IMG/VR virus record: IMGVR_UViG_3300001525_000272
Coordinates: 22,184 to 86,183 of that record
Length of the DNA stretch: 64,000 nt
Direction: 5' to 3' (one strand)
From: a virus
Lineage: Duplodnaviria; Caudoviricetes
The translations under genes were made by a program, and so were the position numbers. The notes below the pieces were generated by a model, which made no database searches, was not told the DNA's origin, and was given only the letters and a program-made list of their open reading frames with translations. Below, one piece after another: positions 1 through 64,000 of the stretch. The number at the start of each line of letters is the position of its first letter. Position 1 is the first letter of the stretch.

Positions 1-1134
1 CCATCTCAAAATCCAGAAATTCATAAAAAACAAGTAGATTCAATATGTAAAGTAAAACGACATAATTCATATTTAAGTATGATAAATGATGATTCTAATG
101 ATGTTAAATTAATATCATCAGAAGATGATTTTCATAAGTATTTTAATGGTGATATTGATCTGTTAAAATGGAAATGTAAACGTTGCGGAAATGAATTCTA
201 TTCAAGACGAGATACTAATTTAGATGGTTTTGCGAGATGTTTTATATGTTACCCATATGAATCATCACATTCAGAGACAGATGTTTACAATTTCATAAAA
301 GAATTAGATTCTGATATTACTCGTCACAGAAGAGATATTATTAAAGGAAGAGAATTAGATATCTTTAGTTCAGCTAAAAATATAGCTATTGAATATAATG
401 GGTTATATTGGCATTCTTCTGCGACTAATACAAATCCAAAATACCATTTAAAGAAAACTCAAGAATGTGAAGCAAAAGATATTCAGTTGATTCATATTTT
501 TGAAGATGAATGGTTATTCAAAAAAGACATTGTGGTGTCTCGATTATCAAACTTGTTTGGAAAATACTCTAATATTGTATATGCTAGAAATTGTATGATC
601 AAAGAAATTACACACCAAGAATCTAAAATATTTCTTGAAATGAATCATATTCAGGGTGATTGTAAAAGTAAATATAATATTGGTTTGTTTTTCAATAATG
701 AACTGATTTCTTTAATGACTTTTGGACCTTACAGAAAAGCTCTTGGAAGAAGTAAAGTTGAAAATGAATATGAACTTCTTCGTTTTTGTAATAAGATTGG
801 ATATCACATTCCCGGTGCTGCTTCAAAATTACTTACGTATTTTGAAAGAACTTACAAACCCAATAAACTTATTTCATATGCAGATAGAAGATGGAGTAAA
901 GGAAAATTATATAAAGCTCTTGGATTTCAATTCATTAGATATACGGATCCGAATTATTTCTATATAATCGGACATAAAAGAGAAAACAGATTCAAATGGA
1001 GAAAATCAGAATTGCCAAAATTACTAAGTGATGTAGATATGTCTTTGTCAGAAGAAAAAATCATGTATAATCACGGTTACTTCAAAATATATGACTGTGG
1101 AAATTATCTATTCGAAAAGACGTATAAATTATAA
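1..1134 (+). CDS. Hef/Vsr-like (PD-(D/E)xK) homing endonuclease with Zn ribbon and C-terminal Mom-like GNAT domain; 5'-truncated by the window edge
   Basis: Frame is open from base 1 (PSQNPEIHKK...). Motifs: CKRC...CFIC, ELDIF..NIAIEYNGLYWH, HIFEDEW; then YELLRFC, GAASKLL, ISYADRRWSKGKLYKALGF (GNAT-like). Confidence 0.7.
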   Translation, partial: PSQNPEIHKKQVDSICKVKRHNSYLSMINDDSNDVKLISSEDDFHKYFNGDIDLLKWKCKRCGNEFYSRRDTNLDGFARCFICYPYESSHSETDVYNFIKELDSDITRHRRDIIKGRELDIFSSAKNIAIEYNGLYWHSSATNTNPKYHLKKTQECEAKDIQLIHIFEDEWLFKKDIVVSRLSNLFGKYSNIVYARNCMIKEITHQESKIFLEMNHIQGDCKSKYNIGLFFNNELISLMTFGPYRKALGRSKVENEYELLRFCNKIGYHIPGAASKLLTYFERTYKPNKLISYADRRWSKGKLYKALGFQFIRYTDPNYFYIIGHKRENRFKWRKSELPKLLSDVDMSLSEEKIMYNHGYFKIYDCGNYLFEKTYKL

Positions 1135-1168
1135 TTATTTTTAAAATTCCTGTATTCTAGTACAGGTA

Positions 1169-1232
1169 CTCTTCATAGTATCAGTTATTAACAATCGGGG
1201 TTGGGTGGACGGGGAACTGATACTATGAAGAG
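1169..1232. repeat. perfect 18-bp inverted repeat enclosing a 28-nt G-rich loop
   Basis: ctcttcatagtatcagtt (1169-1186) pairs with aactgatactatgaagag (1215-1232); loop is attaacaatcggggttgggtggacgggg. Confidence 0.9.
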
Positions 1233-1269
1233 ATTCTTCTACACGAAAAAATTAAAAGGAGAATTTCAT

Positions 1270-1461
1270 ATGAAAAAGTTATTTTCGCTTATTATAATTA
1301 CTGTTGCTTTAAATGGTTGTATTTTTAGACCAGATACAAATAACAATCAATCATATCATAATAACGATAATTCTGTTGTCTATGGTAGTAGTTTTAATGA
1401 AGAACATTATATATGGGAAAACTGGTCATTTACCACAAACAGAGTTGTTCAACCAAGATAA
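1270..1461 (+). CDS. small putative lipoprotein (63 aa)
   Basis: AAGGAG RBS before ATG 1270; MKK + hydrophobic stretch + LNGC lipobox-like motif. Confidence 0.5.
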   Translation: MKKLFSLIIITVALNGCIFRPDTNNNQSYHNNDNSVVYGSSFNEEHYIWENWSFTTNRVVQPR

Positions 1462-1484
1462 AAATTTTAAAAAGGAACTAATAC

Positions 1485-2240
1485 ATGAAATGGTTTGATC
1501 TTATTAATTTTGGACATCTTCCTTTTAAATCTTCAGTTAAATCTGGTAATCAATATTATATTGAGAAATATAAGGATTTTGATGGAATCATTATGACTTA
1601 TTATGGGTCAAATGATAAAGATGGTAATAGAGTTCTTATTGATGGTACAGTAACTCCATTGAAGATTGATAATAGACAATTGGCTGCTCCCACTGATCAA
1701 CAAGGTAATAAACCACATTGTGCTGGTTATAGTGTATGTAATTGGGCTGAAGCTGTATTATGGAAAAGAACTGGTAAACTTTATAATTTGGATGCAGATC
1801 AAGTTTATGCCAAAGCAAAACAACTTGATGGTGATGTAGATGGAGAAGGTACTTATCTTGAATGTGCAATCAAGGCAGCAATTCAACTTGGTGGTTTTGA
1901 AACCAAAAATCTGAAAATTGATTTTGTATTCAATGATATGAATCAGACTACTATTGATACTATAAAGATGTTAGTACATAGATATGATTTTGTACATTGT
2001 GGTTTGAAGATTAATGAAGGTTGGTACAAATGTAATAACAAGAATTATGTTATTAAACCCAGTGGTAGAGATCTTGGTGGTCACGCAGTTTTGATTGTTG
2101 GTTATGATCAACAAGGTGTATATATTCAAAATTCCTGGGGTAAATCTTGGGGTGCCAATGGTTTTTGTATTTTACCTTGGGATGAATTCTTAAAAGAATT
2201 TATCTATGGTTGTTTCATTACCGGTCTCTTCAATGAATAA
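1485..2240 (+). CDS. papain-like C1 family cysteine peptidase
   Basis: DQQGNKPHCAGY (Gln oxyanion residue, catalytic Cys), GGHAVLIVGY (His), IQNSWG (Asn); AAGGA RBS. Confidence 0.85.
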   Translation: MKWFDLINFGHLPFKSSVKSGNQYYIEKYKDFDGIIMTYYGSNDKDGNRVLIDGTVTPLKIDNRQLAAPTDQQGNKPHCAGYSVCNWAEAVLWKRTGKLYNLDADQVYAKAKQLDGDVDGEGTYLECAIKAAIQLGGFETKNLKIDFVFNDMNQTTIDTIKMLVHRYDFVHCGLKINEGWYKCNNKNYVIKPSGRDLGGHAVLIVGYDQQGVYIQNSWGKSWGANGFCILPWDEFLKEFIYGCFITGLFNE

Positions 2241-2250
2241 TTAGAAAATT

Positions 2251-2478
2251 ATGCCAGAAAGAACTAAAGATGGTAAATGGAAATGGGGAAATATCAAACG
2301 AAAATCTCGTAAAGAACTTTCCCAAACTGTTTACGGTATTTGGAAAGGTAATGGTTCAAAGGGTTCTTTCCATAACTTCTATCATTATGGAAACGGTTTT
2401 AAAACATCCAAAAATAATAAAGTTAAGAAAGAATCCTATCAGTTAAATCCGTTATTGTATAGAAATATCTTTAATTGA
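2251..2478 (+). CDS. small basic hypothetical protein
   Basis: 75-aa ORF filling the gap between the peptidase and terminase genes, same strand. Confidence 0.5.
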   Translation: MPERTKDGKWKWGNIKRKSRKELSQTVYGIWKGNGSKGSFHNFYHYGNGFKTSKNNKVKKESYQLNPLLYRNIFN

Positions 2479-2493
2479 AATTATTAGATTGTT

Positions 2494-4275
2494 ATGATTA
2501 TAGATCAACTTAATAATGATCAAGCTTATCAGCTTAGTGAGTATTTTAAGTGCAAAAATGATCTGATTTATTTTATAGAACATTGGGCTATGTTGCCTAC
2601 TGCTGGTGGCGATGATCACATCAAATTATATGATTTACAAAAGAAATATCTTCATCATATTCTTGAAAACCATCATACTATTATTTGTAAATCTCGTCAA
2701 GTTGGTGCATCTACAATGAATCAATTTTTGTATGCTTGGATATGTACATTTTATGAAAATGTTGTTATTGGAGTAGTATCTCGTTCTGGTTCAGAATCAA
2801 CTGATTTTGCTCGTAAAGTAATGGATATATTAGATAAGTTACCCAGTTGGTTAAGACCTGAATTTACTAAAAGAACAGAACAATCCTTCATTCTTAAAAA
2901 TGGTTGTAAATTATATACTGCAGCAATAAATCCATCTAATCCATCAAACTTATTAAGAGGTAAATCTCTGCATTGCCTCACAATAGATGAGTGTAGTTTT
3001 ATTCCTTCAATCGACGTAGGAGCTGCTGCTATAATGCCAGCACTGTCAAAAGCGCAAAAAGACGCACGAGAAAGAGGTATCCCATACTGTACTACTATAA
3101 TATCAACACCAAATAGAACTACAGGTATCGGAAAATACTATTTCAATATGTGGAAAGATGCCATCAATGGTAATAGTATTTATAAACCATTCCAGATGTG
3201 GTGGAAAGATATTCCAGAATTTGCTGATGATCCGAACTGGTACAAAGAACAATGTGCTTTATTGGGAAATGTAAAATGGCGTATAGCACAAGAACTTGAT
3301 TTACAATTTGTTGCTTCATCAAATTCATTCTTTGATGCTGATATTATATCAAAGCTTAATACTATTGATGTTAAACCAATTTCAATTACTACTATTAATG
3401 GTCATGATCTTAAACATTTTGCTGTACCGGACAAAAATAGATTCTATCTTATTGGTATAGATACAGCATCAAATTATGGTACAGATAGTTCTACTATTTG
3501 GGTTATGGATTATGAAACCGGAGAACAAGTAGCAGAATTCCAATCCAAACTTAGAGTTGATGAATTTTGTCCCATTATCGAACAAGTATGTAAGATATTT
3601 CCAAATAACTTACTGATTCCAGAATGTAACTCTTATGGTAATCAGGTATGTGAATACTTGACAAGAAAAGGCATCTATAATATCTATCAAACCAAATCAA
3701 AGAATAATGTTATTGGTTCTTCAAAAGGTAGTAAATATAGATATGGTTTATATACCAATCCAATGAATAGACCATTAATCATTGATGCTCTTTATACTGT
3801 AGTTTCAGAATCAATTGAGTGTGTCAAATCTGTTAATACAGCGCTTGAATTAGTATCATTGATTGATGATGGAAACGGAAAAGTTGCTGCTGATGAAGGT
3901 GAACATGATGACTTAGTAATGGCTTTTGCATTCTGTTGTTATGTTCGTCTGTATGATCCACCAAAAACACTTCTTTCAAAAACTTCAACTAAAGAAGAAA
4001 GAGAAACTATTGATGATGTTGTTAATTGGAATAATGATGAAAATGGATTAGTCAATATAGCTCCAGAATTATCAAAAATGTATGATGAAGCCAATGAAGT
4101 TGATGATCCAATTAAAAAACAACAATTGTTAAATAAATCATATAGAAAATTTATTAGTACTAATTTTGATAGACTTATGGAACAAAGTGCTGATCAAAGA
4201 TTAGACACACCACAAGGTTCGTATATCAATCTTATTGATATAATGAATGGTAAAAGAAATACTAGTTATTTCTAA
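2494..4275 (+). CDS. terL: terminase large subunit (T4 gp17-like)
   Basis: Walker A ICKSRQVGAST, Walker B LTIDECSFI, STPN coupling motif, RNase H-like nuclease IGIDTAS..DSS and EHDDLVMA. Confidence 0.92.
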   Translation: MIIDQLNNDQAYQLSEYFKCKNDLIYFIEHWAMLPTAGGDDHIKLYDLQKKYLHHILENHHTIICKSRQVGASTMNQFLYAWICTFYENVVIGVVSRSGSESTDFARKVMDILDKLPSWLRPEFTKRTEQSFILKNGCKLYTAAINPSNPSNLLRGKSLHCLTIDECSFIPSIDVGAAAIMPALSKAQKDARERGIPYCTTIISTPNRTTGIGKYYFNMWKDAINGNSIYKPFQMWWKDIPEFADDPNWYKEQCALLGNVKWRIAQELDLQFVASSNSFFDADIISKLNTIDVKPISITTINGHDLKHFAVPDKNRFYLIGIDTASNYGTDSSTIWVMDYETGEQVAEFQSKLRVDEFCPIIEQVCKIFPNNLLIPECNSYGNQVCEYLTRKGIYNIYQTKSKNNVIGSSKGSKYRYGLYTNPMNRPLIIDALYTVVSESIECVKSVNTALELVSLIDDGNGKVAADEGEHDDLVMAFAFCCYVRLYDPPKTLLSKTSTKEERETIDDVVNWNNDENGLVNIAPELSKMYDEANEVDDPIKKQQLLNKSYRKFISTNFDRLMEQSADQRLDTPQGSYINLIDIMNGKRNTSYF

Positions 4276-4340
4276 AAATCTGCATTATATACTTTTTGAA
4301 CAAACATTAAAGATTTAATGTATGTTTTGTAGATTATTTT

Positions 4341-5279
4341 ATGAGAAAAATTTCAACTTCTAAGGCCGTTAGTAAAGAGCTTAAAAAAGTATTTAATGAA
4401 TCTATATCGATTCCAGAAGGTCTTGTTACTAATAGTGCCATCAGAGATCAATTTATCTCTTTGATGAGACAATCAAAAATTATACCATCAAATTATCTTT
4501 TACAAATTTGGAAGTTAATTGATAGACAAGTTATTATTCCTGTCAATAATAAGAAACGTGGACTTCTTAGTTTTCTTAATAAAAGACTGAGTAAAACTTG
4601 TGTTCCCTTTAGTTATAGCGAGTATGATGGTACTATGGGATTCTATAGTGGTGTTTCAAATAGAATCTATATAATAGTTGATAACATCATGAAAGCGAAA
4701 AATTCTGCTGATGGTATAACTACAACAGTAGTTCATGAACTTCAACATATGCAAGGACACAATTTCCCATCAGAATTTTTCAATCTTCACAAGCAATTGA
4801 TATGTAATTTCTATAGCACATTCTTCCGTATTATATGTGATAATAAGTTGAATGTTGATGATACTGCAGTTGAACATTATGCCAAATTCTTGATATATAT
4901 GTTTGATGATATCTTTAGTAGTGCTGGTTCCATTGTCACTGATAATGATTTTCATTCATATAGAGATAAAGTGGCATTAATATATAGAGATAAAAAAGGT
5001 GGTATTCCTTCTGGTGGTATGAATATTGCTGAAGCTGTCACTGCTTGTGCTGAAAGTATGATTGATGGTACATTCTTTGATAGGGCTTCTAAAAATCCAA
5101 AATCCATAGAAAGATATCTTTATATCGCCTATAGTATGACTTATAAAAAGATTGGTATGGATCCAAATAAGTTACATAGTTTCTTTGGACAAGAATGTAT
5201 TGTTCCTACAGAAATAGTAGCTATGGTTCCTGCAATTAGAATTACACCAAATCTTTTTGCTTTCTTGAATAGACTTTAA
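4341..5279 (+). CDS. putative zincin-like metallopeptidase
   Basis: TVVHELQHMQG HExxH motif preceded by a beta strand (RIYIIVD). Confidence 0.5.
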   Translation: MRKISTSKAVSKELKKVFNESISIPEGLVTNSAIRDQFISLMRQSKIIPSNYLLQIWKLIDRQVIIPVNNKKRGLLSFLNKRLSKTCVPFSYSEYDGTMGFYSGVSNRIYIIVDNIMKAKNSADGITTTVVHELQHMQGHNFPSEFFNLHKQLICNFYSTFFRIICDNKLNVDDTAVEHYAKFLIYMFDDIFSSAGSIVTDNDFHSYRDKVALIYRDKKGGIPSGGMNIAEAVTACAESMIDGTFFDRASKNPKSIERYLYIAYSMTYKKIGMDPNKLHSFFGQECIVPTEIVAMVPAIRITPNLFAFLNRL

Positions 5280-5310
5280 TTTTTTAAATGACTAAGGATT
5301 TAGTTTTCTT

Positions 5311-8300
5311 ATGGCTTATAGTGATGATCAAGCTGAAATAGATTCAATGATGTCATCTCCGATGGCTAATATGACCGGAAGTATTCCCACTAGTGAGTTA
5401 AATGCAAATATTTCTGGTTTACGTTCAACTATTAATGCTTTAAGTCAACAAGTCGTTTCTTTGAGTAAATCTACAGCAAGTGTTGCTACCCAGTTTGCCA
5501 AACAAGCTAATAAAGAATATGGTATAGATGGTAGGGCAATGGGTCAATCTATTGCTGGTGCAATTGCTGGCCCATTGGGTGTTGTTTTTACAAAAACACT
5601 TTCTGAATCCGGTGTTGGTGAAAGAATCGGTGCCGGTTTAAAGAATTCGATTGGATCATTAGTTTCTAAATTTAGGAGTAATAAACCAGATTATCAAAGT
5701 GGATTTCTTGATCCTTCATCAATGAGTAAGATCAGTAATCAGAATACAAGAGTTCTTACTGATACTATTGGTACTGATATTAATAAACCACTTGTTGAAG
5801 CAAATAGAATTGCACAATTAGAGTTAAATGAAACTAGAAAAGGTAATACTGACATCACTAGTGCTGTTAGAAATGTTTCGACTACAATAAGTGATACTAG
5901 TGAAAGTTATACAGAATCTATTATTTCTGCTTTAGAGAATCTTGGTACTAAGTTTGAAGATAGTCAAGCAAAAGGGCCAGCAAATCCATTTGTCGATTTT
6001 GCAAAATCAATCTTTTGGTCATCTAAAATTGGTACTTTATTCAAGGGTAAATATACTAATGATATTACAAGATCAAAGAATCCTTTAGAAACACAAGTAT
6101 CAGCATTATTACAGATTTATAGATGGCAACGTCTTTATGGTGAATTGACAAAGAATCAGTTTAATGAGATTATTAGACTGATGGGTGGTCAAGAAAAAGA
6201 TGTTGTAGGTAAACATAGTCTTTTAAAAGATTTTTGGTTGAGAAACAAAAAAGATATCAAGAAGAAAATTGGTAATGGTTTTCAAACCAAACTCATCGAC
6301 TTCTTTATGTATGATGAAGAGGATCGAGATGATAGAAACAGAGCTGCTATGGCTGCTGGTCTCGGTCAAACTCTGAATGGAAATAGAAAAAAGTTATTTG
6401 ATTTGAAAACAATACTCAGCGGTGAAGATGATAAAGAATCTGCATTGGGTTATGCCAAGGGTTTAAATACTGATTTGATGTCTGCAGAACAATTGCAGAG
6501 AGCAAGCGATGAATTATCAAGCAGATTTAATAGATATCAGAAAGCATCTTCATATGGTGAATGGATAAAACCAGATGTAGATTATAAATCAGTCAAAGCA
6601 GCAAATGATGCAAAAAGAGAAGAGATTCAAAAGATTAAAGATAATTTAACGAAAAGAAGAAAGATTTATAATCCATTGAATTGGTTTGATAGTAAAGAAA
6701 AAAGAATTGAAAAAAGTAAAGCGGAAATAGCTAAGAAAGAAGCCGAGTTAAATACTAATGAAACTGTAAATAAACAAATCAAAGAACTTAAAGACAGTAA
6801 AAAATCTACAACTGATAAAGAAGAGTTAAAAGCCATTAATGAACAGATTAAGGCTTTAAAAAAGAAACTTAATACAGAAACAGAAGAGTCATTACAATAT
6901 AAACGTAAAAAGTTTTATAATGGGGTTGATCCGGAACTTTATGAATCTTATGGTGGATTACCAAAAGTAAAAGGTATCAACATTTCCCATAATTATAACA
7001 ATACTATTTCACCACCACCCAGCAGTAGTAATAAGGGTGGTATTTTTAAACCAGTTTCACCAAATCCATTATATAATTCATCATTAGAAGGACTCATTAC
7101 CGGATCTATTCCTGTCACTATAATGGGTTATTCTCAATCAGATGAGAATAACAGTAAATCGACACAATCTATAATTGCAAAAGCAAAACAATTGTCAACT
7201 ATTGATATTGCCAAAAAGGATCCAGAATCACTCAAAATATCTTTACCTGTTGCAACTGATCCTCAAACTGCATTATTACAAACAGTAGCAAAAAGTACAG
7301 CTATAACTGCAGCAGCTGCTTCGAAAAGTGCTCATTATCAAGAAAAGATCTTTAAAGATGATCAAGAAGATGAATCAGAAGCAGAAAGAAATAGAAGATG
7401 GCAACGCGAATGGGATAAGAAGCAAAAAGAAAAAGAAAGAGGTGGTGGCGATGGAAGTGGTGGCAATAGTTTTCTTGATAAAGCTGGAAGATTTATTGCT
7501 CCAGTTGTAGGTGTTGCAGCTGGTGCTTGGGGTGGATGGAAACTTGCCAACTGGCTTAACCCATTTAAAAAAGATGAAAATGTAAAAGAGAGTACCAAAG
7601 ATGCTTTTGCAATGAATGGTTCTGTTGCTGGTGCAAAGGGTGGTATGGCAGTAGTAGATGCAGTTACAGAAGCTGCCAAGAAAACACCAATAAAAAAGGT
7701 TCCTGGATTTAAAACAACTACTAGAGTTGGAAAATTTTTGGGTAAGACTGGTGTTGGTGCACTCAATGTTGTAAATACAGGTCTTCATGCTGCTGATGGT
7801 ATAAGCAGAATAAGTGATGGTCAATCTGTAAGAGGCACCAATCAAATGATTAATGGTGTAACAAACTGGATTCCTGGTGGTGGTTTGATTACATCAATGT
7901 ATGGAGATCTTGCTACTGAATTTGGTGATAGTGTTCAAGGTAAAGTTAGTGATTTAACTGCTAAAGCAACATTAAAAGATGGAACTGTACTTGAAACTAA
8001 TAAGGCTAATAGAGTTGGTGATAATGCTACATTAATGGCTCAACGATTTGGTACTGTAGCATTACCAGCAGCAACAAGTATGACAGCACATGGTTTACAA
8101 ACACTCGGTACAACAACAAGTACAAAATTATTAACAAATGCTGGTACCAAATTGGGTACTTTTGCTGCCAGTAAAGCAGCTACTAAAATTCTTCCTGGTA
8201 TTGGTACAGCTCTTACTGCAGTAGATGTAGCCAGTAGAATTAAAGAAGGGGATAAAGCTGGTGCTCTTCTTTCTGCTGGTGCTGGTGCTGCTGCATTTAT

Positions 8301-9858
8301 TCCCCCACCAGTTATTGGTCTTGGAATTTCTGTAGCTCTTAGTTGTGTATTAATGATTTGTGATATACTTGATGGTATTAAACAAATGAAGGCTGCTGAA
8401 AATGTACAAAATGCTATGAATGATCCAAGATTCTTTATGGATTCGAATATAGCAAATCAAGTACAAAAAATTGGAAATGATAAAGATTTATCAGATGGAG
8501 AAAAATTAATTTTGATTTCTAATATATATAAAAAGTGGAGAAGTCAGAATGGTAAACCGGAACAATTTAGTGAAGAAGTTGGTTTAATGTGTAGTAATAG
8601 AATCTTTATGAAGAATAAAGATACTCATACAGCATTTATTAAAATAGAAGAACTTTGTAAAAAAGCTAAACTCAGCAAACAAGTAGCATTTAGATTTAAA
8701 ATAGCATATTATGATAAATGGAAAATAATTCAAGTTAAGAGAATTGGACTTGGTAAAGTAATAGATATAGTACAAAATAAGGCTCTAAAAGATAAAGAAT
8801 TTTGTCGGGTACAGAAAGAGAAAATCAAAATCTTAAATAAAGCCCTCAAGAAACATAAACTTGATCATTATATATATTATGGCGATCTTTATTATATGTA
8901 TTATAATTGGGTTAACCAACATAAACATGATAAGAATGGAAATAATCAGTATGCAGATCTGTTTAATGATTATGCAATCAAACACGAAGAAGCATCTAAA
9001 CCCAGAGAACTAACAGCTGTTGATAAAGCATTAGAAAATGGTGGTGCTGTTGGTGGTAGTACTGTTAATCAAAATGAGGTCTTAGCTAAAAAATTAGATA
9101 AAGCAAAAAAGAGTATTGAAGTTAAAGAAACTCCAGTTACTGAAAAAGCAACAGAAGCAAAGAAAGAAACTGAAATTAAACCAAGTAATTCTAAACAAGA
9201 TATGATAGATAGGATAATAAATGAACAGAAAAATTATGTCAATCCTCAAGCACTCGAATACTACGGAAAAGAAAAATTAGAAAAAGAACCATGGCATAAT
9301 TATGAAGAATTTAGATATGAAAATGGAAAATTAATACCAATAGCAACTTCATTGAATTCAGCTAAGATGGTACATAATATGAATCAAAGAATATTGAATG
9401 TAAAAGAAAGTGGTAAACATAAACAAATTGCTGGTGAACCAATATTGTTAGATAAACCGTTATCAGAAAAACAACTTGACGTAATGGAAAGAAGTTTAAA
9501 AACTGGTTACAAATATGAACCACAACTTATAGCAAGATATGAAATGCAGAAAAAAGGTAATATAAAAGTCGTTTCTGATAATTCAACCGCTCAAAATATG
9601 CAAGAGGTTAAGAAAAATCAACAACTTGAAGCATCTAACAAAGTGTATTCTCAAACTAAAGCATTAGAAGGAACTACTAAAGCAGTTAAAGATGGAACAG
9701 ATAGAGCTGTTGCTGCTGGAAATGTAAATGCTGCTAAAATTTCCAATAGTGTTAGTAATGTTACTAATGTTATCAACAATAATAATAGTGGTGGTAATGA
9801 TAATGATAATCCAACACTTTATCAACCGAATATTGCTTCCAATGTAATGAATGTATAA
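5311..9858 (+). CDS. tail tape measure-like protein
   Basis: 1515 aa with coiled-coil K/E-rich segments and Gly/Ala-rich hydrophobic stretches (e.g. GALLSAGAGAAAFIPPPVIGLG); lies in the structural module. Confidence 0.7.
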   Translation: MAYSDDQAEIDSMMSSPMANMTGSIPTSELNANISGLRSTINALSQQVVSLSKSTASVATQFAKQANKEYGIDGRAMGQSIAGAIAGPLGVVFTKTLSESGVGERIGAGLKNSIGSLVSKFRSNKPDYQSGFLDPSSMSKISNQNTRVLTDTIGTDINKPLVEANRIAQLELNETRKGNTDITSAVRNVSTTISDTSESYTESIISALENLGTKFEDSQAKGPANPFVDFAKSIFWSSKIGTLFKGKYTNDITRSKNPLETQVSALLQIYRWQRLYGELTKNQFNEIIRLMGGQEKDVVGKHSLLKDFWLRNKKDIKKKIGNGFQTKLIDFFMYDEEDRDDRNRAAMAAGLGQTLNGNRKKLFDLKTILSGEDDKESALGYAKGLNTDLMSAEQLQRASDELSSRFNRYQKASSYGEWIKPDVDYKSVKAANDAKREEIQKIKDNLTKRRKIYNPLNWFDSKEKRIEKSKAEIAKKEAELNTNETVNKQIKELKDSKKSTTDKEELKAINEQIKALKKKLNTETEESLQYKRKKFYNGVDPELYESYGGLPKVKGINISHNYNNTISPPPSSSNKGGIFKPVSPNPLYNSSLEGLITGSIPVTIMGYSQSDENNSKSTQSIIAKAKQLSTIDIAKKDPESLKISLPVATDPQTALLQTVAKSTAITAAAASKSAHYQEKIFKDDQEDESEAERNRRWQREWDKKQKEKERGGGDGSGGNSFLDKAGRFIAPVVGVAAGAWGGWKLANWLNPFKKDENVKESTKDAFAMNGSVAGAKGGMAVVDAVTEAAKKTPIKKVPGFKTTTRVGKFLGKTGVGALNVVNTGLHAADGISRISDGQSVRGTNQMINGVTNWIPGGGLITSMYGDLATEFGDSVQGKVSDLTAKATLKDGTVLETNKANRVGDNATLMAQRFGTVALPAATSMTAHGLQTLGTTTSTKLLTNAGTKLGTFAASKAATKILPGIGTALTAVDVASRIKEGDKAGALLSAGAGAAAFIPPPVIGLGISVALSCVLMICDILDGIKQMKAAENVQNAMNDPRFFMDSNIANQVQKIGNDKDLSDGEKLILISNIYKKWRSQNGKPEQFSEEVGLMCSNRIFMKNKDTHTAFIKIEELCKKAKLSKQVAFRFKIAYYDKWKIIQVKRIGLGKVIDIVQNKALKDKEFCRVQKEKIKILNKALKKHKLDHYIYYGDLYYMYYNWVNQHKHDKNGNNQYADLFNDYAIKHEEASKPRELTAVDKALENGGAVGGSTVNQNEVLAKKLDKAKKSIEVKETPVTEKATEAKKETEIKPSNSKQDMIDRIINEQKNYVNPQALEYYGKEKLEKEPWHNYEEFRYENGKLIPIATSLNSAKMVHNMNQRILNVKESGKHKQIAGEPILLDKPLSEKQLDVMERSLKTGYKYEPQLIARYEMQKKGNIKVVSDNSTAQNMQEVKKNQQLEASNKVYSQTKALEGTTKAVKDGTDRAVAAGNVNAAKISNSVSNVTNVINNNNSGGNDNDNPTLYQPNIASNVMNV

Positions 9859-9875
9859 ATATGGAGATTTGATTT

Positions 9876-11075
9876 ATGGCTGACAGTGAAGAGACAGAAG
9901 TAAAATATATCTTACCGAAGTATCTTGGTCATCCCGGATATGTTTTTGATCCAGTTGAAATGAATACTAGTGGGATTAGTTTTGAAACAAAAATTGATCA
10001 GTCTCTTCAAATTGCATATCTTCATCCATTAAATACAGAAATTACTGGTGATCTCAATATTTATAGAGGTGTTGATGGTTGGGATGAATATGTAGAATAT
10101 CTTGCTGTAAATGGTGTTGGTGTTCCCGCTGACATAGCAAAATCAAAACGTATTGCTGCTGTATGTAGTGTTAATACTCCTATGGCAGAATCATATACTA
10201 ATGAGTATGGACAATCTCAAATACTTAGTGGATTAGTAAGTAGAACTTCTGGTGGGTGGGATGAAATCTCATTTATGACGGGTGGTTTGAATGCTGAAAA
10301 TTTTAAAAAGCAAGGCGGAATGGTTAAAGTACTTGGAGATGCTTGGGGTTGGACTGGTGATACAGTAGCTGGTGCTGCAGATTGGGTTAGTAAAACAACA
10401 GGATTGGGTAATGCAGAATCAATCAAACAAGATGTTGCTGAAATGATTAAGAATCCCGGATCCAAGCTTGATATTCCTACAATGTGGAAAGGAAGTTCTT
10501 GCTCAGTAAGTTACGAACTTAGCATCAGATTAAATTGTTTTAATTCTAAAAATGATAAACAATATGGATCAGGTATCCTTGCTCCATTAGTAGCACTTCT
10601 TCAATTTGTAACACCAAGATCTAATAATGGTAAGTTTTATACTTGGCCGTTCTTATTGGAATTAAACATTCCTGGTTGTGTTTATCTTCCGCTTGCATAT
10701 TGTTCTAATATGACTGTTTTGAAAGGTGGAGATGTAAACGATATATCTTGGTGCGGTAGACCAAACATGATTGATGTAAGAATGTCAATCAATAGTGTTT
10801 ACGGAGTTACAGTAAACTCAAAAGATAGTAGTTATGGTGGTGATCGTCCAAGTATTATGCAACAACTTCTTGCATTAAACGGAATGGATGATCGTGGTGG
10901 TTTAAAACAACCAGTGCTTGTTGAAGAAAAAGAGGAAGAACAACCCAAAAAAGTAAATTATGTTTCTACATCAAATGCTTCTGGAAGTGGTGCTGTAGAA
11001 GATACATCTAGAACCAAAGAAAAACCAGATGAAGAAAAAGATGCAATGAAAGCACTTAATGATTTAGTAACTTAA
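9876..11075 (+). CDS. putative baseplate/tail tube initiator-like virion protein
   Basis: Follows the TMP-like gene; beta-rich tube-fold-like segment (WKGSSCSVSYELSIRL, YCSNMTVLKGG, PNMIDVRMSI). Confidence 0.4.
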   Translation: MADSEETEVKYILPKYLGHPGYVFDPVEMNTSGISFETKIDQSLQIAYLHPLNTEITGDLNIYRGVDGWDEYVEYLAVNGVGVPADIAKSKRIAAVCSVNTPMAESYTNEYGQSQILSGLVSRTSGGWDEISFMTGGLNAENFKKQGGMVKVLGDAWGWTGDTVAGAADWVSKTTGLGNAESIKQDVAEMIKNPGSKLDIPTMWKGSSCSVSYELSIRLNCFNSKNDKQYGSGILAPLVALLQFVTPRSNNGKFYTWPFLLELNIPGCVYLPLAYCSNMTVLKGGDVNDISWCGRPNMIDVRMSINSVYGVTVNSKDSSYGGDRPSIMQQLLALNGMDDRGGLKQPVLVEEKEEEQPKKVNYVSTSNASGSGAVEDTSRTKEKPDEEKDAMKALNDLVT

Positions 11076-11082
11076 TTCATTT

Positions 11083-12228
11083 TTAAACATAGTATCTAAG
11101 ATATATTGCCATATAGTAAGCAATAAAGTTTCTTGATACGCTCTTACTTTGTATAGTAAGACCATTATACCAATTCTGAAGTTGTAATTTATCAACTAAC
11201 ATTAATTGGATATCATCTATAACCTTTTTGAAATAAACTTGTTGTTTTGTACTCTTTATAGCCATCAGACTTCTAATGTAATCTAAAAACTTAGTTTGCT
11301 TAATGATTTGGAGGTCAGGGAGCGTTTTAAGCAACAAGTAATATCCTAACTTAATGTTTTCTATGAACGCAGGTTGGGCTAAATTTTCGGCATATTGGAT
11401 AGCAAGTTTTCTGTTGAATTTAGTAATAGAAGTTGCTTGTTGAATGGCAACACTATTACGTTTTCTATAGATACACATATCTTCTGCTATCTTATTTATA
11501 AATGCTTTCAGTTTGGTTTCTTTTGTAGTATCCCAATCTTGTTCATCTCCTGTAGTATTAGAAGTCTTCTTTTTATAGATATCATAATACTTATTCATCA
11601 ATGATCTAATAGATTGTTTAATTCTATTCTTTAAACTATAAATCATTGAAAAGATCTTATTACTATCATCTTCAACCAATGCTGTTTTGAATTTGGTAAA
11701 TACATCATTACTGAAATAGATGATACTTGCAGCAATAGTTTGTTTCTTTCTAAACATATGATTTTGAGAAAGACTTTCTAACGCTGATTGAAATACATCA
11801 GGTAAACATAATGCTTTTTTATTACCGCTACGTTTGGATGTAGTAAAATGATACAATGTATTACTGTAAGTTCTCAAAGAAAACAAATGAAATGTTGCTT
11901 GTGCACCCATTAAATTATTTACTTCAAGATACTTTTGAGTTATCAAAACAAGTAATGTTGTATATGGATCATGTACTAATTTAAACTGACTTCTTTGTGG
12001 TCCATACTTCTCCATTGAATATTGTAATAACAATTTCTCGTTTGTATTACACATATGAAGAAGATCTTTGAATATGTTACTAGTTTTTGGATAATAACAT
12101 GATTCAATAAGATTACTAAACTCAAGAGAAACATGATTGACTATATAACGATAAAGATAATCCAAATCTATTACACTAATGATTTTCTTATCATCAACTA
12201 AACTCTTGATTACAAATGTTCTTTTCAT
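11083..12228 (-). CDS. hypothetical alpha-helical protein
   Basis: 381-aa ORF directly downstream of the baseplate wedge gene; no motif recognised. Confidence 0.7.
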   Translation of the reverse strand: MKRTFVIKSLVDDKKIISVIDLDYLYRYIVNHVSLEFSNLIESCYYPKTSNIFKDLLHMCNTNEKLLLQYSMEKYGPQRSQFKLVHDPYTTLLVLITQKYLEVNNLMGAQATFHLFSLRTYSNTLYHFTTSKRSGNKKALCLPDVFQSALESLSQNHMFRKKQTIAASIIYFSNDVFTKFKTALVEDDSNKIFSMIYSLKNRIKQSIRSLMNKYYDIYKKKTSNTTGDEQDWDTTKETKLKAFINKIAEDMCIYRKRNSVAIQQATSITKFNRKLAIQYAENLAQPAFIENIKLGYYLLLKTLPDLQIIKQTKFLDYIRSLMAIKSTKQQVYFKKVIDDIQLMLVDKLQLQNWYNGLTIQSKSVSRNFIAYYMAIYLRYYV

Positions 12229-12242
12229 TCTATAAATTCCTC

Positions 12243-15200
12243 TTAAACTCTTTCAATTTGAACAGTTACAGTTGATTTACTATAATCGGATTCACTGCTA
12301 GATTTGCCTCTAAATCCGATATATTGTGGAGTAAAATCAAGCATTTGTTTTTGAGTTAAATCATCAATTGTATAATCAAATCTGATATTAAATTCAGGAT
12401 TCAAAATTTCGGCATATACAACACCAGATATACTTCTACAAACCTTTAAGAGTTCAGAAATATCTATATTTTTCTGAATACCAATTTTTGATTGATAATA
12501 AGTAGTCAATGCATCAATAATTTCATTAGTAATAGTTTCATCAGATTTACTAACTACTGTATTATCAACCTCGATTTTAACTTTGATATCTAAAGGTATA
12601 TTATATTCACTTACATTCTTCCACGTTCTACCAGTCCATACAAGTGTATTATAATATCCATCAGAATCAAGTTCATCCTTGACTCTTACATACATACCTC
12701 TCTTTGGTTCAATTAATTGATATGTATATGTATAATTTGGAGCATCACCACTTACTAATCTTAAAACTATATAACCAAGATATTCACTCAGAGGTGTCTT
12801 ACCCATCTCATCAATAAATCCATTGGCTATATAATATATACCACTTTGACCAGCTGTTGCCGCTGGATCTGTTTTACTTCCGCTACCATAATCAGTATTA
12901 ATGATTACGTCAGTTGGAATACTTTGTGTATCACTATCCCACCATGGAGTATTATCATATCTTGATTCTACTGTATAAGAAGGTGTATTATATTTCAAGT
13001 TAGTCATTACACCATATGTATCACAGAATTTTATGTTAATAAAATCTGTCAACATCTTCTTATCAGTAAATGACAAAGAAGTTATAAGTTTTTGCATTAC
13101 ACTCAATTCAAAATTACTACTTCCTGTATTACTATCACTTTCAACAATATCTTTATAATATGATTTGAGAATTACTGGAACGTTATGTAATCTACAACTA
13201 CCATCTTCATTGAATGTTATTGTAGACTCCATGAAAGTATCAAGATTTCTTCTAATGATTACATCACAGTAATAAGTATGAAGACTGCTCCAAGCCATCT
13301 GAACTTTAGTATTTGATTTTCCTGATACTAAGTTTCCTTGTGCATCTATAATTATACTTCCATCTGTTCCAACAAATGATCCATCAAGATTTCTCTTTGG
13401 TCCCCAAGCTTCTATATCAAATTCAAATCTTTGTAATCCATCTGGAACATTTAAATAGTTATCAATAGTCCAACCAAACGAAGTATATGCACCATCTGAA
13501 TTCTTTGTATATGTATACCCGTATGCGGCAGTAGCATCATATACTTTATTATCACCCCATTTGGTAGTCATTGTTGCCTGGAATGTTTGAACATTAAAAC
13601 CACCATAATTATCAAACAAATTCTTTAACTGATATGCTGTCATGTTATTTTCATTATCAATTGTAGAATTTTCTTGAACATTATGATTTACTTTGAATGT
13701 TACATTTACAGCATAATTAGTACTAAGTGTTGATTTTCTACTAGTATTTATAGAGAAACTACAACCGTTTCCTGTAATATAACTATATTTATCATAGAAA
13801 CTATCTCTAATTTTACTATATTTAGAAACCGGTGTACCGTCTACACTTTGAAGCATATAGTCATATGATGCTGTTTTAGTAGTTCTGTTTAATGTCATAT
13901 TAAACAGTGTTATAAAAGTATCATTTCCTACATCAACATCTGTATTTCTCATGATAGTAAATTCATTACTATCACTTGTCCATTCTGTATTGGATATATC
14001 TATGTATGTATTTCTAGTTGGAACTATTTCATTTACATTATTTGCAATGTAATTTAATGTAGTAAACACCATCATTTCATTACATTTAATATCACTTCTC
14101 TTCAATATCGGATATGCATTTTTTATTGGTAAATCATTTCCACATATTGTAGTTATATCATCATAATCATTATCACTAACCAATCTCTTCTTAGAAGAAA
14201 GATTTACGATTGCATTTTGTTTAATTTCTGGTAAAGTTAAAAGATCTAAACCACCATATGCTGCTGATGGGTTATTGATAGTAAATGAAACCGTACCAGT
14301 TCCACTAGAAGAGTTTTGATAAATCGTATCACCATCAGAGATAGTATTTGAAATTACATTACCTGTTGATCCTTGTGTTATATGTAATCTCACAGCTATA
14401 ATAGATCCCGGAGCCGGTTGCTTACCAAGGATACCATTACCAAACATAATCTCACCCTTATTATAACCACCAACCCAACAATATTGAGTTTTCTTGGCAG
14501 TCATACTATAAATACCATTTACAGCTTCTTCCCATTTAACCCAGTTACATATATTACCAGCACTATCATACATTTCTTCTGTCGGATCAAATGTTTCAGG
14601 ACTCAGGGTTCCATCAATACTTGAATCAGAAGTATTAAGTTTTTGGTTAATGGTTGGAGATATTACATATACATCAAGATCACTAACCTGACCTTCATAT
14701 TCAATTGGTATATTATAATACTGATCAGTACTCAAATCATCTGGTACATTGAATATCTTTAACTGAATATCCTTCTGTATAAATGTAAGATAGAAATATG
14801 CAGTTTTACCATCTGATGAAAGATATACCGGTTTATAGTTACCATCACTATCTCTTACATTGAGAATACTATTATTAATAACTTTGGCTGTAATTTCATT
14901 AGTAATCAATGTATTATTTACATTTACTTTAGCAGCACTTACACTATCTAATGAATCACTCTTAATCATGAATGGAATATCTCCAGCTCTTGCATGAAAA
15001 TATGGAGATATTGTGAAAGAAGCCTGACTTGTTGTAAATTCAAGATTTACACCCATAAGCAAATCTACTTGTGCTGGTGTAGCCTTTGGTATTACATAAC
15101 CAATCCATTTTGCAAGATTTGATACAGATTCTGTTAATTGAGCATCAACAAAGAAAAATTCTTTATAAATTGTTGCATCATAAAAGATATGATTGGCGGA

Positions 15201-15401
15201 AAGAATAGATAACTGATCAATTAAATAAGCCAGATATGATGTCTTATTGATATCAGAATCATTCAAATTAAGATACTGTTTAGCATATTCAATTAATGCA
15301 GATCTAATCTTCTCTCTTGATCCATAAATATTAACACCCTGATTAACAATTTGATTAAGCAAAATGCTATCAGAATCTGTACTTTTAGTTGAAGTAGCCA
15401 T
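12243..15401 (-). CDS. baseplate wedge protein (T4 gp6/baseplate J-like)
   Basis: N-terminal LAYLIDQLS..EFFFVDAQLTESVSNLAKWIGY, then EIMFGNGILGKQP, AAYGGLD and KRLVSDNDY, typical of gp6-like wedge proteins. Confidence 0.8.
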   Translation of the reverse strand: MATSTKSTDSDSILLNQIVNQGVNIYGSREKIRSALIEYAKQYLNLNDSDINKTSYLAYLIDQLSILSANHIFYDATIYKEFFFVDAQLTESVSNLAKWIGYVIPKATPAQVDLLMGVNLEFTTSQASFTISPYFHARAGDIPFMIKSDSLDSVSAAKVNVNNTLITNEITAKVINNSILNVRDSDGNYKPVYLSSDGKTAYFYLTFIQKDIQLKIFNVPDDLSTDQYYNIPIEYEGQVSDLDVYVISPTINQKLNTSDSSIDGTLSPETFDPTEEMYDSAGNICNWVKWEEAVNGIYSMTAKKTQYCWVGGYNKGEIMFGNGILGKQPAPGSIIAVRLHITQGSTGNVISNTISDGDTIYQNSSSGTGTVSFTINNPSAAYGGLDLLTLPEIKQNAIVNLSSKKRLVSDNDYDDITTICGNDLPIKNAYPILKRSDIKCNEMMVFTTLNYIANNVNEIVPTRNTYIDISNTEWTSDSNEFTIMRNTDVDVGNDTFITLFNMTLNRTTKTASYDYMLQSVDGTPVSKYSKIRDSFYDKYSYITGNGCSFSINTSRKSTLSTNYAVNVTFKVNHNVQENSTIDNENNMTAYQLKNLFDNYGGFNVQTFQATMTTKWGDNKVYDATAAYGYTYTKNSDGAYTSFGWTIDNYLNVPDGLQRFEFDIEAWGPKRNLDGSFVGTDGSIIIDAQGNLVSGKSNTKVQMAWSSLHTYYCDVIIRRNLDTFMESTITFNEDGSCRLHNVPVILKSYYKDIVESDSNTGSSNFELSVMQKLITSLSFTDKKMLTDFINIKFCDTYGVMTNLKYNTPSYTVESRYDNTPWWDSDTQSIPTDVIINTDYGSGSKTDPAATAGQSGIYYIANGFIDEMGKTPLSEYLGYIVLRLVSGDAPNYTYTYQLIEPKRGMYVRVKDELDSDGYYNTLVWTGRTWKNVSEYNIPLDIKVKIEVDNTVVSKSDETITNEIIDALTTYYQSKIGIQKNIDISELLKVCRSISGVVYAEILNPEFNIRFDYTIDDLTQKQMLDFTPQYIGFRGKSSSESDYSKSTVTVQIERV

Positions 15402-15423
15402 CTTTTAAATCTCTTTTAAAAAC

Positions 15424-16107
15424 TTAAATAGTTACTGTTTCACAGTATAAACCAGATTGCTCATCAAACAATCCTTTTAGTTTGTTCTCACATTTCTGTT
15501 CTAGTATTTTTTCAAGAACAATTGATGCATCCATGTTATAAAGTCTTTTCTCATAATCCATAAATTCAAGAATATCATTAAGTTGCATATTGATTTTTGA
15601 CTTGGTTACATATGAAACCTTCATATTAATCTTGTAAAAACCAAGTTCAAAATCATTAGATTTTTCTACATTTACAACTTCGTATAAAGGTGGATCATTT
15701 AATATAAAATGGTTATTTACATTAAACATATCAAATGCTACAAAATCATGAACTTTTGGAACAACACCAGTAGTTCTTGGGAAAAATGCATCAAGTAATT
15801 TTTCTGTATTGGTCGTACCCCTTTCATCATTAGTGGGAGTAGTATTTACTTGACCAAGTCCATTGATTGGTAATTCTAAAATCTTTCTCCATCTCCAACC
15901 AGATTTTTCGCCAACCATTTCATAAGAACCACCATTAAGTTTCTTTTTATCAATATTTGAATTTTCTATATCAAGATTGTAGTAAGTTACTTTAATGGTA
16001 TTAAGATTCCATTGAGAATAATAATCATTTACCAGATCTACATACCAATTAGCATACTGCTGCTTAGTACTAAATTTTGGTTGATTGATATATGTTTTAT
16101 TAATCAT
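15424..16107 (-). CDS. virion structural protein, possibly neck/head-closure-like
   Basis: Sits between gp25-like and wedge genes; beta-rich (VTYYNLD, PKVHDFV, LYEVVNV). Start taken as ATG 16107, 2 nt after the upstream stop. Confidence 0.35.
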   Translation of the reverse strand: MINKTYINQPKFSTKQQYANWYVDLVNDYYSQWNLNTIKVTYYNLDIENSNIDKKKLNGGSYEMVGEKSGWRWRKILELPINGLGQVNTTPTNDERGTTNTEKLLDAFFPRTTGVVPKVHDFVAFDMFNVNNHFILNDPPLYEVVNVEKSNDFELGFYKINMKVSYVTKSKINMQLNDILEFMDYEKRLYNMDASIVLEKILEQKCENKLKGLFDEQSGLYCETVTI

Positions 16108-16109
16108 GA

Positions 16110-16574
16110 TTATTGTTCTCCCCAAACAGAACTCATTTCTGATTCTTTATCAGGAACCATATTAGAACCAAGATTTTTCATAAAAATACTCAATGGTGTC
16201 TTGTTCTGTTCTCCTTGAATAGATAATACAACATCTACTGTTGCTGTTTTATTACTCATTTGAATGTTTACATTACTAACTTTAACCCTGGATTCAAATC
16301 TCTCAATTCTATCTTTTACTTCATATTTGATTTCTTCTTCTGTTACACTATCAGCCATTTCAAATAACTTTTTATATAACAAAGATCCATAATTTGGATC
16401 AAATGGATATTGACCCAATGGAGTCATAAGAAGATTTCTTATAGATGTAATAATGGCATCCTTACCAGTTACTTCTTTCCAATCACCATTTTGATCAATA
16501 ACTGGATAAATATCTTTAGCGATATTGTATGTAGCAATTCGCTTTGTTTCAAACTTCTTATATTCGTTAGACAT
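16110..16574 (-). CDS. baseplate wedge/sheath initiator (GPW/gp25-like)
   Basis: AIITSIRNLLMTPLGQYPFDPNYGS and IERFESRVKV gp25 signature. Confidence 0.85.
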   Translation of the reverse strand: MSNEYKKFETKRIATYNIAKDIYPVIDQNGDWKEVTGKDAIITSIRNLLMTPLGQYPFDPNYGSLLYKKLFEMADSVTEEEIKYEVKDRIERFESRVKVSNVNIQMSNKTATVDVVLSIQGEQNKTPLSIFMKNLGSNMVPDKESEMSSVWGEQ

Positions 16575-16610
16575 ATATAAAACAAACAAAAATATACTAA
16601 AACTATAGAT

Positions 16611-16632
16611 TTGTTCCCATATATAGAAAATT
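16611..16632 (-). promoter_or_regulatory. candidate phage late-promoter motif (ATATATGGGAAC)
   Basis: 19/22 identical to 22647-22668; both lie 11 nt past a terminator hairpin and about 40 nt before a structural gene ATG. Confidence 0.45.
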
Positions 16633-16643
16633 GGGAGAATTCT

Positions 16644-16687
16644 GAGTTGTCATTTTACAACCACTTCCTATTGTAAAATGACAACTC
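16644..16687 (-). terminator. intrinsic terminator-like hairpin
   Basis: Perfect 17-bp stem gagttgtcattttacaa/ttgtaaaatgacaactc with a 10-nt loop. Confidence 0.7.
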
Positions 16688-16748
16688 GAATATTTTAAGT
16701 AAAGTAATGTATAACTATATTTGGGTAATGCACTAATTCAAAAATTTA

Positions 16749-16958
16749 TCATTTAATACCTTGAATAGCCTTTTGTTGTGTATCATACTTATCTCTATCA
16801 TATTTGGTTTTCCATTTGATATAAGATTTTACTTCATCAACAGGCATTCTTACTACATCTATATAAGAACTTTTTGAAAGTTCCATACATAAAAAAATAG
16901 TTTCTTTAAGACTTTCTCGGTATTTTAATACACTTTTCTCATTGGTACAATGCGCGAA
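16749..16958 (-). CDS. +1-frame extension of the tail assembly chaperone (gpGT-like), not in the ORF track
   Basis: Frame is open across the chaperone stop: (F)AHCTNEKSVLKYRESLKETIFLCMELSKSSYIDVVRMPVDEVKSYIKW...IQGIK*. Entry via CAG TTT TTT CGC at 16954-16965; the alternative ATG at 16886 lacks a clear RBS. Confidence 0.55.
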   Translation of the reverse strand, partial: FAHCTNEKSVLKYRESLKETIFLCMELSKSSYIDVVRMPVDEVKSYIKWKTKYDRDKYDTQQKAIQGIK

Positions 16959-17790
16959 AAAACTGAGAAGTGAAATCTAATTCTACGTCCCGCTTGTCTT
17001 TACATTCAGAATTTTGACAAATTACTGTAGCGACTGTTCTAACATTATATTTGAGAAATTCATCAGCATAGACTTTATTAATCAATTTGGCATCATCCGG
17101 AGGAATAGAATTCCAAGCAAGTCTGATATTATCTTTTTGCTTGTATTCATCACCATTTGGTTTATCCTTAGTAGGATCTTGATAGAATCTATCAACCATA
17201 CTAAGATTTTTCCTCTTTCCTTTATCTTCATCAGTTGCAAATAAATCATATTCACTATATTCTATCTCATCCTTTATAGTTGGTGCTTTAAGAACACAGT
17301 GAACACCATCAAATTCTTTAAGATCTACAACTTTTCTATATGAGATAATATCTCCGCGTTTAGTTCCTTTTTCAGAATCAATTACTTCATCAGGATTCCA
17401 AAAAGTACCCTTGAGAGCTTTATCAATATCTATAGTAACAGTATTTGTATGACCGCATTTTTCACATATAACTTCATATACGTGCATATTTTTATATGTA
17501 GTAGCATAGAGACCATATATTAAAGCATCTCTATCCTTTAAAGTAGTATTTTCAATGAAATCATCAAATGTTTTAATGTTTTCTGGTTTTTTTACAAGAC
17601 AACCCCACAATACTTCAGAAAGATGTTTGGGAAAACTAGAAGGTGTAATCAAACTTCCTTTCAGATTATCCTCATCAGCAATGGACATTGATCTAACAGT
17701 ATACTTTTTATTTCCTTGTGGAGTAATAACTTCATATTCAGGAAGTTTAATACCAAACCCACTAAATACTTCAATACCAGCTTTATTCAT
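16939..17790 (-). CDS. tail assembly chaperone / T4 gp26-like baseplate hub assembly protein
   Basis: LPEYEVITP..KKYTVRSMSIADED, DRDALIYGL and two CxxC-like motifs; directly downstream of the tail tube gene. Confidence 0.65.
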   Translation of the reverse strand: MNKAGIEVFSGFGIKLPEYEVITPQGNKKYTVRSMSIADEDNLKGSLITPSSFPKHLSEVLWGCLVKKPENIKTFDDFIENTTLKDRDALIYGLYATTYKNMHVYEVICEKCGHTNTVTIDIDKALKGTFWNPDEVIDSEKGTKRGDIISYRKVVDLKEFDGVHCVLKAPTIKDEIEYSEYDLFATDEDKGKRKNLSMVDRFYQDPTKDKPNGDEYKQKDNIRLAWNSIPPDDAKLINKVYADEFLKYNVRTVATVICQNSECKDKRDVELDFTSQFFRALYQ

Positions 17791-17888
17791 AGATTTTTGA
17801 ATCCTATTGATTTATAAAATAACAATTGAGTTGATACAATTTCAATTAAAAAAGAAAATTTTAATTTTTTCAGAAATGATTTAAAAGT

Positions 17889-17928
17889 ATCAAACTCCCA
17901 TACCATTTCTGAAATATGGGAGTTTGAT
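17889..17928 (-). terminator. terminator-like hairpin after the tail tube gene
   Basis: 14-bp stem atcaaactcccata/tatgggagtttgat with a 12-nt loop. Confidence 0.65.
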
Positions 17929-17942
17929 TTTCTTTTATTTGA

Positions 17943-18665
17943 TTACGGGAAATCCTGAGACGCGTTACCGCTACTTCTAACTTCCTGAAGTTTCTTGGAA
18001 TAAGAATCAGATAATGTTCTAGCTTTATCATAAACCCAGCTTTCATGATAAACAAAGTCAACATTGAATTCTATATCCATTTCCAGTTTATCTACAGATG
18101 CTACATCACTCTGGAAGAGATCCTGTGGATCTTTAAGCGGGAATACACCAGAATAACAAGCAGCGTATTCTATCGTCTTTCCATCCGGTTTAGTAGTCCA
18201 GTAAAGAACAGATGCTGAATATTCATTCTTATGTGTTGCTAATTCATTAGCATTATCAGTAGTACCCGTTTTATTATCACGGATATACTTAACCCAGCTA
18301 TGAATAACAGAAAATACTGGAAGATACTGGAATTCAAGAAATTTACAAGAGAATGAAGTGGTGTAGTCAACACTAGTAGGAACACTCCATTTAGTACCAC
18401 CAAGACCTTGAATTTCTGTTTTGTTTAAAGTACCACCGGGAGGTGTTACTGATAAACAACACACATCAAGAACAGAAGGAACATCATCTGGCCCCTTCAA
18501 CTTAGTAGAAGTAATCAATCCTTTTATTGTATCGAAATATATTGATTTATTAGGCATGAACCATTTAGTAAAATGGTAGCCTGTAAGATATGGATCTGCA
18601 ACAAGGTTATTTGCGGTACCACCGTAGTTTCTTCCCGTTGCATTGAACATGCTAGCAAAACCCAT
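17943..18665 (-). CDS. tail tube protein
   Basis: Follows the sheath gene; gp19-like pattern (SVTPPGGTL, FSCKFLEFQ, AACYSGVFP, LEMDIEFNVD); AAGGA RBS. Confidence 0.8.
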   Translation of the reverse strand: MGFASMFNATGRNYGGTANNLVADPYLTGYHFTKWFMPNKSIYFDTIKGLITSTKLKGPDDVPSVLDVCCLSVTPPGGTLNKTEIQGLGGTKWSVPTSVDYTTSFSCKFLEFQYLPVFSVIHSWVKYIRDNKTGTTDNANELATHKNEYSASVLYWTTKPDGKTIEYAACYSGVFPLKDPQDLFQSDVASVDKLEMDIEFNVDFVYHESWVYDKARTLSDSYSKKLQEVRSSGNASQDFP

Positions 18666-18699
18666 TGTTTGATTCCTTTATTTTAAAGTTTATGATTTA

Positions 18700-18735
18700 G
18701 AATCAAGGATATCCAAAAATGAATATCCTTGATTC
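18700..18735 (-). terminator. terminator-like hairpin after the sheath gene
   Basis: 13-bp stem gaatcaaggatat/atatccttgattc with a 10-nt loop. Confidence 0.65.
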
Positions 18736-18747
18736 ATTTATTACCTA

Positions 18748-21192
18748 TTATTGGATGTAAAGATTGAGCATAATCTTTTCAATAACCTTCATAGGCTGAA
18801 GCATTACGTTTACGTGACAAGTCTTAGTCTTGAACTCGTAATCTGTTGCTCCAACTTCAACACTGAAAGACTTGAGACCTCTTTCTGCCTGAACAGATTG
18901 CAAGAAAGGAACAATACCCTGTTTGATTCTATCATGAGTTTCTTGATCATTAAACTCAAAGATATAATACTTACAGAATTGCTCAATTGCTCTCTTACAA
19001 TAAAGAACTGTTCTTACACAGTTAAGATCAGAAAGTGCGGTTGTCTTCTTCTGAGTAGTCAATTGACCCCAAACAGTCATACCTTCAGGGAAGTGAACAA
19101 TTGGGTTAACTTGAGCAAGATACAAACGATCTCTCTCGCCCTTATTAGCACTCCAACGAAGTTCCTTAATTTCAGAACTTATACCTCTATTATAACCAGC
19201 AGCTGCATACCAAACATTATACAATGCATCACTAGTAGGAATAAGCTTTGCCATAGTATAAACTGGTGACATCCAGTTATCACAACCAAGGAACTTATCA
19301 TACACCCTTGTATAAGGTTCATATCTTGCACAATAGAAGGAGTTCCAGATTCTGCAATCTTTCGCGCCCTTTACTGCACCAGTATACTTCTCAACATCCT
19401 CACAATCACTGTTATCACCACAGTCAGAAATGAGAACGCAATCCAATCTGGTTTCTACAAGTTCTTTTGCTGCTTGTTTGACATCTGGTTTATAACCAGC
19501 ATCATAAACAATAGTAAAGTAGATCCAATCAAGATCGAGAACGTCATTGGCGTACTGAATCTTATATGTGACTGTACCAGTTGATTCATCAACTCTTCTC
19601 AATACAACCGGTTTCTTAAGAAGACCAGTATAAGCAAGAGCAAGAGTCTGATTAGCAATCATTGGTTGAGTGACTTTAGTGCCATTCTTGATTGTAACCA
19701 TACCACCCATTGAACCCTTATTGAGATAATAAGGTTGCTCACCAATAGTAATATCATTACTATCAGTAAGAGACATAAGACTCATATTGATAGCAGTTTC
19801 ATACTCTTCTTGAGCAGCATCAACAAGTTCTTGAGCTACAGTACAAAGACCAATTGCTCTATCAATAGCTTCATCTCTACTGAGTTGCTTTGCATCTGAA
19901 TAACCATCAACTTTAATAGGATCTGTTTCATCATCTTCGTCCATATCAACAGCAGCATTATATGCAGCATTGGCTTCAGCCATTGCTTCTTTTGCTACTG
20001 CTTTATCGAAGTATGCATTCCAGATAGCCTTGGCTTTTGTACCAAGTTCATAACCAGCAGGAAGATATTTAATACCTTCTTCATAATCACCACTTGCTGA
20101 TTTCTCTATCAATCTGGTACCAACATAGACACCGGGTTTTTCTCTTATAGTATCAGTTTCATCTTCGCCGATATAATCAGGAATCCAAGAATAACCAGTA
20201 TTTTCATCAATGGTTGGGAATCCTTTATCGATTACATAATCCGGTTGAGATTCTTCAATAGTAGGATCATTCTTATAGAATTCAGCAAGGAACGAATTGT
20301 ATCTTGCCAAAGCATCAGGGTTTACCTGAACCTGAATATTGGTTGAGAATCCATTAATTACATCTTCAATGTAATTACTCTCACCTTCAAGATCAGTTGA
20401 TTCTGGATCAAATGAAATGTTATAGCTTTCAACCATAACCGGAGATCCATCCTGATCTTCATAAAGCTCAAAGTTATAAAGACCAAAATTGGAAGGATTG
20501 CTATCAGCTCTCAGAATGAAACTATAACGATCATAATAATCACCACGACCAAAACCTCTTACATAGAAAAGAACTGATTTATTATAATCACCTTCTTTTT
20601 CCATATAAGCATTACCATCAGTAAGAGCATAAACCTGACCAGACTGAGCAGAAGTGAACATCGCGTCAAGCTTCTGAGTATTAGTCATATCAAGATACTT
20701 CAAACCTTCGGTTGTAGAATCTACAATTGTGGGTTGGAATTTCTTATAGCATGAGAATGTAGTAAGACCAATAGCTGAACCAACCTTGGTATCAACTGCT
20801 TCTGAAGGAGCACTACCCTCATCTACATCACTCGCATTATCAGAACTACTATCAACAGAAGTTGCTGTTAATGGAGCATTTACAAAACATACATAAGTAT
20901 GAGAATAAGTTGCATCATCAGGAAGAGCTCTCATTACAAAGAGATCTGATGAAACAGAAAGATGCTGTAAAGCAACATACGGACCCTGACCATAATATTT
21001 GCCAAAGGTTCTGATATTTGGATCACCAAACTTAGTGCGATATTCTTCAATACTACTGATTCTCGTGAGTACGTTATCAGGACCTTTTTCTGTGATGACT
21101 GGTACAAAACCAATAGTTCCTGAAGTTGAAGTGAGATACTCTGAAAGATCAATGATCTTGGAATATACACCAGGCGAAATTGCACTTGCCAT
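18748..21192 (-). CDS. contractile tail sheath protein
   Basis: N-terminal SPGVYSKIID; C-terminal WYAAAGYNRG, DRLYLAQVNPI, LSDLNCVR and FEFNDQET. Confidence 0.93.
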   Translation of the reverse strand: MASAISPGVYSKIIDLSEYLTSTSGTIGFVPVITEKGPDNVLTRISSIEEYRTKFGDPNIRTFGKYYGQGPYVALQHLSVSSDLFVMRALPDDATYSHTYVCFVNAPLTATSVDSSSDNASDVDEGSAPSEAVDTKVGSAIGLTTFSCYKKFQPTIVDSTTEGLKYLDMTNTQKLDAMFTSAQSGQVYALTDGNAYMEKEGDYNKSVLFYVRGFGRGDYYDRYSFILRADSNPSNFGLYNFELYEDQDGSPVMVESYNISFDPESTDLEGESNYIEDVINGFSTNIQVQVNPDALARYNSFLAEFYKNDPTIEESQPDYVIDKGFPTIDENTGYSWIPDYIGEDETDTIREKPGVYVGTRLIEKSASGDYEEGIKYLPAGYELGTKAKAIWNAYFDKAVAKEAMAEANAAYNAAVDMDEDDETDPIKVDGYSDAKQLSRDEAIDRAIGLCTVAQELVDAAQEEYETAINMSLMSLTDSNDITIGEQPYYLNKGSMGGMVTIKNGTKVTQPMIANQTLALAYTGLLKKPVVLRRVDESTGTVTYKIQYANDVLDLDWIYFTIVYDAGYKPDVKQAAKELVETRLDCVLISDCGDNSDCEDVEKYTGAVKGAKDCRIWNSFYCARYEPYTRVYDKFLGCDNWMSPVYTMAKLIPTSDALYNVWYAAAGYNRGISSEIKELRWSANKGERDRLYLAQVNPIVHFPEGMTVWGQLTTQKKTTALSDLNCVRTVLYCKRAIEQFCKYYIFEFNDQETHDRIKQGIVPFLQSVQAERGLKSFSVEVGATDYEFKTKTCHVNVMLQPMKVIEKIMLNLYIQ

Positions 21193-21265
21193 AGATGTTA
21201 ACCTTCCATATGAACATTATACATTAGTTTACTTACTTAGTATTTAGTTCAATATGATTAAAGAA

Positions 21266-22606
21266 TCAATTGTATGATTGATTCGTTCTAGAAGCAGTTA
21301 TAGTAGCACTCATATAAATTTGATCTGATAAACCACCTTGGCGTTCTCTGTTTAAAACAATAACACTATTTGTAATTAAATAAGTTCCTTCATAATTGGA
21401 ACCTTCATATGTTTCATGTTCTGAATATGGTTTTAGATACATTGTATGACCAACATTCATCAATTCATGAATCTTAATCTGTCTGATCAGATTAATTCTG
21501 ATCTGATTCAATCTCATAAATTCTTTGGACATTCTTCTATTAATTGGATTCATAACCGGAATGATATCATGATTATCAGCATTTTCTACATCAGCATTGT
21601 TGACTCTCATTAAACCCTTCATTGAACTATCAACAATCAATCTATTATTCATCGCCGTATTGATTTTGATATCATCACTTTTAGAAAGTAATCCACGATT
21701 TTTTGATTCTTCTACATAATTAGTATTAATATAGTATGCTATATCAAAAGATGGGTGATAAATGTGAGTTTGTTTGAATCCATTCAAAACACAAGAGTCA
21801 TTACTAGTATTGATTGTTTCTATAGTATCATATGTAACAAAGTGATTCTTGAGTTCTTCTGCATATTCTTGTGGTTTTTTTAATACAGAAGCAGGGGCAA
21901 CATTTGGTAATTTGTGAACAGTAATTTCACCATTTATATTGTTTTCAAAATGTTTAACTATATCCCACATTTCAAATGTTCCATTATACTTCATATATTT
22001 GAACACTTGATTTTCATATATACCGTATTTATCATTAATTTCATCTAATGCTTTATTTAGTGACATTGGCGGTATTATTAATTGATCTATAGTATATCCA
22101 TTCTTATTACAATCTTCTATATTTGTATTTTTAACACCAGTATCTTTTATCAGTGTTGTTGCAGCATCATATGGACATATCCCACTTTCCCATAATCTGT
22201 TAACAGGAGCTGACATTATTTGAAATGATTGTTTACAAATACATGTCGATATAATGGTTCTTCTTTGAACATCTTGATGGTTTGATACGTTATTATATGG
22301 TTTTGGTGTAAGTGGTACATTATTTTCGAGAACAATAAGATCAAAAATTAACGGATCTGACATTAGTTTTCCTTCAACATCAGTATACCATACCATCAAT
22401 GTTATATTTGTATGACCAAAAATATTATCTTGAATGAATTTTTGGTTATCTGATTTATAGAATAATTGAATTACTGGATAACCATTATCAATATCACTAG
22501 TTATTATTACTTTAGAAAGTGTAGCAGTTAGATTAACATCTTTAGATCCATCTTTATAAATTTCAAAAAAACAAAAATTCTGAACTGAGTAATTTGCTAA
22601 TGACAT
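21266..22606 (-). CDS. putative baseplate hub-like structural protein
   Basis: Upstream of the sheath gene; beta-rich; C-terminal YEGTYLITNSVIVL resembles hub proteins. ATG 22606 preferred over TTG 22636. Confidence 0.4.
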   Translation of the reverse strand: MSLANYSVQNFCFFEIYKDGSKDVNLTATLSKVIITSDIDNGYPVIQLFYKSDNQKFIQDNIFGHTNITLMVWYTDVEGKLMSDPLIFDLIVLENNVPLTPKPYNNVSNHQDVQRRTIISTCICKQSFQIMSAPVNRLWESGICPYDAATTLIKDTGVKNTNIEDCNKNGYTIDQLIIPPMSLNKALDEINDKYGIYENQVFKYMKYNGTFEMWDIVKHFENNINGEITVHKLPNVAPASVLKKPQEYAEELKNHFVTYDTIETINTSNDSCVLNGFKQTHIYHPSFDIAYYINTNYVEESKNRGLLSKSDDIKINTAMNNRLIVDSSMKGLMRVNNADVENADNHDIIPVMNPINRRMSKEFMRLNQIRINLIRQIKIHELMNVGHTMYLKPYSEHETYEGSNYEGTYLITNSVIVLNRERQGGLSDQIYMSATITASRTNQSYN

Positions 22607-22646
22607 ATCAAAAATTAAATAGTAATAACCAATCAAATTAATAATT

Positions 22647-22668
22647 TAGTTCCCATATATCAAAAATT
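22647..22668 (-). promoter_or_regulatory. candidate phage late-promoter motif (second copy)
   Basis: Exact 12-mer GTTCCCATATAT (22649-22660) shared with 16613-16624. Confidence 0.45.
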
Positions 22669-22679
22669 CTGTTGAAAAA

Positions 22680-22717
22680 AATAAGAGTTGGGTGTTTCTC
22701 TAAACCCAACTCTTATT
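22680..22717 (-). terminator. terminator-like hairpin separating the replication region from the tail module
   Basis: 14-bp stem aataagagttgggt/acccaactcttatt with a 10-nt loop. Confidence 0.7.
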
Positions 22718-22736
22718 AAAAAGTAACCAATTCTTC

Positions 22737-23330
22737 TTACTTTTTACTCTGGAGGAATGATACATACTGAGCAACTTCATCCTTTAAATTAAGAGGAACA
22801 GATATATTGCACTTATTCTTCTTATCTTTATCCTCTGTTTCTTTCTTACTCTTCTTGACTTTTTTGGTCAATTCAATTTCTATATACTTTTTAATATCTT
22901 TGAAATAATCAGAAAAGATTTCATCAATCTCTTTCTTCTTACTTTCAAAGTATTTTTCACACAATGATGTTATAATATCTTTTGCTATATTTTCAAGAAA
23001 CTTTTTAGATTCTGAAGATAAACTCAATCTTTGTTCATTCACTATTTTGACTACTTCATCTGATGTAACAGTTTGAACCATATCAAAGATCTTATCTTTA
23101 ACTTCATTAATGAGTTCTGTTTGACTTATTGCTGCTTTAGTCAAACCATCACTAATGTTCTTAATAATTACTCTATTATCAGGATTCTTAGTAGTAAGAA
23201 TTTCATTAATAATGGGTATAAATGCAATCGGATTCTTACCCATTTCCTCAATGATACATCTAACTACAAGATTATCTATTTTAGCTTCTTGTTTCTTATT
23301 ACCGATTGTTTTCATTTTATCTAACTCCAA
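22737..23330 (-). CDS. hypothetical coiled-coil protein
   Basis: 197-aa K/E-rich ORF overlapping the helicase stop. Confidence 0.6.
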   Translation of the reverse strand: MELDKMKTIGNKKQEAKIDNLVVRCIIEEMGKNPIAFIPIINEILTTKNPDNRVIIKNISDGLTKAAISQTELINEVKDKIFDMVQTVTSDEVVKIVNEQRLSLSSESKKFLENIAKDIITSLCEKYFESKKKEIDEIFSDYFKDIKKYIEIELTKKVKKSKKETEDKDKKNKCNISVPLNLKDEVAQYVSFLQSKK

Positions 23331-24597
23331 CTAATAATAATTTATCCTTTGCTCTGGTGATTGCTGTATAATACCATCTACGCCACATATCACCTTCTGC
23401 CCAGTATTTGGATTTTTCTTCTAATACGACTACATTACTCCATTCACTACCTTGTGATTTGTGAACAGTAATAGCATAACCGTAATCGAAATTATCCAAA
23501 TAAACCTTTTGATTACTATCCTTAATAATAGATCCTACAGCAAAGTAATCTCCAACACCCTTTGCTTTTCTTAACATCTTAAGATCTTTATAAATAATGA
23601 ACTCTCCGAAATCTGGTTTTTCTTTATTAAATCCAGATTTAGATACAACCCCTTTATAGGGATATGTATAATCAGAAAACTTAATAGATACATCATATGC
23701 ATTTGAATATACTGTCTTTTTGATTACTTCTCCAATCATTCCATTATAGACAGCACATCCAACAGCTCTTGGATTATTCTTTAAGCAAACAACTTTATCA
23801 CCCAAAAGAAGATCATCATCAATTGCACCAAGAGATTTTCTAATCTTCTTATTCATATCTATACGAGTTTTATTAAACCCACATAATACAACAGAATCAT
23901 CAAATCTTCCGCATCTTTGTTTAATGAATTGTTTTACTAATGGATCTTTTGGAGTAACTCTAAATACTTGATCATTATAATTACCAAATTTGATATAACC
24001 ATCAATTCTCGCCATCATAGATGCTTTGATTAAACCATCATTTTCAGCAAATCTATGAAGTGTTTCCAATTTAATTTGAGGATTTTCCATCAAATTAAAA
24101 CCGGTAGAATCAACTGGAGGCAATTGACCATGATCGCCAACAGCAATAATCGGTATACCATAATTAGAAAGATCTTCAAACATCTTTCTAGATACCATAG
24201 ATGCTTCATCTATAATAAGTAAACTATATTCACCAATCTTTTTTCTTCTTACCCAATCAGTGATTTCACCATTCTCATCCAGTACTGGTTCATATATTAA
24301 AGAATGAATTGTACCAATAAAATCATTTTCGATTATATCACTTCGTACATTCTTTTTAAGTTTTACTGACATTACAGATGCTGCTTTACCAGTAAATGCA
24401 CAAAATGCAATCCTCAATGATGGATATTGATCAGCAAGAATATTTCTAAAGATGGTTACGATAGTAGTTTTACCACAACCAGCGTAACCACCCAAAGTTA
24501 TCAACTGCTGTCTATTTGAACTTTTCCACCAATCATTTAAAGCATCCAATGCTTTTTCCTGATCGGTGGAAAGATCAAGTTCGTTCTTATTCAGCAT
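23317..24597 (-). CDS. RecD/Dda-like SF1B helicase
   Basis: GYAGCGKTT, IIDEASMV, VGDHGQLPPV, YGYAITVHKSQGSEW, YTAITRAK. Confidence 0.92.
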   Translation of the reverse strand: MLNKNELDLSTDQEKALDALNDWWKSSNRQQLITLGGYAGCGKTTIVTIFRNILADQYPSLRIAFCAFTGKAASVMSVKLKKNVRSDIIENDFIGTIHSLIYEPVLDENGEITDWVRRKKIGEYSLLIIDEASMVSRKMFEDLSNYGIPIIAVGDHGQLPPVDSTGFNLMENPQIKLETLHRFAENDGLIKASMMARIDGYIKFGNYNDQVFRVTPKDPLVKQFIKQRCGRFDDSVVLCGFNKTRIDMNKKIRKSLGAIDDDLLLGDKVVCLKNNPRAVGCAVYNGMIGEVIKKTVYSNAYDVSIKFSDYTYPYKGVVSKSGFNKEKPDFGEFIIYKDLKMLRKAKGVGDYFAVGSIIKDSNQKVYLDNFDYGYAITVHKSQGSEWSNVVVLEEKSKYWAEGDMWRRWYYTAITRAKDKLLLVGVR

Positions 24598-24599
24598 AA

Positions 24600-24821
24600 T
24601 TAGTTATAGATATAATGAACCACAAAAGAAAGAAATGGTTTTTCACAATTTAATTTCGATAAAGCAATAACTTCATCATAATGATCATCTAACCAATTCT
24701 TTGTTTTATTTTGCATAAAATGAGCAATTTCAGAATCACTTCCATCAGTTTCCCTTTGAAGTTTTCTGTATTCCTTGACTGCTTCTGCAAAACGATTAAT
24801 GAACTTTAAAGTTTCGCTCAT
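24600..24821 (-). CDS. hypothetical protein
   Basis: 73-aa ORF with AAAGGA RBS, tightly packed in the operon. Confidence 0.6.
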   Translation of the reverse strand: MSETLKFINRFAEAVKEYRKLQRETDGSDSEIAHFMQNKTKNWLDDHYDEVIALSKLNCEKPFLSFVVHYIYN

Positions 24822-24836
24822 TTTGTAATTATTCCT

Positions 24837-25289
24837 TTAGTTTTTCAAATACTCATCATCAAGACTTTTGATTGATTCATAAGGAAGAGAACTATCTTCA
24901 TCTTCTTTTACAACAAAACCGTGACTTTCAAGCCAATGACCAAATTGATAAAAACCACTCATATCATCATAATCATTACCGACATCAACAATGATTTCCG
25001 GCTTTGACATATCTATGATTTTAGATAACAATTCCGGTTCAGGATGATTTAAGTAATCACGGAAATTAATTTCAATAGTGTTTACTTTATAAGAATCCTT
25101 ACACCAAGAATAGTTCTTAAACAACTCTTCGAATTCTTTCTTGGAATTTTCATCTTTGGCTGTAAAGCTAACTTTATTAGTAAGACGAAATGCTTTAATC
25201 AATTCTTTGAGTGTATTAAAACGACCGGTTATATCAACGATAAAACTAGAACTGCTAGAATTACTTACAAAATCACTTCTAATCTTCAT
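24837..25289 (-). CDS. MKIRxDFVSNSSSSSF-leader family protein
   Basis: N-terminus MKIRSDFVSNSSSSSFIV. Confidence 0.85.
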   Translation of the reverse strand: MKIRSDFVSNSSSSSFIVDITGRFNTLKELIKAFRLTNKVSFTAKDENSKKEFEELFKNYSWCKDSYKVNTIEINFRDYLNHPEPELLSKIIDMSKPEIIVDVGNDYDDMSGFYQFGHWLESHGFVVKEDEDSSLPYESIKSLDDEYLKN

Positions 25290-25307
25290 TATTTTATCAA
25301 CCTTTCT

Positions 25308-25790
25308 TTAATTATTATCATTTCCACCCTCAATATAAGAATCAGTATTGGATAGAAAACGAAGAAGAGTATCTTCATTAGTAAACATGTCAATATTCTG
25401 TCCTTCTGAAGAAGCAGATTGATGATCTATATACATATAACTGGGTAGATCTTTATATTTCTTTTCTGAATCATAATAGATTGGATCAACCATTCTAATA
25501 TTAAGTTTGTAGTTATCCTTAACTACTTTCTTAAGCATATCAAACCATTCATCACAATGTTCATCTGAATAGAAACATTGCATGGCACAGAAATTGAGTT
25601 TACTAAAGAAATCGCTAGTAATCTCTTCTTCCCATCCAAATTGATATTTACCATGTTCCACGTTTGGAACAATGAATTCATCCAAATCATCATTGAGTTT
25701 GGAAAGATCTTCTGTATTTCCAACCGTATCAGCAATAACAATAAAAGAAGAACTTGAACTATTACTTACGAAGTCGTTTCTAATTTTCAT
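25308..25790 (-). CDS. MKIRxDFVSNSSSSSF-leader family protein
   Basis: N-terminus MKIRNDFVSNSSSSSFIV; C-terminal YIDHQS and YIEGGNDN. Confidence 0.85.
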   Translation of the reverse strand: MKIRNDFVSNSSSSSFIVIADTVGNTEDLSKLNDDLDEFIVPNVEHGKYQFGWEEEITSDFFSKLNFCAMQCFYSDEHCDEWFDMLKKVVKDNYKLNIRMVDPIYYDSEKKYKDLPSYMYIDHQSASSEGQNIDMFTNEDTLLRFLSNTDSYIEGGNDNN

Positions 25791-26283
25791 TGTTTGTAAT
25801 CTCCTCGTTCATTTTAAACCAATCCAAATGGCTAGTTATTGTTTCATATGCAAAACCCTTATATTCAAGTAAAGTCAAAATCTGACTTATTCTGCTTAAT
25901 GGGAATGAATCCCATGTTTCCATAAGTTCGATTATAACATTATTACAATTTGCAACCAATGCTATTATATCATCATTAAATGGTTCTTTGAGTACTTCGC
26001 CATTGATAAGAATACAATACATTTGTTTACCATTCCAATTATAATCATAATGTTTATCTATCCATGATACATGATCAGTAAGATAATTTTTAATCTGATG
26101 ATTATTTATCAAGTAATTATATGCAATATCTCTAGTTTCTCGATCATACCAACAAAAGATGATATGGTGAAGATCACTAATGATTTTTCTAAACTCAACA
26201 AAGAAATCAACTAAACCTTTTTGTTTAGATATAATAAAACTAGAACTACTTGAATTTGAAACAAAGTCGTTTCTGATTTTCAT
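25780..26283 (-). CDS. MKIRxDFVSNSSSSSF-leader family protein
   Basis: N-terminus MKIRNDFVSNSSSSSFII. Confidence 0.85.
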   Translation of the reverse strand: MKIRNDFVSNSSSSSFIISKQKGLVDFFVEFRKIISDLHHIIFCWYDRETRDIAYNYLINNHQIKNYLTDHVSWIDKHYDYNWNGKQMYCILINGEVLKEPFNDDIIALVANCNNVIIELMETWDSFPLSRISQILTLLEYKGFAYETITSHLDWFKMNEEITNNEN

Positions 26284-26287
26284 AATT

Positions 26288-27025
26288 TTACCAAGGTTCT
26301 GTATTTAGCATTTCTACATTAAGACCATCAAAAACACCATGTTCTTCAGCTCTAAATCTATCTTCATCACAACCATCACCATCATAGTTCACATGAATTA
26401 CATAGATCTTTTCTTTCTTATTAAGAATTCTATCTTTAATATTTTCAAATGTTAATTTATTATTATCAAATATAGAAAATTGTTTACCCAATTTCATGAG
26501 TTTTTCTGTAATGGCAACACTATCTTCGTTAATTATATAACTACACGAATAACCACCATCTATCTTATCATATGTAAAATTATCTCTATTTTTGATATAC
26601 TTGATAAGTTCATCACCTTCAAGTTCCATAATCTTTTTCATATGATCTTTTGTTACAATACGTGAATCATAACTTGGTTCTTGAACCCTAATGATTGTAT
26701 GTTCATCATTCAAATATTTAATTTTTAATTGATCTTCAGTATTAGTACTACTATCAATTTGTTGTTTACACCACTCAAACATATATACATCATCTGGATT
26801 ATTTTTATCATAATCAGTAACAATATCATCAAGTCTAATATAACCAGCAAACAAAGAGACATAATTGTTTAAAATTTTAGTCATCTTTGTTTTATTATCC
26901 CAATAATCACATTTACATTTATCACTAATATCACTAATCAAATCATTAGTGGCATAATTACTATTAGTAGAAATTAAGAAAGATGAACTACTTGAATTTG
27001 AAACAAAGTCGGATCTAATTTTCAT
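26288..27025 (-). CDS. MKIRxDFVSNSSSSSF-leader family protein
   Basis: N-terminus MKIRSDFVSNSSSSSFLI. Confidence 0.85.
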   Translation of the reverse strand: MKIRSDFVSNSSSSSFLISTNSNYATNDLISDISDKCKCDYWDNKTKMTKILNNYVSLFAGYIRLDDIVTDYDKNNPDDVYMFEWCKQQIDSSTNTEDQLKIKYLNDEHTIIRVQEPSYDSRIVTKDHMKKIMELEGDELIKYIKNRDNFTYDKIDGGYSCSYIINEDSVAITEKLMKLGKQFSIFDNNKLTFENIKDRILNKKEKIYVIHVNYDGDGCDEDRFRAEEHGVFDGLNVEMLNTEPW

Positions 27026-27043
27026 AACTATTTTCTATTCCTT

Positions 27044-27451
27044 TTAAATCGGACAATTTGTATTAATCCACATTCTGTTAAAAATTATGTTTTTAATACC
27101 CAGAATCTGCCATGTATCAGCAAGTTCATGCATATCTTCTTCTGGTGTCTTTCTTAACATTAATCTAAAATAAGTATTTACCAAATCATTAGATGTTGGC
27201 AATTTGAATTGGACATAGTATTTATTATTAGTTATTGTATAATAGATATTAGATAATTCATCAGCGGGAACCTCTATAGATTCAGGTCCATCATTTATAT
27301 ATTTATCATCTTTACAATAACTGATAACAAGAACATTATCAGATCTGTAATAAACATCAATAATCAAACAATTCACAAAAATGACATTTTTATCAAGATC
27401 AATTATTTTTTGAATTTTAGATTTGATTTTGTCAATGTTTGATTTCTTCAT
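27044..27451 (-). CDS. hypothetical protein
   Basis: 135-aa ORF between queC and the leader-family cluster. Confidence 0.6.
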   Translation of the reverse strand: MKKSNIDKIKSKIQKIIDLDKNVIFVNCLIIDVYYRSDNVLVISYCKDDKYINDGPESIEVPADELSNIYYTITNNKYYVQFKLPTSNDLVNTYFRLMLRKTPEEDMHELADTWQILGIKNIIFNRMWINTNCPI

Positions 27452-27457
27452 TGTCTT

Positions 27458-29203
27458 TTACACCTTTTGTTTCTTTTCATTAACCAACCTGTGCAAATTA
27501 TACAATTTGTCGTTCGGAAAATGAATTCTATTTATAATTGAATGAATATCATACTTTTCTGGTTCATGATTAAGATGTTCTGGTTCAAGAATCTTTAAAT
27601 CTGGATCATCAACTTCATAGAAATTTCTGATTTTAGTATCATCCATTCCCACCATTTTAGATCCCCAATAAGAAAGTAAACCTGAACCACAAGCAGGAAC
27701 ACCATTCTTCATACAATTACAAGGAACACCATCAATAACTTTGGCTCTGTCACAACTAATTGCGTGACGATATGCGTGTTCTAAATGAAATTCCTTGATA
27801 AGAGCAAATTGTTCAAACTTCATAAGATCAGAAAGACCATAACATGGTTCAATTCTATTTCCGATGAGAGTTGCATATTTCATAAATTCAAGAAAAGAAC
27901 TAATGAAATACTCTGAATTATCCGGATATGTATTATGGGTTAAAACTTTGTTGAGAAAGAAATTATTGTTTGGTTCAACACTATAATTTAACATCTCAAC
28001 TTTTTCTTCTATACGTTCAATATTTTCAATAATCCATCCATTGTGTACATCCATCATAAAGTTAAGAACTTTATTCTTAACTTCATCAAGATTATCAAGT
28101 TCACTTTCTATAATAGCAAGATGGTCCCAACCAATAGATTTATATTTTCTATCTCTATCTTCGATTTCTTCTAAAGAATGGAAGAATCCAATACCACCGT
28201 AATATTCTACAACTTTCTTTTGAGATATATTGATAAAATCTGGATTCATGTGCTTTCCTTCAGCAGTCATCCAAATTTGTCCATCACCAACATATCTCAA
28301 ATCAAGATTAAGCGATTCAAACAAATCAATTAACTTTCTCTCAGCTTTACTAATCTTTTGATTAAGTTCAGCACTGTGTGGTTTACCTTTAAACCTAATA
28401 CTCGCTAATTCAGCTAAATGTCTTCTTGCATCTTTATCTATATGAGATGTTCTTTGCGCAACACCACATTCTCTATATGTATAACACATATCACCAATAG
28501 CAAGATTCTGTGCTTCAACCCAACCTTTCTTTTTAATATAAAGCGGGTGTTCCTTACTTAAAAATAGCACCTTCTTGCTATGAATAATACCTTCATCAAA
28601 TGTTAATGAAATTTTATAAGTAATATCATGTTCCGGATGATAGATATTAGTAACTATAGCTTTTTCAAATTCTTTTTTCTCAAAATTAAAAGAAAGAACC
28701 TCGTCTCCAACTTTGATATCAAGTGGTTTAACTTGTTTATTATCAAATGTTGTTATAGTGTGATCATCTTTCGGGATAAAACACCCACTTTCTGAAAGAT
28801 TGAGGAAACCACCAAGAAAATATACTTTATCATAATTATACTTGAATACTTGTTCTTCTGCAAAAGCAGCCATAATATTCAAAAATAATCCATTTCTATT
28901 ATGAACCCAAGCACAAGTAGTTTTAATATCATCCGATGTACCAGTTGTTATAGCAGCACTAGGATTAATAAGCATACTCTCACTATCAATATCTTTCATC
29001 AACTTACTAATATCAAATATCTTAAGGGGGATATCAAGTTCCTTACAGATATTAGTAATAGCAATCTTTTCTGCTGCACCAGATCTACAACCATAATCAA
29101 AATGACAAGCTATGATATTTTCATATCCTGCCAATTTTAACATTGCAAGAGTTGTAGTACTATCAAGACCACCACTACAGGAAACTAAACAAAGTTCTTT
29201 CAT
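27458..29203 (-). CDS. queC: QueC-like 7-cyano-7-deazaguanine synthase (PP-loop ATPase), intein-containing
   Basis: SCSGGLDSTT PP-loop, HFDYG, WVHNRNGLFL, ESG|intein|TYPDN, MKFEQ, Cys cluster SC..CNC..CGS. ATG 29203 overlaps the HAD stop (ATGA). Confidence 0.85.
   Translation of the reverse strand: MKELCLVSCSGGLDSTTTLAMLKLAGYENIIACHFDYGCRSGAAEKIAITNICKELDIPLKIFDISKLMKDIDSESMLINPSAAITTGTSDDIKTTCAWVHNRNGLFLNIMAAFAEEQVFKYNYDKVYFLGGFLNLSESGCFIPKDDHTITTFDNKQVKPLDIKVGDEVLSFNFEKKEFEKAIVTNIYHPEHDITYKISLTFDEGIIHSKKVLFLSKEHPLYIKKKGWVEAQNLAIGDMCYTYRECGVAQRTSHIDKDARRHLAELASIRFKGKPHSAELNQKISKAERKLIDLFESLNLDLRYVGDGQIWMTAEGKHMNPDFINISQKKVVEYYGGIGFFHSLEEIEDRDRKYKSIGWDHLAIIESELDNLDEVKNKVLNFMMDVHNGWIIENIERIEEKVEMLNYSVEPNNNFFLNKVLTHNTYPDNSEYFISSFLEFMKYATLIGNRIEPCYGLSDLMKFEQFALIKEFHLEHAYRHAISCDRAKVIDGVPCNCMKNGVPACGSGLLSYWGSKMVGMDDTKIRNFYEVDDPDLKILEPEHLNHEPEKYDIHSIINRIHFPNDKLYNLHRLVNEKKQKV
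27932..28783 (-). mobile_element. intein (284 aa) with internal NUMOD3-like + DUF559/Vsr-like endonuclease
   Basis: Block A CFIPK, IKVGDEVLSF, block B LSKEHPLY..GWVEAQNLAIGD, block F/G NYSVEPNNNFFLNKVLTHN|T. Internal KGKPHSAE, SKAERKL, PDFIN..VVEYYG..FH, RDRKY..IGW. Confidence 0.9.
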
Positions 29204-29694
29204 TCTCCACACTCCATAATTCTATATCTGCACATTACCAGAAAATCAACTATATTGATACAAAGAATCGTGGGATCTGTTTGAGTTATTTTCTCACAGA
29301 GATCACTATTGTTATCAACATAAATGATATTTTTAGAATATTTATTTTTACAATAGTTAATACATTTTATCTTAAAATTCAATTCTTCCTGATTTCCAAC
29401 TTCAGGAACTTTAAGATTTTGAGCCATTACTGGGTATGTTATTGATGCATTATTTCTTCTCAAACAATCTTCAATCAATGGAAAATCTTGAATTGGTCTT
29501 GAAGTAACAATAGTCCATTTAATATTAAATGCTGATGGATTGACTGCCAATTTAAATCCCATAAACTGAACAATGTTTGTAACATTATCGACAAATTTGG
29601 TTTGTTGAACTAATGTTCCGTCAAAATCAAATATAAAGAGAATATTATCAATGTTTTTTCTGACATTATCAGGTACTGATGGATAATCAGACAT
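29200..29694 (-). CDS. HAD-superfamily phosphatase-like protein
   Basis: FIFDFDGTLV (DxDxT), IVTSRP, IYVDNN; overlaps the GATase stop and the QueC start. Confidence 0.7.
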   Translation of the reverse strand: MSDYPSVPDNVRKNIDNILFIFDFDGTLVQQTKFVDNVTNIVQFMGFKLAVNPSAFNIKWTIVTSRPIQDFPLIEDCLRRNNASITYPVMAQNLKVPEVGNQEELNFKIKCINYCKNKYSKNIIYVDNNSDLCEKITQTDPTILCINIVDFLVMCRYRIMECGE

Positions 29695-30553
29695 TGTAAT
29701 GACCTTTCTGCTGAAGAAGTTTCTTGTTACTATCCCAAACATTAGTCATATAACGAGGACTGTATTGAATATCACTAATGAAACCACTTTGAAGATCAAT
29801 TTCATGAATGAAACCACCCGGAAGATAATTGCTATAGAAAGATTCCCAGCAACAAATTCCATTACGTTTCACATCATATTTCTCTTCAATAATCTTATCA
29901 ATCCACTGTTTGGATGATGCTGCAATCAAACCTTCACCTCTAAGATATCCAACAGCCAATGGTTTAAAATCATTGATCATGTAAAGAACATCTTTTTTAC
30001 CATCATACATTAATGCAGCAACACCACCACAAATAAATTCCATAGCATCTTTGATATTTCTACCAAACTTAAGATATGATGCTATAATTGCTTCACTATC
30101 AATATCAGTTTGATATTTATATGTTTTACCCAACTGATCTCTTATCTTATTTGAAATTGCCCCATTGTGAACAAGAACAATATCTTCCTCTTCATTAATA
30201 ATGGGTTGAAGTGTTTTATCAAGTTTAGTAGAATCAGTAGCACATTCTGTTTCTGGTGCTGCTCTACTAATCATCAATGTTACATCACCACGAGTAGGAA
30301 GCCAACTTCCATCTGGATAATTGATGATAGATCTCCAGAGATCATATTCGTCACCTTCAGTTTTTGCCAATTCCGAATACGGTTTCTCTGATTTAAAGAT
30401 ACTATATTTTTTAGTAAGATTTGGTATAGATCTTCTAATGTGAACTACACCAAATCCATTAGTTCCACGTTCTTCACTATCACGAGCCAATTTTGCTCTA
30501 ACAGCAATACTAAGACTAGAATCTCTGTCAAACATTCCTACAATACCGCACAT
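29687..30553 (-). CDS. class II (Ntn) glutamine amidotransferase
   Basis: MCGIVG with N-terminal nucleophile Cys (ATG 30553), ERGTNGFG, SRAAPETE, LVHNGAISN, DIDSEAI. Confidence 0.88.
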   Translation of the reverse strand: MCGIVGMFDRDSSLSIAVRAKLARDSEERGTNGFGVVHIRRSIPNLTKKYSIFKSEKPYSELAKTEGDEYDLWRSIINYPDGSWLPTRGDVTLMISRAAPETECATDSTKLDKTLQPIINEEEDIVLVHNGAISNKIRDQLGKTYKYQTDIDSEAIIASYLKFGRNIKDAMEFICGGVAALMYDGKKDVLYMINDFKPLAVGYLRGEGLIAASSKQWIDKIIEEKYDVKRNGICCWESFYSNYLPGGFIHEIDLQSGFISDIQYSPRYMTNVWDSNKKLLQQKGHYNV

Positions 30554-30555
30554 TA

Positions 30556-30801
30556 TCAATTCTCCTCTGTACCAAATAATTTACGAGTATGTTTTAATTC
30601 TCTTTTAACTTGTTTTGAAGTTTTTAAACCCATATACAATAATGACAAACTTGCATTTATTGCATCAAGTGAATCAATTATACTTTCATTCAATTTTTGA
30701 ATCTTTTTAATATCCAAACCATAAAGTTTGAGATATGAATTAAACTTCTTGATTTCATCATCAGTTAAAGTAATATGAGAAAGTTTCTTCTTTCCTTTCA
30801 T
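30556..30801 (-). CDS. hypothetical protein
   Basis: 81-aa ORF packed between the two GATase-like genes. Confidence 0.55.
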   Translation of the reverse strand: MKGKKKLSHITLTDDEIKKFNSYLKLYGLDIKKIQKLNESIIDSLDAINASLSLLYMGLKTSKQVKRELKHTRKLFGTEEN

Positions 30802-30802
30802 T

Positions 30803-31528
30803 TCAATAACTCCATTTTGGATTAAATTTGATCTTTCTCATTGCACCAGACTCAAGATCAGTTTCGCGAATAACTTCTTGTTCCAATGGGTGACCATACC
30901 AAGTCTCCCAAAGATTAACTGCATCCTGACTACAATCAGTAAAACTATGGATGATGTTTCTCAAACAAACCATATTTTGATGAAGCATGAATCCAATACC
31001 CTTAATATATGCATGACACATTTGAATTCCACAATGTCCATCATTTGCACTTATCAAATTCATCTTCTTTAAATCACAAGCAATAAGATTGATATCACAT
31101 TGATCACAATCTTCCAATGTTCTCTTCATATCTCTCTGATTTTTAATGTAGAGTTTATAAAGATAATCATCAGCAAATTTTTTCCAATCATTAAAACAAG
31201 AAACATTACTGCTATTATTAGTCAAGATAAATTTCTCAGTTTCATCATATACAATTTTACCATCAAAAGAAAATATGATAAGATCTCCAATCTTCATATT
31301 ATCATTATAGAATTTCTCAAAAACTTCAAAATAGTTAGTTTCTATATCATGATAACAATCACCATCAACATCAAAAATATATACAGGATCCGAACTACCC
31401 TTCTTAACAATTATTGCATCAAGATGATGTTTTCTTTTATCATCCATATATGCATTAATCATATATCGCATAAGATCTTTATAAGCAGGTACAGATTCTC
31501 TTGCGAAAAAAGCTCCAATTCCGTTCAT
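30803..31528 (-). CDS. inactive class II GATase paralog
   Basis: Starts MNGIG where the neighbour has MCGIV; C-terminal WETWY..IRETDLESG..IKFNPKW aligns with WESFY..IHEIDLQSG..IQYSPRY of 29687-30553. Confidence 0.65.
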   Translation of the reverse strand: MNGIGAFFARESVPAYKDLMRYMINAYMDDKRKHHLDAIIVKKGSSDPVYIFDVDGDCYHDIETNYFEVFEKFYNDNMKIGDLIIFSFDGKIVYDETEKFILTNNSSNVSCFNDWKKFADDYLYKLYIKNQRDMKRTLEDCDQCDINLIACDLKKMNLISANDGHCGIQMCHAYIKGIGFMLHQNMVCLRNIIHSFTDCSQDAVNLWETWYGHPLEQEVIRETDLESGAMRKIKFNPKWSY

Positions 31529-31626
31529 GATTTGATTTTCCTTTACATTTGAAATTGTTTTGAATTTAATCAATTCAACAGTTTAAGAATCTTTAAGAAA
31601 GAAAAAGACAGGATTTACCTGCCTTT

Positions 31627-31658
31627 AACTAACCCAGGTTATTAAACCTGAGTTAGTT
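31627..31658 (-). terminator. terminator-like hairpin
   Basis: 14-bp stem with one G-U pair on the minus strand; overlaps the stop of 31653-32174. Confidence 0.6.
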
Positions 31659-32174
31659 GTTGGGATCGAAGGAGAAACAATCGAACACCAACCGAATCTT
31701 CGAAAGGTTGACCTCGGTAGCACCCGTAAGCTTCATGAAGGCCCCGAGGCCTTCAATCTGCCTTTGTGTAAACGTCGGATTTCTCCTTTCTTCCTCGGCT
31801 TTCTGTTGTTCGAATTCTTGCTTCTTAACCTCTTCGGCCTTCTTTTCCTCAAAGAGTTTTTCTTTGAAGTGAGCCAAGATCCTGGCATGAAAGTTATACG
31901 TTCTTCCACCAAAATCCCGCTCTTTGGATTTTCCCATTGCACGAGCCGTCGCTAACAACTGAGCATTCGACGCCTCCAAAAAAGACGTCGTATTGGGAAA
32001 CTGGTTCATGATCCTCAGTAGCCTACTGGCGATCACACGCGAAACTGTGTGATTGTCAGCACAAGAATTGACGAACTCGCGAATTTCTTCACGAGAGATT
32101 GATCTCATCATCATTTGTTTGGTTCTTTTTTGTTGTTGACATTGACGAAAGACCACAATTAATCTTTCATTCAA
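31653..32174 (-). CDS. hypothetical protein with elevated GC (true start may be near 32114)
   Basis: Hairpins on both sides; coiled-coil EEKKAEEVKKQEFEQQ; 30/60 G+C at 31681-31740. Confidence 0.65.
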   Translation of the reverse strand: MNERLIVVFRQCQQQKRTKQMMMRSISREEIREFVNSCADNHTVSRVIASRLLRIMNQFPNTTSFLEASNAQLLATARAMGKSKERDFGGRTYNFHARILAHFKEKLFEEKKAEEVKKQEFEQQKAEEERRNPTFTQRQIEGLGAFMKLTGATEVNLSKIRLVFDCFSFDPNN

Positions 32175-32225
32175 TAATTAATATATTTAGAATTTAACTT
32201 TCTATTCCAAACAAATGATGAATCA

Positions 32226-32265
32226 AATGGGTTCTAATAGATAATTGATTCTACTAGAACCCATT
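32226..32265 (-). terminator. terminator-like hairpin after the ligase gene
   Basis: aatgggttcta/tagaacccatt stem, extended by a G-U pair and 3 more bp on the minus strand. Confidence 0.6.
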
Positions 32266-32270
32266 CAGTT

Positions 32271-33611
32271 TTAAGTATTTCTTTCAACACCATGAATAGA
32301 TTTCAGTGTCGGGAATCTAATTGATTTACCCCCGTCCTGATTTTCTGTACATTCAAAGTATTTGACAGTAACAGTTTTACCAACAATCAAAGAAGGCTGA
32401 GCTTTAAACAATCTTCTTGATTCAATTGACATACCGCTACCAATACGAACCGGATATCCTTCATAAGTTGAATTGAGTGCTGTAACAACTTCCTCAGTTT
32501 CTTCATATGAAGTACCATCCCGTCTGTATTTAATAATACGAAACGGTCCTGTTTCTATTCCAGTAATAACAAGTTCACATTCATTAAACTGTTTTACCTT
32601 AATAAGATCATTGGAACGTTTACCCTTATATACATCATTCTTTCTAAGGACTAAACCCTCCCAATCATTATCCATAGCTTCCTTTTGAAATTCATCAACA
32701 TCATTCCAAGAAGTGATAAGTCTCTGTTCAATGACATCAACATTGGGAAGTTTTCCAAAAACAGTAGTTTGAAGATTTTGAATTCTGTCACTAAATTTCG
32801 TAGTAGTAGAACCCCTATAGAAATCTTCAAGACTTAAAATATCAAAACATTTGTATTTTGGATTTTGAACAGTATGATCTTTCTTCCTAATCTCTTTCAT
32901 CATAGATTGGAAGTTTTCATTACCATTCGGTTCAACAATACAACATTCGCCATCAAGAACAACATTTCTGAGGTTAAGACTCTTCAACTGCTCTTTAATG
33001 ACATCAAGAGTAAAGTATTCTTTACCGCTTCTTGACTTAATAGTAATGTCACCATTGGCATCAATTAATGCAACGGTTCTAACACCATCAAGTTTACGAG
33101 AAGCATAAAACTGTTCTTTACTAAAATCAAGTTTCGTTCTGTTTGGATCATAGTCGCTCAATGCAACACCAAGAGAAACATTGAATTCAGAAATCAAACC
33201 CTTAAACACTTTGTTAATGATTTGAGATCCGATTCTGATTTGAATGTTTCTATCTATGACATTAAGAATAAGATCTTCAAACCGAGAATTGTTTTCAATA
33301 AACTTAACAATTGCAGCAATGGCTCTATGACCAGTTATGCTTCTATTATTAAGATCATTGAGAAGACTAATCAAAGTATCATGTTGGAGATTTTCATTTG
33401 CTATGATTTCTCTAACAGAAGAACTATCTTTTAGTTTCTTAACATTGTCTGGGGTTACCCCATACTGATACAAGTTCGTATCATATACATATTTCAACAA
33501 CTGTTGACAATCAGCAAAACTTCTTAAAGCAATCTCTTTCTCTTTACTAGAATTACTTCTATTTAGAGTAGAAACCAATTCAGAAAGACGATACAGTGAT
33601 TGATCTGTCAC
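32271..33611 (-). CDS. lig: ATP-dependent DNA ligase
   Basis: SRKLDGVR (KxDG), VLDGE, FDIL, EGLVLR, KRSNDLIKVK and a C-terminal OB fold (IRFP). GTG 33611 has a GGAG RBS. Confidence 0.93.
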   Translation of the reverse strand: MTDQSLYRLSELVSTLNRSNSSKEKEIALRSFADCQQLLKYVYDTNLYQYGVTPDNVKKLKDSSSVREIIANENLQHDTLISLLNDLNNRSITGHRAIAAIVKFIENNSRFEDLILNVIDRNIQIRIGSQIINKVFKGLISEFNVSLGVALSDYDPNRTKLDFSKEQFYASRKLDGVRTVALIDANGDITIKSRSGKEYFTLDVIKEQLKSLNLRNVVLDGECCIVEPNGNENFQSMMKEIRKKDHTVQNPKYKCFDILSLEDFYRGSTTTKFSDRIQNLQTTVFGKLPNVDVIEQRLITSWNDVDEFQKEAMDNDWEGLVLRKNDVYKGKRSNDLIKVKQFNECELVITGIETGPFRIIKYRRDGTSYEETEEVVTALNSTYEGYPVRIGSGMSIESRRLFKAQPSLIVGKTVTVKYFECTENQDGGKSIRFPTLKSIHGVERNT

Positions 33612-33658
33612 TTTCTTTACTCCATTTTTGATCAGAAGAAAAGAGAGGTGGTTTTCTT

Positions 33659-33832
33659 TTACCACCTCTCCTCTTCATCACGATTTCTTCTTTTTCCATC
33701 GAACTTATCTTTTTTAAATTTCTTACCTTTTCTTATAGGTCGGAAACCACCGCGATTTCCTCTATTATAAGAATCTTCATCATAATTACGATAATCCTCA
33801 TTGGGATCAAATCGCCAATCTTTTTTACTCAT
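33659..33832 (-). CDS. 57-aa charged, low-complexity protein (not in the ORF track)
   Basis: MSKKDWRFDPNEDYRNYDEDSYNRGNRGGFRPIRKGKKFKKDKFDGKRRNRDEEERW*; fills the gap before the ligase gene. Confidence 0.65.
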   Translation of the reverse strand: MSKKDWRFDPNEDYRNYDEDSYNRGNRGGFRPIRKGKKFKKDKFDGKRRNRDEEERW

Positions 33833-33851
33833 TGTTCTTTATTAGTTTGAT

Positions 33852-34223
33852 TTAGTGGTGTATGAATATCCCATTATTTGAATTAATGGTATTAATGAAT
33901 TTTCCTTTAGTTCTTTTCTCTTTCCTACTAATCAATGAGTTTTCATCAATACTATTCTTTTGATTATTTTGGCAATAAGAACATTCAATTAATCTTGAAA
34001 GTAATCTGGCTTTTTCTAAACTTCTATTTAATTCTTTAATATGATCATCAGCTGTTCTATATAAAGTATTGATAGCCATACTATCACTATCAACAAACTT
34101 CATATTATCAGAAGAACATACACAGTCTGTAACAACATCAAACTTTTTAATTTTATGTTTTGATGTTTCTTTCTTTGTCTTTACCAGAATCATTGTTTGA
34201 TTTCCTTCAGTATAAGACCCCAT
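33852..34223 (-). CDS. hypothetical protein
   Basis: ORF within a tightly packed operon. Confidence 0.5.
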   Translation of the reverse strand: MGSYTEGNQTMILVKTKKETSKHKIKKFDVVTDCVCSSDNMKFVDSDSMAINTLYRTADDHIKELNRSLEKARLLSRLIECSYCQNNQKNSIDENSLISRKEKRTKGKFINTINSNNGIFIHH

Positions 34224-34909
34224 TCACGATTGTTAAGATTGTTTTTAAGTCTTTCTGGAATTGATTTCTTAATATTTTGCCAGTACTTCTTTTCTTCTTC
34301 AAGTCTCTTTATATAACACTTGAGTAAAAAGTATCTGATACCATAAATCAAATCACCTGCTGCAACAGAAACGAGTTTTTCAAAAACTCTAATTGAATCT
34401 ATCTTCTCATGATTATCAAGTAGTCTTTTAAACTCATCATCAGATGCAATCTTTATAGATTTCCAATTACTGGATATATTACCATATTTATCAGTTAAAG
34501 TATAACTTCTGTAACTTCCTCTTTCTTGCTTATGTATCTCATTGTTATACTTCACAATAGTCATATCCATGATTCTAACAGAAAAGTTAAACGTTTTCTT
34601 ATTAGAAAGAAATTCTAACAAAACGCCATATCTTCCATTATCATCAATTATGATTTCATAATCTTTAACCTTCCTCTTTTGTGTTTCTATATAAGAAGGT
34701 ATTCTAATATACATATCAGAAGAATCAACACATTGAAGGATCATTCCGCTCAACGTATTATCTTTTAAACTATTTTTCAAACTAGTTATCAAACCCTTTG
34801 CTATATAGTTATTCAAAATCGATTCTGAAGGATTTGAGAATTCAGATAACAGAAGTTTACTGTTATTATGAATTGAAAGCTTTTTAATTTCGTCTTGTTC
34901 CATATTCAA
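34190..34909 (-). CDS. hypothetical protein
   Basis: 239-aa ORF; ATGA overlap with the upstream gene. Confidence 0.65.
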   Translation of the reverse strand: MNMEQDEIKKLSIHNNSKLLLSEFSNPSESILNNYIAKGLITSLKNSLKDNTLSGMILQCVDSSDMYIRIPSYIETQKRKVKDYEIIIDDNGRYGVLLEFLSNKKTFNFSVRIMDMTIVKYNNEIHKQERGSYRSYTLTDKYGNISSNWKSIKIASDDEFKRLLDNHEKIDSIRVFEKLVSVAAGDLIYGIRYFLLKCYIKRLEEEKKYWQNIKKSIPERLKNNLNNREWGLILKEIKQ

Positions 34910-35406
34910 AATTCCATTTCTTTTAGAGGGATGAAACTAAGTTTTTCACTATTTCCAGCTTCTATAAGATCTGAGTAATGTATATAATCTTCTTCTTTTA
35001 ATATTTCAAAACCCTTTTTATTTCTAAGTATGTATCTATAATATCTGGTTGTATTATTGATTGTTACAGATAGAACCATAAAACCACAGCTATCATAAAG
35101 TTTTGGTAATACATCGATAGTAAAAATGGGTTTAACCTTTTCTTTTATCTTATTGAGCGCAAACAATATTTCACTATTGTAAAAGATACTTAGTAAATTA
35201 TTACTCCCAATCCAACCATCACTATAATGTATAAAACATTTTTCAACACAAGTGACAATATTGACAAAAAACTTATTTATTGTTTCATTACTATATTCTT
35301 TATCTTCAATTTCTGTATTCAGTAATATCTTGTATAGTTCAAGAAAACGCAATCTTGATCTATAATCTGTTAAAGCCAAAGTTTCTTCTAACGAATAAAC
35401 TTTCAT
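34906..35406 (-). CDS. hypothetical protein
   Basis: 166-aa ORF with ATGA overlaps on both sides. Confidence 0.65.
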   Translation of the reverse strand: MKVYSLEETLALTDYRSRLRFLELYKILLNTEIEDKEYSNETINKFFVNIVTCVEKCFIHYSDGWIGSNNLLSIFYNSEILFALNKIKEKVKPIFTIDVLPKLYDSCGFMVLSVTINNTTRYYRYILRNKKGFEILKEEDYIHYSDLIEAGNSEKLSFIPLKEMEF

Positions 35407-35852
35407 TTTTCTTTTTGTTTTTCTTTAAAGTGTTCTAGTGTGATTTTTAAAATGATATTTCTCAATAAAACATCATTAGTCAATAAACCAACTTGATTGA
35501 ATTTTTCTTTGATTATATTTGTATAATGTTTAAAATCTTCTTCTAAATTCGTTTCTTTTATGAGAGTATTATATGCAGATTCTATATCAGAATTAGTTAA
35601 CGATTCAATTACAGAATTACCATAATGTAACTCTTCAGTTAACTTCTTTGCTTTTTCCGCACACTCTTCACATTCTTCTTGTGCTGCCTCATTATCGGTT
35701 TCATTATAATAGATATTACAAATTCTAACACCCTCTATACCATACAATTTATCCATTTCTTGGAATACTTTTTTCTGTATATCAGACTTGAGTTCTGATT
35801 CAAATTTATCTTCTAATTCAAAAATCTTCTCAACTAAATCATTCTTATTCAT
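35403..35852 (-). CDS. hypothetical acidic protein
   Basis: 149-aa ORF in the operon. Confidence 0.6.
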   Translation of the reverse strand: MNKNDLVEKIFELEDKFESELKSDIQKKVFQEMDKLYGIEGVRICNIYYNETDNEAAQEECEECAEKAKKLTEELHYGNSVIESLTNSDIESAYNTLIKETNLEEDFKHYTNIIKEKFNQVGLLTNDVLLRNIILKITLEHFKEKQKEK

Positions 35853-35854
35853 AG

Positions 35855-36259
35855 TTATCTTCCAGTACTTACAAGTTTAAAAATCATTTCTTTTAATTTC
35901 TTTTCTCTCTTCAAATTATCAATTTCATCTATCAAATCAGATTGTTTAAATTCATTCAATTGAATTGATAAGATATTACCATTATACATGTACAAATGAA
36001 CAGAGTTGTCTTCCATTCTTATTTGATGAACACCTCGTTCATTTTTATTACCCAATGTATATATCTTAATTGTTGATCCATCTTCAATTTTTACATCTGG
36101 ATCATTTTCCTTAAATCTAATTGTTATCAACTCATAAAGCTTATCCATTAATTGAAATACTGTTATCTTAATGAATTTCTTATTAATTGGATTTTCAAAC
36201 AATTGAGAAGATAAATCAACATCAGATTCTTTTTCTTTAATTCTATAGAAAATTTTCAT
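35855..36259 (-). CDS. hypothetical protein
   Basis: 134-aa ORF; ATGA overlap with the PolB-like gene. Confidence 0.6.
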   Translation of the reverse strand: MKIFYRIKEKESDVDLSSQLFENPINKKFIKITVFQLMDKLYELITIRFKENDPDVKIEDGSTIKIYTLGNKNERGVHQIRMEDNSVHLYMYNGNILSIQLNEFKQSDLIDEIDNLKREKKLKEMIFKLVSTGR

Positions 36260-37014
36260 TTCTGAGTAACCTCAACATATATCGGATCAAAGAAAATCTT
36301 AAAGTAATGATTGAAATATTTCCATGTATCTATGTTTTTTGGATTTACATAAGATATATCTCTAACTGTCATTGACTTATTATCTTTAAGCATGAATGTA
36401 TAATAAGTCTGTAATCCCTTACCCAATTTATCAACTTGTCTTTCAATTGCGTATAATTTGATATTTTCTTCTGTAGCATTAATAATCTTCTGTTTCAGAT
36501 ATTCCATTTGTTTCATTAACATTTTTGTGTTATAGAAATCAAATTCAAATATCTTTTTATATATTACATCCAATCCATGATAATAATGAGAAACACCCTT
36601 TACATCCATTTCTCCAAAATCATCAAAATATATCATACAATTACGTTTAATATCTATAACTAATAATGATAAGATCTTTCTCATTTTCAATTCAATGAAC
36701 TTATCATTATTTGCCAATTTCTTAGTTGATATAAAACCATCTTTCTGTCTAAATATGACATCAGATTTTTGAATCTCATTGACTCTCAAATAATAATCAA
36801 TAAGATTCTTTACAGATTCATTTAAGAATGAAGATAATTGAGGATTGTCAATTTGTTGTATACCAACAAACTTACTTCTTTCTTCCTTATTATCCAAAGA
36901 TACATTTTTAAAATCATAAAACTGTCTTTTCATAATAGTTGGGAATGCAGCAACTATATCATAGTAATACAGATCCCTCATTATTAAAGGACAAGTTTCA
37001 TTGATTCCATTCAT
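36256..37014 (-). CDS. divergent family-B DNA polymerase-like palm/thumb fragment
   Basis: YYYDIVAAFPTIM resembles motif A (DxxSLYP), FRQKDG resembles motif C, then MDVKGV and a C-terminal YFNHY; only 252 aa, no exonuclease. Confidence 0.45.
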   Translation of the reverse strand: MNGINETCPLIMRDLYYYDIVAAFPTIMKRQFYDFKNVSLDNKEERSKFVGIQQIDNPQLSSFLNESVKNLIDYYLRVNEIQKSDVIFRQKDGFISTKKLANNDKFIELKMRKILSLLVIDIKRNCMIYFDDFGEMDVKGVSHYYHGLDVIYKKIFEFDFYNTKMLMKQMEYLKQKIINATEENIKLYAIERQVDKLGKGLQTYYTFMLKDNKSMTVRDISYVNPKNIDTWKYFNHYFKIFFDPIYVEVTQK

Positions 37015-37027
37015 AAGATTTAATTTT

Positions 37028-37068
37028 AAAAAGTGGTCACCTAAGTTTTAGTTAGGTGACCACTTTTT
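37028..37068 (-). terminator. intrinsic terminator
   Basis: Perfect 17-bp stem aaaaagtggtcacctaa/ttaggtgaccacttttt with A/T tracts on both sides. Confidence 0.8.
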
Positions 37069-37077
37069 TAAATCATA

Positions 37078-37791
37078 TTAAATACCGCACTTGAAACAAG
37101 TATTCTCGATCTTAATGCAGTAATTAATATCAATAATCTCATTATTCATGAAAGCAGTGACAATATCACGAATCTGACCAATATCATCAGCCTTCATGAC
37201 CTTATCATAGATACGGCCACCTGCCACCTTGAACGTAAGTTTTGCCATTTCCACATCAACTCGAGGAATTGCAACACCATTGTTCCTGTATCCAACCTTG
37301 CCTCCACGAGCCTTAAAGTACGTAAGAGATTCGATTGTGATACCTTCAGGATTCTTGATATAGCAGAACGTGTTATTCTTGGAAACATAGATACTGACAG
37401 TAGGACTTTTGATAATAATACCAGAAAGAAGAACCTTGATTTCAGTAATCCCGTCAGCAAGATTTGACGGAATCATATGATTCTTACAATTGAATGAAAA
37501 CGGAACACCATCTTTATCGATACCAACAAGGATTCCCTTGGTATCATTAATATCAGTACCATCATCAGCAAGAGTCAGATTGACTTTCTTCCAATTATCA
37601 ATAAGATTAATATTGTTATTAACAAGATCGAACACCTTTACGCATTGATCAGCCGGAATAAAAAGCTGAGATTTTTTCTCCTCCATATCAGCAACTTCTT
37701 CCATATCAGCGGATTCCATTATTTCAGGAGCCATTCCGCCACCATTATCATTAGCAATATCCATAGCAGCAGCAATCTCTTGTTCAGACAT
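37078..37791 (-). CDS. hypothetical protein with acidic N-terminus, high-expression-like codon usage
   Basis: AAAGGA RBS before ATG 37791 (MSEQE); many C-ending codons; followed by a terminator. Confidence 0.7.
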   Translation of the reverse strand: MSEQEIAAAMDIANDNGGGMAPEIMESADMEEVADMEEKKSQLFIPADQCVKVFDLVNNNINLIDNWKKVNLTLADDGTDINDTKGILVGIDKDGVPFSFNCKNHMIPSNLADGITEIKVLLSGIIIKSPTVSIYVSKNNTFCYIKNPEGITIESLTYFKARGGKVGYRNNGVAIPRVDVEMAKLTFKVAGGRIYDKVMKADDIGQIRDIVTAFMNNEIIDINYCIKIENTCFKCGI

Positions 37792-37905
37792 TTTTAGTTT
37801 TCCTTTTTTGTTTAGTTGAATGAAACCGACTGCTGGGGTTTTTAATTTACCCAACAGTCGGTGTTATTTTGGTTAGTACAATCCAATTATTTCTAATTAC
37901 AAAAG

Positions 37906-38556
37906 TTAACCAATCTTCATACTAATAAGCTGCATGAATTCCATTCTCGTCTGAGGCTGAGTTCTGAACTTTCCTCTCATCTGAGAAGTAACCATGTTAG
38001 CCTTCTGATTCTTTACACCACGTGCAGTCATACACAGATGTTGAGCATCCATTATAACACCACAACCCTGAGGTTCAATGATTGTTTCAATGGCATCAGC
38101 AACTTGACTACAAAGTTTCTCTTGAATCTGAAGTCTGCGTGCATAATACTCAACAATTCTGACCAACTTAGAAACACCAATTACCTTCTTATTAGGAAGA
38201 TAACCGATATGACAAATTCCATGAAACGGAATCATATGGTGTTCACAAGTTGAATAGAACTTGATATCTTTGCACATGACAATCTGGGAATCATCCTGAT
38301 CTCCAATATCTTCAGCAAATGAAGTATCAAGAACAGGAGTAGTCTTATAACCCCCATACAATTCAAGCCATGATTTAACTACACGATAAGGAGTCTCTTT
38401 CAGACCTTCGCGATCAGGATCATCTCCGATAAGTCGAAGACATTCACGAATATGATCCATTGCACCAGGATAGATCTTATTGAGAGCTTCTTTGGTAATA
38501 TTCTTCGGAATTCCGTGAGTAAGAAATTCCTCTGCCAGTTCTTTGTTAATTTCCAT
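37906..38556 (-). CDS. folE: GTP cyclohydrolase I
   Basis: DPDREGLKETPYRV, CEHHMIPFHG, GVSKLVR, RRLQIQE, HLCMTARGV; AAGGA RBS before ATG 38556. Confidence 0.95.
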   Translation of the reverse strand: MEINKELAEEFLTHGIPKNITKEALNKIYPGAMDHIRECLRLIGDDPDREGLKETPYRVVKSWLELYGGYKTTPVLDTSFAEDIGDQDDSQIVMCKDIKFYSTCEHHMIPFHGICHIGYLPNKKVIGVSKLVRIVEYYARRLQIQEKLCSQVADAIETIIEPQGCGVIMDAQHLCMTARGVKNQKANMVTSQMRGKFRTQPQTRMEFMQLISMKIG

Positions 38557-38578
38557 ATTGTTTGTATCCTTGATTGTT

Positions 38579-41500
38579 TTAATCTTCGGTTTCAAAAATA
38601 TCACCATCAAGTTCAAAAGGAGATTCTTCCAAACCTTCAATTGAATCAAGAGGTTCATCATCAATTTCCTCAGAAATAGTATTCTCGCCTTCCTGTATCT
38701 GGAAGTTCAATCCGAGGGATGCAAGATTCGTCTGAAGAAGTCTGAGACTCTGTGGAACCTCATCATCATCGATATCATCAAGCATCTCATCATTTGACAT
38801 ACAGTTGGCAATGTACTTATTTCTAAGTGAAATACTATCCGATTTTACAGTAGTGAATTCGTGAAGGTTGATTTCATCACCATGAGCGATTACTGCCCAA
38901 ACTTCCATTTCACCAAGACGTTGACCACCCTTACGAGTTTTACCCCCAAGCGGTTGAGAAGTCTTTGCTGAATACGGACCAATACCTCTTGCTGCCAATT
39001 TATCCTGAGAAATATGATTCAATTTCATAAAGTAAAGAGATCCAAACACAAGTTCGTTCTGAATCATCTTCTTGGAAACTGGATCATAGACAGGAACTTC
39101 ATACTTGCTATTAGTATACTCCATTGCTTGATCAAGCTCAGCAGGACCAATAGATTGGAACGGCGGCTGAATAACATAGAAGTTATCAATAGCTTTCTTC
39201 AAAGTTTCTGTATCATTAATGGGATCGAATATCTCTTTGAGCTGAACCGAATAATTCTTACCGGGTGTCTTATCAATGATATCAACAAAACCATAGATGA
39301 AAGATTTAATCTCATCATTGGATTTCTTGTTTTCAATCATTTCAAGAGCCATCTTTCTAAGATTCAAAACAGCTTGAGACAAATGACATTCATACACCTG
39401 ACCAATGTTCATACGAGAAACGATACCGAGAGGGTTAATCACAATATCGGCTCGTGTTCCATCTTCAGTAACAGGCATAAGTTCATCAGGAACGAATCTT
39501 GAAATTGTCCCCTTGTTACCATGTCTATTTGCTAACTTATCACCAAGCTGTAAGTTTCTTTCATATTTATAAGTAATTTCAATTCTGACACCATCGACAG
39601 AATCACCCTTGATCTTATAATTATTCTTTTCAGACTTATTGACATCCAATGTATTGAGAACAGATTCAACTTGTTCATCAGAAAGATATTCATGGAGACC
39701 AGCTTCTAACTGTTTCCTGTATTCCTTCTGATTATTGACTGCGTCTTTAATGAACTTGTTGTACTGTTCAAAACACTTATTCCAACTATTGGCATAGATC
39801 TTGATGTCGATGATTTCACCATCTTCATCACTATGAACTTCACTAATCGGTTCAAATACCACATCGGTGAATTTTTCAGTATCAACAGCCTTGACCTTTG
39901 CAATGGTCTGACCAGTCTTTACTCTATCACCAATCTTTGGTATTGCTTGATAATTCTCAATATCATCATTCAGATTGAGAAGAACTTTACTCTCCGGAAC
40001 TTCAACCACGACCTGTCCATAATGAACAGATGCAAACACCTTGTTCTTTCTGACACTTTCAGAAATAACAATAGCGTCTTCGTAGTTGTATCCATACCAG
40101 GGTGTGATACAGGTGCGAAGATTTCTTCCCAATGTAATCTTGCCATTATTGAGATAATTCGATTCAGCAAGGATATCACCCTTCTTAAACGAATCACCAA
40201 CATTCACATAAACATGATAGAAATCAAGCACCGAAATATAAAGTTTTCTATAACCAACATGGAAAGTTTTGAACTCTCCGGTTACATACTTGACAATCAA
40301 AAGATCCTGATCTTTATAAATAACAGTACCATCTTCTTCAGCCCACTTCAAGAACGAAGTATATTGAGTATACATTCCTTCAGTTCCAGATTGAACCAAG
40401 GGAAGATCAAATTTCTCAAGCATCACTGCGTGACGTTGCTGAGAAGAACTCATCTGAAGTCGAACAGTATCATCATGTTCACAGAATGGAACCTGTGCAG
40501 TAGAAACAGAGTTAACAGGATCGTTATCTCCATTAGTAGTAGAAAGTGCACCGAATTCATCGAACGAAGCACTTGGAACTACGTACTGGGTTGTTCCGCA
40601 TCCATCACGATCACCAGTATCAGATGGATCAAGCAAATGAAGCATACTCGGATGAATCTCACGAAGATGCAAAGGAACATTTGCTTTCTGGAAACCACCA
40701 GGACCACTCAATGAAGTTCTAGAAAGAAACGCTAATTCAGAAAGAGGATTCAAACTGGTATCATACTGAATGATACTAGAAACATTTGCGTTTGACAGAA
40801 TCACCTTTGAATTATTAGTAAAACGAAACTTTCTATTCTTCTTAATAGATGTAAGAATATTATAGAAGTCTTTACACAGATAACAATAAACTACCTGTTC
40901 GATGAAACGAAGTCTCTTATTCTGATAATCGTCATCATCATAACTTCCATTCTGAAGAACATAGATAAACTCATCAATGACATTGTCAGTATTCATATAA
41001 CGTCTACTGAAAATATCAATTTTGGTAGTGAGTTTAATATTATCGATGATTTGAGCATCACTCATTTTGGCAAAGTCAGATCTCAATACTGCTTGCTTGT
41101 TGATACCGTCATCCTTAAGAATCTTCATTACATCAGAACGAAGTTCATGCATATCATCATTGAGTTCTTCAAAATCAGAACCCGGAATTGCTTCGAATTC
41201 ATCATTCAGATAGAACTTGGTCTTACAACCTTCAACTCCATAAAGAGCAACAACCAATTTGGCAAACGGAAATTTCTTTCCGAAGATGCTTGCCTCATAG
41301 TTATAAACTCTACGAGCTGTATCCTTATGAGTAATCATAAAGGAAGCAATATTAGTACGAATCTTAATGATATTCTTCGTAACAATAGTTGGCTTATCAT
41401 AAAGCTGATATACACAAGCCTTATAATTACCACCAATCAAGAAGTGATTGTTTTCCAACCAAGGAATATCATAATCAAGTTCAATGGGAAAATCTTCATC

Positions 41501-41740
41501 CTTTTCAGGACTGTGATAAACAATTCCTATTTTGAGAACTTTACTAACAGTCTTTCTTATCTCATTTGGATTCTTGTTTTCCTTCTCACAAATATCAATA
41601 TGGGTTACCCTCATATTGTATTCGGGAATGCATTCAAGCATCCTACCAATTATTTCAATAATCTTCGACTCATTCCATTCATATTGACGGAAATTGAAGA
41701 CATTAACTTCAGGTAATGCGTGACTTGGAACTTGTAACAT
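38579..41740 (-). CDS. multisubunit RNA polymerase beta-like subunit
   Basis: DGCG, RLQMSSSQQRHAV, LGRNL, GYNYEDAIVISE, GDKLANRHGNKGTIS, ADIVINPLGIVSRMNIGQ, GGQRLGEMEVWA. Confidence 0.95.
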   Translation of the reverse strand: MLQVPSHALPEVNVFNFRQYEWNESKIIEIIGRMLECIPEYNMRVTHIDICEKENKNPNEIRKTVSKVLKIGIVYHSPEKDEDFPIELDYDIPWLENNHFLIGGNYKACVYQLYDKPTIVTKNIIKIRTNIASFMITHKDTARRVYNYEASIFGKKFPFAKLVVALYGVEGCKTKFYLNDEFEAIPGSDFEELNDDMHELRSDVMKILKDDGINKQAVLRSDFAKMSDAQIIDNIKLTTKIDIFSRRYMNTDNVIDEFIYVLQNGSYDDDDYQNKRLRFIEQVVYCYLCKDFYNILTSIKKNRKFRFTNNSKVILSNANVSSIIQYDTSLNPLSELAFLSRTSLSGPGGFQKANVPLHLREIHPSMLHLLDPSDTGDRDGCGTTQYVVPSASFDEFGALSTTNGDNDPVNSVSTAQVPFCEHDDTVRLQMSSSQQRHAVMLEKFDLPLVQSGTEGMYTQYTSFLKWAEEDGTVIYKDQDLLIVKYVTGEFKTFHVGYRKLYISVLDFYHVYVNVGDSFKKGDILAESNYLNNGKITLGRNLRTCITPWYGYNYEDAIVISESVRKNKVFASVHYGQVVVEVPESKVLLNLNDDIENYQAIPKIGDRVKTGQTIAKVKAVDTEKFTDVVFEPISEVHSDEDGEIIDIKIYANSWNKCFEQYNKFIKDAVNNQKEYRKQLEAGLHEYLSDEQVESVLNTLDVNKSEKNNYKIKGDSVDGVRIEITYKYERNLQLGDKLANRHGNKGTISRFVPDELMPVTEDGTRADIVINPLGIVSRMNIGQVYECHLSQAVLNLRKMALEMIENKKSNDEIKSFIYGFVDIIDKTPGKNYSVQLKEIFDPINDTETLKKAIDNFYVIQPPFQSIGPAELDQAMEYTNSKYEVPVYDPVSKKMIQNELVFGSLYFMKLNHISQDKLAARGIGPYSAKTSQPLGGKTRKGGQRLGEMEVWAVIAHGDEINLHEFTTVKSDSISLRNKYIANCMSNDEMLDDIDDDEVPQSLRLLQTNLASLGLNFQIQEGENTISEEIDDEPLDSIEGLEESPFELDGDIFETED

Positions 41741-41762
41741 TTTTTGTTTTACTCCTAAAAGA

Positions 41763-44660
41763 TTATGCCTTGTTAGTTAACAACTTCTCAAGAATTCCAT
41801 CACTGGACTGAGAATTACCAAGAATACCACTTACAATATAGTTATATGGTTTAGAGAAAGCAAGAGCAAGAAGGAAGGATTCATACGCAGGAACTTTTTC
41901 GATTGAAACCAATGTAGGTTTAATCTCCTTATGTTCCGGATGAAGTCTCCATCTCATTCCACCAATTCTCATCAACTGAGAAACAATAAGTTCAAAGTGA
42001 ACCATCAACAAAGTCTTGTGATGAGAATAGATAGAGAACAGATCTCTGATCACTTGCTTATAATCAGTGTTATATGCATCACCACCATGAAGAATCTTCT
42101 TCACGTGACCAAGGTCGTTAATAATATCCTGCTGAGAGTTATCTTGTTGACCCTTACTCATTTGAGCAACACCACCAACGTGGAATGTTCTCAAAGTGAG
42201 CTGGGTTGCAACCTCGCCCATTGCTTGAGCAGAAATAACACCCAGATATTTGGAATGACAGAACTTAATTGATTCACCATAACATTTTCTGCAAAGTTTA
42301 TGAGACTTACAGAAAAGCGGAGATCTCAACTTAAGATGCTTTCCATAGAAAGTATGATAATTCTCTTCAGTGATCTGCTTGAGAATACCATCATCATCCA
42401 TATACCAACGATAACGAAGAGACTGCATCAACTTGACAGGATCAAGTTTCTGTTTAGCCATCCTCATTTCATCCTGAGCAAGTTTACGCTCATTCTCGTC
42501 TTCAATATTGGCAGTTCTCTCTTGAATGTCAGCTTCACTAAGATTCTCCGGAACATCAATTTCGAAGTACTCAGTGCTACCACAATCATCAAGAATCTCA
42601 CCATTTTCATTAATGGCAGCTTCAACATTGATTCCGCAATAAACAAGCTTTCTAGTAAGATAACCAGAAACAGCAGTATTTAATGCAACGTCAAGAAGAG
42701 CCTTTCTTGCACCATAACAAGATCTAAAGAATTCTTCTTTAGTAAGACCATTAATAAGATTACTCTTAATCGGCTCGTTCACAACCTGACCTTGAGAGTT
42801 AGAAACATATCCACGACAGAAGATCAACTGATTTGCCTGATCCCATGAACCACGAGATCCGGATTCAATGAAGTCTCTGTAAGGGAATGTCTTCATAATC
42901 TGTTTCTTAATTGGATGTTCCGCAAGAGCAAAGAACTTCTCTGCAAGAGTCTTTGTCGGATCATCAACAACTTCAGAAATGATATCTCTAATATTGGCGA
43001 CAGGTCTCAACTCTTTCAAACTGAAAGTACTTCCGATTTCAGTAGTCTTACTGAAACCAAGATTCTTCACAGCATCAAGAGTCTTCTTAATAGTAGCTGG
43101 ATCATAGTTCTTAGCGATAACGTTAAGAATCTTATGAATCATCTTCTTACCAATAATCTTATTCACAAACGGGAAATCATCAGGAAGAACCTTATTGAAT
43201 TCAATTCTACCTTGAGTTGTATTAATAACTTGATTTCCAATCTTATACTCAACAACTGGAGTTTCGGGTTTAGTAAGGAGATACAGACCCAAAACAACAT
43301 CCTGATTGACACTCAAACAAAGATTACCAGTAGAAGGACTGATAAGATTGTTCATGATATACATGTGTTGTCTATTAGACTCTTCCGATTCTGGATACAG
43401 AGAACGATAGCACGCCATCTGATCCCCATCAAAGTCGGCATTGTACGGTTCACACGCAAACGGATGAATCTTAATAGTATAATCAGTATGAACTTTACCC
43501 CTGAACGAAAGAAGACCCATTCTATGAAGAGTCGGCTGACGATTCAAGATAAAGAGCTTATCATTTGCAATCTCTGAAACGATATCAAAGAGACAAGTGT
43601 CATTCGTTTCGTAGCAACGATCAATGAAATTCAAAGCTGGATCATAACGATTAAACGTATGAACAACACCCTGTGAATCAGTGAAAGTTCTAAGTTCACG
43701 AAGTCTCTTTGCAATCTGAAGTTTATAGAATTCAATAGCCATCAGATAGGGAATACCACACTGATCAAGTTCCAACGTAGGATCAGGACCAATGACAGAT
43801 CTTCCAGAAAAGTCAATTCTCTTTCCGAGAATAGAACCTCTTATCAGACCCTGTTTCTTTGAAAATTTACTAAAGACATAATCATACAGTTCAAAGATGT
43901 ACTTCTGAAGATTCTTAAGATTAATTCTATAGATATCAGAATTCTTATCTTGATCCAGGGGATTCTGCTTGTTGATTTGAGCGAAGTTCAAGATGATGAT
44001 ATAATACTCATTGAGTTTATCACGCATCTGAACATCTCTTGATTTAGAAACAGGTCTAAACTCTGGAGGGACAACACCTATACAAGACATCCAGAAAGAG
44101 TCGATATTATCATGGATTTTCTTCCAACCAAGACTATCGTCTTTGAACTTTTCAGCACGATCTTTAATCAACTGAAACATTCCATCAGGACCGCTATAGA
44201 CAGTGACACCATCAGGAATTTCTGTTGCTTCAGTACCATTGACAAGATCTGTCTTTTCAATCTTTGTATAAGTGTCCTTACTTTCATTATAATAGTATCC
44301 ACTTATATTATCATCATACAGCATAGCAAGCATAATGTTAGACATTGTAGTCTTACCAACTCTGTTGATGAGATAGAACATAATCGGATTCACCACCGGA
44401 AATGGCAGTGTAATCTTCGCCATTAATTTACGTCTGACGTTATTGTTATTGACAGTAACACCACATATGTCACATTTGTGACCGACATTATTTCTGCCCC
44501 AATAAGTTCCGCAACCACAATAATAGCTCTTAGTCGGTCCAAATATTCGTTCGCTAAACAATCCATCCGGGTGAAATCCCTTACGGTAATAAATGAGTGG
44601 AGATGTTACTTCAGGGAGATCCTTACAATAATCATCAAGATGAAGCCAATCAATCTTCAT
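41763..44660 (-). CDS. multisubunit RNA polymerase beta'-like subunit
   Basis: Zn ribbon CGCG..CDIC, GKRIDFSGRSVI, LNRQPTLHR, catalytic NADFDGDQM, bridge helix GARKALLD..TAVSGYLTRKL, trigger loop QLTLRTFH. Confidence 0.96.
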   Translation of the reverse strand: MKIDWLHLDDYCKDLPEVTSPLIYYRKGFHPDGLFSERIFGPTKSYYCGCGTYWGRNNVGHKCDICGVTVNNNNVRRKLMAKITLPFPVVNPIMFYLINRVGKTTMSNIMLAMLYDDNISGYYYNESKDTYTKIEKTDLVNGTEATEIPDGVTVYSGPDGMFQLIKDRAEKFKDDSLGWKKIHDNIDSFWMSCIGVVPPEFRPVSKSRDVQMRDKLNEYYIIILNFAQINKQNPLDQDKNSDIYRINLKNLQKYIFELYDYVFSKFSKKQGLIRGSILGKRIDFSGRSVIGPDPTLELDQCGIPYLMAIEFYKLQIAKRLRELRTFTDSQGVVHTFNRYDPALNFIDRCYETNDTCLFDIVSEIANDKLFILNRQPTLHRMGLLSFRGKVHTDYTIKIHPFACEPYNADFDGDQMACYRSLYPESEESNRQHMYIMNNLISPSTGNLCLSVNQDVVLGLYLLTKPETPVVEYKIGNQVINTTQGRIEFNKVLPDDFPFVNKIIGKKMIHKILNVIAKNYDPATIKKTLDAVKNLGFSKTTEIGSTFSLKELRPVANIRDIISEVVDDPTKTLAEKFFALAEHPIKKQIMKTFPYRDFIESGSRGSWDQANQLIFCRGYVSNSQGQVVNEPIKSNLINGLTKEEFFRSCYGARKALLDVALNTAVSGYLTRKLVYCGINVEAAINENGEILDDCGSTEYFEIDVPENLSEADIQERTANIEDENERKLAQDEMRMAKQKLDPVKLMQSLRYRWYMDDDGILKQITEENYHTFYGKHLKLRSPLFCKSHKLCRKCYGESIKFCHSKYLGVISAQAMGEVATQLTLRTFHVGGVAQMSKGQQDNSQQDIINDLGHVKKILHGGDAYNTDYKQVIRDLFSIYSHHKTLLMVHFELIVSQLMRIGGMRWRLHPEHKEIKPTLVSIEKVPAYESFLLALAFSKPYNYIVSGILGNSQSSDGILEKLLTNKA

Positions 44661-44783
44661 TTTGTGTCCTTTTGCTTTCTTCTAACGTATGTTAGAATGT
44701 TGATGCTTGGTTTTGAAATTATGTTAAAAACACATTAAAATCATTATACAAATAATTTTAATGAACAATTATACTTGTAATAA

Positions 44784-45173
44784 TTACTTTTCAATACTTA
44801 CAAGTATCTTTCCGATGATATAATCTTCATCGTTTGGATCTCTATAAATTTTAGTATTGAGAACCTTATAACCCTGTCTGGTTAAAGAAAGTGAAGCTTG
44901 CTTACATCTCATCATACAGTGAGCATCAGTCAATTTAGAAGGATCCTCATCTGTAAAACAAACATCGGCAACAGCCTTTGAACTATCATCTTCTTTAACA
45001 CCAAATAACTTCTGTGCAATTGGATCAATACTTGCCATTACACAACGATACAAATTAACTCCACTATCACGAAGATTTTTAGATAACTCGTGAACCTTCA
45101 TATGAGCGGCTCTTTTTTTCTCATCAACTTTTTGATCAAACACAATAACCTTGCCTGGTTTAGTATCAGCCAT
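44784..45173 (-). CDS. hypothetical protein
   Basis: 129-aa ORF with AAAGGA RBS. Confidence 0.65.
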   Translation of the reverse strand: MADTKPGKVIVFDQKVDEKKRAAHMKVHELSKNLRDSGVNLYRCVMASIDPIAQKLFGVKEDDSSKAVADVCFTDEDPSKLTDAHCMMRCKQASLSLTRQGYKVLNTKIYRDPNDEDYIIGKILVSIEK

Positions 45174-45194
45174 GATTTTTAATTTCCTTTTTTG

Positions 45195-45686
45195 TTAGAT
45201 AATGTTTTCAAACCGTTGTTCCCAGAAATCTAAAACACTTTGAGAGACAATATCATTATGTAATCTTGATATGTTATCATTTACATAATGACATATTTCC
45301 ATGTTATTGCTAATAAAACGTATACGTCTTATTTTTTCAGAACTAACATACTCTAAACGAAAATCACCGTTAATAATATTCATTAATATATTCAGTATAA
45401 ATTTTTCTGAATCTTTTTCTTTTCTAAACCATTTATCAGATGAAATAATCTGAATTGGATTCATACCGTTTAACATACAGTATATTTTTATAATCGGAAC
45501 ATAAATCTTCGGTAAAGATGTTATAATAATCCATCTTATCCCCAAACGATGTGGATTAAATAACATCTTTAAACCGAAGATTTTACTAATGATTGATCCT
45601 GATTTCGTATGAAACAAAGTACCGAAAAAATCAAATGCGTATACAGTAGACGCACTTTTCAACAATCTTGGAATTTCTTTTTTCAT
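45195..45686 (-). CDS. degenerate HAD-like protein (paralog of 29200-29694)
   Basis: YAFDFFGTLF vs FIFDFDGTLV; RWIIITSLP vs KWTIVTSRP. Confidence 0.5.
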   Translation of the reverse strand: MKKEIPRLLKSASTVYAFDFFGTLFHTKSGSIISKIFGLKMLFNPHRLGIRWIIITSLPKIYVPIIKIYCMLNGMNPIQIISSDKWFRKEKDSEKFILNILMNIINGDFRLEYVSSEKIRRIRFISNNMEICHYVNDNISRLHNDIVSQSVLDFWEQRFENII

Positions 45687-45748
45687 AACTTTATTTTTTC
45701 ATTTGAAATTTGGATGAATCATTAGTAGTATGCTATATACTTTATCTA

Positions 45749-45847
45749 TTAATCTTCAGCAATCTCTACCTTTTCGATAGTACTAGCATATTTAATAACA
45801 GCAGCGATGACTGCGGTAGCAATACATGTGATTAAGTTTCTGGGCAT
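45749..45847 (-). CDS. 32-aa putative membrane peptide (not in the ORF track)
   Basis: MPRNLITCIATAVIAAVIKYASTIEKVEIAED*; one hydrophobic helix; purine-rich upstream sequence. Confidence 0.4.
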   Translation of the reverse strand: MPRNLITCIATAVIAAVIKYASTIEKVEIAED

Positions 45848-45932
45848 TGTTATGTTTCTCTTTCTCTTTACTGTATTTTGTCGGATGACCCTTTAAACAA
45901 TTTCACACGTTAATTAAATCAAACTTTAAATA

Positions 45933-48548
45933 CTAAAATGGAAATACTCGATCTGGTTCAAAATCTTCTGTCAAAGCGTGGGTCACTAACGTAATACTAC
46001 GATTGTCCTCTGATTGAATTTTCATGCTTTGTGCAAAGAGTTCTCTGCTTTCTGAATCCAAAGCATCAAACACTTCGTCGTAGAAGATATGACTAAATCT
46101 TTTTCCATACAACTTTTCAGCAAGGGATCTTAAAGCAGCCATGCAGCAAAAATCGATAATTCGTTTTTCACCACCTGACAATTTCTTGTGTCCAGTTGCA
46201 CATTTAATATTGTGAACAATGTTGATAGAGAATTTGTCTCTAATTGTACCTGATTTAGTTTCTGACAGTGTGTCAAACGAAACCGTAAATATACCAGGAC
46301 AAACTCGATCTAATTCATCTCTAACACATTGATTCATATGAGGTATTGCTATATCAATTAGCATACTCTTAATACCACTATCAGAAAATGCTGATTTCCA
46401 AAACTCAAGAATTTTTAATGTCTTATCCAATTCACTTTTAGTCGCTTTAAAATCTTTCAACTTATTTTCATCTTCATTGATTGATTTTTCAAGCGAGTGT
46501 AATGTTTCATCAGAGACATGAAATTCTTCTTTGATTTTGTATTCAGACTGTTTTCTATGTAATTCATCTTTAACAGCTTGAACTTCTTGTTCTCGAACCT
46601 TCGATTGTTTTAATTGAGATTCCAATTCTTGAATTGCACAAGAAGTCTTTTTCTGAATATCTAATTTTTCAGATTCTTTTGAACTTATCGAATTATTGAT
46701 ATCTTCACTTTCTTTTTCAATGTTCTTGTTATATTCTTGTGAAGTAGTTATCAATTTATTTTTTGCATTATTAGTATTCAGTTCTATACATTCATTCTTT
46801 GTTTTAATACTGTCTTGTATTTTACTAACATTCTTGGTGTGATTATTCTCAATCACATCAAGTTTAGTTGAATACGTAGAATCTATTTCTTTAAGTTTAG
46901 AGTCTTTATCAGTTTCCAAGTTTTCAAGTTGAGAAGTCTTCTCAGCTCGTTTCTTATCAAACTGTTCTTTCTTTTCTTTATATTGATTGAGTTTTTCTGT
47001 CTTATACTTTTCAAGATCAGAATTACAGTTATTGATTTCGTTTTCTAAATCTTTAATCTTCTTATCAATATCCACTGTATCGTTATTTAATTTGGATATA
47101 TTAGAAGTCTTTTCGTTGATATCCTTTTCCAATGCTTTTTGCTCTTCTTTTAATCTATCAAGATTAATTAAAGGCTGTCCACATTTATCACAAATTGGAG
47201 TATCAGAATTCAGTTGTTTGGAATTCGATTTATATCTATTTTCCAAATCATTTACAGATTGTTTAATATGAGAAATATCTTTAGTGATATTCTCTTTCTT
47301 AATCCTAAATTCAGATTGATTTTTAGTTATCTCTGAAATTTTAGAATTAACATCTTGTTGTTTAGAAAGATAATCTGTTCTGACTTTATCTTTCTCAGAA
47401 AGAATTTCAGTCTCTAAATCTTTAATCTCTTGTTTTAAAACTAAAATCTTCTCATCAAATTCCTTATTCAATAGTAACTTAGAATTATTAGTATCATTTA
47501 CGATATCAGATTTTAATTTCTCATATCTGTGATTCTCATTATTCAAATCTTCTTCTAATTTCTTAATATCATATTTTACAGGTTCATTAACTTCATCAAG
47601 TTCTTCTTTAACCTTCAATTTAAAATCAGAAAACAATTTCTGATATTTCTCTTTTATACCACCAATTTGAAGATTGAGTGAATTGATTTCGTTATCAATA
47701 TTGTTTAACTTGATTTCTGATTTAGATTTGGTTTCATTAATCTTCTTATCAAAATAAGAACTATCACCAAACAAATCTTTATCAGATTCATATTCTTTTA
47801 ATTTCTTATTACAGGATTCTATATCAACTTTAAGTTTCTCAATCTCTTCTTGATTGATCTTCTTAAGATTTTCAATATTCTCTTTTTCATGATTGACCAT
47901 TCCCAATTTCTCAGAAATGTTATTCTCAATCATTTTAATTTGTAATTCACACTGATCAAGTTTCTGTTCATATTCCTTGATCTTTTCTCTGCAATTGTCA
48001 TAATACTTATCATAATCACTCAAATCAAGAATTGAATCAAAGATTGCTTTCTGTTCACTATTGGGTAAAGCAGTAAAGAAATTCTTTGCTTGTTGAGTGA
48101 AATAGTATATGTTATGATAAACTTCCTTTGGAATAATAGTCTTTTCGATTAATCGATAAGTATCCATTTTTCCATTGGCAGATATATCCTGACCATTCTT
48201 AATAAACACTAACTTGTTATTCATCTTAGTATGTTTGTGATAAAGATGAATTTCATATTTATCACAAACATTAGTAATGGTATCGGTTCCTGTAAAGAAC
48301 AGGTGAATCTCAAGATTCTTACCCACTCTTTCATTCACCATATCATCAATACTCAACTTCTCATTTTTGACACCACCATCTTCACCATATAAAGCCATAG
48401 AAACAGCTTTAAGAATAGTCGATTTTCCAGCTCCAACTTTACCGGTAAAAACCGTAACTTTACCAAGTGGAAAATCCATTTCCATACCATCATCACCGTA
48501 ATTTCTTACATTACGAAGTTTAATCTTTTCTACTACAAAGTTTATCAT
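45933..48548 (-). CDS. sbcC: SbcC/Rad50 (T4 gp46-like) SMC ATPase
   Basis: TGKVGAGKST, Q-loop YFTQ, long coiled coils, Zn hook CDKC, LSGGEKR, FYDEVFDALD, LVTH. Confidence 0.93.
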   Translation of the reverse strand: MINFVVEKIKLRNVRNYGDDGMEMDFPLGKVTVFTGKVGAGKSTILKAVSMALYGEDGGVKNEKLSIDDMVNERVGKNLEIHLFFTGTDTITNVCDKYEIHLYHKHTKMNNKLVFIKNGQDISANGKMDTYRLIEKTIIPKEVYHNIYYFTQQAKNFFTALPNSEQKAIFDSILDLSDYDKYYDNCREKIKEYEQKLDQCELQIKMIENNISEKLGMVNHEKENIENLKKINQEEIEKLKVDIESCNKKLKEYESDKDLFGDSSYFDKKINETKSKSEIKLNNIDNEINSLNLQIGGIKEKYQKLFSDFKLKVKEELDEVNEPVKYDIKKLEEDLNNENHRYEKLKSDIVNDTNNSKLLLNKEFDEKILVLKQEIKDLETEILSEKDKVRTDYLSKQQDVNSKISEITKNQSEFRIKKENITKDISHIKQSVNDLENRYKSNSKQLNSDTPICDKCGQPLINLDRLKEEQKALEKDINEKTSNISKLNNDTVDIDKKIKDLENEINNCNSDLEKYKTEKLNQYKEKKEQFDKKRAEKTSQLENLETDKDSKLKEIDSTYSTKLDVIENNHTKNVSKIQDSIKTKNECIELNTNNAKNKLITTSQEYNKNIEKESEDINNSISSKESEKLDIQKKTSCAIQELESQLKQSKVREQEVQAVKDELHRKQSEYKIKEEFHVSDETLHSLEKSINEDENKLKDFKATKSELDKTLKILEFWKSAFSDSGIKSMLIDIAIPHMNQCVRDELDRVCPGIFTVSFDTLSETKSGTIRDKFSINIVHNIKCATGHKKLSGGEKRIIDFCCMAALRSLAEKLYGKRFSHIFYDEVFDALDSESRELFAQSMKIQSEDNRSITLVTHALTEDFEPDRVFPF

Positions 48549-48678
48549 TTTGGATTTTTCCCTTAACGTAATTTTTGAAACCAGAATAACATTCTTTACA
48601 TAATATTATATCATCCAATCTTTTGGATCTGGAACGACTAACTTTAGTATCACAACTTATACATGTTTTCTTATTCAT
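48520..48678 (-). CDS. 52-aa C4 zinc-finger protein (not in the ORF track)
   Basis: MNKKTCISCDTKVSRSRSKRLDDIILCKECYSGFKNYVKGKIQNDKLCSRKD*; ATG overlaps the sbcD stop (ATGA) and the end overlaps the sbcC start. Confidence 0.7.
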   Translation of the reverse strand: MNKKTCISCDTKVSRSRSKRLDDIILCKECYSGFKNYVKGKIQNDKLCSRKD

Positions 48679-49739
48679 TCTTTTTTCGATTCCAAAAGAT
48701 TCATGTCTTTCAGAATTTTAAGATATGATTCCTTATCATCAATTTCTTTGATATCCAAATATTTCTCGCATTGTTCTATTTTTGACTGAGTAATATTGAT
48801 ACCACGATTAGTAATATCAACCTCAGTATTTTCAAGAACAATCATATCACCAATAGATTCTTCTTGAGTTGCCTTAATCTTCGTCTTATTAATAACTCTT
48901 ACGTTATTACCTTCAGATTTTAATTTCTGAGCCTTATTAAATATCTCTTTTCTTTCTTCATTAGTAGTATTGGTTGTTATTACAAATTCATAGAATTTTG
49001 CAACACCGGGAACATTTAAGGGAACTTCTTCAACCTCTAATGTCTCTGTATCAACAATAAGAAACCTCTTATCTTCATTCTTGTCATTCCAATCTTTTGG
49101 AATGAGTGAACCAACATAATACACTCTTGTATTATTTCCATTCAGATTCTGTGGTTTATGATAATGACCAAGAATAGCCAACGGAAATTGACTAATATCA
49201 CTTATCTTTAACTTATCAACCCTACTCAAACCAGATTGAAGAACTGCTTCATTCAATCCAACATGAGCATACAGAATTTTTGGATGTTTCTTTTCAATTT
49301 CCATTTGAAGTTTTTCACTCTTCATTTTCTCAAGAAAACTATTAGTGAAAGGAACTATGACACCATTGAAAAGTTCACTCACTTCTGGTTCATATAAATA
49401 AGTAGTAACATTCGGAAACTTACTAAATACAGCAATAGCACTCTTTTGATGTTCACCTGTAGAACTCAAATCATGATTACCACTAAACATATAAAACTGA
49501 CAATCTTCATTGGATTTGAAAATGTCAGTTAACATATTTTGTGATTCATTATAGATAATGGTTTTATCATTATAGATATCACCAACAATCATAAAATGTT
49601 TAATATCATGTTCTTTACCATAATTAATGATATACTCAAGAGATTGTTTAATGTAATACAATCTCTTGGGATAATCATTAATCAAAGAATCGTCACTAAA
49701 TCCACTTGCATGGATATCACCAATTGCTATGATTTTCAT
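48675..49739 (-). CDS. sbcD: SbcD/Mre11 (T4 gp47-like) nuclease
   Basis: Metallophosphoesterase motifs AIGDIH, VGDIYN, SGNHD, YAHVG, LGHYHKPQ. Confidence 0.93.
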   Translation of the reverse strand: MKIIAIGDIHASGFSDDSLINDYPKRLYYIKQSLEYIINYGKEHDIKHFMIVGDIYNDKTIIYNESQNMLTDIFKSNEDCQFYMFSGNHDLSSTGEHQKSAIAVFSKFPNVTTYLYEPEVSELFNGVIVPFTNSFLEKMKSEKLQMEIEKKHPKILYAHVGLNEAVLQSGLSRVDKLKISDISQFPLAILGHYHKPQNLNGNNTRVYYVGSLIPKDWNDKNEDKRFLIVDTETLEVEEVPLNVPGVAKFYEFVITTNTTNEERKEIFNKAQKLKSEGNNVRVINKTKIKATQEESIGDMIVLENTEVDITNRGINITQSKIEQCEKYLDIKEIDDKESYLKILKDMNLLESKKE

Positions 49740-49746
49740 TTTTCAT

Positions 49747-50490
49747 TTAGATTGTGAATTGTGGAATATCATCATCTTCATCATCAATAATATCATTCCC
49801 AGAGGTGTACTTCGTGAAGTCCATACCCCTGATACTCTTGTTGAAACCAGATAAATGAGGCGGAGCAATTCTAACTTGCTCTTGAAATACCGCTTTACCC
49901 TGACGAAACATATTACGCTGATTATGACACGAAATCATATCAACGTTTACCTCTTTACGAAGTTCATGTTTATTAACTACAATTTGAAGAGTAGTCTGAT
50001 ATCTCATTCCATTCGGAAGAGGAATATTTATAATACCAGTTACAAAATTTCCACCTTCAAACAGAATTGAAAGATCATGATTAGAGTTGATATAATTATC
50101 ATCAACACTACTAAATGATTTAATTCCATTTGGATGTTTATGAAATACTCCGGTATATCCCGGTGTTGCTTCTGATTTAAAATCAACAGTAGCTCCACCA
50201 ACAACTTGTTCCGGAATCATAAAATCATCAACTACAACATTACCCTTATTATCCCAATGCCATTTGACATAACCACCAAACTCATTGGATGTAGCAAATT
50301 TCTTATCAACACAGTATTGAAGATCTCTAACTTTTTCAATAATACTATAATCAATGATACATTTGATCTTCTTTAATGGTTTGGATGTATGATTCACCCA
50401 TTCACCATTATGAGATGTTATATCATCTTCAATTTCATTATCAAATGTTGGAATATCAAGTTCTTCGCAATCATCAATTTGATTGTTCAT
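49747..50490 (-). CDS. JAB/JAMM (MPN+) metallo-isopeptidase
   Basis: Upstream Glu (SNEFGGY) plus exact HxHx7SxxD, HKHPNGIKSFSSVD (50101-50142). Confidence 0.88.
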   Translation of the reverse strand: MNNQIDDCEELDIPTFDNEIEDDITSHNGEWVNHTSKPLKKIKCIIDYSIIEKVRDLQYCVDKKFATSNEFGGYVKWHWDNKGNVVVDDFMIPEQVVGGATVDFKSEATPGYTGVFHKHPNGIKSFSSVDDNYINSNHDLSILFEGGNFVTGIINIPLPNGMRYQTTLQIVVNKHELRKEVNVDMISCHNQRNMFRQGKAVFQEQVRIAPPHLSGFNKSIRGMDFTKYTSGNDIIDDEDDDIPQFTI

Positions 50491-50496
50491 TTACTG

Positions 50497-51303
50497 TTAC
50501 TCCTCTGTTTCTTTTTCTTTCTTTAAGATGTCAAGAATTTCATTGTGATCATAGTTACCAACTTTATTGGAACAACACTGAATGATATTCTGGCATCCAA
50601 AAGTTACACAACAATTTAATCTACCATATTCATCTCTACCATTTTTTGTAGTAAAATTATGTATAAATGGCATATCGTAGTTTTCAATATCATCAATAGT
50701 ATATTTAATTTCATCTGTGATAAAACCAGCACCAAGAGCATCATTTACTGCAATTGCTGCAATAATCTGAGATGATCCAATATAAGATGGAATCACATGA
50801 TAACCACCACCACGCTGAGTCCAAACTTTAGTCAATCTCGGATTACCATCAATTGTCATAGATGTTCCATCATATCCGATCTTATATAACTTACAATTAA
50901 AGTCATAAAGATCATCATAGATATCATCTCTGCAATCCATGATTAAACAATTCTTGTCATAGACGGATTTATCAAATATTGCTTTGTTTGCAACAGTTTC
51001 TAATAATTTTGGACTAGTCAATTCTTTATAAGTTTCAACAACCACATCACTTCTTCTTTCAAGAATTTGATATTTGGCTGCATCAACTTTATGACTATTA
51101 ATGTCACAATATCTGAAAATAGTTCTATTAAGATTTGATTCCTCAATAGTATCAGGATCTATTAAATGCAAACAATCAACTTGTCCGCTTAATGCCAGAT
51201 CCAATGCAACCCAGTTTCCAATACCACCAAGACCAACTATAATAGCATGGTTATAATGAAGTAATTTTAGACTGGATTGCCTTGAATAAAGTTCAGAGTT
51301 CAT
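50497..51303 (-). CDS. E1/ThiF-MoeB family adenylyltransferase
   Basis: LYSRQ, VGLGGIG, IDPDTIEESNLNRTIF, KVDAAK, IMDCRD. Confidence 0.9.
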   Translation of the reverse strand: MNSELYSRQSSLKLLHYNHAIIVGLGGIGNWVALDLALSGQVDCLHLIDPDTIEESNLNRTIFRYCDINSHKVDAAKYQILERRSDVVVETYKELTSPKLLETVANKAIFDKSVYDKNCLIMDCRDDIYDDLYDFNCKLYKIGYDGTSMTIDGNPRLTKVWTQRGGGYHVIPSYIGSSQIIAAIAVNDALGAGFITDEIKYTIDDIENYDMPFIHNFTTKNGRDEYGRLNCCVTFGCQNIIQCCSNKVGNYDHNEILDILKKEKETEE

Positions 51304-51481
51304 CTTCTTGATTCTCCGAAGTAATTGTTTGGTTTGTATTTTTCTTTTTCTTTACTCTACATTTACATGATTTAATAGACTCTCCTGTACTTATATTCAT
51401 AAAATCTATCTGTTTAATATTTCTATTTTCATCTATTTTAGTAACAACTACATCAACTTCGTATGAAGATGTGTCAATCAT
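51293..51481 (-). CDS. 62-aa hypothetical protein within the conjugation operon
   Basis: Overlaps both the E2-like stop and the E1 start. Confidence 0.55.
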   Translation of the reverse strand: MIDTSSYEVDVVVTKIDENRNIKQIDFMNISTGESIKSCKCRVKKKKNTNQTITSENQEDEL

Positions 51482-52979
51482 TGATTATCTCCACATGAGT
51501 TTCAGTGTCTTCATCTGGATCAATATTTTTAGCAGTTGAATCTTCTTCATCTTCAAATGAAACATCCGTTAACTTTTCATTATCACCAATATATTCCTCA
51601 TCAATTTCAAAATTACTAGAAACATCTATTGTAGAATGTGCAAGAACTTCTTCAAGATTGGATGAATCATATGCACTATCAAAATTAATAAGATTGAGTA
51701 ATGCTTCGCAACGATTGAGATTTTCCCCCAATTTCCTAACATCAGTCAATGAAATCTTTCCAGAAATATCACCCATACAAACATTACCGTTATTTGTATT
51801 TGGATGATATCCTTCACAATACATTTTACCATCTGTAGTTATAAATATCTTATCAATATGATAGGGATTCTCTTTCCAATTCGGATCGATATTCCGTATT
51901 TTTCCTTTGTAATTAACTTTCATCGGAATAATATGGACTTCTTTTTCCCAAGCAATCCAACCATCAAACTTTTGATCAGATACAATCCAACCAGACATTT
52001 CGAATTTATTACCATACATCAAACCATTACTAAACGCTGTATCAATATCCTTTTGTAATGATTGATATTTTTTGGCCAGATAAGAATCTAACAATTGTTT
52101 ATATGAATATTGATTATTGATTCCCCATCTGGTATCTTCTATATATCTTTTAATTTGTGTATTTATCAATTCTTTAATTTTACTAAGAAGAACACTAACT
52201 TCATCGCAATCATTAAACAAATCGATATGCTGCGGTTCAATAATAGTACATTCCTGGGAAAGATTATTTAATCTAGCTACAAGAAACTTTCCAATTCTTT
52301 CTGTAAGTTCCCCATCTACCCCCATTATATTACTTCTGAAAAACAAACTGTTTGCATTTGCAAAGACAGAAATCAATCTGATTACTATCTCTTTGAATCT
52401 ATCATAACTAACAGTTCTTCTCAATTTTTCAAGAATTACTTGATCGAGATAAAGTATACCATACCTATCAATAAATCCAATTAAGAAATTCTTTTCACCA
52501 ATGAAAAGAAGTTTATAAATATAAATATTAAGTTTGTCTAAACTAGCATGGATTCTATTAGTCTCTACATAATATGAATCATAGATATTATTTGCATTAT
52601 AATGATATCCTTCGATTTTTAAATCAAAATCAATATTGGCTCCAATATAGAAAAATCCTCTGCCATTTTCTCTATATTTATTATTAAACATAGTAAGAAA
52701 ATCTTGATTGGGATTCTCATTATAATTATTACGTCTCCATTCATAGTGCCAAGATATATATCTTGCTATAAAAGTCTTATTAAGTCTAACCAATCTAATC
52801 CATGAAGAATTATCTAAAAATTTGATTCCAGTAGAATTCTCTTGTGGTATGTATCCGTTTTTGGCTTGAAAACTACCACAAGAAACAGAATTCTTCAAAT
52901 AAGCAATATCATTCTTGTTTGAAACAATATCATATATGATTTCAACCAATGACATTTCTTTTTGATTTTCGGTTTGCAT
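51474..52979 (-). CDS. large protein with C-terminal E2/UBC-like domain
   Basis: YCEGYHPNTNNGNVCMG (51777-51806 is HPN-x6-C, UBC-like), followed by a helix with LLNLINFDSAY; directly upstream of E1 and JAB. Confidence 0.65.
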   Translation of the reverse strand: MQTENQKEMSLVEIIYDIVSNKNDIAYLKNSVSCGSFQAKNGYIPQENSTGIKFLDNSSWIRLVRLNKTFIARYISWHYEWRRNNYNENPNQDFLTMFNNKYRENGRGFFYIGANIDFDLKIEGYHYNANNIYDSYYVETNRIHASLDKLNIYIYKLLFIGEKNFLIGFIDRYGILYLDQVILEKLRRTVSYDRFKEIVIRLISVFANANSLFFRSNIMGVDGELTERIGKFLVARLNNLSQECTIIEPQHIDLFNDCDEVSVLLSKIKELINTQIKRYIEDTRWGINNQYSYKQLLDSYLAKKYQSLQKDIDTAFSNGLMYGNKFEMSGWIVSDQKFDGWIAWEKEVHIIPMKVNYKGKIRNIDPNWKENPYHIDKIFITTDGKMYCEGYHPNTNNGNVCMGDISGKISLTDVRKLGENLNRCEALLNLINFDSAYDSSNLEEVLAHSTIDVSSNFEIDEEYIGDNEKLTDVSFEDEEDSTAKNIDPDEDTETHVEIIND

Positions 52980-53010
52980 TGTCTTTTAATGCTGTAGTTA
53001 ACTGGGTGTA

Positions 53011-53051
53011 AAAGGTTGCTCCTATGACTTTAAATCATAGGAGCAACCTTT
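53011..53051 (-). terminator. intrinsic terminator between the Ubl and E2-like genes
   Basis: Perfect 17-bp stem aaaggttgctcctatga/tcataggagcaaccttt with a 7-nt loop. Confidence 0.8.
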
Positions 53052-53070
53052 GTTGTATGGTGCTTAAAAA

Positions 53071-53739
53071 TTAGGCACCCTTGTCAATCTTCTCAATCTT
53101 CATAGAAACAACATCAGACATCTTAATATCATTCACGCCATTGATCTGACCGACCTTCGCTTGAGTGATGGTAGTAGCGGTCATGTTATTCTCTTTGGCG
53201 AACGTATGACAAGCCATGATGAGTCGCGCAGGAGTATCAACGATATATTTGGGTTGATCATTGATGATAACCAAAGTCATACCCTGTTTGACAAACACAG
53301 TTTTCTTCTTACCATTGCTGCCAACAATAGGAAGAATCACACGTGCACCAACCTGACCAGACTTGTTGGTATAAGGCTTGATAACCTTATAATCCTCAAG
53401 CTCTTGATAAACATCTTCATCAATAGCAACATCAGTCATTCTTCCGGACTCGGGAATGACCTTGCATTCGCCAGCCTGTGTGTTATCAACAACCTCATCA
53501 GAAGTGTTGGTTGCGGCAACAGGAACATTCTTAGTTTTCTTGGCTTTCTTTGCAATCACAGTATAAACCGGGAATCTGCCAGAAGCATCGCAAGCAACAG
53601 TATCATTATCAACAAACTCATTAATAATATCCTGAATCTGAGAACCCTTGCTCAAACCCAGCTTCTTTGCTATTGCAGTAGCAGACTGCGGAAAAGAAGT
53701 AATAGCAGCAAGAACTTTATCAGGGGTAATGTTAGCCAT
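53071..53739 (-). CDS. winged-HTH + putative ubiquitin-like (beta-grasp) domain protein
   Basis: N-terminal KVLAAI..SATAIAKKLGL..IQDIINEF wHTH; C-terminal beta-beta-alpha-beta pattern ending IKMSDVVSMKIEKIDKGA*; AAAAGGA RBS before ATG 53739. Confidence 0.6.
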   Translation of the reverse strand: MANITPDKVLAAITSFPQSATAIAKKLGLSKGSQIQDIINEFVDNDTVACDASGRFPVYTVIAKKAKKTKNVPVAATNTSDEVVDNTQAGECKVIPESGRMTDVAIDEDVYQELEDYKVIKPYTNKSGQVGARVILPIVGSNGKKKTVFVKQGMTLVIINDQPKYIVDTPARLIMACHTFAKENNMTATTITQAKVGQINGVNDIKMSDVVSMKIEKIDKGA

Positions 53740-53764
53740 TTTTTGTTTCCTTTTGTTGTTTTGT

Positions 53765-54622
53765 TTAACTAACCTTATTTTCAATTCTTAAACAATTAAC
53801 AGAATTTTGATTAATATTGTACTTATCAGCAGCAGTACGACCTCTGTTAAACGAAGAAAGATCAATTCTTTTTGATTCTTTGAGTTTTTCAGATTGAGCC
53901 TCTTGTTGCTTAATGAATAACTTTATTTTATCTCTTACGTATTTCTTGTATCTATTTAATTGAACCAACTCGTTTGTCTTTAAAATCAAATCAAACGATT
54001 CTGGTTGATTATCAAATTCTTCATCATCTTCAAGATCATCTATATCTTGAAATCCACTATCTGCTTGTTCATGTTTTTTAATCTTCTGATATTCTTGTTT
54101 TTCTTCTATAACAGCTCTTTCTAATAATCTTCCAGTAAATCCTTCTACAAAAGATCTCCAATTGGTAAAATTACCATTTACAGATCTTTGATGTTTGTAT
54201 CCAAGTTTGGATGCTGTACTCTTGAAAAACTTATACATATCAACACATCTGGAGATATCTTGTGCTTCTCCTATGAAATTGATATATAATTGCTTTGCTG
54301 AACGATTTGTTTTGTACTTTCTCAAAATACATTCTGTATTGCATACAATATTAATCAATTGGATTAGATTTTGTATCCATACAGGAAGATCATTTGCTAT
54401 GAACTTTTCACATTCTTTTTCTATTATGAAAATTTCATTATCAGAGATTGCATTCTCTGTAAGTACAGTTGACATATCAAGATGATGTTTCCTCATCAAA
54501 TTAAAAGCCAACTTTAAAGCAACTTCAGCTTCAGCCTCAGATTGAATCTTTTTACAACCATCATGTTTAATTAAAAGTTTCTTAATACGATCTACTATTT
54601 TCTTATCTGTTTTTTCAGACAT
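53765..54622 (-). CDS. DUF2786-like protein
   Basis: KIVDRIKKLL..EAEAEVALKLAFNLMRKH, FIGEAQD, SFVEGF, SFNRG. Confidence 0.7.
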   Translation of the reverse strand: MSEKTDKKIVDRIKKLLIKHDGCKKIQSEAEAEVALKLAFNLMRKHHLDMSTVLTENAISDNEIFIIEKECEKFIANDLPVWIQNLIQLINIVCNTECILRKYKTNRSAKQLYINFIGEAQDISRCVDMYKFFKSTASKLGYKHQRSVNGNFTNWRSFVEGFTGRLLERAVIEEKQEYQKIKKHEQADSGFQDIDDLEDDEEFDNQPESFDLILKTNELVQLNRYKKYVRDKIKLFIKQQEAQSEKLKESKRIDLSSFNRGRTAADKYNINQNSVNCLRIENKVS

Positions 54623-54667
54623 TTCTATCCTTTCACAATTTCGTAAAAAGAAAACTTATGTGTTAAA

Positions 54668-54713
54668 TAATGATGGTTAGTATTAGGATTTAACCTAATA
54701 CTAACCACCATTA
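54668..54713 (-). terminator. intrinsic terminator
   Basis: 20-bp stem with one G-U pair on the minus strand; 6-nt loop. Confidence 0.75.
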
Positions 54714-54782
54714 ACGCAACCAAAATAGTTCAAAAATCTCTATCTACAAATTAATGTATATAGAATTTCCGATCCATTCAAG

Positions 54783-55208
54783 TTATTGATTCATGTACTT
54801 ATCAGATGTATCCGGATGTTGGGCATCCCACGCAGCGCTTAACTTATTTACACGATTTTCGCATCTAAGTTTTGCAGCAGCCAATTGTTCTGCAGTAACA
54901 TTACTCTCAGTTACACCATTCATGGGAACTGAATGTTTCACACTTTGAGTAACTGCACTAGAAATACGTTGTTTATGTTGAACAACCGGTTTCTTTTGTA
55001 CACTCTCAAAATGAGTTTCTGCTCTTGATTTATGAACAATTGGTGTAGTAGATCTGATATGTACAGTATCATCTGGTTTGCTTATAACCAATGCATCATA
55101 CTTGACATAAATACTAGAACCATCAGAGAAATCAATTCTTGCTGCTGTACCAGTTTTAGTTGTAGATATATTAGTTACTGTAGAACCAACTTGCGGAAAT
55201 ACTGACAT
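54783..55208 (-). CDS. hypothetical protein
   Basis: 141-aa ORF with AAAGG RBS. Confidence 0.6.
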   Translation of the reverse strand: MSVFPQVGSTVTNISTTKTGTAARIDFSDGSSIYVKYDALVISKPDDTVHIRSTTPIVHKSRAETHFESVQKKPVVQHKQRISSAVTQSVKHSVPMNGVTESNVTAEQLAAAKLRCENRVNKLSAAWDAQHPDTSDKYMNQ

Positions 55209-55230
55209 AATCTAAAAACCTTTTTTATCT

Positions 55231-55734
55231 TTATCTTTTACATTTGTTAAGAGTAAAGATGCCGATACCGATCAAGAGATCCTTATAGCGATTCGGGAAA
55301 TTACGATGATTCTTAATGAAAGCATCATAAGCAGCAAACTCGCTACGACCTCTCCATTCAACCTCATAAGTATATCTATTCTGATTATAATTCAGAAGAG
55401 CATGATAATGAGTAGCTCTGAAATCATTACGATTATACTCAGGAAGACGTATATCAGCAGCGTTCAAGAACGAGAACGAAACCTTTGCGGTCTTCTCCCC
55501 ACGATGGACAAAGATACCAATTGCAGGAGAACCCCAATCAAAGAATCTGCAATCTTTCTTATTAAGATTCATAGATTCCATCAATTCACGAACCTTAACT
55601 CTACTAGATTTCAACTGGAAACGAATTGCATCTCTATTTTTAAGAGATTTTTCAAATTTTTCAATAATAGTATTGATTTCATCCGACGTTCGACCAGTGG
55701 TTTCGAGCTTGGCACGCAGTGTCTTGCTATCCAT
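55231..55734 (-). CDS. hypothetical protein with elevated GC
   Basis: 167-aa ORF; 30/60 G+C at 55441-55500. Confidence 0.65.
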   Translation of the reverse strand: MDSKTLRAKLETTGRTSDEINTIIEKFEKSLKNRDAIRFQLKSSRVKVRELMESMNLNKKDCRFFDWGSPAIGIFVHRGEKTAKVSFSFLNAADIRLPEYNRNDFRATHYHALLNYNQNRYTYEVEWRGRSEFAAYDAFIKNHRNFPNRYKDLLIGIGIFTLNKCKR

Positions 55735-55736
55735 TT

Positions 55737-56162
55737 TTATTTTTCCTTTTTGTTTTTTGTGAATGTTTCGATTGTTTCATCAACAAACTTTTCAGATTGA
55801 TTTAAAGCCTTGGTTATAGTAGCAACATAATTTTCTAATACATCTTTAGAACCATCATCCAACTTTAATAAACCAGTACTCTTTGCGGTTTCAAGAATAA
55901 TTTTTTGAAATCTCTTGTACTCATTATTGGATAATGTATCTACTCTATCTTTCCATTGATTTTTGATTTTATTAAGGAATTCTTTGGGTTCCTCAACATG
56001 TTTCAAAATCATGGTTAGCATAGACATCATTAACAACCACTGAAATTCAGATATAAACGATTGAATCATTTCTTTACAAGCATATTCGTTTATCTGAAGT
56101 TCAGGATCTGTGGTTGTTTTTAAAGCCTTTGCTGCTTCTTCGAATTCTTTATTATCACTCAT
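55737..56162 (-). CDS. hypothetical helical protein
   Basis: 141-aa ORF with GAGG RBS. Confidence 0.65.
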   Translation of the reverse strand: MSDNKEFEEAAKALKTTTDPELQINEYACKEMIQSFISEFQWLLMMSMLTMILKHVEEPKEFLNKIKNQWKDRVDTLSNNEYKRFQKIILETAKSTGLLKLDDGSKDVLENYVATITKALNQSEKFVDETIETFTKNKKEK

Positions 56163-56179
56163 ATGGTAATTACCTCAAC

Positions 56180-56698
56180 TCAAGAGCAATTTCTCAATTT
56201 AAGAGTAAATTGATCTTCATTCTTTGCAGGCATTTCTCTAAACACAATCTCTATAATACCATTAATATAATCAACAGTACAAGTCTTTTTATCAATCTTC
56301 TTAAAACCATTGATGGTAAGATTACCATTCTCTGAGACTCGAAAACTGCAATAAACAGTATCCTTATCCTTTGTAGGATCAGGCAAGTTTTCCCATTTCG
56401 CATTAAGACAATACTGATCATCATATTTCTTAAAGGTAACAGAAAGAGTCTTTCTGTTTAAATATGGTGCAAGAATATGAATCTTGTGAAGTTTAACTCC
56501 ACCAGTAATTGTAACAGTCCTAATACTGTACTGTTTATCAAGATCTGTAACTTTATTAGTATCTTCTATCTTTACAGGTTTCTTTTCTGGAACGGGTTTC
56601 TTTTCTTGAACAGATTTTTCATCTCCATAATTTCCCCTGTTGTTTGAATAATAATTCTCTATAAAATTCAAAAGTTCTTCAAATGAATCGAATTCCAT
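56180..56698 (-). CDS. putative HSP20/alpha-crystallin domain protein
   Basis: HKIHILAPYLNRKTLSVTF and IDKKTCTVDYINGIIEIVF resemble the alpha-crystallin pattern. Confidence 0.55.
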   Translation of the reverse strand: MEFDSFEELLNFIENYYSNNRGNYGDEKSVQEKKPVPEKKPVKIEDTNKVTDLDKQYSIRTVTITGGVKLHKIHILAPYLNRKTLSVTFKKYDDQYCLNAKWENLPDPTKDKDTVYCSFRVSENGNLTINGFKKIDKKTCTVDYINGIIEIVFREMPAKNEDQFTLKLRNCS

Positions 56699-56713
56699 TT
56701 TGCTTAACTCCTT

Positions 56714-57082
56714 TTAAGTTGATATGTAAAATCTCACTTTTGCGTTTTTCCTGTAAAATCTACAAATTAACCACGGTATTTTTGTATATCTATCATGAAA
56801 ACTTATATCTACATAATAAACATTTTCACCATAATTATTTGTGATTTTAAAATTATCATCAAAACATTCAAACGATAATTGTCCAAATGTTTTGTCTGGA
56901 AATAATTTATACAGTTCTTCTTGTGTCACCTTCAATGTTGTTTTTAACCAATCTTTGGTAAACACTGTTTTGGGTGTCTGAATTTCTTTGTATAATTTAG
57001 TCATCAAGAAATAAATCATTCTTTCTTTTATACTTAGAACTGGACGAATTTCATCCTTGATCTTCTGACAGTTATAATGCAT
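56714..57082 (-). CDS. hypothetical protein
   Basis: 122-aa ORF in the operon. Confidence 0.6.
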   Translation of the reverse strand: MHYNCQKIKDEIRPVLSIKERMIYFLMTKLYKEIQTPKTVFTKDWLKTTLKVTQEELYKLFPDKTFGQLSFECFDDNFKITNNYGENVYYVDISFHDRYTKIPWLICRFYRKNAKVRFYIST

Positions 57083-57088
57083 ATTAAA

Positions 57089-58489
57089 TCAACCAATATG
57101 TTTTTCTTCAAATTTCCAGCCATCAGTGGTTACTTTTTCTAAATAATCATTATGTCTTTTCTCACCCCATTGTAACATTTCTTTACAACCGGTATCAACC
57201 AAATCAAATACAATTGGTTGTTTCTTACCTTCTTTATATCTACAAACTCTACCAATTGCCTGGGTTAAATTACCAACTGGTGTAGCAAGAATAAGACAAT
57301 CAAGATCTACATTATCAGTACCATCTCTACTTGAACCAGGAGTACTGAATACAATTTTCCTATGAAGTTGTTCATCTCTTGTCTTTCCAGATCTTGGAAT
57401 AAAGAAACCAACATCTTCTTTTGGAAAACCTTCAGCCATCTTATCAAGTAATTTAATACGATCACATATAATTAATGTATTTCTATTATTCTTATAACAG
57501 AATTGAATAATTTCTCTAAGAATTTTGATATATCTATCATTCTTCTTAGATGACAACATTTGTTTATATCTATTAGAATCAAACATTGGGAATTTTTGTT
57601 TTTTTCCTTCTATTGGGGGTCCAAACATAATGTATCCCTTATGATTCTTAATAGCACCATGATCAAAATAAGTTAAAATTATTCTTGGTTTTAATGTATT
57701 TGTAATCCCAATGGGAGTAAATACTTTTCCAAGATGTAAACCAATAATATCATCATTATGATCACTTCTTCCCGGTGTCGCACTCAATCCAAAACACTTC
57801 TTTGCTGTTACATAATAACAACTAGTAGAGAATAATGGGGCACCACCAGTAGTATGACATTCATCCCAAATACCTATACCAAAATTGGCTTTTCTCATAT
57901 CTTCCAATAATGTAGGAACTCGTTTCACCATACTACATACAGTTTGAACAGTTCCTATTACTATCGGTTTCTTAATTACATCAAGATATTTAGATGTTGA
58001 TAATATACCAATATCTTCTGATTTAATATTCGTATGTTGTAGGAATCTCTCCTGCCATTGAGAAACAAGACTATCCTTATGCATCAGAATGATTGCCTTC
58101 TTCCTAAGCATACAAATGGCGGCAATTGAGATAACTGTCTTACCTTCACCAGGATTTAATTTAAGAATTCCGGAATCATTCTCAAACATGTATTTAACAG
58201 ATTGTCTCTGTAAATCATTTCTGAGTTGTGACGTGAATTCTATATCAATATCCTCACCAATAGTATAGGTGTCATTCAATTCTATATCACTATTTGCTAT
58301 TTTGCACAATCTTGGTATTTTGATAAAACCGTTCTTTCTTTCAAAATATTCGGTTTGTATCATTATATCAGGATTCTCATAGCTTTTAGATGATCTAGTC
58401 AATTGACGACAAAAATCAGAAACCCAAAATTGAGAAGCTTCTGATTCAGGAATTGATATCCCTGCTGACCTATCTATTGTCATAATCAA
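57089..58489 (-). CDS. superfamily 2 helicase (UvsW/XPB-like)
   Basis: NPGEGKT, IWDECH, GLSATPGRSD, QAIGRVCR, FDLVD. Confidence 0.9.
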   Translation of the reverse strand: MIMTIDRSAGISIPESEASQFWVSDFCRQLTRSSKSYENPDIMIQTEYFERKNGFIKIPRLCKIANSDIELNDTYTIGEDIDIEFTSQLRNDLQRQSVKYMFENDSGILKLNPGEGKTVISIAAICMLRKKAIILMHKDSLVSQWQERFLQHTNIKSEDIGILSTSKYLDVIKKPIVIGTVQTVCSMVKRVPTLLEDMRKANFGIGIWDECHTTGGAPLFSTSCYYVTAKKCFGLSATPGRSDHNDDIIGLHLGKVFTPIGITNTLKPRIILTYFDHGAIKNHKGYIMFGPPIEGKKQKFPMFDSNRYKQMLSSKKNDRYIKILREIIQFCYKNNRNTLIICDRIKLLDKMAEGFPKEDVGFFIPRSGKTRDEQLHRKIVFSTPGSSRDGTDNVDLDCLILATPVGNLTQAIGRVCRYKEGKKQPIVFDLVDTGCKEMLQWGEKRHNDYLEKVTTDGWKFEEKHIG

Positions 58490-58495
58490 ATTTAA

Positions 58496-58936
58496 TTAAA
58501 TCTCTTTGAAAGAATATTCAGCATATCCGGTTGCTGTTTCATGAAATCTAACTTTTTCAAGTTTAATATTCTTGTTAATCTGTTTGAGTTCATGATCAAC
58601 AAACCAATAAATCCATTCTGCAAACTTTTCGCAAGTTGGATTTGAATCAGTAATAGTCAATCTCTTATTATACTTCTTAATTATATCAAGATATTCACTC
58701 GGGAACATCTTTGGCATAAACAAAGCATGATCATATTGCTCCATGATCTTATTCTTGATGGTATTGGAAATCTCACCAAAATCAATTACCATTCCATCTG
58801 GATTAAGATTTTCACAACTCATAAAAAGTTCAATTATACCACTATGACCATGAATAGTTTCATGACACAAATTAGTATATGAAGTAAAAAGTTGATGGGA
58901 ATATTCTACTCCGATTTTCTTTCTTACTGTGTACAT
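58496..58936 (-). CDS. queD: 6-carboxytetrahydropterin synthase
   Basis: YSHQL..CHETIHGHS, GMVIDFG, YDHA, NPTCEKFAEWI, VRFHETAT; GAGG RBS before ATG 58936. Confidence 0.92.
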   Translation of the reverse strand: MYTVRKKIGVEYSHQLFTSYTNLCHETIHGHSGIIELFMSCENLNPDGMVIDFGEISNTIKNKIMEQYDHALFMPKMFPSEYLDIIKKYNKRLTITDSNPTCEKFAEWIYWFVDHELKQINKNIKLEKVRFHETATGYAEYSFKEI

Positions 58937-58937
58937 T

Positions 58938-59387
58938 TTACTTACCTCTTTTCCCGTGAGCGTTATTTCCTTTCGGAACATCCTTAATTTCTATATAATT
59001 CGGTCTTTTATAATCTTTATCAATTTGACAATGTTTTGGTCCGTATTTATGGATAGTATTCCATGTATCTATTATAATTCTCCAATTACTAATACCATTC
59101 TTATCTTTTCTATCCAAGAAATCTGTAAATTTCTTAATACTTTTTGAATCTTTAAATTCTCCCATACAACCCTTATGTTTATAATAATAAGCATCTCTAA
59201 GTTTAATTCCAATATCCCCACCTTTACTTAGTGTTGTACTATGAAAATGCATATGTGGATCATTATCACCATCTGGTGGGAAAAATATATTACCAATTCT
59301 ACTATTCTTTGGATCTTTAACTATTATTCCTTCTGTAAGAAATAATTCATCTGTTAAAAATCTATCAATAACATTCATTTCTATCAA
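58938..59387 (-). CDS. DUF4160-like protein
   Basis: DNDPHMHF, NWRIIIDTWN, RPNY. Confidence 0.4.
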   Translation of the reverse strand: MIEMNVIDRFLTDELFLTEGIIVKDPKNSRIGNIFFPPDGDNDPHMHFHSTTLSKGGDIGIKLRDAYYYKHKGCMGEFKDSKSIKKFTDFLDRKDKNGISNWRIIIDTWNTIHKYGPKHCQIDKDYKRPNYIEIKDVPKGNNAHGKRGK

Positions 59388-59818
59388 TCCTCTGTTCTCA
59401 AAAATTCATATTCAGGAATCTTTTGAGTTTCATTCACTTCATTATAATTTGATAAATTATGAAGTTTACAAAATTGCCAATACATATTCTTTTTAAATTC
59501 TTTCAATATGAAATTTGGTTTCTTTAATAATTTTACAAAATTTTTCAATTGATTCTTATTTAAAATGTTTTTAGTATCTTTTAAATATCTACATTCAATT
59601 AATGATACTTTACAATCAAATTCATAACCCATAGTTTTAGAATCAATAATATGAAAACATGGTACAGTTTTTCTTTTTTGTGAAACTATTATAACCTTGT
59701 ATTTCTTATTACAGATGAAATCATCATATGGAAAATCAACTGTTATATTTTCATAAGTATATTTCTTTTTGATTTTATTTTTTACTTTCTTCGTTTGCAT
59801 TTCTTTTAAAATCATCAA
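59384..59818 (-). CDS. degenerate paralog of 58938-59387
   Basis: TVPCFHI, YWQFCKLHN, IPEY. Confidence 0.35.
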   Translation of the reverse strand: MMILKEMQTKKVKNKIKKKYTYENITVDFPYDDFICNKKYKVIIVSQKRKTVPCFHIIDSKTMGYEFDCKVSLIECRYLKDTKNILNKNQLKNFVKLLKKPNFILKEFKKNMYWQFCKLHNLSNYNEVNETQKIPEYEFLRTED

Positions 59819-60281
59819 CAGTTAAAGGTCTTCCTTCATAACCATAACTTCTTGACATTGATAAATAAAGTTCCTTAAGATTGGAACACAATTGTTCCTT
59901 ATTTCCTTGATAGATAATGTATCTAACATTAATCTTCTTAGTCTTCGGACTATATTTAACAACCCGAGCGATTACAATATTAGCTTCTGTATGATGATAC
60001 AAATAAAGAATTGAAGAAACTTTCACATACTTGTTACTAGTATTAATAACTTTCGGGAAAGTAATCAATGAATATTTAGTCCAACCATGTTTAAACGGTT
60101 GAAGTTTATCATTCATTTTAGTTACTTCATAGTCAATATCACCAATTTTACAAATTCCATCAATATGTTTAGAATCTAATGTAACACCTTCAAGAATTAA
60201 TTTACACGAAGAAAGTGTTTCAAATAATTTTGAGTCCATTTGATTTCCTTTACGAGTACGTAATTCTGATTTCTTTAACAC
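59775..60281 (-). CDS. hypothetical protein (start probably near 60239)
   Basis: ORF in the operon; AAAGGA RBS before MDSKL. Confidence 0.55.
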   Translation of the reverse strand: MLKKSELRTRKGNQMDSKLFETLSSCKLILEGVTLDSKHIDGICKIGDIDYEVTKMNDKLQPFKHGWTKYSLITFPKVINTSNKYVKVSSILYLYHHTEANIVIARVVKYSPKTKKINVRYIIYQGNKEQLCSNLKELYLSMSRSYGYEGRPLTVDDFKRNANEESKK

Positions 60282-60801
60282 CCCAAATTAACTCTTCAAT
60301 AGACTGACATTTTGATTCTTTGAGCATATCATCAAATCCATTATAAATGGATTCATGATCAAGAACACAATCAGGAACTAAAGATACTGTATAATCACCA
60401 TCTTCATATTTATGGACTCTAAGATCCTCTTCATCAAATTCAACACCTTCACAACCGGGAACATATGATTTGACAGCTTCGTTTAATCTAATAAACTCAG
60501 GATTATTATGAATCTTCCTCATAATCTTTTTGATAGACTCATTAGATCTATCTGTGCAAATTTCAGGAACAATCCAATAGATAAGCTGAGTACAAACAAA
60601 CTTCCAGTTATAAAGTACATCTCCCTTATATGAATCACCAACACTAAAATCATCAAATTCCATCATAATTTTTTTAGTATCAGGTTGAACCCTCAAATCT
60701 GATGGCTTGTACCATTTACTACTATCATGATTGACAGAATCAATAGCAACAATAAATGAAGAACTACTAGAATTACTTACAAAGTCATTTCTTGTTTTCA
60801 T
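60250..60801 (-). CDS. MKTRNDFVSNSSSSSF-leader family protein
   Basis: N-terminal leader; C-terminal VLDHES is similar to YIDHQS of 25308-25790. Confidence 0.85.
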   Translation of the reverse strand: MKTRNDFVSNSSSSSFIVAIDSVNHDSSKWYKPSDLRVQPDTKKIMMEFDDFSVGDSYKGDVLYNWKFVCTQLIYWIVPEICTDRSNESIKKIMRKIHNNPEFIRLNEAVKSYVPGCEGVEFDEEDLRVHKYEDGDYTVSLVPDCVLDHESIYNGFDDMLKESKCQSIEELIWGVKEIRITYS

Positions 60802-60881
60802 GTTGAATTTTCCTTTTACTAAATATTTCTCTGTAACGAAAACACAATCACCAATAATACTTAAATTATTTTAATCAATAC

Positions 60882-61400
60882 TTAAACTTTCTTATCAGTT
60901 TCAATCAAACCATTAACCAAGTTTGAAAAGAAGGAAGTATTATCATTAAACTCTATTTCTGTATCTTCACAATTAACTTTAAGACCATGTTTCTGAAAAT
61001 ACTTATAAAGCAAATGCAAAACAGCAACAGCAAGTTGATTATAATTCTGACAATAGAATTGAATATGTTCAATTTTATCAATATTGGGATTTTTATCAAT
61101 CACCAAATTAATAAGATCATACATAGAAGCATCATAGAAACATTCTATTGCTTCTGGATCAATTTCTATTCGTCTATTATCCCAATTATAATAATATCTA
61201 TCTCTTTCTACTTCTTTTCTTCCAAACATTTTAAAGATATCTTTTTCATACTTATGCTTGTAAGCAATCTTTACTTCAAAATCATCAATCTGATATGGAA
61301 AATCACCAAGTTTATTAAGAAGTTCTAATGTCTTTTTAGCATCATGTACTATAAATGAGCAACTACTAGAATTACTAACAAAGTCATTTCTTGTTTTCAT
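60882..61400 (-). CDS. MKTRNDFVSNSSSCSF-leader family protein
   Basis: ATG 61400 with GGAGG-like RBS (gaaggtaggtgag); first 50 nt are 47/50 identical to those of the next gene. Confidence 0.85.
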   Translation of the reverse strand: MKTRNDFVSNSSSCSFIVHDAKKTLELLNKLGDFPYQIDDFEVKIAYKHKYEKDIFKMFGRKEVERDRYYYNWDNRRIEIDPEAIECFYDASMYDLINLVIDKNPNIDKIEHIQFYCQNYNQLAVAVLHLLYKYFQKHGLKVNCEDTEIEFNDNTSFFSNLVNGLIETDKKV

Positions 61401-61405
61401 TAATC

Positions 61406-61531
61406 TCACCTACCTTCATAAGTAAAATCAATATTGTCGGTATCACGATGAAATTTTAAATCAGATGATTTCTTTTTGATTTCATCGATTTTCTTTTGAA
61501 GATTTTTTAAATCTTGTTTTGATTTTTCCAT
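61406..61531 (-). CDS. 41-aa hypothetical protein (not in the ORF track)
   Basis: MEKSKQDLKNLQKKIDEIKKKSSDLKFHRDTDNIDFTYEGR*; GAGG RBS. Confidence 0.55.
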   Translation of the reverse strand: MEKSKQDLKNLQKKIDEIKKKSSDLKFHRDTDNIDFTYEGR

Positions 61532-61552
61532 TATGATACCTCTTTCTTGATT

Positions 61553-62806
61553 TTACTCATTACTGTCAAGTTGATAAATCGGACAACTTTTTCCTTTTGT
61601 ATCCAGACTTCTAAAATGATTCAGAAGTTTATTATTGTTCCATAATTCAGAAAATTCTATTTCATTATTAATCATATCAATTGCTTGATCTTGAAACATC
61701 TTTTCGCAAAAGCTACAAGGTGTTATCTTACCATCTGCAGAAATATAAATAGAGAATTTTGTTGATTCACATCTTTCACAACAATTACACAGTTCAGATT
61801 GATTCTTCTCTTTGAGAATTTTCTCAATATCAGGAGCTGTACAAGAATCAAAACCAAATCCGATATTGTGATCTTGACAAAAATCAACAACCTTTCTAAA
61901 TATATCTAACGGAATAGTAGTATCAAGTTTAGATGCCCTACCAACAGGTTTAATTCTAAGAAATACAACGTGACGAAGATTTTCCAGTCTTTTATCATCA
62001 CAATACATATACGGAATAAGAGTCTTATTTTTTTGATTGAAAATGATACCCTTATTATCCTTCTTAACATCATTGAGAACATCCATCACATGATCCAATG
62101 TTCCCTTACTCAATACTATATGCATATTGACATGAACATTTGGTGCTTTCTCACCAAGTTTTGCAATAGTGTTATAGCACAGTTCCTTATTACCTTCATA
62201 ACAAGAAACAGCAACAGCACCACAACATTCTTTAGTGACCTCAAGTATTTCATCATTGAGATCAGCACCACTCATTGTATAATTTGGAATAATACCATTC
62301 TCTTTGCAATATCTGAGCATTCTCGGAAAATCAGGATTGGTTTGGACTCCCGTAATTCCAAATGCAATTTGATTTAATGACTTGGGAATACTATCAATGA
62401 TTTTCTTAAAATCATCAAAAGTCATATTGGTTGCTGGAGCATCAGAATTATTCTTGTAACAGAATTTACAATTATGACCACCAACCTTCGGACATCCATT
62501 GACTGATATCTCAAGATCCATAATTTCAGGACCAAGTTTACACCAATCAGGATCCTCCTCTATCTTACTACCAAATTTAATCGTATAACCAGTATTCTTA
62601 TTGAATCCACAATTGTAATCTTTACAATTGGTAGTTATCTTATAATTTTTGGATTCATAAACAAAGAATACTTCATCATCAACATTATACTTGTATAACA
62701 CATAACCACTATCTTCATAAAACATTAAGAGTTCTTTGAACGTAGAAACATAATTGAAAAACTTATCAAAGTCTTCAACCTGTTTAGTTATGTATTTCTC
62801 TTGCAT
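61553..62806 (-). CDS. radical SAM protein with SPASM/twitch-like C-terminus
   Basis: CPKVGGHNCKFC (Cx7CxxC), QIAFG, PNYTMSG, AVAVS; C-terminal CCERCE..YISADGKITPCSFC..CP. Confidence 0.85.
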   Translation of the reverse strand: MQEKYITKQVEDFDKFFNYVSTFKELLMFYEDSGYVLYKYNVDDEVFFVYESKNYKITTNCKDYNCGFNKNTGYTIKFGSKIEEDPDWCKLGPEIMDLEISVNGCPKVGGHNCKFCYKNNSDAPATNMTFDDFKKIIDSIPKSLNQIAFGITGVQTNPDFPRMLRYCKENGIIPNYTMSGADLNDEILEVTKECCGAVAVSCYEGNKELCYNTIAKLGEKAPNVHVNMHIVLSKGTLDHVMDVLNDVKKDNKGIIFNQKNKTLIPYMYCDDKRLENLRHVVFLRIKPVGRASKLDTTIPLDIFRKVVDFCQDHNIGFGFDSCTAPDIEKILKEKNQSELCNCCERCESTKFSIYISADGKITPCSFCEKMFQDQAIDMINNEIEFSELWNNNKLLNHFRSLDTKGKSCPIYQLDSNE

Positions 62807-62819
62807 TGTTTTTAGTTTC

Positions 62820-63017
62820 TTAGTTGTCTCTACAGTTAGTTGCTACACGAATAGCTTGACTAATTAATCTATCATCACAATTTGTTTTTCCCCTACTATC
62901 ATAGAGAATTCTGATGATTTCATTAAGATGATAATTATCTGAATTTCTTCTACTACAATATCCTATATGATAGCAGATAAAACAAATCACTGCCAAAGCA
63001 GCAAAAGTAACTATCAT
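62820..63017 (-). CDS. small membrane-anchored hypothetical protein
   Basis: Hydrophobic N-terminus MIVTFAALAVICFICYHIGY; AAGGGA RBS. Confidence 0.6.
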   Translation of the reverse strand: MIVTFAALAVICFICYHIGYCSRRNSDNYHLNEIIRILYDSRGKTNCDDRLISQAIRVATNCRDN

Positions 63018-63055
63018 TTTTCAGTCCCTTTTGATTTAAAATGTTATTGTTTCAG

Positions 63056-64000
63056 TTATTGATATTTTTGCCATACATAATTATCCAAATCATTAAGATT
63101 CTGTTTTTCTTGATTTAATGATTCGGTCTTACCATCAATATCAATCTTGGCTTTCATAAACTTGTGAATTGTATATTTCTCAAGAATACGTCTAACATTT
63201 TCTTCTGTAACATCAGTTTTACTGATGATACCTTCAACCAATTTATCAAGATCATCAGGATAAAGTTTCAAAAGATCAGGAAGAACTTTCTTAATCTTCT
63301 GCATCATAATAAGTTCATCAATCTCATTTTGAAGTTTACTAATGTTATCTTTAAGTTTAAGCTCAACAATATTCTTATACATATTATATGTATTAAGAAG
63401 CATTTGATCAACAGAAACTAATACAACATTACCTTCAAGATCACACATGTTACATTCAAATGTGACACTACCAGAAGTTTTCTGTTGAAGTTTCTTATAT
63501 AACTTATCAAGATTCTGACCCCGTTTAGTTAACATGAATTTAACTTTAGTAGAGGTCTTTGATTCATCAAGAAAACCAACAGATTTTTGTACTGTTATTT
63601 CATCCTTGAATGAATTGATAATAGATTGAAATTTCTTATTTGGTGGAATAGAGTAAACATAAACACATTTGTCATTCTTGAGTAATTCAAGTTTTCCCTT
63701 ATAAAGAATAGATGCTTTACCCGTAGTAAGCAACTGTTTATAATCTTCCTTTGAACCACCAAGAGTACAATCAGTCAAAGGTTTAATAATCGGACCATCA
63801 CCGTTCTTATCATGAAGAAGCCAATCAAGTCTTTTGATAAGATCTGATTTAGAATAAGATGGAATGTAGGTTCTGTATCCAAAACCAATACCCTGACAAT
63901 AATTCTTTAAACGAAGACATACTGGAAGCATAACCGGAAGATATAAAGGTTCTGGATTCATTTCCAGATCTTCTTCCTTTACATACTTAATCATTGAGAA
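63056..64000 (-). CDS. type II topoisomerase GyrA/ParC-like (T4 gp52-like) subunit, 5'-truncated
   Basis: EPLYLPVMLP, GIGFGYRTYIPSY, DES, FECNM; frame is open to the window end. Confidence 0.8.
   Translation of the reverse strand, partial: FSMIKYVKEEDLEMNPEPLYLPVMLPVCLRLKNYCQGIGFGYRTYIPSYSKSDLIKRLDWLLHDKNGDGPIIKPLTDCTLGGSKEDYKQLLTTGKASILYKGKLELLKNDKCVYVYSIPPNKKFQSIINSFKDEITVQKSVGFLDESKTSTKVKFMLTKRGQNLDKLYKKLQQKTSGSVTFECNMCDLEGNVVLVSVDQMLLNTYNMYKNIVELKLKDNISKLQNEIDELIMMQKIKKVLPDLLKLYPDDLDKLVEGIISKTDVTEENVRRILEKYTIHKFMKAKIDIDGKTESLNQEKQNLNDLDNYVWQKYQ

Follow-up and report, generated by a model that had tools for sequence, protein, structure and literature searches.

Bil (BilABCD; operon type 6d of Iyer et al. 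2006) is a bacterial, antiviral system in which a ubiquitin-like protein (Ubl), an E2, a JAB peptidase and an E1 are encoded by four separate genes. Its Ubl may have N-terminal extras, no E3 is present and the E2 is thought to choose the targets (PMC10557695, PMC11601596). The Bil E2 carries a cysteine with an adjacent downstream histidine (CEHH motif), and the E1 is composed of an inactive and an active adenylation domain, a mobile cysteine domain and a zinc site (PMC10557695). In BilA of E. aridi, Ala98 is removed by BilC, which exposes Gly97 (PMC10557695). The Bub systems (type I/II; operon type 6E/DUF6527) possess Ubls with diverse N-terminal domains and a minimal, homodimer-type E1, the crossover loop of which lacks a cysteine and bears an invariant tyrosine. 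The Bub E2 has Ser/His and no cysteine, and the operons encode JAB-E1 or E2-E1 fusions together with the DUF6527 serine protease BubE (PMC11601596). In type II CBASS, Cap2 and Cap3 supply the E1, E2 and JAB activities, and the C-terminus they act upon has a small residue at its end. The E2 and E1 are fused in Cap2, which acts on a CD-NTase, and no Ubl is involved. In phages lambda and T1, the Ubl-like domain of the tail-assembly protein TAPI adjoins the JAB peptidase of TAPK (PMC1779556), without E1 and E2 and within the tail module.

The DNA analysed here (referred to as the window) is a stretch of 64,000 nucleotides from a virus (IMGVR_UViG_3300001525_000272:22184-86183). Five minus-strand ORFs in a row are tightly packed at positions 49747 to 53739. 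They likely represent a phage-encoded, self-contained ubiquitin-like conjugation cassette, a reading inferred from sequence and structure models and not from biochemistry. The features are as follows:

53071 to 53739, minus strand: candidate modifier (tag), 222 aa; start matches relatives, weak Ubl fold match, conserved tail

53012 to 53050, minus strand: perfect 16-bp stem-loop followed by UUUUAC, between the modifier and E2 genes; from sequence and folding

51474 to 52979, minus strand: E2, 501 aa; family-profile match, invariant HPN and Cys, alignment of the model to UBC cores

51293 to 51481, minus strand: small conserved ORF, 62 aa; same-place ORFs in relatives

50497 to 51303, minus strand: E1 (ThiF-type), 268 aa; Pfam ThiF match (3.9e-19)

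49747 to 50490, minus strand: JAMM/MPN+ metallopeptidase, 247 aa; JAMM motif, homologues match Prok-JAB

The cassette is neither Bil, Bub nor CBASS, as its E2 has an HPN motif with a cysteine and its 268-aa E1 is devoid of a crossover cysteine and has an invariant tyrosine. With Bil it shares the four separate genes, the possible N-terminal extension of the Ubl (a putative one in the phage) and the lack of an E3, whereas the E2 shows invariant HPN-Cys instead of CEHH, the E1 is a single domain without the cysteine, and the cassette is located in phage genomes. Common to Bub are the type of E1 and the variable N-terminal part of the (putative) Ubl, and the best fold match of the tag is a Bub Ubl (Ubl3, 9cd2). 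In contrast to Bub, the phage E2 contains an invariant cysteine (Cys401) and all parts are encoded by separate genes. No Pfam match to DUF6527 was obtained among the five cassette products and the two nearest neighbours, the only products scanned. Type II CBASS has the same set of activities on a similar C-terminus, but in the phage E2 and E1 are separate and a dedicated tag gene is present. PADLOC matches were restricted to the E1 and, at a weak level, the JAB peptidase, and no CD-NTase was found beside the cassette (the whole window was not scanned). Unlike the lambda/T1 genes, the cassette has genes of replication and recombination as its surroundings.

The E2 gene and the 62-aa ORF overlap by 8 nt, the 62-aa ORF and the E1 gene by 11 nt, and a gap of 6 nt separates the E1 gene from the JAB gene. 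Since stops and starts overlap, coupled translation is suggested; it remains a possibility for which no expression data are available. The spacer between the tag and E2 genes comprises 91 nt and includes a strong hairpin. Core replication, recombination and transcription genes surround the cassette, the position of which is fixed across diverged relatives and not within a variable island. In the clade of the window, the gene following the cassette encodes SbcD, while in two other loci (L011 and L015) a Gat-QueC gene directly follows. The source record is an 86-kb linear fragment with a CheckV completeness of 27%, implying a genome of about 320 kb, and a related contig with the same cassette has 321,650 bp. 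The five consecutive minus-strand ORFs, their spacing and the motifs quoted in a preliminary description of the locus, made from sequence alone, all held. Its term 'jumbo phage' is an inference from the CheckV estimate and the 321,650-bp relative, the record itself being only the 86-kb fragment.

Genes for tag, E2, E1 and JAB lie together in each of the 13 distinct loci that have sufficient flanking sequence; these loci originate from gut and environmental metagenomes. Co-conservation of the four genes, named in the preliminary description as a check of the conjugation reading, thus held, including two loci in which the genes are arranged differently (Ubl-E1-E2-JAB in L021; E1 also before E2 in L022). 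The close relatives all belong to one phage lineage, so that part of the synteny is inherited. The E2 shares approximately 24–29% identity with that of L006, which is the farthest of the aligned full-length relatives, and less with remoter members. The motifs of the cassette exceed chance expectation, their residues being invariant in homologues down to about 25–35% identity. A search of 185,579 species genomes with the chosen patterns did not retrieve the cassette, and no paper describing it was found in the literature searched.

In the E2, about 300 N-terminal residues precede a UBC-type C-terminal domain (residues ~312–452, 51624 to 52046). The motif HPNTNNGNVC covers residues 392–401 (HPN at 51798–51806, Cys401 at 51777–51779), of which H392, P393, N394 and C401 are invariant in 19 aligned homologues. 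The window E2 gave no direct match to Pfam, NCBIfam or PADLOC, and UQ_con was absent at E 0.1 and at E 10. For the family, 129 cluster representatives were found. Its profile retrieved UBE2C from the PDB at E 3.3e-4 with HPN and the catalytic cysteine aligned, and E2s account for 57 of the 60 PDB matches listed (161 in all). Three out of ten distant family members matched UQ_con weakly (18.9–19.4 bits, cut-off 27). The AlphaFold model aligns to the whole UBC cores of UbcH8, UbcH7 and E2S (Z 4–5.1, rmsd about 4 Å, 105–115 residues), the alignment to residues 2–137 of UbcH8 having Z 5.1 and rmsd 4.0 over 108 residues. These Z scores, and with them the evidence for a UBC fold, which rests on a predicted model, are middling. 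Shared with the classical eukaryotic and archaeal UBC E2s (UQ_con) are the HPN motif, its spacing to the catalytic cysteine, the next helix and the 'LL..xN.DS' turn. The phage UBC domain differs in its location, as it follows a large region of unknown fold in the last part of the 501-aa protein, and every member tested scores below the Pfam UQ_con cut-off. The N-terminal region, the fold of which is unknown, is putatively the part that recognizes targets.

The E1 was assigned to the ThiF family (PF00899, 3.9e-19; 69.2 bits, cut-off 28.1) and is a minimal protein of a single domain without any extra domain. It contains the motifs GLGGIG and DPDTIEESNLNR. The residues for adenylation are all invariant in nine diverged homologues: GxGGxG (G24/G26/G27/G29), D51, NLNRT (N57-L-N-R60), K72 and DCRD (with the Mg-binding D123). 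After the last core strand, the sole invariant residues in these nine are P155, Y168 (codon at 50800–50802), P172 and S173, and none of the nine has a cysteine between this strand (DGNP) and the PS motif. The catalytic cysteine that canonical E1s (ubiquitin-activating enzymes, BilD, Cap2) carry in the crossover loop or in an insertion there is missing. The segment around Tyr168 was designated as crossover loop by position and not from a structure. The closest solved sequences are PaaA (1.3e-17) and MccB (7e-17), closely followed by ThiF, UBA1 and UBA5; the PaaA and MccB matches span only the common nucleotide-binding half. BubCD matches at 5e-8 and is no nearer in sequence than ThiF or UBA5. 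The best PADLOC matches are CBASS E1-E2 models (2e-12).

The JAMM peptidase has extra tails at both termini and shows the motif E70...H117-K-H119-x7-S127-x2-D130, the active-site residues E70, H117, H119, S127 and D130 of which are invariant among homologues. The pattern HxHx7SxxD is found in 10 of 11 homologues, with a spacing of x8 in the remaining one. The match to Prok-JAB (PF14464) is below the cut-off for the window protein itself (0.0061; 16.9 bits, cut-off 25), whereas five of six diverged homologues matched this family.

The tag gene starts with the ATG at 53739, as in relatives, rather than with the TTG at 53784. In its product, a disordered linker connects an N-terminal winged helix (about 53554–53739) with a beta-rich, Ubl-like domain at the C-terminus (about 53074–53322), which ends in ...KIDKGA. 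The winged helix is well supported by structure (Z 8.4–8.7 to many wHTH structures), and the N-terminal part matched HTH_45, TrmB and MarR weakly. Sequence searches with the tag resulted in no Pfam and no PDB match, and the VIA structure-match lists were taken up by winged-helix matches. Among PDB structures, Foldseek ranked the Ubl3 of a Type II Bub system (9cd2_A) first for the C-terminal domain; the match is weak (E 0.038, prob 0.92). The predicted elements (strands 145–151, 155–159 and 162–167, helix 170–183, strands 189–195 and 210–217) follow an order compatible with a beta-grasp. The beta-grasp fold is a model prediction with weak support and is not established.

In the tail of the tag, one invariant small residue (G/A) is followed by one to three variable residues (13 loci, 18 family members); endings observed are KGA, KAA, KAGQ, KGAAE, KGAM, EAK and EAA. 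Such a conserved tail, the trimming of which is inferred, fits a Ubl, and the tag gene is always found beside those for E2, E1 and JAB. BilA likewise ends in a small residue plus an extra C-terminal residue, which is removed by its JAB. In four distant cassettes, a protein of 72–103 aa without winged helix occupies the position of the tag, and for this reason the winged-helix head appears to be optional and the tail domain constant. Homology between these short tags and the fused ones is not significant (4–8 bits).

The hairpin downstream of the tag gene (53012 to 53050) has a folding energy of −30.5 kcal/mol (z −8.2). In five of six other loci (six of seven including this one), the same spacer holds a hairpin that is just as strong and unrelated in sequence. 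The element probably serves as a partial terminator or 3' stabiliser, which is inferred without expression data. Because it comes after the tag gene, the tag would likely be made in excess over the enzymes.

From these data a conjugation cycle can be proposed, all chemical steps of which are inferred. The tag would be the 222-aa product, in which a flexible linker joins the winged-helix head to the Ubl-like C-terminal domain. The JAMM peptidase would trim the residue or residues past the invariant Gly/Ala (in this tag, the terminal Ala of ...KGA), in parallel to BilC acting on BilA, and the ThiF-type minimal E1 would adenylate the exposed C-terminus. Since this E1 is devoid of the cysteine, the acyl group would probably pass either via an oxyester on the invariant Tyr168, as in Bub E1s, or from the adenylate directly to Cys401 of the UBC-type E2. 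The E2 would then move the tag onto lysines of targets picked by its own N-terminal region of about 300 aa, and no recognisable E3 gene is present in the cassette. The JAMM peptidase may also undo the conjugation. The targets are likewise a matter of inference, and the best guess for the purpose is that proteins of the phage or of its unknown gut host are modified in the course of infection. An uncultured large gut phage would possess a full kit of tag, activating enzyme, eukaryote-style carrier and trimming enzyme, the studied bacterial counterparts of which act against phages. As for the claims of the preliminary description, its own refuting conditions turned out favourable to it or neutral, the conjugation reading as a whole is supported and the E1/ThiF and JAMM assignments are confirmed. 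The UBC fold claimed for the gene at 51474 is supported by the profile (E 3.3e-4, HPN and Cys aligned) and the model (Z 4–5.1). The beta-grasp claimed for the C-terminal domain of the tag received only weak support (the Foldseek match to Ubl3 and the G/A tail). The standard cascade had to be corrected for an E1 without catalytic cysteine, and the suggested purpose, self-regulation or the countering of host Ubl immunity, remains an inference.

Among the alternatives, priming of the Cap2/Cap3 type survives best, even though it is considered unlikely. According to this explanation, the 222-aa protein, instead of serving as a general tag, acts as a regulator or effector of the winged-helix DNA-binding kind; E1 and E2 switch it on by joining its C-terminus to one partner, and JAB switches it off. 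In favour of it are the bona fide winged helix together with the weak beta-grasp assignment, the match of the E1 to PADLOC CBASS E1-E2 models (2e-12), and the fact that type II CBASS activates the C-terminus of an enzyme, with a small residue in the last position. Against it, the 72–103-aa counterpart in four distant cassettes has no winged helix, E2 and E1 are separate genes and not a Cap2-type fusion, and neither a CD-NTase nor an effector is recognisable beside the cassette.

The same chemistry might also have a defensive purpose: by tagging proteins of competing phages, the cassette would bring about superinfection exclusion, much as Bil protects bacteria, without regulating the phage's own infection or countering host immunity. 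The characterised bacterial relatives (Bil, probably Bub and type II CBASS) are antiviral (PMC11601596, PMC10557695). This purpose is improbable as well, given the fixed position among core genes across diverged relatives, outside any variable island, and the negative outcome of the pattern search in 185,579 species genomes.

Compared to the conjugation reading, a sulfur-carrier pathway is highly improbable. Here, the E1 would adenylate and thiocarboxylate a ThiS/MoaD-like carrier, the C-terminus of which is exposed by JAB, and sulfur would be delivered for the modification of a cofactor or nucleic acid, perhaps tied to the 7-deazaguanine genes of the phage. An E1, a JAB and a small trimmed carrier are a known pattern of sulfur transfer (PMC1779556), the E1 lacks the catalytic cysteine like ThiF/MoeB-type enzymes, and Gat-QueC directly follows the cassette in L011 and L015. 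However, there is in every cassette a UBC-type E2, the HPN and Cys of which are invariant, and such an enzyme has no role in sulfur transfer. No ThiS match was obtained at E 10 across the 86-kb contig, so that the earlier claim of no ThiS/MoaD genes nearby held for the contig as a whole, and no rhodanese is fused to the E1. The clade of the window is also devoid of the Gat-QueC neighbourhood and has SbcD next instead. Peptide chemistry of the MccB/PaaA type, with the E1 modifying the C-terminus of a small peptide such as the 62-aa product and JAB processing it, draws on PaaA and MccB as the closest solved sequences and on the small conserved ORF just upstream of the E1 gene, but is very unlikely, as these matches are limited to the common nucleotide-binding half with ThiF, UBA1 and UBA5 close behind, the small ORF is missing in distant cassettes and the E2 is left unexplained.

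The 62-aa ORF is specific to the lineage of the window and no function was assigned to it; it was not found in the more distant cassettes, which retain tag, E2, E1 and JAB. It overlaps both neighbouring genes and the C-terminal half of its product is basic. Small ORFs at the same place encode 55–59 aa in L001, L003 and L004 and 107 aa in L006.

The preliminary description had claimed five consecutive minus-strand ORFs carrying the motifs of ubiquitin-like (Ubl) conjugation enzymes, and had read them as a phage-encoded conjugation cassette. The five ORFs were found as described, as were all quoted motifs, the JAMM motif being exact, so that its list of parts held:

53071–53739, minus strand: tag, the candidate modifier (222 aa)
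51474–52979, minus strand: E2, a UBC-type protein (501 aa)
51293–51481, minus strand: 62-aa ORF
50497–51303, minus strand: E1, a ThiF-type enzyme (268 aa)
49747–50490, minus strand: JAB, a JAMM peptidase (247 aa)

The E2 gene and the 62-aa ORF overlap by 8 nt, the latter and the E1 gene by 11 nt, and E1 and JAB are separated by 6 nt. The tag gene starts with ATG at 53739, at the same place in all relatives, which gives a protein of 222 aa. The central reading as a phage Ubl-conjugation cassette is supported by the results below, while its chemistry, targets and purpose are inferred only.

Related cassettes on other phage contigs were gathered by looking up exact proteins, by scanning with peptide patterns and by searching IMG/VR with DNA patterns in two scans, and the ORFs of these loci were scored with HMMs built from our own alignments. 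E2 and E1 were found together in all distinct loci with enough flanking sequence (13 of 13), with JAB and the tag gene beside them where the contig extends far enough. HMM building had not drawn on six of the 13 (L017, L018, L019, L021, L022 and L023, on contigs of 30 to 194 kb). The association survives rearrangement, since the gene order is tag-E1-E2-JAB in L021 and E1 also precedes E2 in L022. With narrow peptide patterns, no relative was detected in 185,579 prokaryotic species, each represented by a single genome, and a metagenome scan with such patterns recovered only a 321-kb contig already among the relatives. Nothing similar was found in 50,697 GenBank phage records, either by DNA or by E2 protein search.

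The E2 had no match in Pfam, NCBIfam, PADLOC or PHROGs. Seventeen homologues share 36–95% identity with it, and the family comprises 129 cluster representatives in a library of 1.84 billion proteins, among them short forms (135–180 aa) matching only residues ~317–456. Invariant in the family are H392, P393, N394, V400, C401, G403 and D404, followed by a later 'N..S.Y' turn. The profile of the close family (A1) matched no PDB sequence; E2s were reached only with a wider profile (A8), made from diverged members and the C-terminal part of the window protein. A8 matched eukaryotic E2s (UBE2C at E 3.3e-4), and ubiquitin-conjugating enzymes accounted for 57 of the 60 listed PDB matches (161 in all). 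In this alignment, the family motif HPNV...G.VC falls on the HPN and the catalytic cysteine of E2s, and the next helix and turn fall on 'LLGEPNIDSPL'. Sub-threshold UQ_con matches, in the same region of that model, were obtained for 3 of 10 distant members; a Pfam scan of the family members brought no gain on the E2 side, and the UQ_con, Multi_ubiq and ThiS models had no match on the 86,183-bp contig.

The AlphaFold model of the E2 has a mean pLDDT of 62, with ~80–86 over residues 330–450. Foldseek with the whole model gave nothing significant, E2s recurring among the weak rows, and the list of a wide VIA search was filled by a helical hairpin. VIA re-alignment placed residues 312–452 on complete UBC cores (UbcH8, UbcH7, E2S and Ube2d2) with Z 4.0–5.1 and an rmsd of ~4 Å over 105–115 residues, at up to 20% identity. 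ESM Atlas provided weak leads only (Prok-E2_D in 11% of one cluster, and one UEV cluster). From profile, motif and model taken together, and with structural scores in the range just given, we assign the C-terminal 140 residues to a UBC domain of the classical HPN-Cys type. In the ~300 residues at the N-terminus (52080–52979, minus strand), no fold is recognisable. Members of a shorter E2 subfamily (~350–370 aa; proteins P0131–P0155) have a different N-terminal region with a conserved HP[ND]D.[ND]F...CDG[FW]..FL motif. The N-terminal region may be a target-recognition module, an inferred role which fits because this region differs among the E2 subfamilies.

The E1 clearly belongs to the ThiF family (Pfam, 3.9e-19, 69 bits against a cut-off of 28), and its top matches in the PADLOC defence library are CBASS E1-E2 models (2e-12). 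All adenylation residues (glycine loop, D51, NLNRT, K72 and DCRD) are invariant among nine homologues down to ~30% identity. In the segment past the last core strand, no cysteine is present in these nine proteins, and the sole invariant residues are P155, Y168, P172 and S173. From its position only, the segment with Y168 is inferred to be the crossover loop. The E1s of Bub, a bacterial Ubl-type system, are also without cysteine and use one invariant tyrosine in the crossover loop as an oxyester intermediate (Corbett laboratory, PMC11601596). The E1 is not specially close in sequence to BubCD (5e-8) or Cap2 (1.5e-8), both of which are outscored by PaaA, MccB, TcdA, ThiF, UBA1 and UBA5; all these matches are confined to the common nucleotide-binding half. 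The solved sequences nearest to the E1 (50497–51303, minus strand) are the peptide-modifying PaaA and MccB, ahead of Cap2, BubCD and ThiF.

The Prok-JAB match of the window JAB was below threshold (0.0061), and five of six diverged homologues matched this model. Its active-site residues are invariant: E70 upstream, then H117-x-H119, seven residues, S127, two residues and D130. The pattern HxHx7SxxD is present in all 11 homologues, in one of them with x8. The JAB profile had no match in PDB. For the 62-aa ORF, no match was found in Pfam, NCBIfam, PADLOC or PHROGs, and it is kept only in the closer clade, the near relatives of the window.

The tag had no direct match in Pfam, NCBIfam, PADLOC or PHROGs scans. 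Its AlphaFold model (mean pLDDT 67) has three parts:

Residues 1–61 (53554–53739, minus strand): winged helix, Z 8.4–8.7 against many wHTH proteins
Residues 64–90: disordered linker (AlphaFold model)
C-terminal: beta-rich domain, its last part strand-strand-strand-helix-strand-strand (AlphaFold model)

The winged helix has weak HTH_45, TrmB and MarR matches in Pfam, and winged-helix matches were the only gain from a Pfam scan of all tag family members. Z-DNA/Z-RNA-binding Zalpha/Zbeta domains are among its top structural matches (Z 8.2–8.7); as they are tied with ordinary wHTH regulators, no specific Z-DNA/Z-RNA claim is made. Poxvirus E3-like two-domain proteins came top in the viral fold library (BFVD), a match that is likely due to the winged helix alone, and VIA searches with the tag model gave lists filled by winged-helix proteins. 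The best Foldseek match in the whole PDB was 9cd2_A (E 0.038, prob 0.92), the three-beta-grasp Ubl from a Type II Bub operon of E. coli (PMC11601603). Obtained with a predicted model, this match is weak evidence, suggestive of a Ubl fold and not significant. A profile of the C-terminal domain retrieved no Ubl from PDB, no short stand-alone homologues of the domain were found, and the ESM Atlas search with the tag returned nothing.

A stronger argument than the Foldseek match for the tag as a Ubl is its tail, the trimming of which is inferred. The tag ends with ...IDKGA in 18 family members, three of which have extra residues (KGA-AE twice and KGA-M). In more distant cassettes, homologous wHTH-plus-domain proteins end with NKAA (four loci, two with identical products) or NKAGQ, and short proteins of 72–103 aa at the tag position end with NEAK, NEAA or YEAK. 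All endings compared thus share one invariant small residue, G or A, followed by 1–3 variable residues. BilA of E. aridi, from the Bil system, ends with Gly97-Ala98; it stays inert as long as its JAB has not cut off Ala98, and is conjugated after that (PMC10557695). By analogy, such trimming would explain the presence of a JAB gene in every cassette. Separate HMMs for fused and short tags scored only 4–8 bits against each other, for which reason homology between them is not claimed.

Membership in the known bacterial systems Bil, Bub or CBASS was rejected on the E2 active site, the E1 architecture, gene fusions and the presence of a tag. Bil has in common with the cassette four separate parts and a trimmed tail, but differs in E2 active site and E1 architecture. 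Bub shares an E1 with a tyrosine and without cysteine, whereas it has a serine E2, fused enzymes and the extra protease BubE. In type II CBASS, unlike in the cassette, E2 is fused to E1 and no tag is present, and the lambda-type tail-assembly pair of Ubl and JAB has neither E1 nor E2 (PMC1779556). Given these differences, the cassette belongs to none of these systems, yet by analogy would work like them. The novelty lies in how the parts are combined within the core genome of a large-phage lineage, namely an E2 of the classical type, a minimal E1 without cysteine, and a tag that has both a winged helix and a G/A tail, presumably trimmed. No description of a phage-encoded E1/E2/JAB/Ubl set was found in the full-text literature searched, which largely excludes subscription journals and is not proof of absence; such a system also goes unmentioned in two overviews of jumbo phages, a comparative survey of 2021 and a review of 2026.

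A bolder reading, which we consider unlikely as one joint claim, is a hybrid cascade, unseen elsewhere, in a lineage of huge phages. In it, the cysteine-less E1 would hand the tag to the HPN-Cys E2 either through an oxyester on tyrosine or directly from the adenylate, and the sequence of this E2 would resemble eukaryotic UBC enzymes more than solved bacterial E2s. Because the tag carries a winged helix that may bind nucleic acid, target proteins would, once conjugated, be anchored to DNA or RNA in the course of infection. If this were true, eukaryote-type E2 enzymes would have a reservoir in phages that has gone unrecognised. As to the reading of a phage Ubl-conjugation cassette itself, bacterial Ubl conjugation characterised so far is an antiviral weapon (Bil, type II CBASS and probably Bub), and with a complete conserved cassette in a large-phage core genome, viruses would have this chemistry too, which could serve them to rewire host or phage proteins. 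Owing to the unusual mix of an HPN-Cys E2, a minimal E1 with tyrosine for cysteine and a winged-helix tag, two questions can be tested directly: by what route E1-to-E2 transfer proceeds when no E1 thioester is formed, and what relation classical E2s have to prokaryotic and viral ones.

Between the tag and E2 genes, in a spacer of 91 nt, one RNA feature was found:

53012–53050, minus strand: hairpin with a perfect 16-bp stem and a 7-nt loop, then UUUUAC

It folds at −30.5 kcal/mol (z −8.2). In the same spacer of L001, L004, L014, L015 and L016, hairpins of 13–19 bp with unrelated sequences are present, most with U runs after them; the L006 spacer has no such hairpin. As structure is kept without sequence at one position, a partial terminator or 3′ stabiliser is proposed, which would raise the tag level above those of the enzymes, an inference made without RNA data.

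The record carrying the window is a linear IMG/VR virus of 86,183 bp, estimated by CheckV to be 27% complete, which corresponds to a genome of ~320 kb; the G+C content is ~31%. Other genes of the record encode the large terminase, tail sheath, baseplate wedge, both large multisubunit RNA polymerase subunits, a helicase and SbcCD. The flanks of the cassette vary, with SbcD in the window clade and L006 and Gat-QueC in L011 and L015. A functional tie to SbcCD was rejected, as the link exists only in the closer clade and is replaced by Gat-QueC in the latter two loci. Gat-QueC (7-deazaguanine pathway) lies directly behind the cassette on these two distant phage contigs (L015:4885–7881 and L011:3715–5421), and ~20 kb from it in the window (27458–29212). 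The L015 protein may hold an intein, since it is 998 aa long with faint Hint and NUMOD3 matches. Directly upstream of the tag gene, a DUF2786/DUF7168 protein (phrog_421; 53765–54622, minus strand) is encoded in the window, L001, L004 and L006, and not in the more distant cassettes. Between sbcD and sbcC, and overlapping both, lies an ORF of 52 aa (48520–48678, minus strand) that has two CxxC pairs and is zinc-ribbon-like; a 57-aa ORF occupies the same place in L004 (11270–11443). Neither of the large RNA polymerase subunits (38579–44660, minus strand; 965 and 1053 aa) is split between genes, in contrast to those of phiKZ-type phages, and beta′ is encoded upstream of beta.

Follow-up and report, generated by a model that had tools for sequence, protein, structure and literature searches.

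Introduction

To our knowledge, the characterised ubiquitin-like conjugation systems of prokaryotes are all bacterial anti-phage defences; these include type II CBASS, Bil and Bub. The same three, namely type II Bil, type II CBASS with its Cap2/Cap3 enzymes, and Bub, are the closest analogues of the locus described here. The CD-NTases encoded in Cap2/Cap3 operons have Gly or Ala as their last residue, and an Ala-ended enzyme from E. cloacae is conjugated (PMC10097602). Bacterial ubiquitin-like proteins (Ubls) with varied N-terminal domains have been described, and the word 'winged' is absent from PMC11601603.

The gene studied here is carried by a phage. It encodes a winged-helix protein with a ubiquitin-like C-terminal domain and a conserved Lys-Gly-Ala end, and it lies directly before genes for an E2-like protein, an E1-family enzyme and a JAB-family peptidase. 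On these grounds the gene product is probably the ubiquitin-like tag of a conjugation system that belongs to the phage itself, a reading to which we give a probability of roughly 0.7. If true, a conserved phage-owned system would reverse the present picture, with ubiquitin-style tagging serving the infection programme of a phage. Full-text literature searches found no description of such a phage system, and neither a survey of 224 jumbo-phage genomes (PMC7824862) nor a 2026 review (PMC13282480) mentions one.

The phage and the tag gene

The gene lies in a stretch of 64,000 nucleotides, referred to here as the window, which forms part of an 86-kb IMG/VR virus record. CheckV estimates the completeness of this record at 27%, which for 86 kb implies a genome of roughly 300 kb. 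The window carries genes for a large terminase, tail sheath, tail tube, a multisubunit RNA polymerase, DNA ligase, GTP cyclohydrolase (folE) and SbcCD. The source is an uncultured jumbo phage.

The open reading frame of the tag reaches further upstream than the annotated gene, to a TTG at 53784. The N-termini of 14 homologs, however, align at the ATG at 53739, which is accordingly taken as the start. The gene and its putative ribosome binding site are as follows.

53071..53739, minus strand: gene of the candidate wHTH-Ubl tag, 222 aa; ATG at 53739, TAA stop at 53071-53073; 14 close homologs and 84 representatives at 50% identity
53746..53752, minus strand: Shine-Dalgarno-like AAGGAAA, 7 nt before the ATG, read from the sequence

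The original prediction divided the protein into a winged helix-turn-helix (wHTH), an acidic linker, a beta-grasp domain and a short tail, a layout that is borne out by AF2 models and structure searches.

53557..53739, minus strand: predicted winged helix-turn-helix domain, aa 1-61, Z-alpha/Z-beta-like (AF2 model, VIA, family profile against PDB sequences)
53389..53556, minus strand: linker, aa 62-117; a basic stretch, then acidic and disordered
53287..53388, minus strand: predicted three-strand beta meander, aa 118-151 (domain model), with conserved G-Y ... P-x-G columns
53074..53286, minus strand: predicted ubiquitin-like beta-grasp, aa 152-222 (domain model, VIA, Foldseek)
53074..53082, minus strand: tail codons K220-G221-A222, Ala222 being the predicted adenylation site

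The linker is variable in both length and sequence among homologs. It carries a charge of +5 over aa 62-75, just after the wing, and of -10 over aa 76-117, and in the full-length AF2 model of the tag aa 64-113 have a pLDDT under 50, with order returning in the C-terminal part.

A ubiquitin-like C-terminal domain

The C-terminal domain was modelled separately (aa 110-222) from an alignment of 81 sequences, giving a pLDDT of 89.3 and a pTM of 0.77. The model places three strands at 118-151, followed by b1 (155-159), b2 (162-167), a helix (170-183), b3/b4 and b5 (210-217), after which a five-residue tail remains. The segments that had been predicted from the sequence (TLVII, KYIV, the helix PARLIMACHTFAKE and VVSMKIEK) coincide with strands and helix of the model.

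When the model was compared with 48,161 representative PDB chains using VIA, the best 50 rows, which are those examined, were essentially all ubiquitin-like domains, with Z 6.0-6.8, rmsd 2.2-3.0 and 62-72 aligned residues; Z-scores of 6-7 are moderate here, and VIA flags this range as one where common arrangements occur. They include the PB1 domain of NBR1 (6.7), the parkin Ubl (6.5), Smt3 (6.5) and ISG15 (6.3). The last residue of the model aligns with residue 98 of Smt3 and with residue 76 of ubiquitin-type chains, which are the mature C-termini of these proteins. In Foldseek the E-values are weak, at 0.08 or worse, and the rows include PB1, a multi-ubiquitin-domain protein and ThiS, as well as the bacterial BilA-type Ubl 8tyx/8tyz (E about 0.09-0.2). 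Re-examination of the Foldseek top 1000 with VIA gave the same ubiquitin-like picture and again paired the last residue with these C-termini, and a Foldseek search of BFVD returned nothing usable. Because ubiquitin-like domains fill the best VIA rows and are among the Foldseek rows, we accept the predicted fold as a beta-grasp with a three-strand N-terminal extension, albeit on Z-scores that are moderate. Structure prediction and fold search thus returned the fold that had been proposed.

Profile libraries did not recover this relationship. In Pfam, the window tag has no ubiquitin, BilA (DUF2604), ThiS or MoaD match at E <= 1, and for 81 family members at E <= 0.1 none of those Ubl models is among the 25 most frequent of the 98 families matched. 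NCBIfam, PHROGs and PADLOC likewise gave no match of the ubiquitin, BilA, ThiS or MoaD type for the tag.

The tag family and its C-terminal tail

A word-indexed search yielded 14 relatives, 45-96% identical, all of them unnamed and lacking a Pfam domain. A profile search of 1.84 billion representatives extended the family to 84 clusters at E <= 0.001, most of them 185-230 aa long and matching end to end. About 90 relatives have the architecture of the window tag, and metagenomes or viral contigs are the source of them all. HMMs made from the close clade detected one wHTH and one Ubl in 71 of 98 proteins and a tandem pair of wHTH domains in 6-7, the remainder being fragments or below detection.

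Other collections yielded little. There was no match by tblastn with the window tag and two distant relatives against 50,697 GenBank phage records, and no relative in an IMG/VR scan with the close-clade alignment. A pattern scan of 185,579 species genomes also gave no relative, a weak negative as its sensitivity is limited. A metagenome scan found a lone 1.3-kb fragment, and a search of sequencing runs listed no RNA run and a single DNA run, which held 6% of the words.

The C-terminus is the best conserved feature of the family, whose mean column identity is 18%. K220, G221 and A222 do not vary among 15 close homologs, and the motif [N/D]-K-[A/G]-[A/G] stands at or near the end of 91 of the 98 proteins, with 0-15 variable residues after it. 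Conservation of the C-terminus, on which the original prediction depended, therefore holds across the family. The endings in this tally are KAA (37), KAG (32), KGA (15), KGG (4) and three others. No residue follows the motif in 54 proteins, one follows in 26, two or three in 9, five in 1 and fifteen in 1, and the first residue past the motif has 13 different identities. The Gly of the KAG clade is invariant, 13 of its 19 members having 1-3 extra residues; in the window clade three members append AE or M after the Ala; and one of the distant tags (L003) has a real extension of 14 codons past Ala-Ala. Judged by these alignments, the tail pattern is a di-small, 'GG-like' end with a removable pro-peptide.

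Conservation ends after the second small residue and the variable extensions start there, which makes Ala222 the likeliest mature, activated residue. It had been suggested instead that the JAB enzyme may trim the terminal Ala to expose the Gly. The family tail statistics do not support this: most relatives lack a Gly at that position, and across the KAA, KAG, KGA and KGG endings the extensions begin after the second small residue.

An enzyme cassette next to the tag gene

Downstream of the tag, on the same strand, lie the following genes.

51474..52979, minus strand: E2-like protein, 501 aa, with a C-terminal E2/UBC-like motif; HPN-x6-C at 51777-51806, Cys401 invariant
51293..51481, minus strand: 62-aa open reading frame between the E2-like and E1 genes, not a separate frame in the four other loci (L003-L006)
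50497..51303, minus strand: E1/ThiF-family adenylating enzyme, 268 aa (Pfam ThiF 3.9e-19; PADLOC Cap2-type E1-E2 2e-12)
49747..50490, minus strand: JAB/JAMM metallopeptidase, 247 aa; weak Prok-JAB match (0.006), JAMM residues

The 501-aa protein appears to be E2-like at the level of a motif, judged by HPN-x6-C and by its gene context. H392, P393, N394 and C401 are invariant in 14 such proteins, as are neighbouring residues reminiscent of the UBC core. Neither the protein nor its 14-member alignment has a match in Pfam, PHROGs, PADLOC, NCBIfam or the PDB sequences. The Atlas leads are weak: UQ_con at TM 0.40, UEV at 0.38, and Prok-E2_D on 11% of one cluster.

In the E1, the ATP-binding G-x-G-G-x-G, the Arg of SNLNRT, a Lys and the Mg motif DCRDD are invariant. 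The sole invariant Cys sits inside DCRDD, so that there is no conserved catalytic cysteine. The nearest PDB sequences are PaaA (1.2e-14) and MccB, both peptide-modifying enzymes. Given these nearest solved relatives and the lack of a conserved catalytic Cys, the chemistry of the E1 could differ from thioester transfer. Against the PRTRC models (TIGR03734-TIGR03742), the E1 scored 15.8 bits on TIGR03736, for which the cut-off is 144.75, and no other of these models was matched; in NCBIfam as a whole it falls far below the cut-off for any named family. The JAB protein has the full JAMM motif, with E70, H117, H119, S127 and D130 invariant in five loci.

Synteny was assessed in the window and in four IMG/VR contigs (L003-L006; 51-236 kb) found by pattern scans. 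The tags of these contigs belong to the KAA and KAG clades and are about 20-30% identical to the window tag over the C-terminal half. In all five loci the order is Ubl, E2-like, E1, JAB, with the tag immediately upstream of the enzymes, and the E2-like proteins of the four contigs are 443-729 aa long and carry HPN...Cys. The cassette is preceded by a DUF2786 gene in the window, L003 and L004, whereas L005 has a helicase at this place and L006 another gene. SbcD/SbcC come after it in the window, L003, L004 and L005. The proposal that the tag is cognate to the adjoining enzymes is strengthened by this gene order, kept in four distant phage contigs, and by the family-wide conservation of the tail.

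An E1 of this type also invites a reading without protein conjugation. In that case the tag would be a sulfur carrier or the substrate of other acyl-adenylate chemistry (of the ThiS/MoaD/CysO/QbsE or MccB/PaaA type), its C-terminus would become a thiocarboxylate or be otherwise modified, and the JAB enzyme would only trim the tail. The absence of a conserved catalytic Cys and the kinship of the E1 to PaaA and MccB fit such a pathway, and the combination of E1, JAB and Ubl is reportedly known from sulfur-transfer pathways, sets of this kind being said to have been noted by Iyer and colleagues in 2006. Genes of 7-deazaguanine metabolism also occur nearby, namely folE in the window and a QueC-like gene in L006. 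However, the large protein with its invariant HPN...Cys is kept in every locus, and neither a rhodanese, a cysteine desulfurase nor a CxxC zinc motif occurs in the E1. A sulfur carrier consists of one small domain with a Gly-Gly end, whereas the tag has a wHTH and a long linker and, across the family, mostly an Ala end. We regard a sulfur carrier or related substrate as quite improbable.

The winged helix

In the full-length AF2 model, aa 1-61 have the order H-b-H-H-b-b at a pLDDT of about 84. The VIA rows for this domain are exclusively wHTH proteins; the best is the viral Z-alpha domain 1sfu (Z 8.6, rmsd 1.9, 63 residues), a score tied with those of ArsR, MarR and IclR regulators. wHTH matches also dominate a Foldseek search of the PDB with the whole-protein model, and an Atlas search with the tag gave leads of the DUF1627 type of wHTH, all below 0.9. 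The Z-alpha resemblance noted earlier is supported at the level of the family: the best match of the family profile among all PDB sequences is the Z-beta domain of ADAR1 (E 3.6e-4; 1.8e-3 for the isolated domain). The marginal zone of the same search holds winged helices of RPA32 and several Z-alpha domains. The Pfam z-alpha model (PF02295) has no match in the window tag and weak matches in 8 of 81 family members, the best at 0.0033.

The contact residues of Z-alpha, which we take to be K169, N173, Y177 and W195, were mapped onto the tag through the alignment with ADAR1 Z-beta. The position of K169 is Lys31, invariant in the tag family. N173 and Y177 are replaced in the window tag by Gln36 and Asn40, and both positions are variable across the family. 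The position of the wing Trp, W195, is occupied by Tyr59, which is again invariant. The original prediction had all three of the Asn, Tyr and Trp contacts lost; this is true of the Asn and Tyr, whereas the Trp position is kept as an invariant Tyr. Helix 3 is acidic across the family, and the net charge of the domain is -1 in the window tag and +0.3 as a family mean.

With the Asn/Tyr contacts replaced and helix 3 acidic, the domain is nearer to Z-beta than to Z-alpha. Z-beta is not known to bind Z-DNA. Specific binding of Z-DNA by the tag is judged unlikely, as the Asn and Tyr contacts are missing, and binding of DNA in general is doubtful in view of the acidic helix 3 and a domain charge of about zero. 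The partner of the domain could be a nucleic acid, bound via the conserved Lys/Arg/Tyr surface of the wing, or a protein.

Two further readings of the gene turn on this domain. In the first, the protein would be an ordinary phage transcription factor, its C-terminal domain an oligomerisation or ligand-binding module and its place beside the enzymes a matter of inherited gene order. The wHTH fold is typical of regulators, and the five loci belong to a single broad lineage of large phages, in which further parts of the gene order are common (SbcCD, Ser-tag genes). Nevertheless, the last three residues are the best conserved in a family of about 18% column identity, the extensions begin exactly past the second small residue, helix 3 is acidic, and the order of the cassette is kept while the upstream neighbours differ. 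Taken together these make a plain transcription factor very improbable.

In the second, the winged-helix protein would itself be the effector, for instance one that regulates phage DNA metabolism, following a CBASS-type logic. The enzymes would then switch what it does, where it sits or how it oligomerises by joining its C-terminus to a partner or to its own copies, and there would be no general tag. Such an arrangement has a precedent in type II CBASS, which conjugates the effector itself, Gly- or Ala-ended (PMC10097602), and the PADLOC matches of the E1 are Cap2-type E1-E2 proteins. Further points in its favour are that the wHTH is kept in at least 71 of 98 members and duplicated in 6-7, and that the cassette adjoins SbcD/SbcC in four of the five loci. 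Unlike the CD-NTases, however, the tag has a real beta-grasp. The chemistry would be the same as in the tagging system, and the two readings differ only in which partner bears the function. We consider a self-regulated effector unlikely.

Predicted expression of the tag and of the enzymes

The gap between the tag and the E2-like gene contains one further feature.

53011..53051, minus strand: perfect hairpin and U-run between the tag and E2-like genes, likely a partial intrinsic terminator (from folding; counterparts in L003-L006)

The hairpin had been put forward as a perfect one separating the tag from the enzymes. It was found to form 19 consecutive pairs at -28.8 kcal/mol (z = -7.25; none of 200 shuffles folds as well) and is followed on the tag strand by a run of four U. 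A simple terminator scan misses it, since such a scan demands five T. A GC-rich hairpin with a U-rich stretch also occupies the 60-90-nt gap between the tag and E2-like genes in L003-L006, with unrelated sequences, so that all five loci have one. Similar hairpins occur after the tail sheath and tube genes in the window, from which it is likely that those of the tag genes act like ordinary phage terminators.

The unusual codon use claimed for the tag gene is confirmed by its rank: its synonymous codon bias is first of 60 window genes and exceeds that of the RNA polymerase, sheath and tube genes. Its GC content is 0.417, versus 0.314 for the window. Its frequency of A at four-fold sites (0.08) is the lowest of the 60 genes, in a tie, and its G/(A+G) in Lys/Glu/Gln codons (0.72) is the highest. 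Among the other loci, L003 and L005 show the bias clearly and L004 weakly, whereas L006, which has 26% GC, lacks it. The Shine-Dalgarno box of the tag gene is also better than that of the E2-like gene. The hairpin in five of five loci, the codon bias in three of five and the better Shine-Dalgarno box together give good support to the expectation that the tag would be made in excess over the ligation machinery.

Proposed function

In the mechanism proposed for the tagging system, the E1 would adenylate the carboxylate of Ala222. The acyl group would then go straight from the E1 to the invariant Cys401 of the E2-like protein, which would pass it on to an amino group of the target protein; direct transfer is proposed because the E1 has no conserved catalytic cysteine. 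The JAB enzyme may both remove the C-terminal extensions of some relatives (1-15 residues) and reverse conjugation. The hairpin would attenuate transcription between the tag and enzyme genes, by which the tag would come to exceed the enzymes. Finally, a target that is conjugated would gain a Z-beta-like winged-helix module.

A fuller picture, which we offer tentatively, is that a lineage of jumbo phages has its own complete Ubl pathway, in which an abundant tag with a Z-beta-like wHTH serves as a handle for nucleic acids or for partners, the C-terminal Ala is activated, and an E1 without a catalytic Cys hands the tag to the Cys of the E2. Its targets would be proteins of the phage or the host, perhaps those of the neighbouring SbcCD recombination/replication module.

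As the tag carries a winged-helix module, modification would add a binding function to its target, beyond a mark. The tag is unusual both in being more than a bare beta-grasp and in ending in Ala instead of Gly. A system of four genes is small and easy to reconstitute, so that minimal transfer from E1 to E2 in the absence of an E1 cysteine can be put to a direct test.

Comparison with known systems

The winged helix is best compared with the Z-alpha/Z-beta domains of ADAR1, ZBP1, PKZ and poxvirus E3L. It resembles them in topology, in the Lys equivalent to K169 and in an aromatic residue at the position of W195, and some relatives of the phage tag have tandem domains, as do proteins of the Z-alpha/Z-beta group. 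It differs from Z-alpha in having Gln36 and Asn40 in place of N173 and Y177 and an acidic helix 3, and its structural similarity to this group is tied with that to many ordinary wHTH regulators.

Bub (Ye et al. 2024, PMC11601596) shares with the phage cassette an E1 without a catalytic cysteine, a Ubl matured by a peptidase and diverse N-terminal domains on the Ubl. It uses oxyester intermediates and serine proteases, whereas the phage system has an invariant Cys in the E2-like protein and a JAMM metalloenzyme.

Type II CBASS is similar in activating a C-terminal Gly or Ala (PMC10097602) and in having a JAB partner, Cap3, and Cap2-type proteins are the best matches of the phage E1 in the defence library. 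The E1 and E2-like proteins of the phage are separate, whereas Cap2 is a fused E2-E1; Cap2 also has both E1 and E2 catalytic cysteines, in contrast to the phage E1, in which none is conserved. The substrate in CBASS is a CD-NTase, whereas that of the phage appears to be a true beta-grasp without a nucleotidyltransferase domain.

Type II Bil (BilABCD, ISG15-like; Chambers et al. 2024, PDB 8tyx/8tyz; Hor et al. 2024) likewise has separate genes for the Ubl, the E2, the E1 and a JAB deubiquitinase. Its Ubl is a beta-grasp, as that of the phage is predicted to be, and Bil Ubls can have extra N-terminal domains (PMC11601603). The phage tag, in contrast, has no DUF2604 or ubiquitin match in Pfam, ends in Ala or Gly after a Lys where the Bil tag has a Gly end, and has a winged helix as its N-terminal domain. 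The E2-like domain of the phage stands at the end of a protein of 440-730 aa, and the phage E1 is without a conserved catalytic Cys. Lastly, Bil is located in bacterial defence islands, whereas the phage cassette lies among the replication and recombination genes of lytic-type jumbo phages.

Gene neighbourhood of the proposed conjugation cassette

In four of the five loci compared (the window and the distant phage contigs L003–L006), genes for SbcD (Mre11-like) and SbcC (Rad50-like) lie immediately 3′ of the cassette encoding the Ubl tag, the E2-like protein, E1 and JAB:

window 45933–49739, SbcD/SbcC
L003 13523–14551, SbcD/SbcC
L004 12310–16354, SbcD/SbcC
L005 9350–12953, SbcD/SbcC

The exception is L006, where an SbcC-like gene is found upstream of the cassette; there JAB is followed (L006 11537–13830) by a gene for a 563-residue amidotransferase/QueC-like fusion, whose QueC match (3e-18) fell below the cut-off, and by a second, short ThiF-like gene (200 residues). 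The proximity of SbcD/SbcC to the cassette may indicate a functional link, or may merely represent conserved gene order.

On the other side, three loci have a DUF2786/DUF7168 gene (phrog_421) that directly precedes the tag gene:

window 53765–54622, DUF2786/DUF7168 gene
L003 7130–8008, DUF2786/DUF7168 gene, overlapping the start codon of the tag gene
L004 7094–7954, DUF2786/DUF7168 gene

L003 (3899–5910) and L004 (4558–5163), from related phages, also carry genes with a Ser-rich N-terminal tag (MK.R.S.VSNSSSSSF...), located a few kb 5′ of the cassette.

Like the tag gene, three window genes of unassigned function strongly avoid codons that end in A:

55231–55734, gene avoiding A-ending codons
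31653–32174, gene avoiding A-ending codons
37078–37854, gene avoiding A-ending codons, followed by a strong hairpin (37018–37078)

These genes may share the putative high expression of the tag gene, or may belong to the same temporal class.

Features of the cassette proteins

The closest solved relatives of E1 (window 50497–51303), by sequence, are PaaA and MccB. No conserved catalytic Cys is present in E1 across the five loci, because the sole invariant Cys falls within the DCRDD metal-binding motif. Between the E2-like and E1 genes lies a 62-residue ORF, a putative gene (window 51293–51481), an equivalent of which is absent as a separate ORF from L003–L006. The E2-like proteins of L003–L005, but not that of L006, are longer at the C-terminus than that of the window.

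Six or seven relatives of the tag (including P0024, P0027, P0032, P0035, P0038 and P0046) contain two winged-helix domains in tandem, N-terminal to the Ubl; this doubling recalls the tandem Zα/Zβ arrangement of ADAR1 and ZBP1.
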